This document shows positions 1 to 64,000 of a DNA stretch of 64,000 nucleotides, in pieces (within the stretch, counting starts at the first letter, position 1; every line of letters starts with the position of its first letter). Source of the DNA: Okamejei kenojei (taxonomy: Eukaryota); the NCBI GenBank assembly GCA_035221665.1, contig CM069143.1, positions 55,552,001 through 55,616,000 of the forward strand. The letters are read 5' to 3'. Made by a program: the position numbers and the translations under genes. The notes under the pieces were generated by a model, which saw only the letters and a program-made list of their open reading frames with translations, was not told the DNA's origin and ran no database searches.

Positions 1-671
1 TAGAAAATTATTTCCATGAATTGGACATAGATATTGAGTGGATAAGATACCCATTTAACATCAATCAATCAGTGCCAAAAGGTCTGTCACAAACAGAAAA
101 ACAACTTTTGGAAGTAGCTTCTGAAGGATTCTTAAAAAACAGCTATAAAGAGAACACATTATCTTCATTTTGGTTACAAACACAAAATGAATTTCCAGAA
201 TTGTCAGATAAATCTGTAAAGTTCATTTTTCCATTTCCAAGCTCATACCTGTGTGAAGTTGGATTTTCGGCCCTTTTGGACATTAAGACAAAGAAGAGGA
301 ACCGCATATTAGATGTCGAACCGCAACCGAGGTTGAAATGAACAACTACAGAGGCAAATTTTGCTGAAATATTTTCCGAACAAAAGCAATTACATCCTTC
401 ACATTGATGATAGAAACATAGAAACATAGAAACATAGATAAATTATTTTAATTAAAAATGTATTTAATGGATACTTTATTAATTTTATTCTAGTAATTAT
501 ACATTATATTATAGAAAACTTTTGTTTACATGCTAACCTTAATCCAAAATAAAATTTATGCAATTTTTATCGACTTTTACAATGAAATACGATTGTTTTT
601 AACAAGGGGTACAAGATGCTTATGAAAATTTACTAAGGGGTACACGGGTATCAAAACTTTGCGAATCACTG
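1..671 (+). mobile_element. hAT (Charlie-like) DNA transposon, 3' fragment
   Basis: ORF 21..341 resembles the hAT C-terminal dimerisation region (FWLQTQNEFPELS...PFPSSYLCEVGFSAL...KTKKRNR). Terminal TTTGCGAATCACTG ending at 671 looks like a Charlie TIR and is followed by ATCTAGGG, close to the NTCTAGAN target preference. Confidence 0.75.
410..438 (-). repeat. (TAGAAACA)n short tandem repeat, like CR1 3' tails
   Basis: Three to four 8-mer units. The same motif starts the minus-strand CR1 tails at ~1690 and ~2547. Confidence 0.6.
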
Positions 672-1426
672 ATCTAGGGCAAAAAAGCCTGCTTGCTTTA
701 AACATTAATTTCCTCCCACATCAATGTGTAAGACCTATAAAATATATTGCAGTGATTCACCCAGTAGATCCCAAAGATGTGACCTGTACCATCAACAATT
801 CCAAGGACAGCAGATATGTGGGAACACCACCACCTGCAGGTTCCCCTCCAGGTTGCACTGTCACTGATTTGAAAATGTATTCCTATTTCTTCATCATCAC
901 TGGGTCAAACTCCCAGCACTACCTACCCAACAGCACTGCTGTATCATGACCAGGACTTTTGTAATTTAAAACTGAGTTGACAACTGCCTTCAAGGGTAAT
1001 TGAGGATGGGTTAGACATTCTGGCATTGCCAGTGACAATCATTTCAAAAAATTAACATTTAACTCACAATTTATTAAAATAATCAAAAGCAGACTGTACG
1101 ATGCGAGGGAAAAATAAACAAGAAAGCAGAAAAAAAATGAGAAAGCCCAAGTAAAAATAAAATTGGGACAAGATTGATTCACTGGGTATGAATCTACTTT
1201 TCAGACACATTGGTCTCCCACAGGGAAACGCGTTCAGCCACAAATTTAAAGGTTAAAAGTTACAAAATTATCTTCTATTTAATCAGATTGATCTTTGTAA
1301 TCTTCACTTGAGGAACAAGCATTCCACAATATGATAATTGAGAATTAAAAGTCTACAGTACAGTCTTTCCTTATCTATGCAAATGTAGAGATTTACATAG
1401 AACTCTGGAGGAACATGTTAGTTAAA

Positions 1427-1635
1427 TATGTAGGAAGGAACCAGATGCTGTTTTAAACCGAAGATAGGCACAAAAAGCTGGAGTAACTCTGCAGGTCAGG
1501 CAGCATCTCCAGAGAAAAGGAATAGGTGACGTTTCAGATCAAGACTGGAAGTGGGGTTTTGACCCAACGGTCACCTATTCCTTTTTTCCAGAGATGCTGC
1601 CTTACCCACGGAGTTACTCCAGCTTTTGGTGTCTT
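1427..1635. repeat. Penelope-derived 3' repeat, inverted pair (fold-back)
   Basis: Arm ~1466-1530 (gctggagtaactc...gcagcatctc...ggaataggtgac) is the reverse complement of arm ~1570-1634. Confidence 0.7.
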
Positions 1636-1689
1636 TGTTAGTTAAATAGTATGGCTCACTGTTTTTAGAAAAGTAGTAAACGTATAATG

Positions 1690-2680
1690 TAGAAACATAG
1701 AAAATAGGTGGAGTAGGCCATTCGGCCCTTCGAGCCAGCACCGCCATTCAATATGATCATGGCTGATCGTTACCCCGTTCCTGATTTCTCTCCATATCCC
1801 TTGATTCCGTTAGCCCTGAGCTATATCTAACTCTCTCTAGAATGCATTGAATACATGTACAAAATAGTTTCTTATTGTAGTGAATGTTTTGCAAAATTCA
1901 CTGAAAAATAATAATGTAAAAAATGATATTTTGATCAGTAAATCTTCATTTGAAAATATAGAACTCTTATTGCAAAACTAGCAGAACTGAAAAATTTATT
2001 AGAATTTGGTTCCATATCAATGACGAAAACAATGTTCTATCAATGAAGGAATTCAGAAGGCTGTGGGAGCCAAGTCAATGGATATTTTTTAAGGCAGAGA
2101 TGGATAGATTCTTGATTAGTACGGGTGTCAGAGGTTATGGGGTTGGGAGGAAAAGATAGATCAGTCATGACTGAATGGCAGAGTAGACCTGATGCACCAA
2201 ATGGCTCGTATCACTTATGAAACGAGACAAATGACGATAATTTGCAATTATTCCAGAGAATCTTTACTTTTTCACACCAAGGTTGGTGGGTGCATGGAAC
2301 AAGCTGCCAGAGGAGGTAGTTGAGGCAGGGACTATCCCAACAGTTAAGACAGGTACAGTTGGCTGGTGTGGGCAAGTTGGGCACAAGAGCCTGTTTCCAC
2401 ACTGTAGCACGCTATCAGCCATGATCACAATGAATGGCGGTGCTGGCTTGAAGGGCCGAATGGCCTCCTCCTGCACCTATTTTCTACGTTTCTATGCTAT
2501 GACTAAGCTATTCGTTTTTTTATTGTCTGTGGATTTAGCAATGTTTACATAGAAAATAGGTGCAGGAGTAGGCCCTTCGAGCCAGGTCCGCCATTCAATA
2601 TGATAATGATTGATCATCCAAAATCAGTATCCCGTTCCCTGCTTTATCCCTATAATCCCTTGATTCTATAACTAGATCGC
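1690..2680. mobile_element. Cluster of CR1 LINE 3'-end fragments, both strands
   Basis: Minus tails 'tagaaaataggt..ggagtaggcc..cttcgagcc' at ~1690 and ~2547. Plus fragments at ~2045-2500 include a WNKLPEEVVEAGT reading typical of the CR1 ORF2 C-terminus and the tail 'gggccgaatggcctcctcctgcacctat'. Confidence 0.75.
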
Positions 2681-2739
2681 TAACTGAATGGGAGTCGGTG
2701 GATATCACGGATCCTGTAGGATCTTTGGTGGATATAAGG

Positions 2740-2990
2740 TGTGGAAGTGCCCGCCCGCACTGAGTGAAGGCAGAGCACACGCGAGCCGACCAGCGGCGGC
2801 TGAGAGGCAGCGGCCTGGCCAATAGGATCCCTGCTGCCGAATCCGCCCTTTGTGACGCCGCCGCTCTCCCCCCCATCATCCGACCAATGAACGGGCGAGA
2901 AGGGACCGAGACCAGCAGCAAGTTCGGTTTCCAAAGTTAGGTTGAGGCGAGCGATATTTCCCAGCGTCCTCTGCGCGCGCTCTTCGCGGC
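2740..2990 (+). promoter_or_regulatory. NONO: NONO CpG-island, TATA-less promoter
   Basis: CpG-rich. ETS core GGAAGT 2743-2748; GC boxes CCGCCC 2751-2756 and 2843-2848; CCAAT 2819-2823 and 2884-2888; half-CRE TGACG 2853-2857. Lies directly upstream of the first exons. Confidence 0.75.
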
Positions 2991-3031
2991 TTTCGGTCGT
3001 TCGTCAGAAGCGCAGTGGCCTGAAATCTGAG
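2980..3031 (+). other. NONO: Probable non-coding 5' UTR exon 1 of NONO (start approximate)
   Basis: Donor GAG|GTAAAA at 3031/3032. A strong polypyrimidine tract and CAG acceptor end at 3262, 5 nt before the ATG. The TSS is a guess at the pyrimidine-rich CTCTTC at 2980. Confidence 0.55.
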
Positions 3032-3267
3032 GTAAAAATCAAATTTAACCAAAAACACCCCCCTGGGTCTAACATCCACACCCTTTTGGGTGATCACCGG
3101 GTGCGCGAAAATATTTACAATCTGAAAAAAAAACATCGAAAATTCGACGCCGAGATCAATCGCGCGGGTGGCGGGATTTTTTTTTTTTTGTTTCCGTTAA
3201 ATTTTCAGGCTTGCGTTTTTTTTTTGTCCTTTTCTCTCCCCCCCTCCCTCCTCCACCTCCAGAAATC

Positions 3268-3654
3268 ATGCAGGATCACATTCAGAAATCCGGCGGTCGG
3301 AACCGCTCCGATAACAACAGCCCACGGAAGAGGGATTACCGCCAGGAGCCAGGGTCGGGGCCGGGCGGCGCCGCCAACAACCACCACCACCAGCAGCAGC
3401 AGCAGCAGCAGCAGCAACAGGCCCGACATGGCGACCGGGCCTCCTCCGCCGCCGCCGCCGCCCCCGGCATCACCGTCGACATGACCAATTTCCGCAAGCC
3501 CGGCGAGAAGACCTACACCCAGCGCTGCCGCCTCTTCGTCGGCAACCTGCCCAACGACGTGAGCGACGACGAGTTCAAAAAGATGTTCGAGAAGTATGGG
3601 GAGCCGTCCGAGATATTCATCAACAAGGATAAAGGCTTCGGCTTCATTCGCCTG
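3268..3654 (+). CDS. NONO: NONO coding exon 1 (H/Q-rich N-terminus and first half of RRM1)
   Basis: MQDHIQK...[22 protein letters not shown]...[10 protein letters not shown]. Donor CTG|GTGAGT, phase 0. Confidence 0.95.
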
Positions 3655-6600
3655 GTGAGTGTGTGCGGTCTTTGTTCTCCCGCCCCTCCCCCATCCATCC
3701 ACCCAACCACCATTTCGTGCATGTGAAGCCTCTTTCCCGGCGCGTTTAACCGTTCACGGCATTACACGTTTTGGGTATAATTAAAACGTGTTTTTACCGT
3801 GTTTTTAACACTCGCTTTTCCGCCAGTTAATTTCCAAACGTCTAAAGAAGGAGGGTCACCAATTCCTTCTCTCTATCGATGCTGCCTGTCACGCTGAGTT
3901 ACTCCAACATTTTGTTTCTATCTTGTTCAAGAAGGAACTGCAGATGTTGGAAAATCGAAGGTAGACAAAAGTGCTGGAGAAACTCGGCGGGTTCGGCAGC
4001 ATCGATAGAGCGAAGGAAATAGGCAATGTCTCGGCCCGAAACATTGCCTATTTCGTACTCTCCATAGATACTGCCGCACCCGCTGAGTTTCTCCTGCACT
4101 TTTGTCTACCTTTTGTTTCTATCTAAAGGGTCTGGGGTTGGGATAAGAAGACTTCGTAAGTAGGGGTGGGTTGATTACTCGGACCAAATTAAACGCACAC
4201 ATCTAGCATTTTGTGTATCTTCGGTGTAAACCAGCATCTGCAGTTTATTCCTACATCTGCAAAGGGAACTGGGGACACTGCAGAAGGGAGAAACGGCAAA
4301 TGCTACTTTACCAAAAAGGACACAAAGTGCTGCACTAACTCAACTTCAGGCAGCATCTCTAGATGACATGGATAGGTGACGTTTGGTATCTGGACTGGTC
4401 TGAAGAAGTGTCCTGGCTTGAAAAACATTGCCTATCCAACTGTGCAGCCTGACTTGCTGAGTTACTCTAACACGTTTTTTCCTTTATTTATACACCGAAA
4501 AAGGATCCTGACCCAAATCATCGCCTGTCCATTCCCTGCAGAGATGCTGCCTGACCTGCTGAGTTACTTCAACAATTCGTGTTTGTAAAGGGTACTGGTG
4601 GGATTCGGCTTTAAAATTCTCAGGGAGTGGTGATTTGACCAAGGGCTAAAGACTATTTTGCAATGTTAGTATCCATTTAAAAAAAAAACACATTTCAGGC
4701 AACACTGTGTAATATTTTGTAACTGATAAAAAAAAAAGTGCTAATTAAATTATTTGGATGTATGAATAAGGCAACATCCAGAAGAGTGGGTCCATGCCCG
4801 AATTGTCATTGGTCATATTTCCCTCCACATATATAGCTTAATTTGTTGAGTTCCTCCGGTGGGTGATTTTTGTTCAAACAATATAATCAGTTCTGTTGGC
4901 AGGATGGGGATATTTTCAGATTTGGTAATTGCTTGTTTTTTTCCCAATGTTGGGAGAGTGACCTTTCAATTTCAATAAGGTAGCCCTTGGGATCTTTGTT
5001 CTGCCATTCATCTAAGATTGTGACATCTGCCCGAGTTGAATTTTCACACACCATCTTGAATTTGGTAGCCAAAATTTTAACATAATTTTATCCTTGTAAT
5101 ATCATTGCTGAGGTGACCCGTTGTCTTGTCAAACACATTTCATTGTACCGTTGACCCTGTGTTAACCTACATATGACAAATAAAACTGAACTGAACAATA
5201 TAATCAAGGACCATTTTTTCCCCTTGTAATTCCCCTTTCTCCACTGTCCCATTGGGCAACAGATATAAAAGCCCAAAAGCAGGTACAGGCAGATTCAAGA
5301 ACAACTTCTTCGCTGCAGCTGAACGGTCTTTAGACTTTTAGAGATAAAGTGGGGAAACAGGTCCTTCGGCCCACAGAGTCCACACCGACCCGCAATCATC
5401 CCACGCACAAGCACTCTCCGACACGCAGGACAATTTACCAATTAACCTACAAAACCTGTATGCCTTTGGAGTGTGGGAACGGCTTTTTTTGTTTGACCCG
5501 CCCCTGGGCTGCAGTAGTTTGGTGGGGGTCGGGCTTGTACCAAGGTAAGAACTGGGGTACGAGCCCGACCCCCACCAAACTGCTGCAGCCCTGGGGAAGG
5601 CCGAACATAAGAGCCGTTCCAGCATTTAGCCATTTTGGCAGAAAGATGAATTAATGTCCGACAGTCAGCGACACAGAGGAGTAGTGAACTGCAGACCGGT
5701 CCGAAGTTTGGGAGCCGGGCAGCGAGCTTGATGGGGGAAGAAACCGAAGGGCCGTCTGTTCTCGGCTTCGGATCTCATGGCCCCCCTCCCCCCCCCGTTA
5801 GTGAGGCTCTTTAACGGGGCAGAGAGAAAATGAGGAGAAGATTTTCACCAAAGATCTTTGATTTTTATGAGGATGTGTCTGTAACCGACTTTCGTCTCCT
5901 TACTAGTATTCAAAGATTGCTATAGGATCTTTGCAAGTATCTTTGCTCAGCTATGGCGGACATAGATGGCGGAGACGGAAGCTGGTTACGGAAATGGGGC
6001 CGAAGATTACCCATGAATTTGCCCACGACCCTACTACGTCTTTTTCGTCGAGTGGGCTATCTTGCTTGCTATAGGATCTTTGCCGTAGATTGCCAGGGTA
6101 AAAAATTCATCGCCTTCTAAGTGAAGAAATGTGGTAGTATTTTATTGCTAAATGGTTCGGGTCTCCTCACTTGAAATATTCACCCTGTCAAGCCCCATGA
6201 GAATTTCATAGTTTTCAATGAGGTCACCTTTCATTTTTACAAACTAGAGAACACGGGTTTAGAATGCTCAATCTCTTCATCCTGCAAACCGGCCATTCCA
6301 GGAATCTTCCTTAAGGCAAGTATAAACATTTTTATGTAAGGATATCAGAATAGTACACAGTACTCCAGGTGTGGTCTTGCTGAGGCTCTTAATTACAGCG
6401 GGGTTGCCTTTAATCCAGTTCTCAAACCTCCTGTAATAAAGGTCATCATAACTTTTCCTTCTGATTGCTCACTGCTTACTTGTTAACAATGTGATTTAAT
6501 TTTTGATTTTCACACAATAGCTCTGATGAACAACTCACTTGGTCTAATCACTATCACTACATTAATGAATGTTATTTTATTTTTTTTATCCACATTGCGG

Positions 6601-9600
6601 ATACGCATTGTGAATAAATAGGACGTGAGCATTGATCCCCGTGGTACCAATCCACTTACAGCCAACCAACTTGAGAAAGAATTGTTGAGTCTCGTTATTT
6701 CAGAAAGAACAATGCGAATCAACAATTCTCACTTTTCAATCCAATTTCATGACCCGGAACGTCACCCATTCCTTCGCTCCATAGACGCTGCCTCACCCGC
6801 TAAGTTTCTCCAGCTTTTTGTCCACCTTCGATTTTTCCAGCATCGGCAGTTCTTTCTTAAACTTTTCAATCCTTATCAGTATATAACCTCAATTCCATGC
6901 ATTCTAATCTTGGCCAATCTGCGTGGAATTTACTTTTTGAAAACAATCTGAAAATCGAAATATATCACATCCTCTGGATCCGCTTTACCATTTCTACAAG
7001 GCCATTTGAATGGATTACAATAGATTAATGAAGCATGATTTCCATTCCAGAAATCAATATTCCGTCCTAGTCGTTCCTATTTATTACTGTGAGGGGGGGA
7101 CGGGGAAAGGGGGGAGAGAGTGGGGGGTGAGGGGGGTTAGAGCGGGGGAAGGGGGGAGAGGAGGGGTGGGGGGGAAGAGAAGGAGCTGGGCGAGTGAGTG
7201 GGCTGCAAAAAGCAGAGATAGCCTGGGGAGACTGAGAGAGTACACGGCACGACTCTCAGGAAATTCGGAGCGGTTGGCAGCGGGAGGAGGAGCAGGATAG
7301 GAGCGGTTAGGGGGAGGGGCGTGACTTCACTCGCTGCGCCGGGGGAGAGAGAGTACAAGGCCCGACTATCTGGAAACCCGGAGTGGGTAGCGTGGGGGGG
7401 GGGGTGGAGGCGCGGCTAGCCGCGGGAAAGAGGGGGCGGGTGGGGGGCAGTGACGTCACTCGCTGTGCAGGCAGCGAGGAGAAAGTTCTTCAAAAGACCG
7501 TGACCTCGGGATCTGCAGAACTTGTTCTTTCTGCGCCTTTTGAAAAACGGGGTGGGGTGTTGGTGGTGTAACTCGTGGAAAATAGTGCGCCTGCTTTTGA
7601 CCGCAGCTGCCACAATCCAGAGCCGGGGGCGGGGCCACGAGGCAGGTGGGCCACGAGCAAAGGCATTGTGACGTCATCAGCTGGCCAGCGGTTAGATTTA
7701 AAAAAAAAGTCAGATTTGAAAACAATTTTAGTGAAAAACTCGGGAAATGATTAGTCAAATTTACAGATGATGAGATTTTTGAAATCATGAGGTAAATCTC
7801 TACCGGAATATGTAACACTTTCTTGGACCTCATTTGCTGGTTTAAAAGGTTTCCCAAATTTAGACGTTGCTATTTTGGGAAACTTTATAACCCCTCCTTT
7901 GATTTTTGTACATTCTTCCACGTTAAGTGCTATCTGATCAAGTATGTAAAGATCGACGCAAAAAGTTAGAGTAACGCAGTGGGACAGGCAGCATCTCTGG
8001 AGAGAAGGAATGGGTGAAGTTTCGGGTCGAGACCCTTCTCACATTAACCTTTTTGAATGATGTATAATACCTATTCTCCGTTTTCTAGTTTGAAGAAGCT
8101 CTTTGCTTAAATCAGCATTCTTTAAGGGTTTCTCGATGCCCATTGCATTTTGGGCTTTTTCCCTTTGCACAAATCACTGGTATATTGTGTGAAATCTGAT
8201 GGGTCCTTGTTACCTAACTTGAGCTTCAAAGTAACATTAGCACATTTGCAGATGACACAAAGCTGGGTGGCAGTGTGAACTGTGAGGAAGATGCTATGAG
8301 AATGCAGGGTGACTTGGACAGGTTGGGTGAGTAGCAGAAATATGTATATAATTATGAGGGATATAAATAGGATAGAGACAAAATGTTGGAGTAACTCAGT
8401 GGGACAGGCAGCATCTCTGGAGAGGAATAGGTGATGTCGAGACCCTTCTGAGATTCTTTTTTCCAAGGATAGCAAGCAGTGTCTAAAAGTAGAGGTCCAT
8501 GTTTTAGGTGAGAGGCGAGGAAAGGAGATTTAGGGGGTACTATTCTCACCTAAAAGGTGGTGGTTTCAGAATCAAGCAACCAGAACAGTTGATAAAGATA
8601 ACACAATTATAATATTTAAGTTATTTGGACAGATACTTTGGCCGGAAAATTGATCAAATGCACTGAAATAGTATTGGTATACAGTGCCCTCCGTTGTACA
8701 ATTTTTATAAAAATTGTCTTTAATAAAATCTGACAATGTGCACTTTAACCACATGTGATTTATTTTGTATTACAAATCGCTAATTGTGGAGTACAGAGGC
8801 AAGTAAATAAATGATGGGTCTTTGTCGCAAACATTATGGAGGGCACTGTAGATAGGTGTTACGGTTAGCATGGACGAGGGAGGCTGAAAGGGCCCGTGTA
8901 AGTGTTGTAAAATTTTATGATTCGATAAGTAGGGACTCCCTAGTTCCAGGTTCCCCTGCAAGAGAAAACACCACATTCCCCAGTCTAGATCCCTCAGGAT
9001 ATAAAGTCATAAGGAATAGGAGTAGATCTAAGGCCATTCAGCCCATCAAGTCTACTCTGCCGTTCAATCATGGCTGGTCTATCTCTCCCTCTTATCCCCA
9101 TTCTCCTGCCTTCTCCCCATAACCTGTGACACCTGTTATGTACATGCTTAAATGGTAGATAGACACAGAAACCTGGAATAATTCATCTTTGGAGTAAAGG
9201 AATAGGTGACGTTTCGAGTCAAGACCCCCTCCCCCCCCATCGGATTCAACCAAGTCACTCAAATCAAGTACCTTCACGCTCGTTCAGGGGACACCAGACT
9301 AGCCTGTCCAACTTTCCTCATAAACAGCTCACCCTTTTCCAAATTAGTTTTAAGGCAAATTTAACAGATAAACTGACACCTCTGTGACTTTGTGAATCTC
9401 AATATAGCAATTAACAACATTTTCACATCAACAAAAGGTATGTGGAGCAACAGCTATTGCTGCATGTAAATATCAAAGATGAGAGGGCATGGTGGAGAAC
9501 ACACTTGGCATTTCTTCTTGTGCGTTCATTAGGGTTGCTTCAACACATGAACATCTTGGCCTGGATTTTTCAGTTTAGTCAGCTGCTTGTGATTGTTACA

Positions 9601-12600
9601 GATTAATCTACTCCTACATTAAAGAGGCTTTTTCACAATGAAGACTTCAATAGGACCTACCACGCATAGATGCCATCCCTCTCGGCGTGGTGAGAAGCCG
9701 GGCATAATCTTGCCCACAAAATTGCTGATAAAACCATTGACAACTGATTAACAGACGCAAGGAACTGCAGATAATAGTTCACAAATAAAGGCAGCATCTC
9801 TGGAGGACATGGCCTGATTAGCACGTAACAAAAGCTTTTCCCTGTACCTTTGTACACATGACAATAAAATAAAACTGAACTGAACATAAGTGAGATTTTG
9901 TGTTAGAACCCATATTCAGGGTGGCGTGTGGAGAAAGCAGGAACAGATGTTGGGTGGGACAAAGCCAGGCAAGTAATGGAGCTGTAGATACAAGGAGCAG
10001 ATGCTAGTTTACAAATAAAGACAATGTGCAGTCGGTCAGGCAACCTCTCGGGAATGTGGGATAGGTGACATTTCGGGTCGGAAGAAGGGTCCAAGCGCAA
10101 AATGTCATCCATCCATGTTCTCCAGTGATGCAACCTGACCTACTACGTTATTCCTGTGCACTATCTTTATTTTAAACTAACTCTTTGGTCTTTGAGAGTA
10201 AGATAAATCAATCTTTATGTAGACCAATCATCCTGATGTGAATGTATCTTGTGGGAATGACGTGTGTTCTTCCCCATGCTCTATGGAAATTGTAACTCGT
10301 GGTTGTAACCAGTGTGTGAACAATTTATTTTTATTAGCTCATTTTGTGGCCACTTATTGTTCTACAGGCATACTATGATTGTCAAGAAGTGCATTGAGTC
10401 TAACATTTGACTTAAAAAAAAGTCTTCATCAATTACGCAAGCATTGGTCTTAAATTCCCTAAACTAGGGCGTGTACATTTAAGTGCAGTTTTACAGATTT
10501 TTTTTGGCCCAATCATGTCAAAACATTGTTTTTGTTGCAAATTTTCAACGAGTGGTTCTTGATGGTGATTACTGATTAGAGCGTGTGTCAGTTTTCAATG
10601 ACCTGCTATCCCTATTCCTGCTCTGTAGGCTCTGCCCTTCCCCCTACATTACGGATTGGTTGTGTTCCTAAGAAGTGGTGCACACCACAGATTTTCATTA
10701 CACAAAGCCATATATACTTATTCCATATAAATTATTATTTTTTTATTTTATTTTATTTTTTTTTAAATATTTTTTTATTAGAAGTAAATACATAATATTC
10801 CATATAAATTCTGATGGAATAAATGTTATTCTGTATCACAAATTTTTAGGAAATGATTTGTGATTTCTGCATTACAGAATTTCCATTGCCCAAACAGCTG
10901 CATTGCAGTCGCCTGTATAGATCTTTTGAGGAACTTAAATTCTCTATGCAAACTGTAAGATTAGGAGTAATAATGGAAAAAAAACGAGTTGTGAATTTAA
11001 AATTAAAAGAAACTGCTCAAAATATTCAGGATAGACAAAAATGCTGGAGAAACTCAGCGGGGGAGGCAGCATCTATGGAGCAAAGAAATAAGTGAAGTTT
11101 TGGGTCAAGACCATTCTTCTGGCTGATGTGGGGGTGGTAGGAAGAAAGGAAGAGGCTGAGACAGTAGGCTGTGGAGGGGAAGGAGGGAGAAAGCAAGGAA
11201 TAACTGAAATTGGAGAAGTCAGTGTACATACCGCTGGCCATTGCTCACCTGCTGAGTACTCCAGCATTTTTGTTCTTCAATTTTTCCAGCATCTGCAGTT
11301 CTTTCTTAAGCAAAATATTCAGGGGGTCAGACTGCATCTACTGGAAGAGAGATGGGGCTAACATTTGTATACCGTCCATAAGGGTGAAAATGGAACAATG
11401 AAATTCTTACAAGCTTATTAACTTTTGTGAAACCTAGTCAATGTGTTCTGGATAGCTGCTTTATTTCTCCTTTCTGACTAAATTTACTCTTTTCCATACT
11501 GATAGAATCCTGTCTCAATTTGGTATGTTGAAAAAATTAAAATAGATGCTTGAACTTTTTCACTTGCCATTTATAAAAGGTTTTAGGATGCAGTTTTTGA
11601 GGCCCTGTTGGCCTAAAGGTTCCACAACCTGCTCAGTAACACTTCGCAATGATTTTAATGTTCCTGAGTTCATCTCTTGTGTGCAATTCCCTATTTAATT
11701 TTTTTCTGGGATATTGCTTGTATTTTCTATAGTAAAGATCGACAATACTTGTTTGATTCTTCTGCCACAATCTCGTTTTCCCTTCATTTCTTGGAATCCG
11801 TTTTGATAGGGCCATTGCACACTTTGTTAACTATTTTTGAAATTATCTCTTAAAACTCTTACACAAAGAGATATTTATCTTGGGTGCAGATCTAAAATTG
11901 CTAAAGATCTATTCTACCATGGTTAATTTCCTACCTTCAAATATTTGAGAATTTATATTTTTTCCTGTTTCCCATGATCATCTATGTGGGAGGAACTTTG
12001 TGCAAGATTGAAGAACTGGCTAATTTCATGATCAAGGGTTAAGGGCTTCTAATTTTACCTGAACAGGTAGGTATTGGGCCAGGTGTCAATAAGTTTTTTT
12101 CTTTCTATTTTTCCATTCCTTTTCAAGTTGAGTTTCCAGCATTTTTCTACCTGAAATGTCCAGAATTATGTTTATTTCATTGAAGACTGAAAATTAATTC
12201 CTGCTTATTTGGATTGCAGGAAACCAGAACCTTGGCAGAAATAGCGAAAGCAGAACTTGATGATACTACACTGAGAGGGAGGCAGATAAGGATTCGATTT
12301 GCAACACATGGTGCTGCTCTCACAGTCAAGAATCTTCCTCAGTTTGTATCGAATGAGTTATTGGATGAAGCATTTTCTATCTTCGGACCAGTGGAAAGAG
12401 CAGTGGTGATTGTGGATGACCGTGGAAAACCAACTGGAAAAGGCATTGTAGAGTTTGCGGCAAAACCTGCTGCGCGCAAAGCTCTGGACAGATGCACAGA
12501 TGGTGCATTTTTGCTGACAGCGTAAGTATTGAACATCAAATGTTCTGGTCTGTTGAGGTGGGGTTGAGTTTCAAGCAGGAATTGCATTCTCTATTTAACT

Positions 12601-15600
12601 TAAGTAACTTTGATTTTCCAGGTCCATGTTTTTTTTTGTTTATTTTATTAGAAACTAATACAGTACAAAACAATACAGTGGCACCTAATTTTAGGTGCCA
12701 ACTATGTCATAACGTAATACATTCTATGTACAATCTCTAGTTTTATGTTTTTGAAAAGGAAATTAAAAAAAGACAAGAGAGAGAGAGAAGAAAAAGAGGA
12801 AAAATAGATAGTAGAAAATAGAAAGACGTGAAGTGTGTATATAAGAAAAGAAAAAGTAGAAGTAGGAGAAAAAGACCCTTAAAAAAGAAAATGTTCAAAT
12901 CTTTGTTCGGAGATGTAATTCTACCCACGACCTGACCTGAAATCAGTAATCTTTACGGTACTACATCACAGGATTCCAAAAAGTCGATGTCTATTAGGCG
13001 GTGTCTCATTTCTTCAAGGTGAGCTTATGTCCGTCATATTACTAATCCACATTTCAATAGTTGGTGTAGCTGTATTTTTCCAAAATTTAAATATCAATAT
13101 TCAGTCTTCTTGCTAGAATCTTTGCTAAAATTTTCTGATCCGTGTTTAGAAGTGATATAGCTCCGGAAGAACCCGGTTTCTCTAAGTCTTTATTTTTTTT
13201 GGTGTAAGCGTTATTCTGCTAAAGTTTCTGGTAGTTTATTTTCGTTATAAGCCTGCATGTGTAAGTTGAATAATCTTGGTACAATTGACTCCTGAAATTG
13301 TTTATAAAATTAATTGCTAAAACCATCTGGTCCTGGGGTCTTCCCATTTTTTCAATGAGTTTATTGTTTGTTTTATTTCTTCACTAGTAATCCGTGCTAC
13401 TAATTCCTCTTGTTCTGAACTATCCAATTTAGGGATGTTGCAATTATCTAAACAAATTGTAATTTTACTATCATCTGTATTTATTTTAGTTGTGTATAAA
13501 TTATGATAAAATTGGGCAAACCTTTTATTAATATCCTTTGGTAGTATTAGAAGCTCGCCCTTATCAGATTTAATTTTAGTGATAGTATTTTCCTTTTCTT
13601 GCCTCGCTAATAATTTATGTGGCTTATCCCCAAATTCGAAGTGTGTCTGTTTTGTAATTTGTAATAGTCTTATTACAGGTCCATGTTTTAATGTGCAAAT
13701 GTTCAAACGATCAAGTGATGTGGATTGTTATAAAATGGATAATGCCCAGTTACTCCTTTATTAACTGGTCTCAATTGGTGTTGTAAACTGGTTTGGATGT
13801 TTTGTCAGTAACGGGGAGACAAATTATTTCCCGATCTTGCAGAGGAGCGACCTATTTAAAATCAGCTGCAAAGCAAATGATAATGAGGTAGATTAGGTTA
13901 TTTTAATTCTACCAGAAACCATTGATAGAAGATCAGGTGTTGTTGATTAATTTACCTCAGTTTGACTGTCTCAAGAGTTTGTCAATAACTAGTGTTGGTT
14001 GTCAGTATGTAGATATATAAAGTACCTAGGCTGTGTGAGGCGGACAAGGGATCGCAGGCTCCGATGGTATGTCCACGGCCCTGCGGTAGGGCTCAAAGTC
14101 AGTCTCAATTTAGGCTGCCAGCTCCATGATCTTAGGCTGCATAGCGACCCGAGATAAGATCCGGAAAACACTCACATCTCTGGCAAGGTAAGTTCAAGTT
14201 CACATTTATTGTCACATGCACTAATTGGTACAGTGAAATTTGAGTTGCCATACAGCCTTACGAATAAAAAGAAAACAATACACAATAGAATTTAACATAA
14301 ACATCCACCACAGCGGAATCAACGTTCCTCGCTGTGATGGAAGGCAATAAAGTCACTCTTTATTGGTCTGGGCCTTTGAACCCTCCGCAGTCGCCGCTAC
14401 GGACAGCCTGATGTACAGGCCCTCTCGCCGGGATGATCGAAATGCCGGCGTCGGGATGGATCGGAACACGCTCAGCGTCTTGGAATTTCCGAATCAACCG
14501 CGGCTACCGAAGTCCACAGGCCGAGTCGACGGAGCTCCACACTGGCGATCCTCGGCAAAAGATCTCAGGACTCTGCGATGTTAAAGTCATCGTCGTGCCT
14601 GCGGCTAGAAGCTCCACAGTCCACGGTGTTAGAAGTCAACAGGAACACTCTGGAGCTCCAACATTGGCGATCCTCGACAGGATCCCAGGCTACGATGTTA
14701 ATTCAGCGCTGAAACCAGGTGGGGGAGACGGTTTAGTCACCGACTATCCGACTGGAGCAGGTAGCACGGGATTACATGGTACCCGGGGGGGGGGTGTCAC
14801 TCCCCCCGACCACATGTACATGCATTTAAGGAGATGCTACACAAGACAGGAGAAGGGAATTGTTTTGTACTGATAAATATGGATTGTTTCATGTATGGTA
14901 ATCCTAAATAGATTACATGGGGTATACAGAGCAGCAACTGGCCATACGGTATAAAGGCGAGAGAACCCCTGTTAGGATGGATTGCCTTGGATTTATCAAT
15001 GGGTGTTCTAAACTATATATTTCCAAACAAGTTTTGTTTTCATGAAAATAGATTTTTCGTGTATGTTCCATATCCTCCATGATTTGTCATGGTAACTGAA
15101 AAAAAGATACATTTTATTTTTATGGATAGCAAAATGGACTAATAACACTGGCTTTGTTTATTTGCTGTGAAACATGGATTTCCAGGAATTACGGACAGAT
15201 TGGTTTGTTTGACCCTTTGCTGGAGTTCCTTTCGTATGTGGAGCACTATCTAGACATGCTTGTGGGAAGCAGTACCCTCAGATTCCTATTACATTTTTCC
15301 CCCTTCACCTTGAACCTATGTCCGCTGGCCCTCGATTCCCCTTCTCTGGGCAAGAGACTATGCATCTACCCGGTCTATTCCTCTCATGATTTTATGTACC
15401 TCAATAAGATCAACCCTCATCCTCCGACAAACCAAACAATAGAGACAGCCTCTCCATATAGCTCAGACCCTCTAGTCCTGGCAACCTCGTTAATCTTTTC
15501 TGAATCCTTTCAAGCTTCTCTGAACCCTTTCAATCTTACGTTTTCTATAACATGGTGCCCAGAATGGGACACAATACTCCAAATGCAGTTTCATTAACAT

Positions 15601-18600
15601 CTTATACAACTGCAACATGACCTCCCAAATTATATACTCAATACTCTGACTGATGAAGGCCAATGTGCCAAAAGCCTTTTTGACCATCCTATCTACCTGC
15701 GACTCGATCTTCAAGGAACCATGCAACTGCACTCCTAGATCCCTCTGCCCTACACCCCCCCAGAGTCCTATCATTCACTGTGTTGGTCCTGCCCTGGTTA
15801 GAAGTCCCAAAATGCAACACCTCACATTTCTCTGTATTAAATTGCATCAACCATTCCTCAGCCCTCCTGGCCAATCAATCAAGATCCTGCTGCAATCTTT
15901 CACAACCATCTTCACTATCTGCAAAACCACCCACTTTTGTATCATCAGCAAACTTACTAATCTTGCCCTGTATGTTCTCATCCAAATCATTGATGTAGAT
16001 GATAAGCAGCAATGGGCCCAGCACCGAACTCTGAGGCACACCACCAGTCACAGACATTTTAAATTAGCGATCAGTCGACAATACACAATGGCCTTCTGTG
16101 TCTGAAACGGGTATATCTGATGTATCTGACACAGGTGTCAGATACATTTTAAGAACTTCAATGCCAGGACCGTTGCCAGTTGTCAGAGGCATTTCTTTAA
16201 CAGATCCTGTTATTTACTGTAATCCTCCATACAAATTAAGCCGCTGTACTTGAGGGTGTAGAGCTTATTTTCTAGTTTGAATTATCGGGTAGTTGGGCAA
16301 CTATCAATTTTACTTATAATATTCATGTTTATCTCTTTTGCCAAAATATGCTTCCTCCAAAAGTTCGATTCTCGGGTTTTGTTTGTGAGAATCTGCTGAT
16401 TTTTGTCATTGTTTTCCAATGCCATAAAAAGCGTTCATTTGGAGAGGTGATGTCTATATAATTTAATAATGCTATTCGCTTGGCTGATTAATTGGTAAAG
16501 TTATCCTTGCAAAATGAGGAGCTTTCCAGTTGGATCTGTCAAGGGAAAAGTGCAAGTGAATATGTTAGATTCTGTTTCTCAGATTTTTAACTTCCTCTGT
16601 TCTTTCATTTAAAAAAAAAATCTTGTCACCCAAAGATCTAGAAGTGCGAAATGCACATCCTGTTCGCTTCCCATTTGATATTTTGCATTTTTTTAGGGTA
16701 GTGTGCAGTCAGACTTCTGAAGATCAACGGTGGTCTGATTTTTAATAAAAAAACCGTAATCTGAAGAAGGGTCACAACTCGAAACATCACCTGTCCCTTT
16801 TTCTCCAGAGATGCAGAAATTTCAGAAATTGGTTCAATAGTATTACATTTCTCAGTTTGTTTATTATTTACATTAAAACTAGCGTCTCTAACCTAAACGA
16901 TTTTCTCTCTGTAGGTTTCCAAGACCTGTGACTGTGGAACCCTTTGACCAGTGTGATGATGAAGATGGCCTTCAAGAGAAACTTGTTCAGAAAAACCAAC
17001 ATTACCACAAGTAAGTACTAAAAGTAAATTGGTTCAGCCATTGTGTATTGTCTATTGATCCCTAATTTAAAATGTCTGTGTTTTTAAAATTAGGTCTCTT
17101 GCTTTGGACCTGCTTTTACAAAGCTGTCAATAAAATACAGATGTGTGTAATAAATTGTACATAATTGAGTGATTTGGGATATAAAACAAGTACAGCACAT
17201 TTCTTCCTTGTATGAACTTTTGGGAATTCTGCATGCTCCAATCCAACCAGTTATAAGTGTGACTTACCAAATGTGGTTGTGCTTGTTCCCTCATGGATTA
17301 TGTTGTATAAATTCATTTGAATAGTTATGAGCTGACACCATAGCTTCCGAATTTAGAGGCGTGGAAAGTACTCTTTGCAAAACCTCATCTGTGTCAATTT
17401 TTACAGCGACTGAGATAACACATGGCTGAATACATTATGCAATGTGTGGTAGCCTCTTATAATCCATTCCAAAGGATTCATTGTGAATAAACAGGAAGAC
17501 GAACTTGCATGTCTGCTTGTGTGGGCCATTATTTTCCTCCCATTAGTTGGTAATAGATTGGGAGGGATAGCCTTGTGTTTATGAACTGTTGGTTTCTCAA
17601 TAAAAATGGATGAAAGTGCCTTAAATGTCAAGATCAGTCTGAATCAATCTAATTTTTCTTTACTGTAAATCATTCTATGTTAATTTGAGCATTTCAGTTA
17701 CTTTTCTAATTATCTTGCATTTGGATACCTGATAATCTATGTTGATATGTTTGTATTTGGGTAAGGGTTGCAGTGGTAACTTTTATTTGTTGTCTTGTAC
17801 TGAATTATAAGTTTTTCATACCTGACAATTTTTAAGGGAACGAGAGCAGCCACCACGATTTGCCCAGCATGGGTCATTTGAGTATGAATATGCCATGAGA
17901 TGGAAAGCTCTGCTTGAAATGGAGAAACAACAACAAGAGCAAGTGGACAGGAATGTGAAAGAAGCACGTGAAAAACTAGAAGTGGAATTGGAAGCTGCAC
18001 GTCATGAACACCAAGTCATGCTGATGAGGCAAGGTATGTTGAGAAGCAACCCATACTCTCCCCTCCTGTGCTTCTAAAGGCATTGACTTATGGTAAACAG
18101 GTGAATGTGAACAATGGATACATTTTGTTATGTTTTAATTCTATTTGCCTGTGTTGTCTTCCCATTCCTCTCTCAATTTTTACTCACTTCAATGTGACTG
18201 GCTACCAGATCAAGGGCTTTGGAAATCCTGGGTTTTGGTTTAGATTGCTAACCAGGTTGTTTAATTTGTTCTGTGGCTTAAGTTATTAAAATAATTGTCA
18301 GGCTTGGTGAGGAAACATTAGCTCTATTGCCTCTTAAATGGAAAGCTTATCAATATTTATGTAATTATAACTGCAATTTGTATATTCAGAATTCTTAAGC
18401 ATTTATTCAAATCCATTTAAAATAATTCTTTAATTTGTTTCACCGGCCATTTTATGTAATGTGTTGAGTTATCACCACTGTTCTTTCAGACATTATTTTA
18501 AGAATGTATCTCAATTATTGAATCTAATGGCACTCTGTTAATTATGAGAAATGTTCATGATTGTTGAAAATCAGTTTAATGTCCCTATAATCTATTCTGC

Positions 18601-21600
18601 TCACTCCAACCGTTCCTAGTTTCCTGTGCTTAACATGTCTAATTTCATGACCTCTGATCTGCAAAAATCAATAATGCTCATCATTAGTACAGGTTGAACC
18701 AATTTTCCGGCAACCCATGGTCTGCCAACCCCTATAATCCGGACAAAATAATGAGAGCTCAGTTGAAATTCCCTGAGTGGACACACATGGCATTGAGTGG
18801 CAAATGCTCTTTCCAGTTGCAACCCTCTGCCATGAAAGAATCAATTATACTCTCAATCTTCTCTCCTAATTGCAAAGATAATACAGTAAATCCTAGTTTA
18901 AACGGCCCCCTTATTACAGATGATGGATATAGCGGTTGGACCTGCTGACCCATCTCTGGTTCGCACCGTATCCCTGGCCGTTTAGAGCCCCGGCTTTCAA
19001 CCCCGCTCCCGACTCGCAAGGTGCACCAGCAAGCACTTCTTCACCCACCAAAAGGACACAAATTGCTGGAGCAATTCAGCGGTCAAGATCTCTGGAGAAC
19101 ACGGATAGGTGACATTGGGACCCTTCCTCAAACTGATTCAGTTGGCTGAGTTACTCTAGCACTTTCTCGTTTCGAACATTTCTACCAGCAAACCTCTCTT
19201 CACCATTAATTTGGTGGTTATTTTGGCATACACAGCACAGATGCAATGTATAAAACATGCTCAATAACTCATTTTACACCAAGTACCCCTTTCGCAGTCC
19301 TTCTTGGCATGCCAATGAAGGTTGGGTCTCAGACAGATGAGCAACAAATGACCGGAACTGATATTTGTCCCAAATATGTGGAAATCAAAGGTGCTTCTCT
19401 CCTGTCCCCACGGATGCAGAAGCAGCCTTTTTATGGTAACATGGGCTGAATTGGAAGATTCCTGGGAATGTGCACCACATTGACGGTGTGGGCTTATTTG
19501 TAGGAATTGAGTGGAGACTAGAATTAATCTATTGGTGATACTAAGTATAGAGAAAGATGAACCGAGTCTGAAATGAGCATGTCCAGGACAATTATAAAAA
19601 TAAATTGTTCTTAGAATTGTATAATTTAAGCATTTTAATTAACCAAGCTTTGGTCCATAGATTTAATGAGGCGTCAAGAGGAATTGAGGCGCATGGAAGA
19701 ACTACATAATCAGGAACTGCAGAAGCGAAAACAGATGGAACTGAGGTAAAGATCTTTTTTGCATTAAATCAGGGGTCGGCAACCTGGTTCTGCATAGGGG
19801 CTAGGACGCATGTCTGTGAGTGTATGGCGGGCCACATCTATCATGTGTACACATGACTCCCGCCCCGGATGGCAGGCAACAAATCACATGTTCACATAGA
19901 TCCCGCCCCTAGTTACGGGCGCTCCTGAACATGGCGCACCGACAGACCATTGCCTTGGCTCTGTCCTGAAGGCGGTAACTGAAATACACTCCCTCGTCCC
20001 AGGCCTATCGTCAACCCCGATCCCGACAGTGAAGCCCAGACCCAGAAGGTGCGCGGCCGTGCTGGCGGCTTTGCGCAGGATGCGGTACAGCCAGAGCTCA
20101 GCAATGCTCAGCAGCTCCACCATCGCGGCCGCCAGACATGCCATGCTTACTCCACCAAAAATGCCATGCTTACCTTGTTTGACCTATATGTGACTCGAAT
20201 CTTAAGAGTGGATGACTTAATGACCTTCGAAATGATTAGTAAGTCACTCAGTACTAACATTTCTGCAACGTTTGAATTGTATTGGGCACTAAATGTGGAC
20301 ATGGTAATGTTTCCAGCATGGCGGATTTTGTAAAATGTCCCACAAAACATCAGGAAATTGCTGTCTCTATTGGGAGAATGGCCCCACAGCCAGACATCAG
20401 CCTGACATTGTCAAAGTCTCAGAATGGTATATTACAATGTACCATGACAATACCTATTTCTTGGCCCAAGAAAGGATAGACCCATCAAAGTGGCCTTCAG
20501 GTGATAGGGACTAACATTTGGAAAGCTGAACACCGAGTCGCGGTACCCACAAAGTAACGTGGCGATTATGAAAACCACCATCTTATTACCAAGTATTTTC
20601 ATCTTTTAAGCAATTAATTAGTGTTCCTCCATGTTGAATGGTCCTGTAAGGAACAAGGCCACAGATTGTACTCTGCGTAGGCTTGCAGCTCCTGTCAGCA
20701 GGCGTCCTTGAGTCGCTGCGGCCTCTGGCCCGGGAGGTACCGGAGATGACGGAAGTCTGTGGGCGGATAATTACTGGGAAAAAATACTCCTGCTTTTGGG
20801 TTACGGGCCGCATTCGGCCCGGGGGCCATAGGTTGCTGACCGCTGCATTAAATTCTTGAAATATTTCTGGAAGACCTTTCTGACAGATAAGTCATCTTGA
20901 TAGGAATTGCACATATACACCCCAATCCTTTGTTTCTGTATCCATAAAATGGATTGAATCTTTTTTTTAATTGATGCATAATATTATAGTTGAATAAATG
21001 AAGATGGCATTTGGTGATGATATGGACAAAAGATGCCAATTGTTCTGAGATCTGTTGAGCAGTTAATATAAATTGCCATGTTTGGGGTTGGAGGTGATGA
21101 GATGGTTTGCTGGCGTGATGGTGTGGGAAGCAGAAGGAGTGTTGGTTTGGAAGTGTGTGCAGTTTGAATTTGAGTAGCAGTTTGGTAAGGAAGAGTATAC
21201 AATAAACCATCTTATTGGACACACGTCTCATCCCTTTCAGAGGTATCGCACACTCGTTGCCTACTTCCTCTATGTCTTGGTGGTTATCCAATTATCTTCT
21301 GCCTGCACCTTGGGTGTAATCACCTCACTGAAACGTTTATCCATGATGTCCTCAGCATCATGGATGCTTCTGAATGATTCCAACTGCAGCTCCAGCTGTA
21401 GAATGGTCATCCACGAGGTGTAACTCAACGCAATTCCCACCGATGAGCTTTATTGGAAAACTTTGAATTTGGCATGCAATTTGAATTTACGTGACCAAGC
21501 AAATAAGTTTTTGGCTTTTAAAAAAAAAAGACAATTTGTGCCGATTTTCCATAGCATCAGCAAATTACTTATGAAAAGAATTGTTTAATGATTTTTATGC

Positions 21601-24600
21601 TGAATTAATTTCATGTGGGAAGAATACATTTGATAACCTCATGATTTATTACCGTAGACAAGAAGAAGAACGCAGAAGACGTGAGGAAGAAATACTACTT
21701 CGTCAGCGTGAGAAGGAAGAAATGATAAGAAGACAGCAGGAGAGCTTTCGAGGAAACTTTGCCGAAACTGTAAGGGTTGTGAGATACTTGGGATGATATT
21801 GTTATACTGGAGGCCAAAACTGGAATTTTAAAAAGAAATCATAGTGAAGTGTTACATTTTGCACCATTTTACCAGCTATTTTGTGCAATAAGATGCAATA
21901 TGTTAATTAAGTCGACCCGAAACATCGCCAATTCCTTCTCTCCATAGATGCTGTCTCACCCGTTGAGTTCCTCCAGCATTTTGTGTCTACCTTCGATTTT
22001 ACCAGCATCTGCAGTTCTTTCTTAAGCATGGAATGATGAGAATTGTTTTGTAACTACAATCCTATATATCTAGCCATTGAGCTGATTATGAAAAATTGAC
22101 ATGATTATACAAGTAACTATCGAATCACATACAGACCTTGCACGTTAATGTATATTCATCTTATTTACTCTACATTTATTGCCATTTTGCAGTCTATCTT
22201 TTCTTCAAGGTTTAGAATACTGGCATGACTCGTCATTTCTGAATTTGTGTTTCTCGCCTATGTCAGAACAGTAATTAAGGGAATTGCATGTCATGCGAGA
22301 ATCTTTTTCTTTCACTAAATACAGTCCACAAATTTTCCAAATGAACTGTCGCCATTCTAATTCCATCTAAATGGCCTTCAGGAGAACAAACATGCCATGG
22401 TTGCTTTGTTTGACCTATATGTGACTTGAATCTTAAGAGTGGATGACTTAATGCCCTTTGAAATGATTAGCAAGTCACTCAGTACTAACATTTCTGCTAC
22501 ATTTGAATTGTATTGGGCACCAAACGTGGACATGGTAATGTTTCCAGCATGGCGGATTTTGTAAAATGTCCCACAAACATCAGGAAATTGCTGTCTCTAT
22601 GGGGAGAATGGCCCCACAGCCAGACATCAGCCTGACATTGTCAAAGTCTCAGAATCGTATATTACAATGTACCATGACAATACCTATTTCTTGGCCCAAG
22701 AAAGGATAGACCCACCAAAGTTGGTAGTATTGTGGCCTTCAGATGATAGGGACTAACATTTGGAATCCTGAGCACCGAGTCGCGGTACCCACAAAGTAAT
22801 GTGGCGATTATGAAAACCACCATCTTGTTACCAAGTATTTTCATCTCTTAAGCGATTAATTAGTGTTCCTCCAAGTTGAATGGTCCTGTAAGGAGCAAGG
22901 CCACAGATTGTACTCTGCGTAGACTTGCAGCTCCTGTCAGCATCCCCTGCTGAAAGTGCACATTATCGGCTGACCTGCATTCCTTCATGCAATTGATTTC
23001 TTGACGGATGCACAACATTAAGGGCCTTTTTACTAACCATTTTCCGCTTAGTGAGATTTTCGAGAGTAATTGGAAGGATGAATGTGTGATCTAAGCAAAC
23101 TAAATATTTTTCTGGAATGGAAAAAAGAGCATGGCACAGGATTTTATTGTGCAAATCTTCTTATTTTTCCAGAGAGAGAATATGAGGTTGGAAGAAATGG
23201 CACAACGTGCTGGAATGGCCATGCCAGGTGAGGCTTAAAAATTAATTTAAAATGGTAGAAAGTATTTTCTTTCCGGTGTATATATTTGCTATTTTATATG
23301 AGGAGTTACTTTGAATTTTTGCAAAAGTAATAACTGGTTTATTTCAGGCATGTGATAATGCTGATGGTTCTGTTTTTCTTTTCACAAAGATTTGGAGGTA
23401 ACATAAAACAGAACTTGCAGACAGTGAAATAATGATATGGATTTGGGGGTCACTGGTGTTGAAATTCTGTAGTGTGCATCTCACTCTTTTTCTCATTTTG
23501 AAAGCTTCCCATATGACTAAAAATGGTGGCTGAGCAGTCTGTCAGATTGAAGAACTAGTCAGTGTGGTTGAGATGTAGTCAGCTAACTGAATCTGTACTG
23601 CCTATCAGCCACCGATTTATACTAATTCTATTTTTAAATAATTCTTCCCACATTTTCCCTTTATCTCAATCGTTCCAAATACTGCCCACCCGCATCCATT
23701 ATTCTACCACTCGCTCACACACTATGGGTAATTTACAGTGGGTACTTAAAACTCCAAAGCTGCATATCTGAAATAAGGGAGCAGACTGGAGTGCCATTGC
23801 AGCACCACTCCTGTAACAATAGAAACCCATAAGTTCATAGGTGAATGCAATCTCCACGTAGACATCACCAGAGGTCACGATTGAACGTGGGATCATCGGT
23901 GCTGTGAAGCAGCAGCTTTACTAATGCTGCTGTGCCACTATTCTCAAACAAAGTTTAAAATAAATTATTTCAGATTTTAAGTTGGACTTCAATATGGTTA
24001 AGAAAGTTAAATACTTTCTAACATATTATTTATCTGAGAATTAGCATCTGTATAAGTATTATGCTCCCGAAAAGGCAATTGCTAAAAGGTAACTAGAATG
24101 CCGCATGCCATTTTAAAAGTCTGCTTTCACCTTGTGCAAAATTTTTTTGAGTACATTCTGAAAATATCGGAAATTCATCGATCACCAGTTTCGGAGCTCA
24201 TACTGGAGATAGTTATGAAACAGTTCCTGTGTTAACATTTATGGAAATAACTATGCATGTGTAGAGGTTGCTGTTGTTGCAACTGCCGTATCCAAATGGT
24301 TTGTGTTTGTATGCATGCTTTTTATTACATTAGTTTTGGATTTAGTGGGTTTTTTTCAGTTTCATTGCACACAAAGTTGACACTTCATGGTTTTAAATTG
24401 ATTTTGTTAGACCATTTCTTTTAAGAGAACGAAAAATTTCTTGGACTGGCTTATAGTAGTACTGCAGTTCTTAACTGTGAGTTTGCTGTCTCTACTATTG
24501 AGGCATTCCAGGACTAGCTGCACCTCCCGTCAAGCTGTTCCAGAACAGTAAGAACGCTGGCACTGATCCGACAATGGAAAATTGCCCAGGTATGTCACAC

Positions 24601-27600
24601 CGACAGAAGACAAATCCAGTTCTGGCTAAATACTGCTCAATGAGTCCGTTCTTAGTATATCAGCAATATAATGGACGATATTGTTGACAGTTAGTCATTC
24701 ACTAATAATTTGCTCACTATTGCTCAGTTTAGAATTTGGCGGAACCACTTGACTCTGGACCTCAACATCCTTGGTCCAAAGATCAAGGCAAATTTTGTCA
24801 GTGTGCCCTAAATGTGACCTGGTACACTTGAATGTAGTGGGCTAATGGCGAAAGCGCTCCACTGGTTGGATTTGCAACATATGCAAAGGATGATTTTGGA
24901 AATTGATGATGGTCAATCATGGCAGTCCCGAGATGTCACTCCAGGAGTTTTTCGGGATAGTTGCTGAGGTTCTTCAGCTGGTTCTTTTAATGATTTTCGT
25001 CTTATAGACAGAAGCGCAGACGTGTGATGATTAAAGTGTTTTATTCATTCACAACTGCATAAAATGAAACAGTTGATGCTTATTTGTACCATGACCTAAA
25101 TATTTAGGCAAGGGCTTTCATTTCTTTTGTTTAATTTATTTTCTGGAGTGCCACTGGCAAGCATGTGTATTGCCCATCCCAAATTGGCCGCATTTGAATA
25201 GCTGCAGACCTTCTGGTGAATATACTTGTACCGTATTGTTGGAAGCTGGTTCAGGATTTTGAATGAGAAGAAGGTGAAGGTGATATATTTCTAATTTGGG
25301 TATATCTGCAACTTGGGAGGAAACATGCAGGTATTTTCCCATGTACCACAAACCCGTGTCTCTTTCGTTGTTAGAGGTTGCAGGCTTGTGATGCTGTTGT
25401 ACATCCTGGGTGAGTCACTGCAGTCCATATTTTTTATGCGTTAGAAATAACATTTGCAATACTGGTGATGGGGTTATGAATGTTCAATATCATATTTGGA
25501 AAATCAGTCATGTAAGTTGCTTGGGCCTCAATGCTGTCAGGCATCATGAGAGTTGTCTTGATTATTTGAACGAGAGGACCGGAAGAAGCAGTGAAACGTG
25601 GTTGGGCCTTGAATCTTAACCTGTGGAACTTGTGCAGTGGGCTGGGACGTTGCAATCCAACAAACGATAACCATTTTCTTTTGTGTGAGCTATGGCTCTG
25701 GCCATTGGAGACCTTCCCCCTTGGTGCCCATTGACTTCTGTTTTACCAATGGATGCCACGTGATTAAATGCTGGCTTATTAATCACATTCTTTCTCACCT
25801 CTGGAGTTCGGTTCTTTGATGATGCATAGAGCTAAATGGTTCTGTCTTGAAAACCCAAACTGGGTGTCAGTGAGCCGTGAATTGGTGGACAAATGCCACC
25901 TGATAGCACTGTCAGTAACACTTACCATAGTTTTGCTGCTGATTGGATGCTTCTTGGCCAGATAGGATTAGATCTACTTTTATTGAATGTGCTAAAATAT
26001 TTTTCACTTGCGTGGATTGTACAGCTCCATTGACTTGGGTTTAACACTAAAGCAAAGCAGTTTGATTGATGAGCAGCTCTTCAATTGCCCTCAATTAAAC
26101 CAAACATTATTGTATATCATATTCTGAACTATATACAATAGTTACATACTGGGGCTACTAAGACAGCACCCTGTAAATCTGCAACTTCTGTCACCAAAAA
26201 TTTGAGTGCAACAGACAATCTGTTGTGTAATGAACTTTGGCTTTCCTTCAGGTATGATTATTACCCTGACTTCATGGACCTCGACCTTCATACCCAACAT
26301 TACTGGTCATATCTTCACCAGAGGGTAGTAGACAACCTGGATGCAAACACTCCAAAATGATTTGAGTGAGATGATGGGAAGTGTTGGTATTCCATGCAGT
26401 GACCAAGTTTTGAAAAATGTCCCAAGTCCATATATTGATTCATGTTTGCAGTCCAGAATGCAAAGAAATGCATATGGTCCAACCATTTCTACACACGGTT
26501 AATGCAGGTTTGTTAATGTGATTGTATGGTTAAAATATCGTTTTTTTTAAATAGAAGGATAGAATGTATAAATTAAAAGTGGGATTTCATCTGTTTTGTC
26601 TGATCATGAAAGCTAAGTTTGGACTTGACCTCGTATTTAGCGAGATGTCAATCATATTGTATACTTGGATTATTCTCGTCGGTTCTTTTGTGTGAATGGT
26701 TTTATTTTGAGGTTAAATTTGGCCCTTTTGAAGATTCTAAATGTGGCTTTTCCCATGAAAGAATAAATTAGAATGATCAAAATACTACAGTCCAAGTTTT
26801 TAGATTGTATTTGTTTACCAATAGGATATTGCAGTGCTAGGAGTTCTCTAAATTTTAATCTCTGCCTTATGTAGAGCAGTAGCCTTCCTGTGAATGTTTT
26901 TATCAACATTTGGGGATCCATTTGGCCTACTATATGTTTTGCTATGGACCAACTTGAGAAGACTTGGATATTTTAGGAATCTTCATTTTAGTTCCATAGA
27001 TCTTATTTGAATACATATTACAGTATATTAAAATGACTGCTTTTGTTGGTTTTAGGAAAGCAGAATAATATCTTCCTTTCCTGTGAAATAACTTGTCTTC
27101 ATTGAAACTAACAGCTAAGCCTTTATATCCCCAATATTCATCCTGTGCAGTTTGGTTGTAAGCTTGGAATCAATTTTAATGAAAGGATGAATTTAGAACA
27201 TTCAAAATTTGACTATTAAAGTATTCTTTCCAGTGTTCCTTCCAGTATTGAATTGCAGTGGCAGTCTAGGAATGTGAAGCTCTAAATATGTTGCATGTTT
27301 TCCTCTGCACTTTTATGTTTTTAGTTTTCTTATTCCATGTTCCTGTTTTGTGGAAATCATTCAAATATATTTAAATTGTGCAATGTTCATTTAGAATGGC
27401 AGTGCTTGGAATTTGTTTTAATTTTGTTTTTCTGCATCTATTCATTTTAGTGGGACTATCTGCAGTTGATTTCTCAAATCTTAAAGCAGGTATGTAATTT
27501 TTAAATTTCATATAATTTGCACCTCTTTAGTTGCTGAAATGATCCCAAAATAGAATTGTTGAATGGAGATAATAAATCAGTGCAATCGCAATCTCAAGAC

Positions 27601-30600
27601 AATATAATAGACTGCCTAATCTTATATAGAACAAAGTAATGTAAACCGGACTAGAAAAGAATGGGAACCTGCTTGAATTATAAGAGTTGATGGTGCAGGG
27701 ATCTGCATTTTGGGCAAGTAGCTGCCAGATGAATGGCAAATGTTATAATTAATTCTTCAGTCAATATTTTACTAAAACACTGTATTCGCCAGTCTCTACA
27801 AACCAGGTTCCGCAGCCACTTATGGGAATGAACAGACCCACTGTGAATACTAATGCACCACCACCTCAAGGTCCACCTGGAAGCCTGGGAAACCAAATGC
27901 CAGAAAACAACATTGGATTGGTAATGTATTAAATATGTTGCAAAATATAACTAACACGGTAGAATATAGATGTGGATATAAGAAGAATAGTAAGTGAACC
28001 TGAGCTTCCAGGAATATTTTTATTCTTTCAAGTGTTAGTAGGGGAAAGAATGTGGCTAAAATCAAACATTATATAGTTATGTTCGTTGGTGTGAGTTTGG
28101 TGAAGCTCTAACTATATTTGCAATATGTAGAGCATTTTGTTTAGTGCTTTAATTCTGGCAAGTTTTACTTAACCAACACATAACGTCAGTGTACTGATTC
28201 CTTTTCTTGTAGAAGAGGATTTTTTTTCCTTTACTAGATTTTCAGCCATGTCCTCAAAAAACTTTAAAGCTATGCCTTATTTTTGGTTTAGAGTGCTCGG
28301 ATAGATTATCTGACTTTGGCTCTTATCCTATAGTGATATTGTTGCCAATATTTCATAATTACGTGCTATTTTCAAAAATGTTCTCGTATATTGCACAATA
28401 ATTTATTCTGGGTTAATTCTATGTCAATGTGACATGGAATTATACAAGAGAAGAAAACCAGCAAGATTTAATATAGTATAGTCTCTAAAATGTCACTGCT
28501 TTCTTAATTCCAAGTTCTCACAGGAAAAATTGATCCGAACTCCATTACACCAGGCTTGCGTTGTAATGGTTATTAATCTATCGGTTTATACTAATTACAT
28601 TGAAAGCGGCGTATGCTTTTCTTTCGTGAATTTAGTAATACATTTCAAGATAGCTGTATGAAAGACACAAATTTCTGACCTCCCAGTTACTTTCTAAATG
28701 GCAAGTTGCCATTTGCGGAAGCAATTTATTTGTAAGGGCAATGCTTTTTCTTTAGCGGAAGAATGTTATTTCTTCATTAGCAGCTTTTAGTCTTGTTTTA
28801 ATATTCTGTAATACTTCTGATCTGATCAGATCATAAGGCTACTAGCTGATTTTCAATTTATCTATTGATCTCTAATTGCTTTCTGGAGTAAATAAGGATA
28901 AATTATGATGAGTCCCCTGCTAGACCAACATATGCATAACTTAATACCAGGTTCGGTAAACGTTTGAACTGGGTTTACACATAGTACCAAAATGAGATTG
29001 TGAATGGATAGAAAAATAAAAGAAAATCCAAAGGGAAAAGTTTGAATGCAGACTTCTGGAAATACTGAGGAAGTGGTTTGAGTTTAAATAGGTGAAAGTC
29101 AATTTCTCAAAATAAAATACTTACAGGGAATTATTCTTAATTTGTATTCCAGTTTTGCATTCCATTTATCCGGTTTCTTGTGGACTTAACTGTTTCAGGC
29201 TCCGTGATTATATTGAGAACGTTACTTCTTATGTATTCTTTTGACATGGATTTTGTTCCAATAAGATTATATACTATTGCCTGGTCTGTAATTCCATATA
29301 TTTCTTAATGCAGTTAAAACAGTTTCTGTGTATACTGTCACCTCTTTACATTGGATTTCTGTATCCACACTTGTAAAACTGACCGTTTAAGCTTGTAGAC
29401 TAAAATGACATGGTGGTGGTGGTGGTGTTGTATTCCAATCACCGAAAGGAGAAAGCACTTGTATTTGTGCTAAGCTTGTATAAGAATTTATTATGGAAAA
29501 ACTATGTGCAGAATGTGACTTAAAATCGATATGAGCTACATTGATACACTAATGTGCCTATAGCTTGCACATGGTCTCTATTCTGTGCAGTGTCTCAGGA
29601 GGTTAACTGTAAAATAATCCATAATTGGCAAGCAGGTACTAAACTTTGAGAGTTATACATTCAAAAGGCAATACCACTTAACTTAGTGTGGATATGCCAA
29701 ATCATTTATTTACACCCATAGTGAATAATGAGATATTGTACTGAAATAAATGGCACTAATGGGACGATGGATACCTATATCAGTTTTGATGGTGCTGTTA
29801 TACAAGGCTTTTGTGTCAACAATTGCAAAAACATTTTAGAAACTTAAAGCTCATATTGCCCAACAATCATTTTTTTAAGAAACTCCAGCCTACCTGACTT
29901 ATTGCCAAATCACTCATTCCATTCTTTGTCTGAAAGCTATTCGACATCGGAGTCTATTAGTACAATATTCGGATTATACGGTGTCCTGTGTAGCTTATTA
30001 TCAATTGAAAACAGCACTGCTAAGTTTAGTTCCCATTCGTTTTCTTGAATAGGATTATACTGACTTATGCATATTATAGTTACACGTCGCCAAATAGATT
30101 TGGTTAGTTGGGTTTTCTGGAAATCACTTTTGAATAGAAACATTTCTGAACCTGATCTACATAAGGCAGCCACTCATCATGAATATATTGATGCTGGGAA
30201 AAATTAAACCCTTAATTTATCAAAGAATTTTAATGTAAAATGATTTGGTGTCTTTTGATTGTTATGGGGAAGTTATTGTTCTATTAGGCTATGTTTTCCC
30301 CCATGAGATGCCATAATTTAGACTAATTCAGTAATCTTTAAGCAGTGGCCAGGACTATTAATTAATTTTAGTATTATTTGGAGGGCACGGCCTCAACATA
30401 GGAAACAACCTTGCAGATATTTTGTATAATTATATATTTGGAACTAGTGTTCTACGTTTGTATGTCTTTGACAGTTTGACAATTGATCTTATATACGTCT
30501 TCTTGTAGTTGTCACTACATTAATGCACCAGCTACTGTTTTTTATTTGCAGATATTAATTGGACTTTTAGAATTGAAATTTAATTTTTGAGTGATGAGAC

Positions 30601-33600
30601 TTGAATTCCATTGATTTTGCAGTTGATTCATTTAAGTATAGGTAGTTCTGTTACCCTGCGATTGTTGCATTCCCAAGAAACCATGCATTATAGAAATCAT
30701 GTTACGAAAACATTTGTGTCATTGGGGAAGGAGCAATTACAAGTCAGGCAGTATTTATTTTTGCAGTGGTTTGAAATATAAAGGTATTTTTAATAGCTGC
30801 AAGTTTATTTTTGTTAATGCAAATGAATGCCAAAGGCTATAGTATACTCTCTTAGGGTTTAACAGAGTATAATTTTGCACACGTGTCAGTAGATGCTATT
30901 GCTGGTCAATTTCTATGGTCACTTGCAGTTAAACTGACACCGTTGTTCCTAATAGACAATAGTGTGATTACTGTGGGCAGGTTGATGTGAACAGTTTTTT
31001 CCAAGCCAACTTTATTTCTGCTTGTCAATTTCAAAGGAGCTTTGAAGTGGTTCTCAAGTCCTATCAAAATTGCATTATAACCAATTTGGCCCGCGTAATT
31101 CAAATAGTGTTCCCTAATTCATGAATTGCAATGTGTCCTATTCATGTCATGGAAGTGCATGTTATAGCAGAACTATCTGCATTGACGTTGTATCACCAGT
31201 GTCAAAGGCATGGTGCTCTATATTCCAGAACATAGTGTTAATACAAGGTGCACAATGAGGATTTAAAGCATGTTCATGTGCAATCACATTTCTTGTTGGT
31301 CGCTTCTAAAATTACACATTGAAATCCACTGCACAAAATGGGCCAGTGACAGTTTGAGGGAAATTTAATTTAAATTGCATTTTGGCAACATTGTTATAAG
31401 CACTAGTCTCTATACTCCCTTTATTTTAAAAAAAGGGAAGCGGAGAACCCGTGACTTTTCCTCAAGTGTTTTATATTATTTGTATTTCTGTGGGGAGGTT
31501 TTGTGGCATGTGCTGTCGGGCACCTTCAGAAAGGCTATGAATTTCTCGGCAGTTTCAATATGGCAAGTGAAGCACCCTGGTTGTCGCTCATTCATTCAGT
31601 TTGTTGTATGATGCCCAGGACAACAATGTGAAGGTTTCTTAACGTAACAGTTTATAGCTACTAAAACGTACATGTGCTGATAGCACTATAGTGCCTTGTG
31701 TGCCATAATTATTGATCAGTACTTTTCCATAGACCTTCTGGCAGCTGTTTCTTCTTGGACATATCCATGACTGAGCCTCTTGCCAATGTCACGATTTTAG
31801 TCTGGTCGAGCCAGGTTAATGATATTTATAGATGTTTTGACTTTAAGAATCCAAACATCTAATTGAATTCTACATTGCACAAACATTGAAGTAATTGTAA
31901 GAGTTTTTGTAATTTGAATCGATGGGAAAGAGACAATTTTGAGATACTTATTAAACCGTTAATATGTCAATGCTCAATGAGATGGGATAGTAAACTGAAA
32001 AGGGTAAAATTAGTTCAGCAGCGCAACGGTCGTTTAATAAGTATTGAATTTTTGCCAGCAAAACTGCAAGTAAGTATGCCGAGTATAGAATGGAATACAA
32101 TTAATGGATTTCAATACTCCCTTCCATTAACGGAACTCACTTATTTTTGTTCTGCCTCACTACTGATGGGATATTTTTAATGTGTGCTATTTGTAAACAT
32201 ACACTTGTCACTTAATGGTGCTGTTTGCCATTTGGTAAATTGGATTTTTTATTGTTTAAAACCTTTTGTAGTTTTCTTTCTCTGGTTCTGAAATTAGAGA
32301 TAATTCCTTAGATGATGTGCTTGTTGGTTTTATTGACTGAGTCATCACAGGAAAATGTCAACTTATATTGCTCTTCAGTTGCACTTTTGACTGGGATTGA
32401 TGACAGTACTTTGCATTGTCCTGTATTCAAGGTAATTAATTTCAATTCCGTAAGAAACTGCAATGCATACAACCAAGAATTTAACCCCCCCCATCCCCAA
32501 CCTTCTCTCTGCCCATGCATCACACAATTAGACATTCACAACTACCTTTTCTTCTCGGATGATCATAACAACGTACTAGTATTCACTGACTGCAGGCATT
32601 TTAGTTTAAAATTAAAAAAAAAAACTGCAGCATGTTAATCTCAAATATAATAATTAATATCTTTTAAAATATTGCAAACTTTTTTGAGACTGTGCATCAG
32701 ATCACTGGTGGAAACCTTTTGATTGGGAGATGATGCACTGGAAATCAAAACATTGAGGACAAGACATTCCATTTACCGTTTGTTTGTTTTGAGTTTTGTT
32801 TTGAAACTATTGCGTAGCATGTTGCTGAATTTTTGATCATCATTAATACCTGTACCCGTGAATTGATTTATCTTTTGTCTCTTCCATTCCACCAACCTCC
32901 CCTCCCCCATGCTCAAACTCCCGATTCTTCAACCAGACGTTGCATCTCATGTTGCCCGTAGACATCTTTTTATGATTGTTCATTTGTAGAAAGGGATTTT
33001 ACTGTGCCGACTCCCCATGCTCCCACCTTTTCCTAGGCTTGAGGCACCAGAGCTGAACTCGCTCTGAGGAGGATCCCAATTAGTAAAACAGGACCATTAA
33101 TAGCTTCTGTTGCTATTTCAGTGAAGGTTTTTTTCTAAAAGTGATTTTACAGGAATCTAACCAAGATGCAGAAGGTGAAATCCTCATTAAAGGAGGAGGG
33201 AAAACTACTTTCCGATGTGATTAAATATAGGAGTTTGGGAATACCAATCTGATAGTATTAATGGGTGGCTTACATTATCTATTTTCTAGTATAATTTGTA
33301 AATGTTATTAGAAAGATGAATAATTGACTTGCTCTGGGGAATAAAAAGTAATCTGCTTTTATTGTTCTTCAGCAAGTACATTCCCATTCTAGAAGTTTAA
33401 GCTACTTTGAATTAACTTGTGTATTCCATATTTGTTATATATGTGGCAATTTATGTTTCCGAGGGAATTGTTTGTTTTGATAGCTTGCTTTGAGCACCAA
33501 TAAGAGTTTTATTTTGCTAATTATATCTCTCTGCTAAGATGTTGATTCTTTGTCAAAGTTCCATGTATGAGCCTCCTCTGGCTCTTGGTTATTGTTGAGA

Positions 33601-34312
33601 ACTGAGGCTTTCTAGTTAAGCCCAGTCTTTGAGCATGCTTCTAACAAAGGTGATTATATCCTATTTAACTGATCTGTAATCTACACAAACCAAAACCAGA
33701 ATTTGGAACCTGTTAAAGTGTTGACACTTATTTAACAAAGAAATGCTCAAGTGTTTGTGTACATCATTTTTGGACCTTAATTCATATCAGGATACTTTGA
33801 GTGCATGTACTATTCTATCTGATAACTTCTGACGTGTGTGTGTGAGTCTGTGCATCTACAATTGATGTTCCTGAAAGAGTAGTTGGCTTACCTTTTTTGT
33901 TTTCTTTGTTCTCATTTTGTACATTTATATTTCGTCAGTTTTAGTAAGTGCTGTATACAGACAGCAAGTGGAAGGTGCTGAAATGTTTCCCTAAGTTTGT
34001 TATTATCTTGTAAGTCTAATATAATTACCCCTTTCCCTTTTTTTATCGGTACTTCTGGACCCTGCTGAATTTCATCGTTCCATTGGGGATTCTCAACCTG
34101 CCTAATGTAAAATCTACGTTGGACTTGCAATGAACATTAATATCCATTTCTACGCATTTTAAATAAATTAATAGCCTAATGATCGATTTGTTCCTGGAAA
34201 TATGGATGGTCAAGCAAATAACATGGGCGGACCGATGGTTGGCAGCCCTGCTGGGTTTCCCCGTGGAAATCAAGTTGCAGAGTTTGGTGCAAACAAGCGT
34301 CGTAGATACTAA
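3268..34312 (+). CDS. NONO: NONO / p54nrb (DBHS family), spliced CDS: join(3268..3654,12220..12521,16915..17010,17837..18033,19661..19745,21658..21769,23173..23227,27793..27920,34175..34312), 499 aa
   Basis: Exon lengths 387+302+96+197+85+112+55+128+138 = 1500 nt, open frame, all introns GT-AG. Domains: RRM1, RRM2, NOPS, coiled coil. Residues [28 protein letters not shown], an N-terminal H/Q tract and C-terminal [10 protein letters not shown] fit NONO better than SFPQ or PSPC1. Confidence 0.93.
3382..3462 (+). repeat. Coding trinucleotide repeats (CAC)3 (CAG)8CAACAG and (GCC)5
   Basis: Read directly from the sequence. Encodes H3Q10 and A5. Confidence 0.9.
3840..4590. repeat. Cluster of Penelope-derived 3' repeats including a fold-back pair
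   Basis: Several copies of 'gatgctgcctg...gctgagttactcc'. Arms 3958-4029 and 4041-4112 are inverted repeats. Confidence 0.7.
5335..5480 (-). mobile_element. SINE fragment (HE1/V-SINE-like)
   Basis: CR1-like tail 'gaaacaggtccttcggcccac' joined to 'ccaattaacctacaaaacctgtatgcctttggagtgtggga'. Related to the copies at ~23720 and ~44270. Family name is from recall. Confidence 0.55.
5840..6085. repeat. Unclassified interspersed repeat with GCTATAGGATCTTTG ends
   Basis: The motif occurs at ~5919-5933 and ~6068-6082, with CAAAGAT in the opposite orientation. A similar motif sits at ~2713-2727. Confidence 0.35.
6190..6680 (-). mobile_element. Degenerate CR1 LINE RT fragment
   Basis: Minus-strand reading [11 protein letters not shown] resembles the RT motif SGVPQGSVL. 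'tacacagtactccaggtgtggtct' matches the younger CR1 copies. Confidence 0.55.
7090..7890. repeat. GC/G-rich unclassified insertion, probably a non-autonomous element
   Basis: Abrupt G-rich, CpG-rich block in an AT-rich intron, with an internal repeated 'gtgac(g/t)tcactcgctg'. No coding similarity recognised. Confidence 0.35.
8682..8848. mobile_element. Tc1 deletion derivative (MITE-like), 167 bp
   Basis: TA|CAGTGCCCTCC ... GGAGGGCACTG|TA. The interior matches the right TIR of the Tc1 at ~50915-51045. Confidence 0.85.
11030..11310 (-). mobile_element. Penelope-like element 3' end (ORF end plus 3' repeat), followed by an inverted partial copy
   Basis: 'gaaattggagaagtcagtgtacataccgctgg' (minus reading [10 protein letters not shown]) resembles the segment at ~62645 and is contiguous with the abundant 3' repeat. 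Confidence 0.6.
12220..12521 (+). CDS. NONO: NONO coding exon 2 (end of RRM1, RRM2)
   Basis: TTGCAG|GAA acceptor. [14 protein letters not shown]...[12 protein letters not shown]...GAFLLT. Donor GC|GTAAGT. 302 nt. Confidence 0.97.
12640..13660 (-). mobile_element. L1-clade LINE fragments (ORF2 piece and 3' end)
   Basis: ORF 13317..13706 reads [14 protein letters not shown]...[15 protein letters not shown]...[14 protein letters not shown], the L1 EN-RT linker. A T-run at ~12628-12645 could be the poly(A) tail. Confidence 0.75.
14190..14700 (-). repeat. GC-rich interspersed repeat, related to 42630-43300
   Basis: Both share 'aacatcca(c/t)cacag(c/t)g..aatc...ctgtgatggaag(g/a)caa..aagtc' and have a short tandem tail at the left end. 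Confidence 0.55.
15265..16055 (-). mobile_element. CR1 LINE RT fragment, frameshifted
   Basis: [36 protein letters not shown] and [11 protein letters not shown] spread across ORFs 15490-16057. Confidence 0.9.
16915..17010 (+). CDS. NONO: NONO coding exon 3 (NOPS)
   Basis: CTGTAG|G acceptor. [31 protein letters not shown]. Donor AA|GTAAGT. 96 nt. Confidence 0.96.
17837..18033 (+). CDS. NONO: NONO coding exon 4 (NOPS / coiled coil)
   Basis: [25 protein letters not shown]...[10 protein letters not shown]. Donor AAG|GTATGT. 197 nt. Confidence 0.97.
19661..19745 (+). CDS. NONO: NONO coding exon 5 (coiled coil)
   Basis: CATAG|AT acceptor. [28 protein letters not shown]. Donor AG|GTAAAG. 85 nt. 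Confidence 0.96.
19770..20845. mobile_element. Non-autonomous hAT element carrying captured local DNA
   Basis: TIRs CAGGGGTCGGCAACC and GGTTGCTGACCGCTG. Perfect 8-bp TSD CATTAAAT at 19762-19769 and 20846-20853. Confidence 0.9.
21658..21769 (+). CDS. NONO: NONO coding exon 6
   Basis: [37 protein letters not shown]. Donor ACT|GTAAGG. 112 nt. Confidence 0.94.
22392..22942 (+). repeat. Intronic segment duplicated at 20161-20700 (possibly an ancient LINE remnant)
   Basis: Colinear, near-identical direct copy, visible by eye over ~550 bp. Confidence 0.9.
23173..23227 (+). CDS. NONO: NONO coding exon 7
   Basis: TTTTTCCAG|AGA acceptor. [18 protein letters not shown] (compare mammalian REQEIRMGQMAM). 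Donor CAG|GTGAGG. 55 nt. Confidence 0.88.
23720..23940 (-). mobile_element. Degenerate tRNA-derived SINE
   Basis: B-box-like GTTCAATC on the minus strand (~23880-23887). Similar to the copy at 44270-44460. Confidence 0.5.
24490..25950. mobile_element. Ancient degenerate LINE fragments
   Basis: 'tggaaaattgcccaggta' (WKIAQV, pre-RT motif) on +, followed by a decayed minus-oriented segment. No intact ORF. Confidence 0.4.
27451..27489 (+). CDS. NONO: Predicted 39-nt in-frame cassette exon of NONO ([13 protein letters not shown])
   Basis: U-rich tract with TTTTAG| acceptor and CAG|GTATGT donor. Phase 1-1 matches the flanking exons, with no stop codon. Confidence 0.65.
27793..27920 (+). CDS. NONO: NONO coding exon 8 (low-complexity G/P/M region)
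   Basis: GCCAG|TC is the only nearby acceptor that keeps frame. [15 protein letters not shown]...PPPQGPPG...MPENNIGL (compare MPDGTLGL). Donor TTG|GTAATG. Confidence 0.85.
30640..31179. mobile_element. Old Tigger/pogo-like non-autonomous element
   Basis: Imperfect inverted termini AGGTAGTTCTGTTA and TAGCAGAACTATCT. Confidence 0.4.
34175..34312 (+). CDS. NONO: NONO final coding exon with C-terminal NLS
   Basis: AATAG|CCT acceptor. PNDRFVPG...[24 protein letters not shown]. Confidence 0.93.
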   Translation, partial: PNDRFVPGNMDGQANNMGGPMVGSPAGFPRGNQVAEFGANKRRRY

Positions 34313-35056
34313 ATACAGACCTGAAAGATGCAGTAGCCTTTAGCCATTCCACTTAATTGCCTCGAGTATTTTTGCAGATTGTATCAGTTGTAATGAGCTT
34401 TAGTACATACGGTCTTTTTGGTATTTTACTGTTTCAAATATTCTTTTAACTTCCTGTTGGATGTATTTAGTGAATGTGCATGATATGTTTCAGTAATCCA
34501 CAATGTACATAATGTAATGCACAAGTTGCAGAGAAATTGGACAAAAAGTCTCACTGAGATGTTACTATTTTGATATTTGTTTAGCTGCTCTAGCACCACC
34601 TTCAATGAAAAACAGTCTTCTGGAACAATTTCGTCTTCTGTGATTTTTGTTTTTTTTAAAGTGATTTCAGACAGTAAAATTGGAATCTCAAATGGCTTAT
34701 GTGTTTTTATTTTGTATTGCTGAAGGCCTTATGTTGATATGTTTAGTATTTTAAATATAGTAGATGGGGTTGGGATGGGAGCGAAACATAGGCAATAGGT
34801 GGGTTTGCATTTGAGTTTGTTGGAATGTGGAATGGGCTTAAGCCTTTTGACATGGACTAGGCAGAATTGAAGTTTATTGACCATATCATGCTTTGTTGGC
34901 TTTATAAGGATATGGTGAATTCTGTTTAGGAGGTTCTAAAGATTGAAATAATTGAAACTACTGACCATATCTATCAGGAATTATCTTGTATTTGTGGGTT
35001 CGGACATAAGAATTAAAATTCACCTGATCCCTGGAAACATGCCTGACTTGCAGGAA

Positions 35057-35393
35057 AATAAATCAAATATAAACCCACCTTTTTGAAATTGATACCCTCT
35101 AGTTTGTTCACAGTTGCTTGGTATACGTTGCAATACACACTTTAAGATGCAAATAAAGTTCTCGGCAATCTTTCCTGTATTGTAATGTATTCATTTACAG
35201 CCCCAATTTTTTTTTTTGTTAATAATTAATGTATTGTTGGTGCTCATTCCTCTAGTATTTTTTTTTATTTTGCAAAGTATGTTGCCTTTCATTTCAATTA
35301 TTCATCATTTGTAGATTTAAGAGTTTTTTTTTTTGGAGTCTTTTTTGTTTATAGGTGAAATCTGACCTTTTATCTTGGACATTGTTAAATAAA
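35057..35393 (+). terminator. NONO: Proximal poly(A) signals of NONO
   Basis: AATAAA at 35057, 35152 and 35388. The 35152 site is followed by GT/T-rich sequence. Confidence 0.65.
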
Positions 35394-36309
35394 AGGAGAA
35401 AATTGCTTAAACCCATCTAATTTCCCGGTTGCTAAACATTTTTCAGAGCTGCCAAGTAGTACGCATTTTCCGTATTTTGTACTGAAATGTGATAAGAATA
35501 CTGATGTACGATTTTGTGTTGAATACGGATTTTAAATACGGAGTTCAATTCAGTCGGAAGAAGGGTCTTGAGCAGAAACGTCACCCATTTCTTCTCTCCA
35601 GAGTTGCTGCCTGTCCAGCTCCAGGTTTAAACAGAGTGCTGTCAGTTTAACGCGTGGGAATTTAAACAAAAAGCTGTTGGCAGGAGCGCTGTTGGATCTA
35701 AATATTGCGTTACCGGCTAGAGCGCTATGGGCTTTACACATAGCGCATTGGCTACAGCTATGGGTCACAGGCTGTTCAGCAAAATTCTCAAATAACAATG
35801 AGTCTTTGGAATTCTCTATGAGCCTTTGATTATTTTTCAGGCAGTGGTAGAATTCTGGATAAACCTAGTGGTGAAAGGTTACCAGTGGGATTGCAGTTAC
35901 ATTGGGATTGGCCTTGATTTTACAGAACGGTGGGTGAGCTCAAGGGGGAGAGAGGGAGGGGTGGAGAGAGGGAGAGGAGGGAGGGAGAAGTAGAAAGGGA
36001 GGGATAGTGGGAGGGAGGGATGGATGGAGAGAGGGAGCATTGGGGGGGAAGAAGGGAGGATTCCAAAATGGCTTCTACATCATTATCGTGCTAAAAGCAG
36101 GAAGCAGCCATTCAAACAGCAGTATACAGAGAAATGGCAATGAATGCACTGTCAAGTAAGGTGCACAGAAGACGCGTCAATTGGTGGCAAAGTTATTCAT
36201 TCTTGTACTATTACATGGGTATGACCGCACATAAAAAATAAAATTTTTCAGCAAGATGGCGCCGCGTAAAAATACTGATTTTTAAAATACTGAAATACCC
36301 AAGTCGCAC

Positions 36310-36532
36310 TAGCTTCTCGCTTTCACCCAACAAACAACCTGTTTCCTTTATCATCGCTATTTGTTGCCTATCTTCCATCATTGTTATTTATATCTCAACA
36401 TCATTGTCTATATCTCTTGTTTCCCTTATCCCTAACCAGTCTGAAGAAGGGTCTAGACCCGAAACGTTACCCATTCCTTCTCTCCAGAGATGCTGCCTGT
36501 CCCGCTGAGTTACTCCAGTTTTTTGTGTCTAA
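36310..36532 (+). mobile_element. Penelope-derived 3' repeat with a hammerhead-like core at 36441-36468
   Basis: CTGAAGA-A-GGGTC-TA-GACCC-GAAAC-GTT followed by the conserved 'gatgctgcctgtcccgctgagttactccag'. Confidence 0.7.
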
Positions 36533-39500
36533 CTTCAGAAAAAAATTAATTAGTTTTGATCATAATGTCTCAGATGCTGAAGATGACTGAACTGAGTCCA
36601 TGCTTAAATTAATCTAAGGCAGCCAGCCGTTTAGTCCATGCAAAACTAAATTGCTTCTTTTACTACATAGTACTCGAGTGAAAATGTGAATCTTAATGGT
36701 AAATCTTTGATGTTGATAACAGAAATATGCCCGTTGAAACTTTTCTGTTGCTCATCATTTTGTCATCTTGCCTACAGAGTTACTCTGAATACCCAGAAGG
36801 AACACACTTTAGTTTAGTGGAAGTATTTTGATGCAGATGGGCTGCAAAAAATGGTACATAACATTTGGCAGGTCTAAAAAAACCTATTTAAAATAAAAAT
36901 CATCATTGCAGAAAGATTTAAACTGGTCTTGTCATAAAAAGCTCTGCACAGACATCTGTGCAGTCAAGAACTCCACACATGATCAATATATTTTCCTCAA
37001 GTTTTTAAGTTGCTTTCCTACGGGCAACATTGGTTTTATTTTTACAACTTCTGTACTGCAAATGATGGTATATGATAGCCTTTGATTTTTGCTTTTCATC
37101 TATTACTGATCCTACTCCTTTTGATAGCTTTTAATTGGTTTACAATTGATTTTAAGGTAATCTCTGCAGTCACGTCAGTAAATTTTTATCTCCAATTTTC
37201 CCTCGTTTAAATTGTGGATTGGTCCCTTAAGTACGTAAGCAAATAGTTTGCTTATAGCAGACTTTATTATGTATAATTTCAAAGACATACTTTACATAAT
37301 TTTGTTTATTCATTATTTAAAAGAAGGCATGGAAAATTGGCAGCTAACTGGTACATCATATCTTTGTTTTCCCCAATGCCTCCATGCATTCCCAATTTCT
37401 TCTAACTTATATGCTTCATGAATATTCTGAGTTCGCCATGGCATGTTGAATATGAAGTCAAATGAGCATATATATAAATAAAACACCTTTCGTACCTTGA
37501 AATAACAGGTTTTCAAACCAAGGAAGTGCGTTTGATGTGTGGTCACTATCCTGTCTTGTTGCTTATTTTAATATGCTCTAACCAGGTTCTTTTATGGCCT
37601 GATTAGTCAATTGCTCATACTTATTTGTCCAAAAAAGTGAAGGCTCTTCCATATTCTAAATGTATGACTATATATGCCTATTCATTTAAGAGTAATCTAC
37701 CCAATCCTACCAAACATGTACAATTGATGGACATCATTCTGAAGATCGTGTAGTTGTTATTTTAAAAACAGCACTTGCCCTACAAACTTGTGCTGTAAGC
37801 ATATTAAATGGCATCGCTCTTATTTCATAAATCGTCCCCGACAACATCATCTCTTAGTCTGCAAGCGATGATACTTTGTGAAACCAAATTATTTATAAAA
37901 GTCTTTTTAAAGTTGCATATTCCCTCCAAAACATATGAGGAACTTTTAACTATTTTTGCTTTGGAAAATCCAATTAAATATCTGGCTAGCAATGCTCACT
38001 AGCTTTATTATTTAGTCTCCAAACTTGAGCTGTATTATTTCTTAAATCATTCTTTGATATCTGTGACATTTGCGTTCATGGATGGCATCTTGTGAACACC
38101 AAGCACTTGCCTCCAAATATTTATTGACTTGGTTATTTGCCTCATTTATTCTGGATATAGTCACTAGATTTACCTATTTTGTTGATGCTTCAAGAATGTT
38201 ACCGATTTTTCTCACTGCTTGACAATTTTGTGGAGTGATTCAGTTTTCTGGATGTGTAATCCTTTTCATTTCTCCATCTTGTGTTAATGAACTTGCAGCA
38301 CATTTACTGTTACAGGAATTTGTCTGCAATCGTTATGTGTTCCAGCTGCTGTGAAGAAACAATCATGTATCTCCTGCAACTTGCACATTTGATTTTGTTT
38401 TGACCATCCCAAGTTCTCCAGGGTTAAAGGTAATGTATATGTTCAAAGTGTGAAATACATCTGTTGTGCCTTAGATCAATTTTTTAATCTCCAGATAAAG
38501 GAAGAATCGTTTCAAGAAATCAAGTGGAACAAATAAAAATGGTCAAGTTCACAGCACGCGCACTGCAAAGAGCAAGCTACAATTGGCCGAAAACAAAATT
38601 GCTAAGTTCAGTTAAAATTGGGATCTGGAGATAAATAATAGCAATAGAACTGATGAGAAGTATGAAATGTTGAAATGCAATGGATCATGTTCAGAGTAAT
38701 GACCACATTTGCAGTGAAAGCTTGTCAGAATAATTGGAGGTTAAAACTGGAATTTAAAGACCAAAGTGTAAAATAGGTCCGTGTGAAAAAGAGGAGGGAA
38801 GTGAAAGGAGATTAAACTGCTAAATAGGAATGAAAACTAATATTAAGCTTTCATTGTTTTAACAAGACAGTTGGAAGTCATCAAGTTGTCCCTCTAGCCC
38901 ATCAAGCTTATTCCACATTCAATCATGGCTGACCCATCTCCCTCCTAACCCCTTTCTCCTGCCTTCTCCCCATAACCCCCATTTGTACTAGTCAAATGGT
39001 AGTGAAGTTGGGAATACTGGATCAGCTGAAAGAATACCAGAAAGAGTTTAGAAATGATTTTTACTTTGGTGGGATTATATTTAAAAAAAGACAAAGGCAG
39101 GTAGCCAACTAGGCTAGCAGGAGAATTAAAGCAGAACATCGGATGTGACTGAAATTTTCCTTTCCTGGTTTCAAAAGTAGATTGGCGTATTATACCAAGC
39201 AATGAATGTGCAAGGTGACTTCATAACATTTCCAAAATACCCACCAAGGGTCATGGGTTTGAATTGGGACTAATTGTGACCAGTGATTAAATGTTTAAAA
39301 TAAACTCTTTGAGGTTAGGAATTCCTTAATTTTGATTGGGTAGCATGAATGTTTTGCTCCATGACGTTGTATTTATAATAACAAAGTATCTCTGTTTAAT
39401 CACTATCTTTATCCCTCTTGAAAATTTCTCTCTTTTTGATTAGCAAATGTAATTTTGTCACCTAAGATTTGTTTGCCTTTTTAAGCACTTCTCAGCTAAA

Positions 39501-40869
39501 ATAATTGCTCCTGCATAGGTGGCATAGAAGTTGGGGGTCAGGCTATCTTCTCTCCAATTAGCTTATATTTCCATGCAATAAATAGCATAACATTTTCTCC
39601 TTTGATAAATCTGTTAATTACTAAACTTTTCTGATATCAAAATGATTGCAAACACTTATTTTTGTCTAGCCTGATATAGATATTGGTTACTTTTAGTTGA
39701 CATGAATTGGGTGACATGGGTTTTTCCTTGTTTTGACTTGCCTTTTTGATTCTTTGACAATCTTTCCTTCAGTGTAAAATACTGCTTCAGGTTTTTCTTT
39801 TGCTGTAGTTTTTACGAAAATATAGGGTCAATTATTTAGCAAATGGAAGATCACAATTAAAAATGATCTGAAATAAAAACAATTCATTGAAGTAATATAC
39901 CCTGCGAATTATTGGAACTCCAGTAGATCTAATTATATTTTAAGGTCTTTCAGATACTGCTTCCACATGATTCTCTACCTTCCAATTGCTCACCTATGAA
40001 TTACTGCAAGTACAAACCATTTGCAAAGTGTATTGCTGCCTTTTTTAAGCCCTGTTTTCCCCTTACAGCTACCTTTCAAACACTTGAATTATTTATCAAT
40101 AAAGTAACTATCTTTATTCCAATATTGAGTAGTATCTTATACATATTTAGCATCTATTCGCTGCTGTTTGCCATGTTTGAGATGCCAGCTTTTCATTTCT
40201 GGTTTGCAAAACTCAACCGTTTGCCTTTTGTGACTTTCGTATAACCAAAATAAATATGTTCTCGTATCCCTGTTCTTGGTCTACTTGGGGCTGGAGCTTC
40301 TGATTATTGGCCAGGAAATATATGAGTGATGGGTAATGAATAGCAGAATATTGGGCAAGCTAAAGTTGAGGCTATGAAGCCTTTGAATAGTAAAGTGAAC
40401 TTGACAGATTAGAGATTTTGTGTGAAGGAATGTCGGCATGTGATTAAAATGGGGGTGAAAATTGGCAGTAATATCCTGAACAATAGATTTCTATCGGCTA
40501 CCTACCCTGTGTTTATGTATATTCATTCCTTATTAGCCATATACACAATCCCTGCATTTTGTCCGTTGTGTATATACCTGAATTCTGAAATTATATGTTT
40601 GCGTGTGAGCCATCTCCTTCATTCTTCCATTTCAGGTGTTTGTTCGCTCAACTATGTTGTTTGTTTTTTGGGAATCTAATGGAATTGGAGCTTGTGTCCA
40701 ATAATCTGTATAAAGTAAAACCATGAAAATCCATTCTTCTTTTGTTCAGAAATCCCAGTATTTATCATCTGAGTTTCTCCGCCTTAGCAATGTGGATGGG
40801 CTGATTAGGAAGTTTGCAGTTGGTGTGAAAATTGGTGAAGTTGGAGATACAAAGGTTATTTAAAGATAG

Positions 40870-41590
40870 GGGGATATAGATCCGCTGAGGTGTTGGGCAG
40901 AGCAGTGCCAGATGGAATTTAGCCCAGGTAATTGGGGTGGTGAAATTCTGTTGAGACAAAGTAAATGACAGGGGCCTTGGGAGCAATGATATACAGAAGG
41001 ACCTTGTGTTTAAGTTGTTAACTACCTGAAAGTGGCGTTGGGTAGGAAAAAAAACACCTGGTATGCTTCAATTAATAGGCGGATGTATTGAATATAAGGG
41101 TTGGAATGTAATGTTGCAGTTATGGTTTGGTTGGGCTGCATTTGGAGTTTGTTTACAGTTCTGGCTACTACAGTACATTGTGGCGGCATTTGAAATGGTG
41201 CAGAAGAGATTCACTGGGAAGTTACATGAAGTGGAGGACAGCAGTTATAAGGAGCGATTGAGTAGGCTGGACGTAGAAGACTGAGGGGAATAGGTAGAAT
41301 CTTTTTTTCCCCCATGTTAATCTACAACTCGAGGGCACAGGTTTAAGGTGAGAAACAAAATTTAAAGGAGATCTGAGGGACATCTTTTTCCACACATAGG
41401 CTGCTGAATATCTAGAACAAGCTGCCAGACAGGGTGTTGGAAGCAGATGCTTAAAAAAGATCTTAGGCAGGTTCTTGGATTGAAAAGTCATAGGTACAGA
41501 CGCTAATGCAAGTGAATGGGATCAGTGCACAAAAGGCATCACTGCTGGTATGGTCAAGATGGGCCAAGAGAATCCATCTCTGCTACATGT
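40870..41590 (+). mobile_element. Degenerate CR1 LINE 3' fragment
   Basis: VQKRFTGKL...SYKERLSRL reading; colinear with the 59018-59680 copy. Confidence 0.7.
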
Positions 41591-42629
41591 TTCTATGAAA
41601 ATTGGTTCAACTTTTTACTGTTGTTTAATTAGTCTCACTTGCATTTGTAGTTTTCAATTCACTGGCAAATATTTTTTTTGAAAGAGCAGATTCTTTACCT
41701 TTCTGATTGTAGATTCCTAAATAATGTTCACCCCAAAGGTCATGAAGCCTTAATGACCTTGGAACATAAATAATTGGTATAATCTGAATTCTGCTTCAGG
41801 TTCCATGTAGCATTTTTTAAAATACATGTATTTAGGATGTGATTTTACCAGAAGATTTCAATTTGACTGAAGAAAACTGGTAGACTCCAAAGTAATTGAT
41901 GGTGGGTTCAGTGCAGTATCAGCGAAGAAAAGGATATTTATTTACATTTTTGTGGATATTCATATACTTTTTCAAAATGCTGTATAACTTCAGCGATTTC
42001 TGTTTGGAAAAATGGTGTGGGAAATATTTAGGAAAAAGCGCCGACTTGTGGGTTTTTGTACAATTAAATATTATTTCTCTTGTTATTTGTCTTTTCTGTC
42101 TCCAATATATCATGTATGGAAAGCTAGTTTTGGAAAACTAATTTTGGAGAATGTGACTGAATTGTCTCTCTCCATGTGCTGAATAACTAGCAAACAACAA
42201 CAGATAAATTATCCTCATGTTTAATGTCTGAAAAGGTCCCAGTTGAAATTATTTTTGAGTTTAAATGTAATTTCAGAAATTACTAGTAATTAAGCATGCG
42301 AGTTAATAGTTAAAATATTCTTTATTCATTTTGTTGACAATTTTAAAATATTTATTGTGACATTGAGCATATAGATGTAATGTACATCAGTGTTGAAATT
42401 GGCATTCTGAGAATGTTACCAATGGGGATTTAAAAAAAATCCAGGTTGTGATAATCCACAACAGATGCAACAAAATTTAAGTTATTGAGTTTTGCCTCGC
42501 CACAACTTTAGCAAAACATGATTTTGCTCATGAGGGGCTTGTGCTGTAATGTAAACTTAATTGCACGTTAAATCCATATTATACATTCTGTAGAATTCAA
42601 TTTTTAGGTCATAATGTGGTGGGGTCATA

Positions 42630-43300
42630 ATCAGAATCAGAATGCCCTTTATTATCATTTAAACATAGGTTCAAATGAAATAACGTTCCTGCAGTCATAA
42701 CAACAAAAAAACTAAAACACAATTAACACAATTCCACACAAACATCCATCACAGTGAATCTCGTCACTGTGATGGAAGACAAAAGTCTTATCTCTTCCCT
42801 GTTCTCTGTTCTTTATTCTTCTCCCGCAGTCAAACTACTGCATCGAGCTGATCGAGGCTCTTGATGTTAGAGCCCCCGGCGGGCGATGGTAAGTCCTGCG
42901 GCCGTTTAAGCCGCTCTGGGCGAACTCTAAGGCCCCACTCCGGGTTGATTTAAACCCTTCGATTCCAGTGGGCGAAGTTTGCCGTTGTGGGTGCTCCGAA
43001 AAACGGTCTCCCACCAGGACCTGCGAGCTCCCGTTGTTACCGTCCACAGGGCCTGCAGCTCGAGCCTCCGAGCTTCGAAGTCGGGTCGCAGCCGTGCGCC
43101 ACCACATCACTCCGCACTCCGAAGTCAGCCAGCTCCACGATAGTGAGTCCGCAGGCTCTGCAACAAGCCCCTAGGTAGATTCCGGTTGGAGGCCGCCGAC
43201 TCCACAATGTTAGGCCCCAACGACAACAGAGACTCGACAAGGAAAAAGTCAGGTCCCTGTACAGGGAAGAGATAAAAAAGTTTCCTCCGTCCCCCCCCGC
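42630..43300 (-). repeat. GC-rich interspersed repeat, related to 14190-14700
   Basis: Shared end sequence and an (AATCAG)n tail. Confidence 0.55.
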
Positions 43301-44269
43301 ATGTACACAGCTAAAGGGAAAAAAAATGTGAGGGAGGTGGGGATAGTCCACCGAGACATCTCCAGACTATTGCTTGCATCGGTTGTGATTTTTCCCCTGG
43401 TTCTCAAAATTTTGATGTGGGATTATTTTAAAAGTGAACACTTCCAAAAGCAGTGTATTTAAGGTTGCTAATGGCGCCATCTCATTATTTGACTTTTGGG
43501 CACATTTTCTTGAAAGGAATGGGATTCTTGCATTCTTTAAACAAAATACAGCTAGTTTCAAAGAGGTATAACAAAACCATTTGTCAATTTCTATTGTTGA
43601 CATGCGCATCATTGCACTCGACGAAAGAATTCGGAGATTTCAAAAGTGTTAAGAATTGATAATGCTGTATTCAAAGGTAACGGTTACAATGCATGTAATG
43701 TTTAATTGTCACGTGGAACTTGATAGTGTTATTAGTTTACTTTGTAGTTCATTTTCATCATTGATTATTGTTGCAATTTTTCTTTTGCTGTCCCTTGTGA
43801 ATCGGGTGTAGCTTGTCCAAAGGTTGTCTGTTTAAACATTACTCCAAACACTTCAGCATAAACTTAGGCAAATACTCTAGTTTGGCACAATCATTAATAT
43901 TGCACAGTCAAAAGTGCCACTTTTTGGATGCAATGACAAATGGGACAGTTAGGTTATTTTGGTGGCTATCAAAAACCATATGACTTTATTTCACTGATTT
44001 TTCCCTTTATTCTTGGCCAATGTTCATCCTGACCAATTTCACCAAAGCAGTTCATACAATCGTATAGAAACGTGGAAAATATGTGCAGGAGTAGGCCATT
44101 CGGCCCTTCGATGTGATGATGGCTAATCATCCACAATCAGTATGTTGCTGTTAATGTGTTCCTTTGTTTAAATTATCTGTTGCACATGTTAAAAGAATAT
44201 CCGAGTACATATCAGAAGTATTTAATTGGCTATTAACTCTGGGGTCTTCTTGGAACATGAAAGTAGCTA

Positions 44270-44460
44270 TATAAATGGGCAATTTACAGTGGTCAATTAG
44301 TCTACCATGTTTGAGAAGTGGGAAGAAACCAGATCATCCAATGGAAACTTTTATGGTTATTGGAAGAATTAGTAGATTTCACGCAGCATGGGAGATCAGG
44401 ATTGAACTTGGGTCTCTGGAGCGAGACAGTGGCTATAGTAGCTGCACCATTGTGGCACTC
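44270..44460 (-). mobile_element. Degenerate tRNA-derived SINE
   Basis: 'gggcaatttacagtggtcaatta...ggattgaacttgggtctctgg...gctgcaccattgtg'; parallels 23720-23940. Confidence 0.5.
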
Positions 44461-47116
44461 TGTTTTCCTCCTGAATTTTTATCATCTGTTTCGGGAATGT
44501 TTTATCATTTGGTTTCCTGTGATTTGATTTGGCAGTGCCCCTGTCATTTTACACACCTGGCCAGCAGGTATCTGGATATTCAGTCATTTCTCTACCTTTA
44601 GCAAATTCTTCACCAATGAGCTGCAAATGAAGGAGAGACAAAAGAAAAAAGACAATTACATTTTTTCTGTCCTTTTTATGACTTTTATGTTGCTTTTTGA
44701 GCCACAAGTTAAATGTGTCTAAAGGTGAATCTTCCAGCAAGCAATGTTAGTAATAGTTTTCAACAATATGAAACAATCATGAATCTAGTTTTAGATTAGG
44801 TTGCCCTTTGTTAAGAACTTGAGGATTGCAGCACTATTAGATTTTTGGTGATGAACATGTTCTACCAGTTTGCAGCCTGGATTACTGTAATACTGCTGTG
44901 CGCATGTAAATTAAAGTTTTCATTTAAAGAAGAAAATCTGAATATTGTAATAAGCTTTGTTCATATTTATTAGAATGTGCAATTGAGCAGAAAATGTATT
45001 GTGGACGAATAGAAACTTTTTGGCATAAATTTATATTCCTCAAAATATTTAATCGATCAGATAGTATTTGAAAAGATAACATTTTGGAATGTTTCATCGG
45101 GCAAGTGCTGCTGAAAGGTAATCAGTCTGAAATGTGATTCATTTTCCCTTCTCTACAGATATTGCCTGACCATTTCAACATTTCTGTTTTACATTTACAA
45201 CAATTGCAGTATTTTGTTTCATTTCCTGATATTCAAAATGTATCTAATGTATTTAGAAGTAGTTTTGTTTCTATGCTAAAATGCACAGATTCTAGAATTA
45301 GTTGATTTCGACCACCTCCAGTTTAAATTCCATTTGGAATATTTTGGAGGACCAGGAAACCAAGAAACAAGACCGTCATCAACACTAACATAGCTTCACT
45401 TTCAATCATGAATATGAATCAAACTCTGTTGTAAATAATTATGATCATAATTCATATAATATGACCAAAAATACTATCTTATTAATAGGATGGTGCACCA
45501 CTTCTTTGATTGCATCCAGATTGCAAGTTCACATCAAATCTGTTGCTCTGAGTATTGATTAACTTAGTGGGAGAATACATCCTGGTTCACAAGGTGCAGG
45601 ATTCGAATGGTGCTCCGGGTAATGCCAGCCCAACATTAAATTTGTAACGTTATTCAGCTGGGTGCTCGTGTCCTATTGAATACCAAACTCTTCAAATGTC
45701 TGGGACTCTGATGGCTGATGTAAAAATACTATATCAAAGATTGTAATAATTGTTATCAACCTACAAGTCATTTTGCTGTTCTACACGTTTCCAAGGAAAA
45801 CTCACCATTGCTCTTACAAAATACAGTTTGTTTTCTTTATGCTGCTATTATTTAAAACAAAAACTTGATCCACCATTATGAAGATGCCTTGTCAAGGTAG
45901 GATGTGGAAGAGTACATATTAGGTGACATCTTGTACATAATATCTTGATCAAATAATTTTCTGTGCTACCAGTGGAGGGTGCTATCAGTAAACCTGAGTG
46001 CATGGCCTCCAACCAAAACTTGGCGTTTTGTGTTCATGTTGAATCTAGTGTTTTATCACAGCAAATAAATATTTGTTACAAATACTGAAAGTGTTTTAAT
46101 GTATTGAACACACCAATGGATTCATAACCTTCCATATTTCAACTCTGCAATATAAACTTTCACCCTCTAACTAATCGCTAAAGAATATCTGCCTAGTCAT
46201 TTTCCAATGTCCTTTGGAAAATGCATTAAACTGTGGATTTGGCCACTCGTAGCTGCTGAAGTTTCCATAGCATTACCTGAAGAAAAGCAAGTAAACCTAT
46301 TTGCCTGTTGTATTTCACTAAGTGTACCTTGTATTGTAACACAGTTCTGAAATCGTGAAATACTGCATAAATGGAAACTTTTACTTGAGTTTCATTCATG
46401 TTTGGAGTTATGTTGCCTGTATACATGCAGAGCTGAATTGCCTTCTGACTTCAGTCTTAATAATGTAGCTATTATATATTGCTCAAGTATATCCTCTTTG
46501 GCTTCTATAATGCTGTTGTTTAGGCTTAAGTGAAGATTTTTACCTCAAGCGCAACATTTTCCAAACCAAGTTAGAGCTCCATAATGTTTTCTGTCTTGCT
46601 CATGGCACCTGAATTCTGCCTGTGGTTAAACAGTGATTACTCTTCCTGTAATTCTTTCCAGATTATTTGTACACTTTTAAATTCATTCCACCATCCTTTA
46701 ATTTGATGCAAGCTACTTGCAACTTTATGATCCCATTTAATTAAATTGAGCAACTATTGTGCAACCTTGAGTTTGATCTTTTGTGAAGTTAATCATGTGT
46801 TCCACAGTGCCCTGTAGTTTTAATTGATCTTAATTATTTTTGTTTTCCTTGGTTATCTGTGTTCAATTTGGATGTTGCTAAGAAAATTAGTTAAACTTTT
46901 CACCATCTGTCATTGTCTCATTCTTTAGAATCCATTTCATTTGGCAAATTGTCTGTGACGTGCTTTCTAACATATATAAATGTTGAAATGTGAGTAAACT
47001 GTTATGTGCTATTTCTTTTAATCACCAACCCACAGTTCCTTTAATTCCTTCATCAATTTTACTCAATTATTTTAATGTGGATTTCAGCAAAAAGAGAAGC
47101 CTGTTTCTTGCTACAG

Positions 47117-47191
47117 GTGGAAATGGTAATGGTTGGTGAATAAGCGTAGGTACAGAATGTATTAAATCAATTGCAAGATTTTTTTAAACAG
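47117..47191 (+). other. NONO: Predicted distal alternative exon of NONO encoding VEMVMVGE*
   Basis: TTTCTTGCTACAG|GTG acceptor, stop TAA 47141-47143, consensus donor CAG|GTGAGT. In phase 0 with exon 27793-27920. Confidence 0.55.
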
Positions 47192-48378
47192 GTGAGTTAA
47201 TTGAACATTTTACTTTCATTTTTGTTTCATTACATAAATCCATTTTGAGCTATTGCTGAACACTTGAAATGCTCCACCATTTCAATAGAGTTTTTGGGAA
47301 CAATGTTTTTTCTTTCTCCATTCAAAACTCATGCTGTAACTGACTTTGACAGTTTCTTCATATCATTCAAATTAGGAGTTTTGCACCTTCATGTACTAAG
47401 ATGGGACAGGTTTTTGAATGGATAGTAAAGTTATTAAAATTAAAATTCTACCTATCCAGCAAAGAAAACTAACTTGCTTTCCAGGAACATTTTTTCTCTC
47501 TCGTAATTTAACATTATTTCAGGCTTCCTCTAGGAAACAAGGTGCAAGAATTAAGGACGCAAGGCAAAAGTGCACACTCTTTATTTGCAGAGAAAATCAT
47601 CGTGAAGGTGAAGAGAAGTTTTGCATTGACAACACTAAATTTCAAATATATATTCCAGAAAATATATTTGTCTTCCTAATTGGCCCTGGAACCAAGTGGC
47701 TTGCTAAGTCATTTCAGAGGTAGATGAGACAATTGCAACGGTTGTGTTCAATGTTGCAGACAAGGCGAGGAGGACACATTTCCTTCATTTTTAAATACAT
47801 TGGCCTAAGGGATTGATATTATCCAAAAATGGCCACCAATATGGATATTTCTATTTATTTAAAAAATTCACTATGGGGCTCAAACATACTTTTGTTAATC
47901 ATTAATCCAGTTCTCTGCCCATCAAATCATAAAAAAAAAATGTTTAAATCTGAAAAGAATTGGTAGTTATTTGATGTGTAATATATTTAGCAAGTGCCAA
48001 CAAATCGGGGCACGGAATCCTTGTAGAAGAGGTTTACGTTGCCTCCAGTTCTAAATTCATTCTAAATTCCAGTATTTTGACAATACCCAATCTGACAATT
48101 CTTTTCAAGAACAAAAAAAAATAACCCGCGGTGTTCTTCATGATTAAAATCAATGGCCTACATGAAGGTGCAACTTATTTTTATGCATTTTGAAAAATGT
48201 GACTTTTTAAATATGCTCCTTTTGTACTGTAATTTACATTGCATCTTTAAATACAAAGATAGGTATTCTTTGCTATTGTTTGATATTCCTGCAGAAAATT
48301 AACATTAAAAAAAAACGAATTTGTCCCGTTCCCTCCTTGTTCTGATGTAAAAGTTAATTGTAATATTTAGGTGTGTAA

Positions 48379-48384
48379 AATAAA
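48379..48384 (+). terminator. Candidate distal poly(A) signal
   Basis: AATAAA preceded by several TGTA motifs and followed by GT-rich sequence, at the end of a repeat-free AT-rich tract. Confidence 0.4.
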
Positions 48385-49418
48385 ATATCTCTAGTATGTG
48401 GACATGGTATGCTTTAATTCTTGAATGCTTTGAGTGATAACATGAAAATAGAGTGCATTCTATTTTAGGTTCTCACATCGACACAAAATTCTTGGATCAA
48501 TTATTTGTAATTGGTAATAAGGTAAATCACCAAATTTGCTGCATTTGTAGACGTGTATGTTTCCAGTAATACATGTTTAGATTTCAATAGACAAGAGGTG
48601 CAGGAGTAGGCCCTTCGAGCCATCACTGCCATTCAATGTGATAATGGATCATTTCCCGCAAGTGATGACCAGTGGCATCTGAGTGAGAAATTATTTGTGC
48701 TAAGATTAGGAAATGTCATGTTCTCTTAATAGGTATGTCAGATTTAATATGTAGTTAAGATAAATGGTAGTTGTTAACAGAGGTTTTCAAGCTTTTTTGT
48801 TTCATAGGAACACAAGATTATGATCAGGGCTAAGTTGTATACCTTCTTGAATTCTGCCATTAAATTAGATCATGGCTGGACTAATCAAGACCCCGAACTC
48901 TACAGGCCAAAAATTTAGTTCTGCCATCAATTAACAAGGATTCGGCATCCATAGATCTGGAATAGAGAATTCCAAAGATTCAGAATTAGAGATTTACTTT
49001 TTTTTTCACCCCCAGCACTTGATCTATTTCAACATTCCACAGCATCCACACTGTCAAGTGTCGTGAAGACATTAAATTTAAAGAAGGTTTTACTTGAGTT
49101 TCTAAATTATACCCAATCTGCTTGCTTCCATAATGCACCCCAACCAGCAACTCAGTGAACTTCCTCTTGACTGCTTCCATGGTGATTGTATGCTTGGAAA
49201 GTGGTAGTCAACATTTTATACATTACCCAATATGTGATCTTATCCCAGTGTCACAAGTTTATTCTAATTTTATACTCCATTTCCTCTTGCAACAAAGATT
49301 TGCCTTCATAATTACTTGCTATACTCCCCTCAACCCCACCCCCCCACCCCCCCCCCCACACATTGCATTTTTCTGCGTGAGCAGGGGACTGGTGGAGGAG
49401 ATACCAAACTAAATTTAA

Positions 49419-51045
49419 TAAAGACCCATCATTTATTTATTTGCCTCTGTACTCCACAGTTTGAAATTTGTAATAGAAAAAGTCACATGAGGTTACAGTG
49501 CACCGTGTCAGATTTTAATAAAAGCCATCTTTATACATTTTGGTTTCACCATGTAGAAACTACAGCAGTTTTTACACAAAGTCTCCCCCCCCCCCCCCCC
49601 CCCCCCATTTCGGGGCACCATCATGTTTGGGACACAGCAATGTCGTAAATGAAAGTAGTCATGTTTAGTATTTTGTTGCATATCTTTTGCATGCAATGAC
49701 TGCTTGAAGTCTGATTCATGGACATCACCAGTTGCTGGGTGTCTTCTCTGGTGATGCTCTGCCAGGCCTGTATTGCAGCCATCTTTAGCTTATGCTTGTT
49801 TAGGGGGCTAGCCCACTTCAGTTTTCTTCAGTTTATAAAAAGCATGCTCAATTGTGTTCAGATCAGGTGATTGACTTGGTCACTCAAGATTGACCATTTT
49901 TTAGCTTTGAACAATTAATTTGTTCTTTTAGCAGTATGTCTGGGATCATTGTCTTGCTGTAGAATGAACCGCTGGCCAATGTGTTTTGAGGATTTTGTTT
50001 GTACTTGAGCAAATAGGATGCGTCTATACACTTCAGAATTCATTATCCTACTACCATCAGCAGTTGTATCATCAATGTAGATAAGTGAGCCAGTACCTTC
50101 AGAAGCCATACATGCTCGGGCCTTAACACCACCGTGTTTCACAGATGAGGTGGTATGTTTTGGATTTTGGGCATTTCCTTCTCTCCTCCATACTTTGCTC
50201 TTGCCATCGCTCTGATACAAGTTAATCTTTGTCTCATCTGTCTACAATACCTTTTTCCAGAACTCTGGTTGCTCGTTTAAGTACTTGGCAAACTAACCTG
50301 GCCATCTTATTTTTGCGGCTGACCAGTGGTTTGCATCTTGCAGTGTGGCCTCTATTTTTGTTCATGAAGTCTTCTGCGGACAGTGGTCATTGACAAAACC
50401 ACACCTGACTCCTGAAGAGTGTTTCTGATCTGTCGGACAGGTGTTTGGGGATTTGTCTGTGTTATAGAGAGAATTCTCTGTCATCGGCTGTGGAGGTCTT
50501 CCTTGGCCTGCCGATCTCTTTGCGATTAGTAAGCTTACCAGTGCTCTCTTTCTTCTTAATGATGTTCCAAACAGTTGATTTTGGTAAGCCTAAGGTTTAG
50601 CTGATGTCTCTTTTAAGAGTTTTATTCTTGTTTCTCTGTCTCATAATGGCTACTTTGACTTTCATTGGCATAACTTTGGACATCATGTTGATGAACAGCA
50701 ATAAAAGTTTCCAAGGGTGATGGAAAGACTGGAGGAAAGACTAGATGCTGAGAGCTCTCTTATACCTACATTAAGGAGCTAATTAAACACACCTGAACAA
50801 TTACAAACACCTGTGAAGCCATGTGTCCCAAACATTATGGTGCCCTGAATTGGGGGGTGGGGGACAATGTATGAACACTGCTGTAATTTCTACATGGTGA
50901 AACCAGCATATATAAAAATGGCCTTTACTAAAATCTGACAGTGCACTTTAACCACATGTGATTTTGTTTCCTATTACAAATCTCAAACTGGAGTACAGAG
51001 GCAAATAAATAAATGATGGGTCTTTGTCCCAAACATTATTGAGGC
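49419..51045 (-). mobile_element. Tc1-family transposon, near full length, defective transposase
   Basis: ~210-bp inverted termini (49419-~49635 and ~50823-51045) with repeated TGTCCCAAACATTAT. Transposase remnant ...SVKHGG...FILQQDNDPRHTAK. Likely ATG near 50686. Confidence 0.92.
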
Positions 51046-51504
51046 CAGTTAATGTGTTTGGGCCAGGCTTTCTGGGTCTCCTTTTCACACTTTTCCAGTT
51101 GGTCATTACTGTAATCTCTGGAACTGTATCCATGTATGTTGTCTTAGTTTTGCCATTAATTGTTGGGAAATTTATAGCAATTTTATTTACAAGTCATGCC
51201 CCCTGTTTTAATATCTTCATGTTTTTTCTCTCTATCCATCTGGTTTAATAATGAATTAACCCATTCTGATTTGCCTTCCATGCTTGGCTCTTGGGATGTT
51301 ATTTCTATTTCACAGGTTGCACCTTCTTAAAACAGTGAATGTTCAATTACGGCTTATATACTTATTTTTATATTGCAAAGTTATTGGATCATAATTAACA
51401 ATTTGTCAAACAAGGAAAAAACTGATGCAGTGAAAAACAAAGTAATTTCAAATTTGCTGCCTTTAAATCTAGAATGACAGGCAGTATTAAGCACATGTTA
51501 AGTG

Positions 51505-51610
51505 CCTGCCGATCTAACCTCCTTTACATCAGTGAGACCAAGCATAAGCTCGGTGACTTTATTGCTGAACTCTTGTGGTCTGTCTGCCAAGGCCTGCTGG
51601 ATATTCTAGC
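51505..51610 (+). mobile_element. Penelope GIY-YIG endonuclease remnant
   Basis: LLYISETKHKLGDFIAELLWSV resembles YIGETKR.L..RF.EH. Confidence 0.55.
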
Positions 51611-54600
51611 AATCTCCAGCAATTGTGTTTGGCTTTATTGTCATGTGTTCGGTCATTTGAATTAGAGATGACAGCGTTTGGTGTCTCAATAGGATATCAA
51701 AGAAGTTGGCCGATATTTATCCTTCAGTTAACATTTCTTAAATGTTAACTTTGCTTAGTTTGTTGAACCATAATTCGTCCTGTCACTACTACTGACTACA
51801 AAAGGATTTAAATGCTTTTAAATCCTTTTGGGTCTTGATTATCAGATATATGGGTACACAGGAAGGAAAGAACTTTTGGATCAATAAAATTCTTAATTGT
51901 GTTTTTTTTCTTGTCTTGCATTAAAAAAAAAACCAATTAATTGTAAACATAATTTAGCTAAACATAATTACAGCAACATTACAGAATAATTAACAAGTGC
52001 AGTGTTAAAGATGTAATTTGTGTTCAAACTTTCTTCAGGTTCAGTTAGTGAGAATTATGTTCATATTCTGCATTCCGATCACTCAACCCCATGTGTGCCA
52101 CACATTTGAAATGCACCTTACTATCTGAGATTGGTACCTTTTCCTCACAAAGCTACCATTATATGGAATATTGTTGTATACTGCCACAATATAAATCTCA
52201 ATTCTGACATCTCATGAATGAACCAGGGAATTAAACCCTAAATTTCATCCTGCAGTGTTACAAATTTATGATTTGTATGTTTTCACTATCCCACAATTAT
52301 CCATTATAGTTCTTGTAAAATCCTGTAATCCAATTAATTACAGTTGTGTTATAATATATGATAATCAAGAGTTTTGCTGTATCCTGAATTTTAAAAAAAA
52401 GTTTAAAATTAGAGAATTGCGTTATCGACAGCACCCTTTTTTCTTAAACTTAACTAGATGGATGTTCCAATATCAGTGATGCTGCCAGGCAAGTTTCTTC
52501 TCGTATTTTGGTTCAATATTTGTCAATCATATCAAAACAGATTAATTGCTTATTTATCAATTTTGTTGGTAGTTGCACCTTGGTGTGTCCTAAGTAACTA
52601 CGACCTTATCTAACATGCTAGCAATAATTGAAAATAGTAAGCTGGTAAATGCACTGTGCAATCCTGATGTAAGAAAGGCATTCTAGTAAATGCATTACTT
52701 TACTGTAGTGCTAATTGTGACATGATCCTTTACCTAGTTTTTTTAGAAAGCCAAGATAGAATAGATTTGTGTATGACAACAAATGTGAATTAGAGTTCAG
52801 AATTAAACAAAGCAGAATTATTAAAATACCATGCAATAAAACATGTAAGCTCATAATGTGTGGTATGTTGTATAAAACCCTGTAGATCATGTATTTCTAA
52901 CATTTGCTTCAGTTTGTTTATTGGAGTAGTTTTTCTTTTTAGTGCTGAGTTTCTATATGCGCATTTGGCAATTTTGTTAGAAAATTCTAAAGAATCTGGG
53001 ACGTGAAATATAAAGAGTAACTATTCCCCACAGAAACCACAGAAGGCATGATCTGTATATTGGGCCAAACCAGAAGATCTTGATTGAATCATAAATTAGA
53101 CGATTCTTGTGATCTTGAAAGGATGCGGGTCAATTTAGTGATAGAATTGTACTTGGCGCATTAATGTAGTTGTAAATTTTGGTGTTTTATCAGTGACAAT
53201 ATCTTTGACGACTTGCTAATATATGAAGAAGACAAAACCTGCTTTAATTCCCGTTTCTTCCATTTCATTTCTTCTGCTGCAATTTGTGTAATTGAGAGAA
53301 TTTCTAAGCAGCTAAATTGTAATTGAAAATTCTTATCAGCAGTAAAGGTATGGAATTTCTTGAGTAGGGTTGTCTGCACTTGTTATCTTTGTCTTTGTTC
53401 CCTGTTCCCCAACAAATCTCATTGCTCTGGATCTCAATGGCCAATCTCATTTCCATGGATCATTGCCGAACCAGATGTTGAGACCCTGAGTGGCAACAGA
53501 TGCTGGTGCTTTTAATGGGTGATGATGGATGAGTAAGATCAAATTCTGTCTATAAAATTCCAGTGTCGATGTGCAACTGCCAATAAAACCCTGCTCCAAC
53601 TTTGCTATTTGTCAAATGTGTGTGTATATAGTGTGTATATATATTTTTATATAGCGAGAGCTCAATGATACTTCACCTTCTAACATTTTACCAAAACAAT
53701 TGGTTGAACGGAGTTCCTGTTGTTAATATGAGAGAATCTTTATACTTTTTGCTACTCCACTGGATTTAATCGATAGTCCATTGATGGATTATAACAAGGA
53801 TATTGGTTGCCTAGCATTGCCGAAAAGGCTGAGACTTGTATGTACCTGTATATGAGCTAAAGGTTATTTGCACTTGAACTATCAGCAAAATTGATACCAA
53901 TGATATCCATTTGGGACATTAATGGAAACTCACCATCAACATAAAATGTTATTGGTGCAAAAATGCAGAGGATGTATTTACATATGCGGTTTTATAGGGC
54001 TTTGCAACTACTTCATGGAATTTTCCATAGTTGATTAAAGCACATGACCACCTGAAATTGTATTAGGCACTTGAGTAGCAAGATAAAAATGATGGCACTT
54101 AAAAGGAAGTGGCAGCCATCCTAATTCTCCAAATACATATTATAAGGAAAATGTACCAACTCCATAGAATGATGCCCTGTATTCATACCAAAAAGCAGTA
54201 CAAGCAAGTAGACCTGTTAACATGCTTGTGAATAGCCTTGGGTACTTAGATGCAATTCCTTTATTGGGAAACATTACTGCTTATGCTGTGATATATAGCC
54301 ATACTAGCTGATGTAATTGGAACAAGTAACTAATGCAGCAGAGGCTTTGGATCCTCTCTAAAGTTAGCCGTAACATTCCCAATCAAAGGGAGGTTTTTCC
54401 CAATTGGATTTCAAATTGCTCAATGTTAGCTATTAATTTGGCAGTTCCCAATATGTGCCTTGCATTGAATCTAAGTATGCAGTTGAAATTCAAGATGTGG
54501 TCGAAAAGTTACAAGAGAGCATACTAAGGGATAAGATATACATGTATTTAGATGTACAAAGGCTGATTAGGGATAGTTTTTGATGTGACCAAAAACGTTG

Positions 54601-54834
54601 AGGACAGACTAGACATATGTATAGATCTAGATGGTTTTTCTGCTAATGTTCAGATGAACAGAATTGGGAATGACTTTGGAGTACATATTCTGTTGATCAC
54701 TGAGTATTTGTTGTCATTCACTCCTAGACTGGTCCTTCAAACTACATGGCCAGGACTCATTATTTTCACTGGACAATCATTATTTCATGGAGACACAGGG
54801 AACTGCACATTGATACAGTGTGTATAAGACAGAT

Positions 54835-55555
54835 TGATACAGTGTGGAAACAGGCCCTTCAGCCCAATTCGCCCACACCGGCCAACAATGTCCCTGCTAC
54901 CCTAGTCCCACTTGCCTGCGCTTGATCCATAACCCTCCAAACCTGTCCGATCCATGTACTTGTCCAACTGTTTCTTAAACGATGGGATAGTCCCAGCCTC
55001 AACTACCACCTCTGGCAGCTTGTTTCATACACCCACCACCCTCTGTGTGGAAAAAGTTACCTCTCGGATTCCTATTAAATCTTTTCCCCTTCACCTTGAA
55101 CCTATGTCCTCTGGTCCTCGATTCCCCGACTCTGGGTAAAAGACTCTGGGTCTATTACTCTCATGATTTTGTTTACCTCGATAAGATCTCCCCTCATCCT
55201 CCTACAATCCATGGAATAGAGCTCCAGCCTACTCAACCCCTCGCTATAGCTCACACCCTCTAGTCCTGGCAACATCCTCGTAAATCTTTTCTGAACCCTT
55301 TCAAGCGTGACAATATCTTTCCTATAACATGATGCCCAGAACTGAACATAATATTCTAAATGCGATCCCACCAATGTTTTATACACCTGCAACATGATCT
55401 CCCAACTCCTATACTCAATGCTCTGACTGATGAAGGCCAAAGTGCCAAAAGCCTTTATGACCACCTTATCTGCCTGTGACTCAACCTTCATGGAGCCATG
55501 CACTTGTACTCTTAGATCCTTCTGCTCTCCAACACTACCAAGAGGCCTACCATGA
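54835..55555 (-). mobile_element. CR1 LINE 3' fragment
   Basis: ORF 55102..55503 (HLEYYVQFWAS...LERVQKRFTRMLPGL) plus the 3' tail. Confidence 0.9.
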
Positions 55556-56074
55556 GTAGGTCATACCCTGGTTCGAATTTCGAGCAGAACACCAAGTGCT
55601 GGAGTAACTACGCATCATATGGCATCTGTGGAGGGAATGGATAGGGAATGTTTTGTGTCCGATTCTTTCTAAAGACTTCCTTCAGTCTGAAAAACGGTCC
55701 TGGCCCAAAATGTTGCCTGTCCATTTCTTCCACCTATTATGTTTGACCTACTTTGTTATGATCCTTTATTTACGTGTTTCACTGCCCTCATTTGAACTTT
55801 TCAAATACTGATTCTTCTGACCGGGTTTGCTTGAAAAGTTAGTTCCAGAAGATTGAACCCTCTGAAATTATTTCGTCCAGGGCCAGCAACAATTAATTGC
55901 TGATTTGTGGTTTATTAAAGATTATTACTAGTGTTCTACCAAACTGCATGTACACTATTCATTTCAACACTACTTGATTGATATATTCCACATTCTCACT
56001 CCTTGTTTGGTATCAATGATTATTAAGAATACCTTTGGATTATTAGTCTTATTATATTTAGGGGTTCTACATAT

Positions 56075-57710
56075 TTGCAGGGGTCTGTTGTGGGATCTCT
56101 GCTGTTTGTAATGTACGTAAATGAACTTGGATGTAAAAGTCAACAGGTTGGGGTTAGTAAGTTTGCAATTGAAACCAAGATTGCTGGGGTCAATAATTGT
56201 GAAAAAGGCTGTCAAGATATACGGGATATAGATCAGTTACAGAAATGGGCGGAAAAATGGCAGATGGAGTTTAATCCGAGCAAGTATGAGGTCAAATATT
56301 GCACTTTGAGAGGTTGAATATTAGGAGAAAATATACAATTAATGGTGTGACCCATGACAACATTGATGTACTTGGGGTCCAAGTCCATATTCCCTGAAAG
56401 TGGCAACACAGGTATCTTGCTGTCCTAAGTCGGGGTATTGATTAAAAGACTCAAAGACATAATGCAGATTTATAGGTCTTTATTTAGGCCGCATTTGGAG
56501 TATAGTGTGCAGTTATAACCCATTTACAGGAATGATGTGGGGGCTTTGGAAAGGGTGCAGAGGACATTTACCAGAATGATAATTACCAGAATGTTCTTCA
56601 GACACCCTTACGCTGCCGACTCACTGCCTCCCTGAGACTACCGATGTTGCTGCCGCTGACTTTCACCGTCTCACTGGGGCCTCTGCCACCGACTCTCACT
56701 GCCTTCCCGGGGTCATCCACGCTGCTGCCGCTGACTCTCACTAACCACCCTGTTCAGCCTGTCCACTGAACATGAAAGAGCTAATATTCAAATTTAAAAG
56801 TCAAATCTAAAATGGAGTCGTTCTTCTACAAAAGCATGGACTAGTAGAACAAAAGAATGGCTCGGTGCCACGTCTGAATGACATTGTAAATTATATGGAA
56901 CACAATATGGAGGACGGATTGTCTTTTCAATAAAGACATCAAGTTGGCAGCCTGCAGTTATAACATGTGCTTCTTTTCAAGGCCATAAAAAAGCCAAGAT
57001 TGGAAAAAAAATAGCTGATGCCCCAGAGATAAGTAATAACTTGTTATTGGATGAGCTTAATTTGGACCCAGCTTTCTTATATTTTGAAAGGCTAGAGAAT
57101 CTTTCAGTCATGCCATATTCAGACATGGTGGGAGTGTTTTACTGATAAGAAAAATGTATAATTGTGCTAACTGTCCTTTGTTCTGAGAGTGGAGCCTGAG
57201 AAGCACTGAGCAACATTTGTTCTCATTATAGATCTCTTGCCACTCCCGTCTGACGAATCAATTAAAAATTGCCATGGTTTTACCTTTAACAGTTTTTGTT
57301 GCTATCTGCTTTTAAGAAATGAACTTGGACATGCCGCTGACTCTCGCTGACCACCTTGTTCACCCTGTCCACTGACCAGGGCCACCAACATTGTTTCCTG
57401 ATAGATATATAGAATTAAGAGGCATTGGTAGAGCAGGCTGACAGAACCTTTTTCCCAGGATGGAAACATTTAAGTATTAGCATTGCTTTAAGGTGAGAGA
57501 CCATGTTCAAAGCAGACATGCTGGGAAAGGATGATAAGTGCCTGGAACGCACTGCTGGCGTTGAGACAGATAGAATAGTGGCATTTTAGAGACTTGATTT
57601 ACTTGTACTGCAGGGATTGGAAGTTCATGGATTATGTGCAGGTTTATAAAAGATGGCCTTGGCATCATGTTCGGCACAGTCGTGGGCTAAAGGGCGTGTT
57701 CTCGTGCTTA
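56075..57710 (+). mobile_element. Degenerate CR1 LINE interrupted by a ~0.8-kb insert (~56595-57395)
   Basis: QGSVVGSLLF...WAEKWQMEFNPSK up to ~56590. CR1 3' sequence resumes at ~57400. Confidence 0.7.
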
Positions 57711-57977
57711 AAACAAAGTTCTTAAGTAAAATAAAAGTACTGGAATGAGAAACAGCCAACATTTCAAGTTGAGGATCCTTTGTTAGGACCTAGAGTCTGC
57801 TGTCTTATTATAGTATAATGGCATACTATTTGCTGCATTCAACACTGGTGCATTTTTACTTCCATTGACTAATCCATATATGCCCAGGTCCCATTGAACT
57901 CCCTTTCCTAATATATTGCTGTTCATATAATCGTTCTTCCTGTTATTGCCACTAAAGTGGATCAAGTTCCTTCTATC

Positions 57978-59687
57978 TGATGGGGGATATGTTGAACAAT
58001 TTCTTTTCTTCGGTATTCACCAAGGAGAAGGATATTAAACTCTATGAGGTAAGGGAAAAAAGTAGAGTAGCTATGGAAACTATGAGATTCAAAGAGGAGG
58101 ACGTACTGACACTTTTTAAAAATATAAAAGTGGATAAGTCTCCAGGTCCTGACAGGATATTCTCAAGGACATTGAGGGATGTTAGTGTAGAAATAGCAGG
58201 AGCTATGACAGAAATATTTCAAATGTCATTAGAAACGGGAATAGTGCCGGAGGATTGGCGTACTGCGCATGTTGTTCCATTGTTTAAAAAGGGTTCAAAG
58301 AATAAACCTAGCAATTATAGATCTGTTAGTTTGACGTCAGTGGTGGGCAAATTAATGGAAAGGATACGTAGAGAATATATATAAGCATCTGGATAAACAG
58401 GGTCTGATCAGGAACAGTCAACATGGATTTGTGCCTGGAAGGTCATGTTTGACAAACCACCATGAATTTTTTGAAGCGGTTACAAGGGAAATTGATGAGG
58501 GTAAAGCAGTGGATGTTGACTATATGGATTTCAGTAAGGCCTTTGACAAGGTTCCCCATGGAAGGTTGGTTAAGAAGGTTTAATCTTTGGGTGTTAATGG
58601 CGGAGTAACAAGATGGATTCAACAGTGGCTGAATGGGAGATGTCAGAGAGTAATGGTGGATGGCTGTTTGTCAGGTTGGAAGCCGGTGACCAGTGGGGTG
58701 CCTCAGGGATCTGTGTTGGGTCCACTGTTGTTTGTCATGTACATCAATGATCTGGATGATGGGGTGAAAAATTGGATACGTAAGTATGCAGATGATACTA
58801 AGATAGGCGGTGTCGTGGATAATGAAGTAGATTTTCAAAGTCTACAGAGACATTTGGAAAAGTGGGCTGAAAGATGGCAGATGGAGTTTAATGCTGATAA
58901 GTGTGGTGCTACATCTTGGCAGGACAAATCAAAATAGGACGTACATGGTAAATGGTAGGGAATTGAGGAATGCTGTGGGACAGAGAGATCTAGGAATAAC
59001 TGCATAGTTCCCTGAAGGTGGAATCGCATGTAGATAGGGTGGTAAAGAAAGCCTTTGGTGTGCTGGCCTTTATAAATCAGAGCATTGAATATAGGAGTAG
59101 GGAAGTAATGTTAAAATTGTACAAGGCATTGGTAAGACCAATTCTGGAGTATGGTGTACAATTTTGGTCGCCTAATTATAGGAAGGATGTCAACAAAATA
59201 GAGAGAGTACAGAGGAGATTTACTAGAATGTTGCCTGGGTTCCAGCAACTATGTTACAGAGAAAGGTTGAACAAGTTAGGTCTTTATTCTTTGGAGCGCA
59301 GAAGGTTAAGGGGGACTTGATTGAGGTCTTTAAAATGATGAAAGGGATAGACAGAGTTGAAGTGGATAAGCTTTTCCCATTGAGGGTAGGGCAGATTCAA
59401 ACAAGAGGGCATGACATGAGAATTAAGGGACAGAAGTTTAGGGGTAACGTGAGGGGGAACTTCTTTACTCAGAGGGTGGTGGCTGTGTGGAATGAGCTTC
59501 CAGCAGAAGTGGTGGAGGCAGGATTGATTTTAACATTTAAAAGTAAAGTGAATAGGTATATGGACGGGAAGGGAATGGAGGGGTATGGTCTGAGTGCAGG
59601 TAGATGGGACTAGGGGAAAACAAATGGTAGGCACGGACTGGACGGGCCGAGAGGGCCTGTTTCCGTGCTGTAATTGTTATATGGTTA
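57978..59687 (+). mobile_element. CR1 LINE, 5'-truncated, RT domain with frameshifts
   Basis: KSPGPD, PEDWRTAHVVPLFKKG, NYRSVSLTS, GVPQGSVLGPLLF, KYADDTK and WNELPAEVVEAG. Nested in an older minus-strand CR1 (~57800-57977 and ~59690-60250). Confidence 0.95.
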
Positions 59688-59794
59688 GCTGCATTATACT
59701 GCATCTGTCTTGTATTTGCCAAGACCCTCAACCTGTCTAAACCACATTGTAGTTTTTCTGTGTTCTCACAGCTTCTACTCATTGCCTCGCATAC

Positions 59795-59827
<33 letters not shown>

Positions 59828-60444
59828 ACCCCCACCATCTTCCCCTTGGTGTTATCAATATTAATTAATTACCTCATCGTTGCCTCATCTAAATCATTAA
59901 TATGTTCTGAATAGCTGAAGTTCCAGCACTTATTCCTGTGGTATAGCATCAGTTGCATCACTGACTGATAGGAAGACCTGGTTATTCCTTCTCTTAATTT
60001 GCTGATGACTAACCAGTTTTATTACCTTCTATGCAATGCCATGTGCTTTAATTTTGCATGTTAATCTTGTAATGTAACCTTAACAAAGGTCTTCTGGAAA
60101 TACATGCTATCTGCTGGTTTTCCTAATCTCTGCTGATTACATCCTCAAAAATTACCAGTAGGACGGTCATGCATGATTTCCCTTTTGTAAATCCATATTG
60201 ACTTTGCCTAATTCTGTCACTCTTCAAGTGTTCTGCTATCACATCTTTGATATTGTGCTCCAGCATTTACAACACTATAGATGCAATATATACACTATAG
60301 TTCCAGTGGAACTGTTCTGGAGTTTGGTAAATAACTACCAAATACCTCTGCTATTTCAAAAGCATCTTCCTGAAGTGCTGCAATAGCATGCTGCTTATGG
60401 TCGAGATGGTTTCCCCCGGTCACCTAAAGTATACAATGTGCTCT

Positions 60445-60998
60445 CGAAGGGACAGGGCCTGCTGTACGTTTTGAGAAGGGTCCACTCTTTCAACGTCTGC
60501 AATACGATGCTGCAGTTCTACCAATCGGTGATAGCCAGTGCCTTCCTCCTTCACTGCCGTGTGCTAGGGTAGCAGGGCGAAGGCTGTGGACGCCATCAGG
60601 ATCACCAGACTCATCAGGAAGGCTCTGTCTTGTGGGCGGAATTGGATTCATGGGTGGTGGTCTTGGAGGGGATGACCCACTATTCAACCTGAGGAGTACC
60701 TTTAGCAACAGACTGGTTCCACCAAGATGCAGGACATAACGTCACAGGAGATCCTTGTGGCTATCAAACTCTTTACAACTCCCCCCCCCCCCCCCCCCCC
60801 CCCCCCTTCTGTCATGAGGAGGACTGAGACTGACTCCCCTTCTCTCCCCCCCCCCCCCCCCCCCCCCCCCCCCACCACCACCAATCTTTGCACATCCCTC
60901 AAGCCTTTCCACTTGACGCTTTAATATAATGTATTTTGTGTTTTTATGACTAGGCAGATCAATTTCCCTCCTGGGATGAATAAAGTTTCATTGTATCG
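60445..60998 (+). mobile_element. Rex1/Babar-like LINE 3' fragment
   Basis: Reading MLQFYQSVIASAF...AVC*GS...RLIRKA, then AATAAAG and a short tail. Confidence 0.6.
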
Positions 60999-61441
60999 AA
61001 GTAAGTCAATACATCACGCTTGGTTCCTGCTGCTTTAATGTCTCTTGTTCCTTGATACCTCTCAAGATGTGTGTACCTCGCTGAATCTGCGTAGCGGTAC
61101 ACATCTTGTGTGCTATTGCTTACTGGAGATATGCGAGTACCTGTGTTGACCAACAACCAGCAGTCTCTTTGGTGTGGGAGTATCAGAACTGGTATTTGAT
61201 CCGTGTAAGTCTAATGACCAGATTCCTTACAATGAGTGACTTTTGAGGAATCTTCAACATTATCCTGCTGCACCTGTTGTATAAAGGCATGAACTAAAAC
61301 AATCAAGGTAAGGATTCAGATTTTCATTATACTCTGATAATTTTAATGATTTTGGTGACCTTGCAGCTACATAACCACTGTTGCGTGCAGAATAGGTAGA
61401 TGGTACTGAATTTTGTGGCCAGGTAGCCATGTACTCAGCCA

Positions 61442-61997
61442 TGTACAGGGTCTTGGTGAGGCCACACCTGGAGTATTGCGTACAGTTTTGGTCTCCTAAT
61501 CTGAGGAAAGACATTCTTGCCATAGAGGGAGTACAGAGAAGGTTCACCTGACTGATTCCTGGGATAGCACGACTTCCATATGAAGAAAGACTGGATAGAC
61601 TCAGCTTGTACTCGCTGGAATTTAGAAGATTGAGGGGTGATCTCATAGAGATTTACAAAATTCTTAAGGGGTTGGACAGGCTAGATGCAGGAAGATTGTT
61701 CCCGATGTTGGGGAAGTCCAGGACAAGGAGTCACAGTTTAAGGATAAGGGAGAAGTCTTTTAGGACCGAGATGAGAAAATCGTTTGGTGAATCTGTGGAA
61801 TTCTCTGCCATAGAAGGTAATTGAGGCTAGTTCGTTGGCCAGATTTAAGAGGGAGTTGGATGTGGCCCTTGTGGCTGAAGGGATCAGGGGGTATGGCGAG
61901 ATGGCAGGTACAGGATACTGAGTTGGGTGATCAGCCATGATCATATTGAATGGCGGTGCAGGCTCGAAGGGCCGAATGGCCTGCTCCTGCCCCTAAT
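61442..61997 (+). mobile_element. CR1 LINE 3' fragment
   Basis: [15 protein letters not shown]...YSLEFRRLRGDLIEIYKIL and tail 'gggccgaatggcctgctcctgc'. Confidence 0.9.
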
Positions 61998-62634
61998 TAA
62001 GTTTCTAAAAGCTCAACAGGTGTCTACAGGTCTTTGCCTCTGCATGCTGATCTCTGCTCTAATTTGTGGATGATGAATTCATTACATAATGATTCTATGT
62101 GGGGAGAGAGATGCGAATGTTCAAAAGGAAATTGATAGAAAGGGGTGGTTGTATCTGTGAGGTGAATTTCTGTGCTCAGTGATGTGCTAGATCAGGCCTA
62201 AGAGGGCAGAGTGAGCAGAAAATTGGAGGATCCCTCCAGCCATTGCTACCTGCTCAACTCATTGATTTACATTTAGCATAGCTTCCAGGAGCATGGCACC
62301 ATTATTTTGATGCCTCCTGCTCTGCCAATAACTAGCTTTCTTTTTGCAAGCATCTTCCCTGTGCAGGTCAGGAGAGGACATCCCATAGCCTCACTTCCCT
62401 CTGCTCTGCTCCCAAGAAAACATTGCTAATAGTGGTGAGACCAAATGAGTAAATATGGCAGCCAAGTAGTTGGGATTTTCTGTGCTGAATGTCTTCCTAA
62501 TAGTAAGGTTGTGGAATGTGCCCGTCAGACCAGGCTATAGAAATAGGAAAATAAAAATTGAGCCATAATTGAGACAAGCTGGTCTAATACTGACACAATT
62601 GTGACAAGCTAGTCTAATACAGACAAAAGAGTGA

Positions 62635-63450
62635 GTCACCTAAAGTTGGAGAATTCAATATTGATTTCTGTAGGGTACAACATGCCCAGACAGAAGGATG
62701 TTCCTAGGGCTTGTATGCGGCCTCACTTTATGTTGCAGGAAGTCCCAGACAGAAAGATCAGAGTAATAGCGAAATGGTGAATTAAAGTGGAGGGCAACTA
62801 GAAACACGAGCCCTCCACAGACTGAATACAGATGTCTAGCAAAACATTCACCTATCTATAATTTTCTACTGAAGATGAGACGACATTTTGAACGCTGAAT
62901 GCTAAACACTAGCTTAGAAGTTTTGCTGCTGAATCACTGCTTCACCTGGAAAGACCTATTAGATTGCTAGATATTGGGAAAGGGTGAAAGGACCATTGTT
63001 GCATTTCTTGTGGTTGCATGGGAAGGTGCCATAAGATGGGGAGAGGTGGGTGGGTTAGAAGAGTGGACAATGGAGTCATGAAGGGAGCAATCCCTTCAAA
63101 ATGGAGGGAGTGGATTGTGTGTCCGGTGGTGCAATTTTCTTGGAGTTTTGGTGGAAGTTGTGAAGCATGAACATGAATATGGACTCTGCAGGAGAAGGTA
63201 AGGACTGAGGGAACTCTGTTTTCACTCTGTCCAGACAGAGAGTGAGATCAGAGGTATGTGAAATAGATGAGATACAATCAAGAGTTTGCCCACTTTGGTT
63301 GCGGAGAAGCACGTGCAGAATGCCTTATTGGAGTTGGCGCAATGGAGTCGGGAAGAAATAGGAGAATCGAATGGATTCCTTACAAGAGACAGGTTGGGAG
63401 GAAGTACAATCATGTTATCTGTGGGTCAGCGGGCTTAAATTAAATGCTTG
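62635..63450 (-). mobile_element. Degenerate Penelope-like element (RT C-terminus / GIY-YIG region)
   Basis: The left end resembles the 11200-11240 segment. Decayed 'cattcagcgttcaaaatgtcgtc' and 'tttccaggtgaagcagtgattc' on the minus strand resemble PLE endonuclease DNA as I recall it. No intact ORF. Confidence 0.5.
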
Positions 63451-64000
63451 TGGCTAGCTAGTAGAATGAGGTTTCACTTGCCCCTTTTATCTGGTAATAC
63501 TCATAGATCCTGTATATCTTCCATATGAATTATTGGCAAGATGTTGAGCGATGTTTCTCAGATCTAAAAACTGTCGCTGGGACACTAAATGGCAAGAACT
63601 CAAATTCTCCAATGGCAAGGAAATAAATTAGCTATGATCCCCAAGGTGGGAAGAAGGTTGAGAGCTGAGACTGTCTGGGGTGGTCTGATAGTGATGAAGT
63701 GATGACTTGGGCTTTTGCAGGCTGATAGTAGCGAGAGTGCAATAGGTAAACTTGATTGCAGCAGAAGGCCACGATTTGTAGGTCCTGGATTAAACTAAAT
63801 TTGATTTTTTTTTTAAACTTCCAAGGACAAATGATTTTCCTTACTGCAAACCCAGACTAAAGATGGATGTGCCAAGCCTCAAGAATAAATAAAAACAAGT
63901 ACAATCGACTTGAAAAGGGGGAACGGCCTCTTTCTGTATTGTTATTGCTATATGATAAATAATATCTGATGTAAAGAACAGCCATGATTGAAGTACAAGA

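Follow-up and report, generated by a model that had tools for sequence, protein, structure and literature searches.

A candidate distal short-tail exon downstream of skate NONO and its likeness to the SFPQ short-isoform exon

Introduction

DBHS proteins carry a C-terminal NLS (PMC4872119). In human SFPQ, exon 9 can be joined to exon 11, giving altSFPQ, which has two introns downstream of the stop and encodes a short isoform lacking the NLS, 669 aa long, of which 7 are unique to it (PMC12372870). This path is NMD-sensitive and is promoted by SFPQ itself, and the altSFPQ protein is cytoplasmic and shifts the location of NONO (PMC6547761; PMC12372870). An isoform termed SFPQ-F has also been described (PMC7582472). 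The altSFPQ switch is treated as specific to SFPQ and is currently attracting interest in work on ALS and on the homeostasis of RNA-binding proteins (PMC12372870). The NONO locus of a skate raises the question of whether such a switch is older than the split of NONO and SFPQ, as a short exon-like unit with a V-initial reading frame lies far downstream of the canonical NONO stop. The analysis addresses two points: whether this unit is an exon of NONO, and whether it shares its ancestry with SFPQ exon 11.

The host gene

The window, that is, the whole 64-kb stretch of DNA analysed, contains a single complete DBHS gene, which lies on the + strand and is skate NONO as judged by similarity and phylogeny. 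Its coding exons were mapped by tblastn with named chondrichthyan NONO proteins, followed by refinement of the boundaries. Exons 1-5 lie at 3268-3654, 12220-12521, 16915-17010, 17837-18033 and 19661-19745, and exons 6-10 at 21658-21769, 23173-23227, 24512-24589, 27451-27489 and 27793-27920, all on the + strand. Exons 1-10 (3268..27920) comprise 1479 nt in all, with AG/GT at every junction and zero internal stops, so that the donor at 27920 is in phase 0, as the initial annotation of this DNA had claimed. The canonical last coding exon (34175-34312, + strand) adds 45 residues with the C-terminal sequence NKRRRY, assigned as the NLS by homology; the stop is at 34312 and the canonical product has 538 aa. 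Among PDB constructs of similar length, exon 4 scores 115.6 bits against NONO, 100.9 against PSPC1 and 86.5 against SFPQ. In a tree of 27 DBHS cores, rooted at the midpoint only, the skate gene falls inside the chondrichthyan NONO clade (97/92), the NONO side being supported at 98/93, and its DBHS core is identical to that of Amblyraja radiata.

The 78-nt exon at 24512-24589 is in frame; P0006-P0008, the representatives from skates and rays, have its peptide, and those of whale shark, sawshark and chimaera lack it, suggesting that the exon is either alternative or batoid-specific. The longest stretch free of within-window repeats (22943-35550, 12.6 kb) runs across exons 7-11, including the last intron of 6.25 kb, and may reflect constraint.

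Splice sites of the last intron

In protein alignment, the exon-10 junction, in phase 0, precedes [DE]RF by two residues in skate NONO, SFPQ and PSPC1; it is homologous in all three. The alternative donor of exon 10 (27918..27931, + strand) is the weakest NONO donor, with 5/9 consensus positions, and reading through it would encode VMY*. Its positions +1 to +9 are identical (9/9) to the start of a published human SFPQ intron-9 fragment. The chance of identity at +5 to +9 is 0.0025 from base frequency, or 5/1003 as counted over GTRA sites, and the remaining NONO donors match only 0-2 of these 5 positions. The human motif can be placed at the intron start because a turtle SFPQ (P0185) has the read-through tail VMYP; a caecilian SFPQ tail, VTYP, likewise fits the human intron-9 start. 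The 3' motif of the human fragment has no match in the skate. A non-consensus last-intron donor thus appears to be conserved and common to the paralogues NONO and SFPQ.

The acceptor of the canonical last exon (34155..34174, + strand) is the weakest of the 10 NONO acceptors, with pyrimidines at 3/10 positions. The last intron is therefore flanked by the weakest donor and the weakest acceptor of the gene, which fits the expectation for a regulated choice. Candidate canonical poly(A) signals, recognised by sequence only, are found at 35057, 35152 and 35388 (35057..35393, + strand), and an isoform using a more distal exon would need to read through all three.

Anatomy of the distal exon

The distal acceptor (47097..47116, + strand) ends in CAG and has pyrimidines at 8/10 positions. 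It precedes a candidate exon of 75 nt (47117..47191, + strand) that encodes VEMVMVGE, followed by TAA at 47141-47143 and 48 nt of 3' UTR, and is closed by a donor with 9/9 consensus positions, CAG/GTGAGT (47189..47197, + strand). The predicted join of 27920 to 47117 covers 19.2 kb and reaches 12.8 kb beyond the canonical stop at 34312; it would yield a 501-aa protein in which the tail VEMVMVGE* replaces the 45-residue NLS exon. The positions reported earlier for the acceptor, the VEMVMVGE frame, the TAA, the donor, the ACTAAC, the AGs and the AATAAA, together with the 12.8-kb distance, were all correct on recheck. The unit had been presented as a terminal exon module. Its 75 nt do stand out beyond chance, but the donor that follows at 47191 makes it an internal rather than a terminal exon.

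Matches to MAG/GTRAGT occur twice on the + strand of the window (14187 and 47191) and 0 times on the - strand, and the one at 14187 sits directly before a repeat. Downstream of the canonical stop there are 13 donors with at least 8/9 consensus positions, of which 47191 is the sole 9/9, bearing out the earlier description of a perfect donor 48 nt past the stop. The exon lies within 44144-48586 (4.4 kb), which has no within-window repeats and is second in length only to 22943-35550 among such stretches.

A recursive splice site consists of an acceptor followed immediately by a strong reconstituted donor (AG/GTRAG). The candidate of a recursive splice site or RS-exon at 47117 was rejected, as the exon start GTGGAA makes a poor reconstituted donor.

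Similarity of the tail to SFPQ short-isoform tails

A profile was built from 29 SFPQ short-isoform tails of named tetrapod proteins with equal clade weights, leaving out P0166 and P0185 (intron read-through), P0201 (chimeric) and P0230 (sardine, with a non-V tail). The tails were chosen for their V start, so that a match at position 1 is by construction. Against this profile, the skate VEMVMVGE ranks first among the 7587 AG sites of both strands. It keeps the first rank when the profile is limited to non-mammalian tails, which are related to the mammalian tail and hence do not provide a fully independent test, and ranks second with the mammalian tail alone. Its score of 10.4 falls at the upper end of the range of true SFPQ tails scored against other clades (-0.8 to 11.3). 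In a Markov simulation of 6 Mb, 7/326,800 AG sites reach 10.4, and 0 do so while also having a good acceptor. As the profile includes V by design, and V is common at exon starts, a separate score was taken for positions 2-7: 33/122,880 sites match as well (P 2.7e-4), and 8/122,880 (6.5e-5) when a length of 6-9 residues is required too. The signal comprises 8 codons only, at a site originally chosen by eye for its resemblance to SFPQ. Against frog tails alone, positions 2-7 show a weak similarity (P 0.04).

SFPQ tails differ greatly among tetrapods, their length and first residue being better conserved than the peptide. Bovids have VRMIDVG (P0150, P0151), turtles VKMMQAE-like tails, an alligator VKMLQVE, squamates VKVIPAG-like tails, and frogs VMKVGIG or VWNLDTG-like tails. 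The bovid proteins, together with a published human altSFPQ probe primer that translates as MIDVG* (PMC12372870), agree with the statement in the initial annotation that VRMIDVG replaces the last exon of SFPQ at this junction in the short isoform. The V-x-M-[IV]-x-V-G pattern drawn from it describes mammals, but does not extend to the varied tails of other tetrapods. The resemblance to the SFPQ exon itself is strengthened, given that non-mammalian tails also rank the site first and that the upstream donor is common to both genes at +1 to +9. The initial annotation cautioned that a 7-residue resemblance might be chance; the match persists without the first residue and under composition matching (see below).

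Two independent criteria thus agree on 47117-47191, which holds both the sole 9/9 downstream donor and the top-ranked similarity to SFPQ tails. On these sequence grounds, the unit is probably a real exon, spliced from NONO exon 10 to 47117.

Short tails at the homologous junction are also seen in an Accipiter PSPC1 (P0130; 9 residues, profile score -2.5) and in the Sardina SFPQ (P0230; 8 residues, profile score -4.5), neither of which fits the profile.

Ends of named DBHS proteins

Protein ends were surveyed in the best 120 of 424 matches of a NONO search (23 skipped as unnamed or known from sample collections only) and in the best 120 of 495 matches of an SFPQ search for long DBHS proteins (2 skipped on the same grounds). 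The proteins are representatives of 90% clusters, and representatives hide isoforms. Among the matches listed, 69/102 named SFPQ representatives have the canonical end, 29/102 a V-initial tail of 6-8 residues at the equivalent junction, and 4/102 another end. A short V-initial tail is found in 0/97 named NONO representatives and in 0/14 chondrichthyan SFPQ representatives among the matches listed. The six chondrichthyan NONO clusters comprise 96 members, of which only the representatives were compared, so that absence of the tail is weak evidence for sharks and rays. For bony-vertebrate NONO, the absence hints at either loss or non-annotation.

Non-canonical NONO ends diverge exactly at the exon-10 donor in 8/13 cases among the matches listed. 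The chondrichthyan proteins P0005 and P0006 leave from this donor into 53-residue tails, which are unlike the skate tail and were not found in the 64-kb window by tblastn; a search of the ESM Atlas with the P0006 tail gave no usable match. P0006 (Amblyraja radiata), the closest protein among the matches listed, is a full NONO named as a VSIG4 isoform and is probably a merged or read-through gene model. Such conjoined models (P0005, P0006, P0021, P0028, P0029, P0054 and others) skip the last exon from the exon-10 donor, as the skate isoform would. They differ in that their tails are mostly long, mutually unrelated and often derived from a neighbouring gene, and none is short and V-initial. Exon 10 compared with longer proteins gave 7 candidates, which comprise only the six known chondrichthyan representatives, and 0 matches in a 50%-identity protein library.

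The 3' part and NMD geometry

One or more putative 3' UTR exons may occupy 47468..48400 (+ strand), with ACTAAC at 47468-47473, AGs ending at 47484 and 47522, exon starts accordingly at 47485 or 47523, and AATAAA at 48379. The initial annotation read these elements as a branch point, two acceptors and a UTR-like tract ending in AATAAA, a reading that is not supported, as the later acceptors and the AATAAA at 48379 are at background level. A crude acceptor filter, which passes only 5/10 real NONO acceptors, is passed by 16 sites in 47192-49500, including 47485; 47523 fails it. The branch A is usually farther than 13 nt from the acceptor in U2 introns, and the one proposed here is just 13 nt away from 47485. 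The + strand has 30 copies of AATAAA after 34300, 13 of these between the canonical stop and the distal exon; the copy at 48379 is the first downstream of the exon. Its upstream 100 nt contain 3 UGUA, against 0-1 at five comparison sites, an excess that lends weak support to 48379 as a poly(A) signal.

NMD is expected where the stop lies more than 50-55 nt upstream of the last exon junction. The stop of the tail is 48 nt from the first downstream junction (47191), at or under this limit. A putative second intron (candidate donors 47607 and 48521) would extend the distance from stop to junction to 65-1085 nt and so secure NMD. The NMD geometry of the distal isoform thus appears borderline.

Origin of the distal exon

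The predicted skate isoform resembles altSFPQ and SFPQ-F in stemming from a DBHS gene and in its point of departure, a homologous donor in phase 0 whose +1 to +9 are identical. It further resembles altSFPQ in using a distal exon beyond the canonical last exon, in replacing the 45-residue NLS exon by a short V-initial tail, and in having a donor after the stop. It differs in that the exon belongs to the paralogue NONO, its tail has 8 residues rather than 7, and three human primers show no detectable match to the region at nucleotide level. Expression, NMD and autoregulation have been shown for SFPQ, whereas the skate exon is a candidate recognised by its sequence. Taken together, these features suggest that the distal exon and SFPQ exon 11 are probably homologues, both descended from the gene that preceded the split of NONO and SFPQ. 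The switch thus likely predates their duplication.

Alternatively, the exon could be real and spliced from NONO exon 10, yet have arisen independently in cartilaginous fishes, the likeness of the peptides being convergent. Autoregulatory stop exons recur in genes of RNA-binding proteins, and convergence would be made easier by the way exons commonly begin with G/GT and by purine-rich exon sequence. The coding part of the distal exon is in fact 70% purine, and composition-matched shuffles of the exon weaken the P value to about 1e-3 (0.0009 with all tails, 0.0017 with non-mammal tails). The three published human altSFPQ primers (21-24 nt) have no match above background in 47100-48450, their best local ranks being 121, 219 and 87, although this comparison has low power because the tails diverge even within tetrapods. 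NLS-less isoforms from other junctions or lineages have been reported as well. A short mouse PSPC1 of 391 aa, compared with a 523-aa form, is like the predicted skate isoform a DBHS isoform that lacks the C-terminal NLS (PMC4395133, citing Myojin 2004); ending ~130 residues before the long form, it must leave at an earlier junction, judging from the lengths. In Chironomus Hrp65, alternative splicing likewise yields NLS-less DBHS isoforms, whose location is set by the dimer partner, but in an insect (PMC4872119; PMC12372870). Even so, the similarity remains at about 1e-3 when matched for composition and at 6.5e-5 when length is included, and convergence would have to extend to the junction, the phase, the stop position (within one codon) and an unusual donor. 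An independent origin is thus unlikely.

A pseudo-exon, in which splice-like signals arose by chance in AT-rich downstream DNA, is quite unlikely. The distal splice signals alone are unremarkable, since the Markov null expects 0.56 pairs of a good acceptor and a perfect donor per 29.7 kb, and the 3' elements are no better than background. However, the expected count falls to 0.064 for an acceptor, a donor and a frame of 6-9 residues, with similarity not yet required, and the sole perfect donor coincides with the best of 7587 peptide matches.

A further reading is that the exon is real but part of a different transcript, either a non-coding RNA or read-through towards the next gene from other upstream exons, and is never read in the V frame. 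This is very unlikely: the frequent joining of the exon-10 donor to unrelated exons among the matches listed, the VSIG4 name of P0006, and a CpG-rich stretch at 42.7-43.5 kb and a weaker exon candidate at 42830-42888, both upstream of the distal exon, all speak for it, but it leaves the top-ranked in-frame peptide match unexplained, the CpG-rich stretch has the look of a repeat and not of a promoter (intron-2 match, E 3e-7), and only a reverse transcriptase exceeds the Pfam cut-off in the 61 ORFs of 35.5-64 kb.

Possible mechanism and implications

If the distal exon is the counterpart of SFPQ exon 11, the weak exon-10 donor would normally be spliced to the NLS exon through the weak acceptor of the latter, with cleavage of the RNA at about 35.1-35.4 kb. 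Were this acceptor and the poly(A) sites bypassed, the donor would join the well-defined distal exon. The resulting mRNA would encode a DBHS core that is intact and able to dimerise, followed by an 8-residue tail in place of the C-terminal NLS, and one or more introns would lie beyond the stop. If SFPQ serves as a guide, binding of DBHS protein to the pre-mRNA would promote the distal path, so that NONO would limit its own expression through NMD and also yield a small cytoplasmic isoform. Working NMD and autoregulation of skate NONO via the distal exon are plausible rather than probable on this analysis. Equally tentative is the fuller proposal that the whole altSFPQ switch (weak donor, distal short-tail exon and post-stop intron) was present in the ancestor of NONO and SFPQ, survives as a working autoregulatory or cytoplasmic-isoform switch in cartilaginous-fish NONO, and was lost in bony-vertebrate NONO.

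The vertebrate DBHS duplications took place more than about 450 million years ago, and homology of the two exons would date the switch to before them. A homologous NONO exon would offer a natural comparison for deciding which role came first, NMD or the cytoplasmic protein. If the switch is ancestral, the post-stop intron would be ancient, contrary to the published suggestion of a protein role preceding the coupling to NMD, and the conserved donor positions +1 to +9 would become a regulatory element of interest in SFPQ.

No description of such a NONO exon was found in the literature, which was judged mostly by title and start of abstract and in which subscription papers are thinly covered; the accessible parts of PMC7460575, PMC13648420, PMC5405110 and a bioRxiv preprint contain nothing on such an exon. 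The type of switch is thus known, and its presence in NONO and the implied pre-split origin appear to be new.

Surroundings of the exon

In the 61 ORFs of 35.5-64 kb, no Pfam family other than reverse transcriptase exceeds its curated cut-off, in a scan that would miss short exons; one ORF has a sub-threshold match to Hen1_N. Rfam gives 0 matches across the window. Inverted repeats in 27793-48600 amount to 186 pairs (raw count), the longest being 70-83% complementary and none outstanding. The reverse-transcriptase fragments lie at 56027-58934, in degraded retroelements. The CpG-rich stretches at 42699-43500 and 14263-15000 have a 5' segment in common (73% over 97 nt), 42699-42787 matching the intron-2 element at 14263-14354, and are likely members of one mobile-element family. 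A promoter at 42.7-43.5 kb was rejected on account of this shared sequence, which makes the stretch probably a repeat. The perfect donor at 14187 lies immediately before the first copy (14263-15000).
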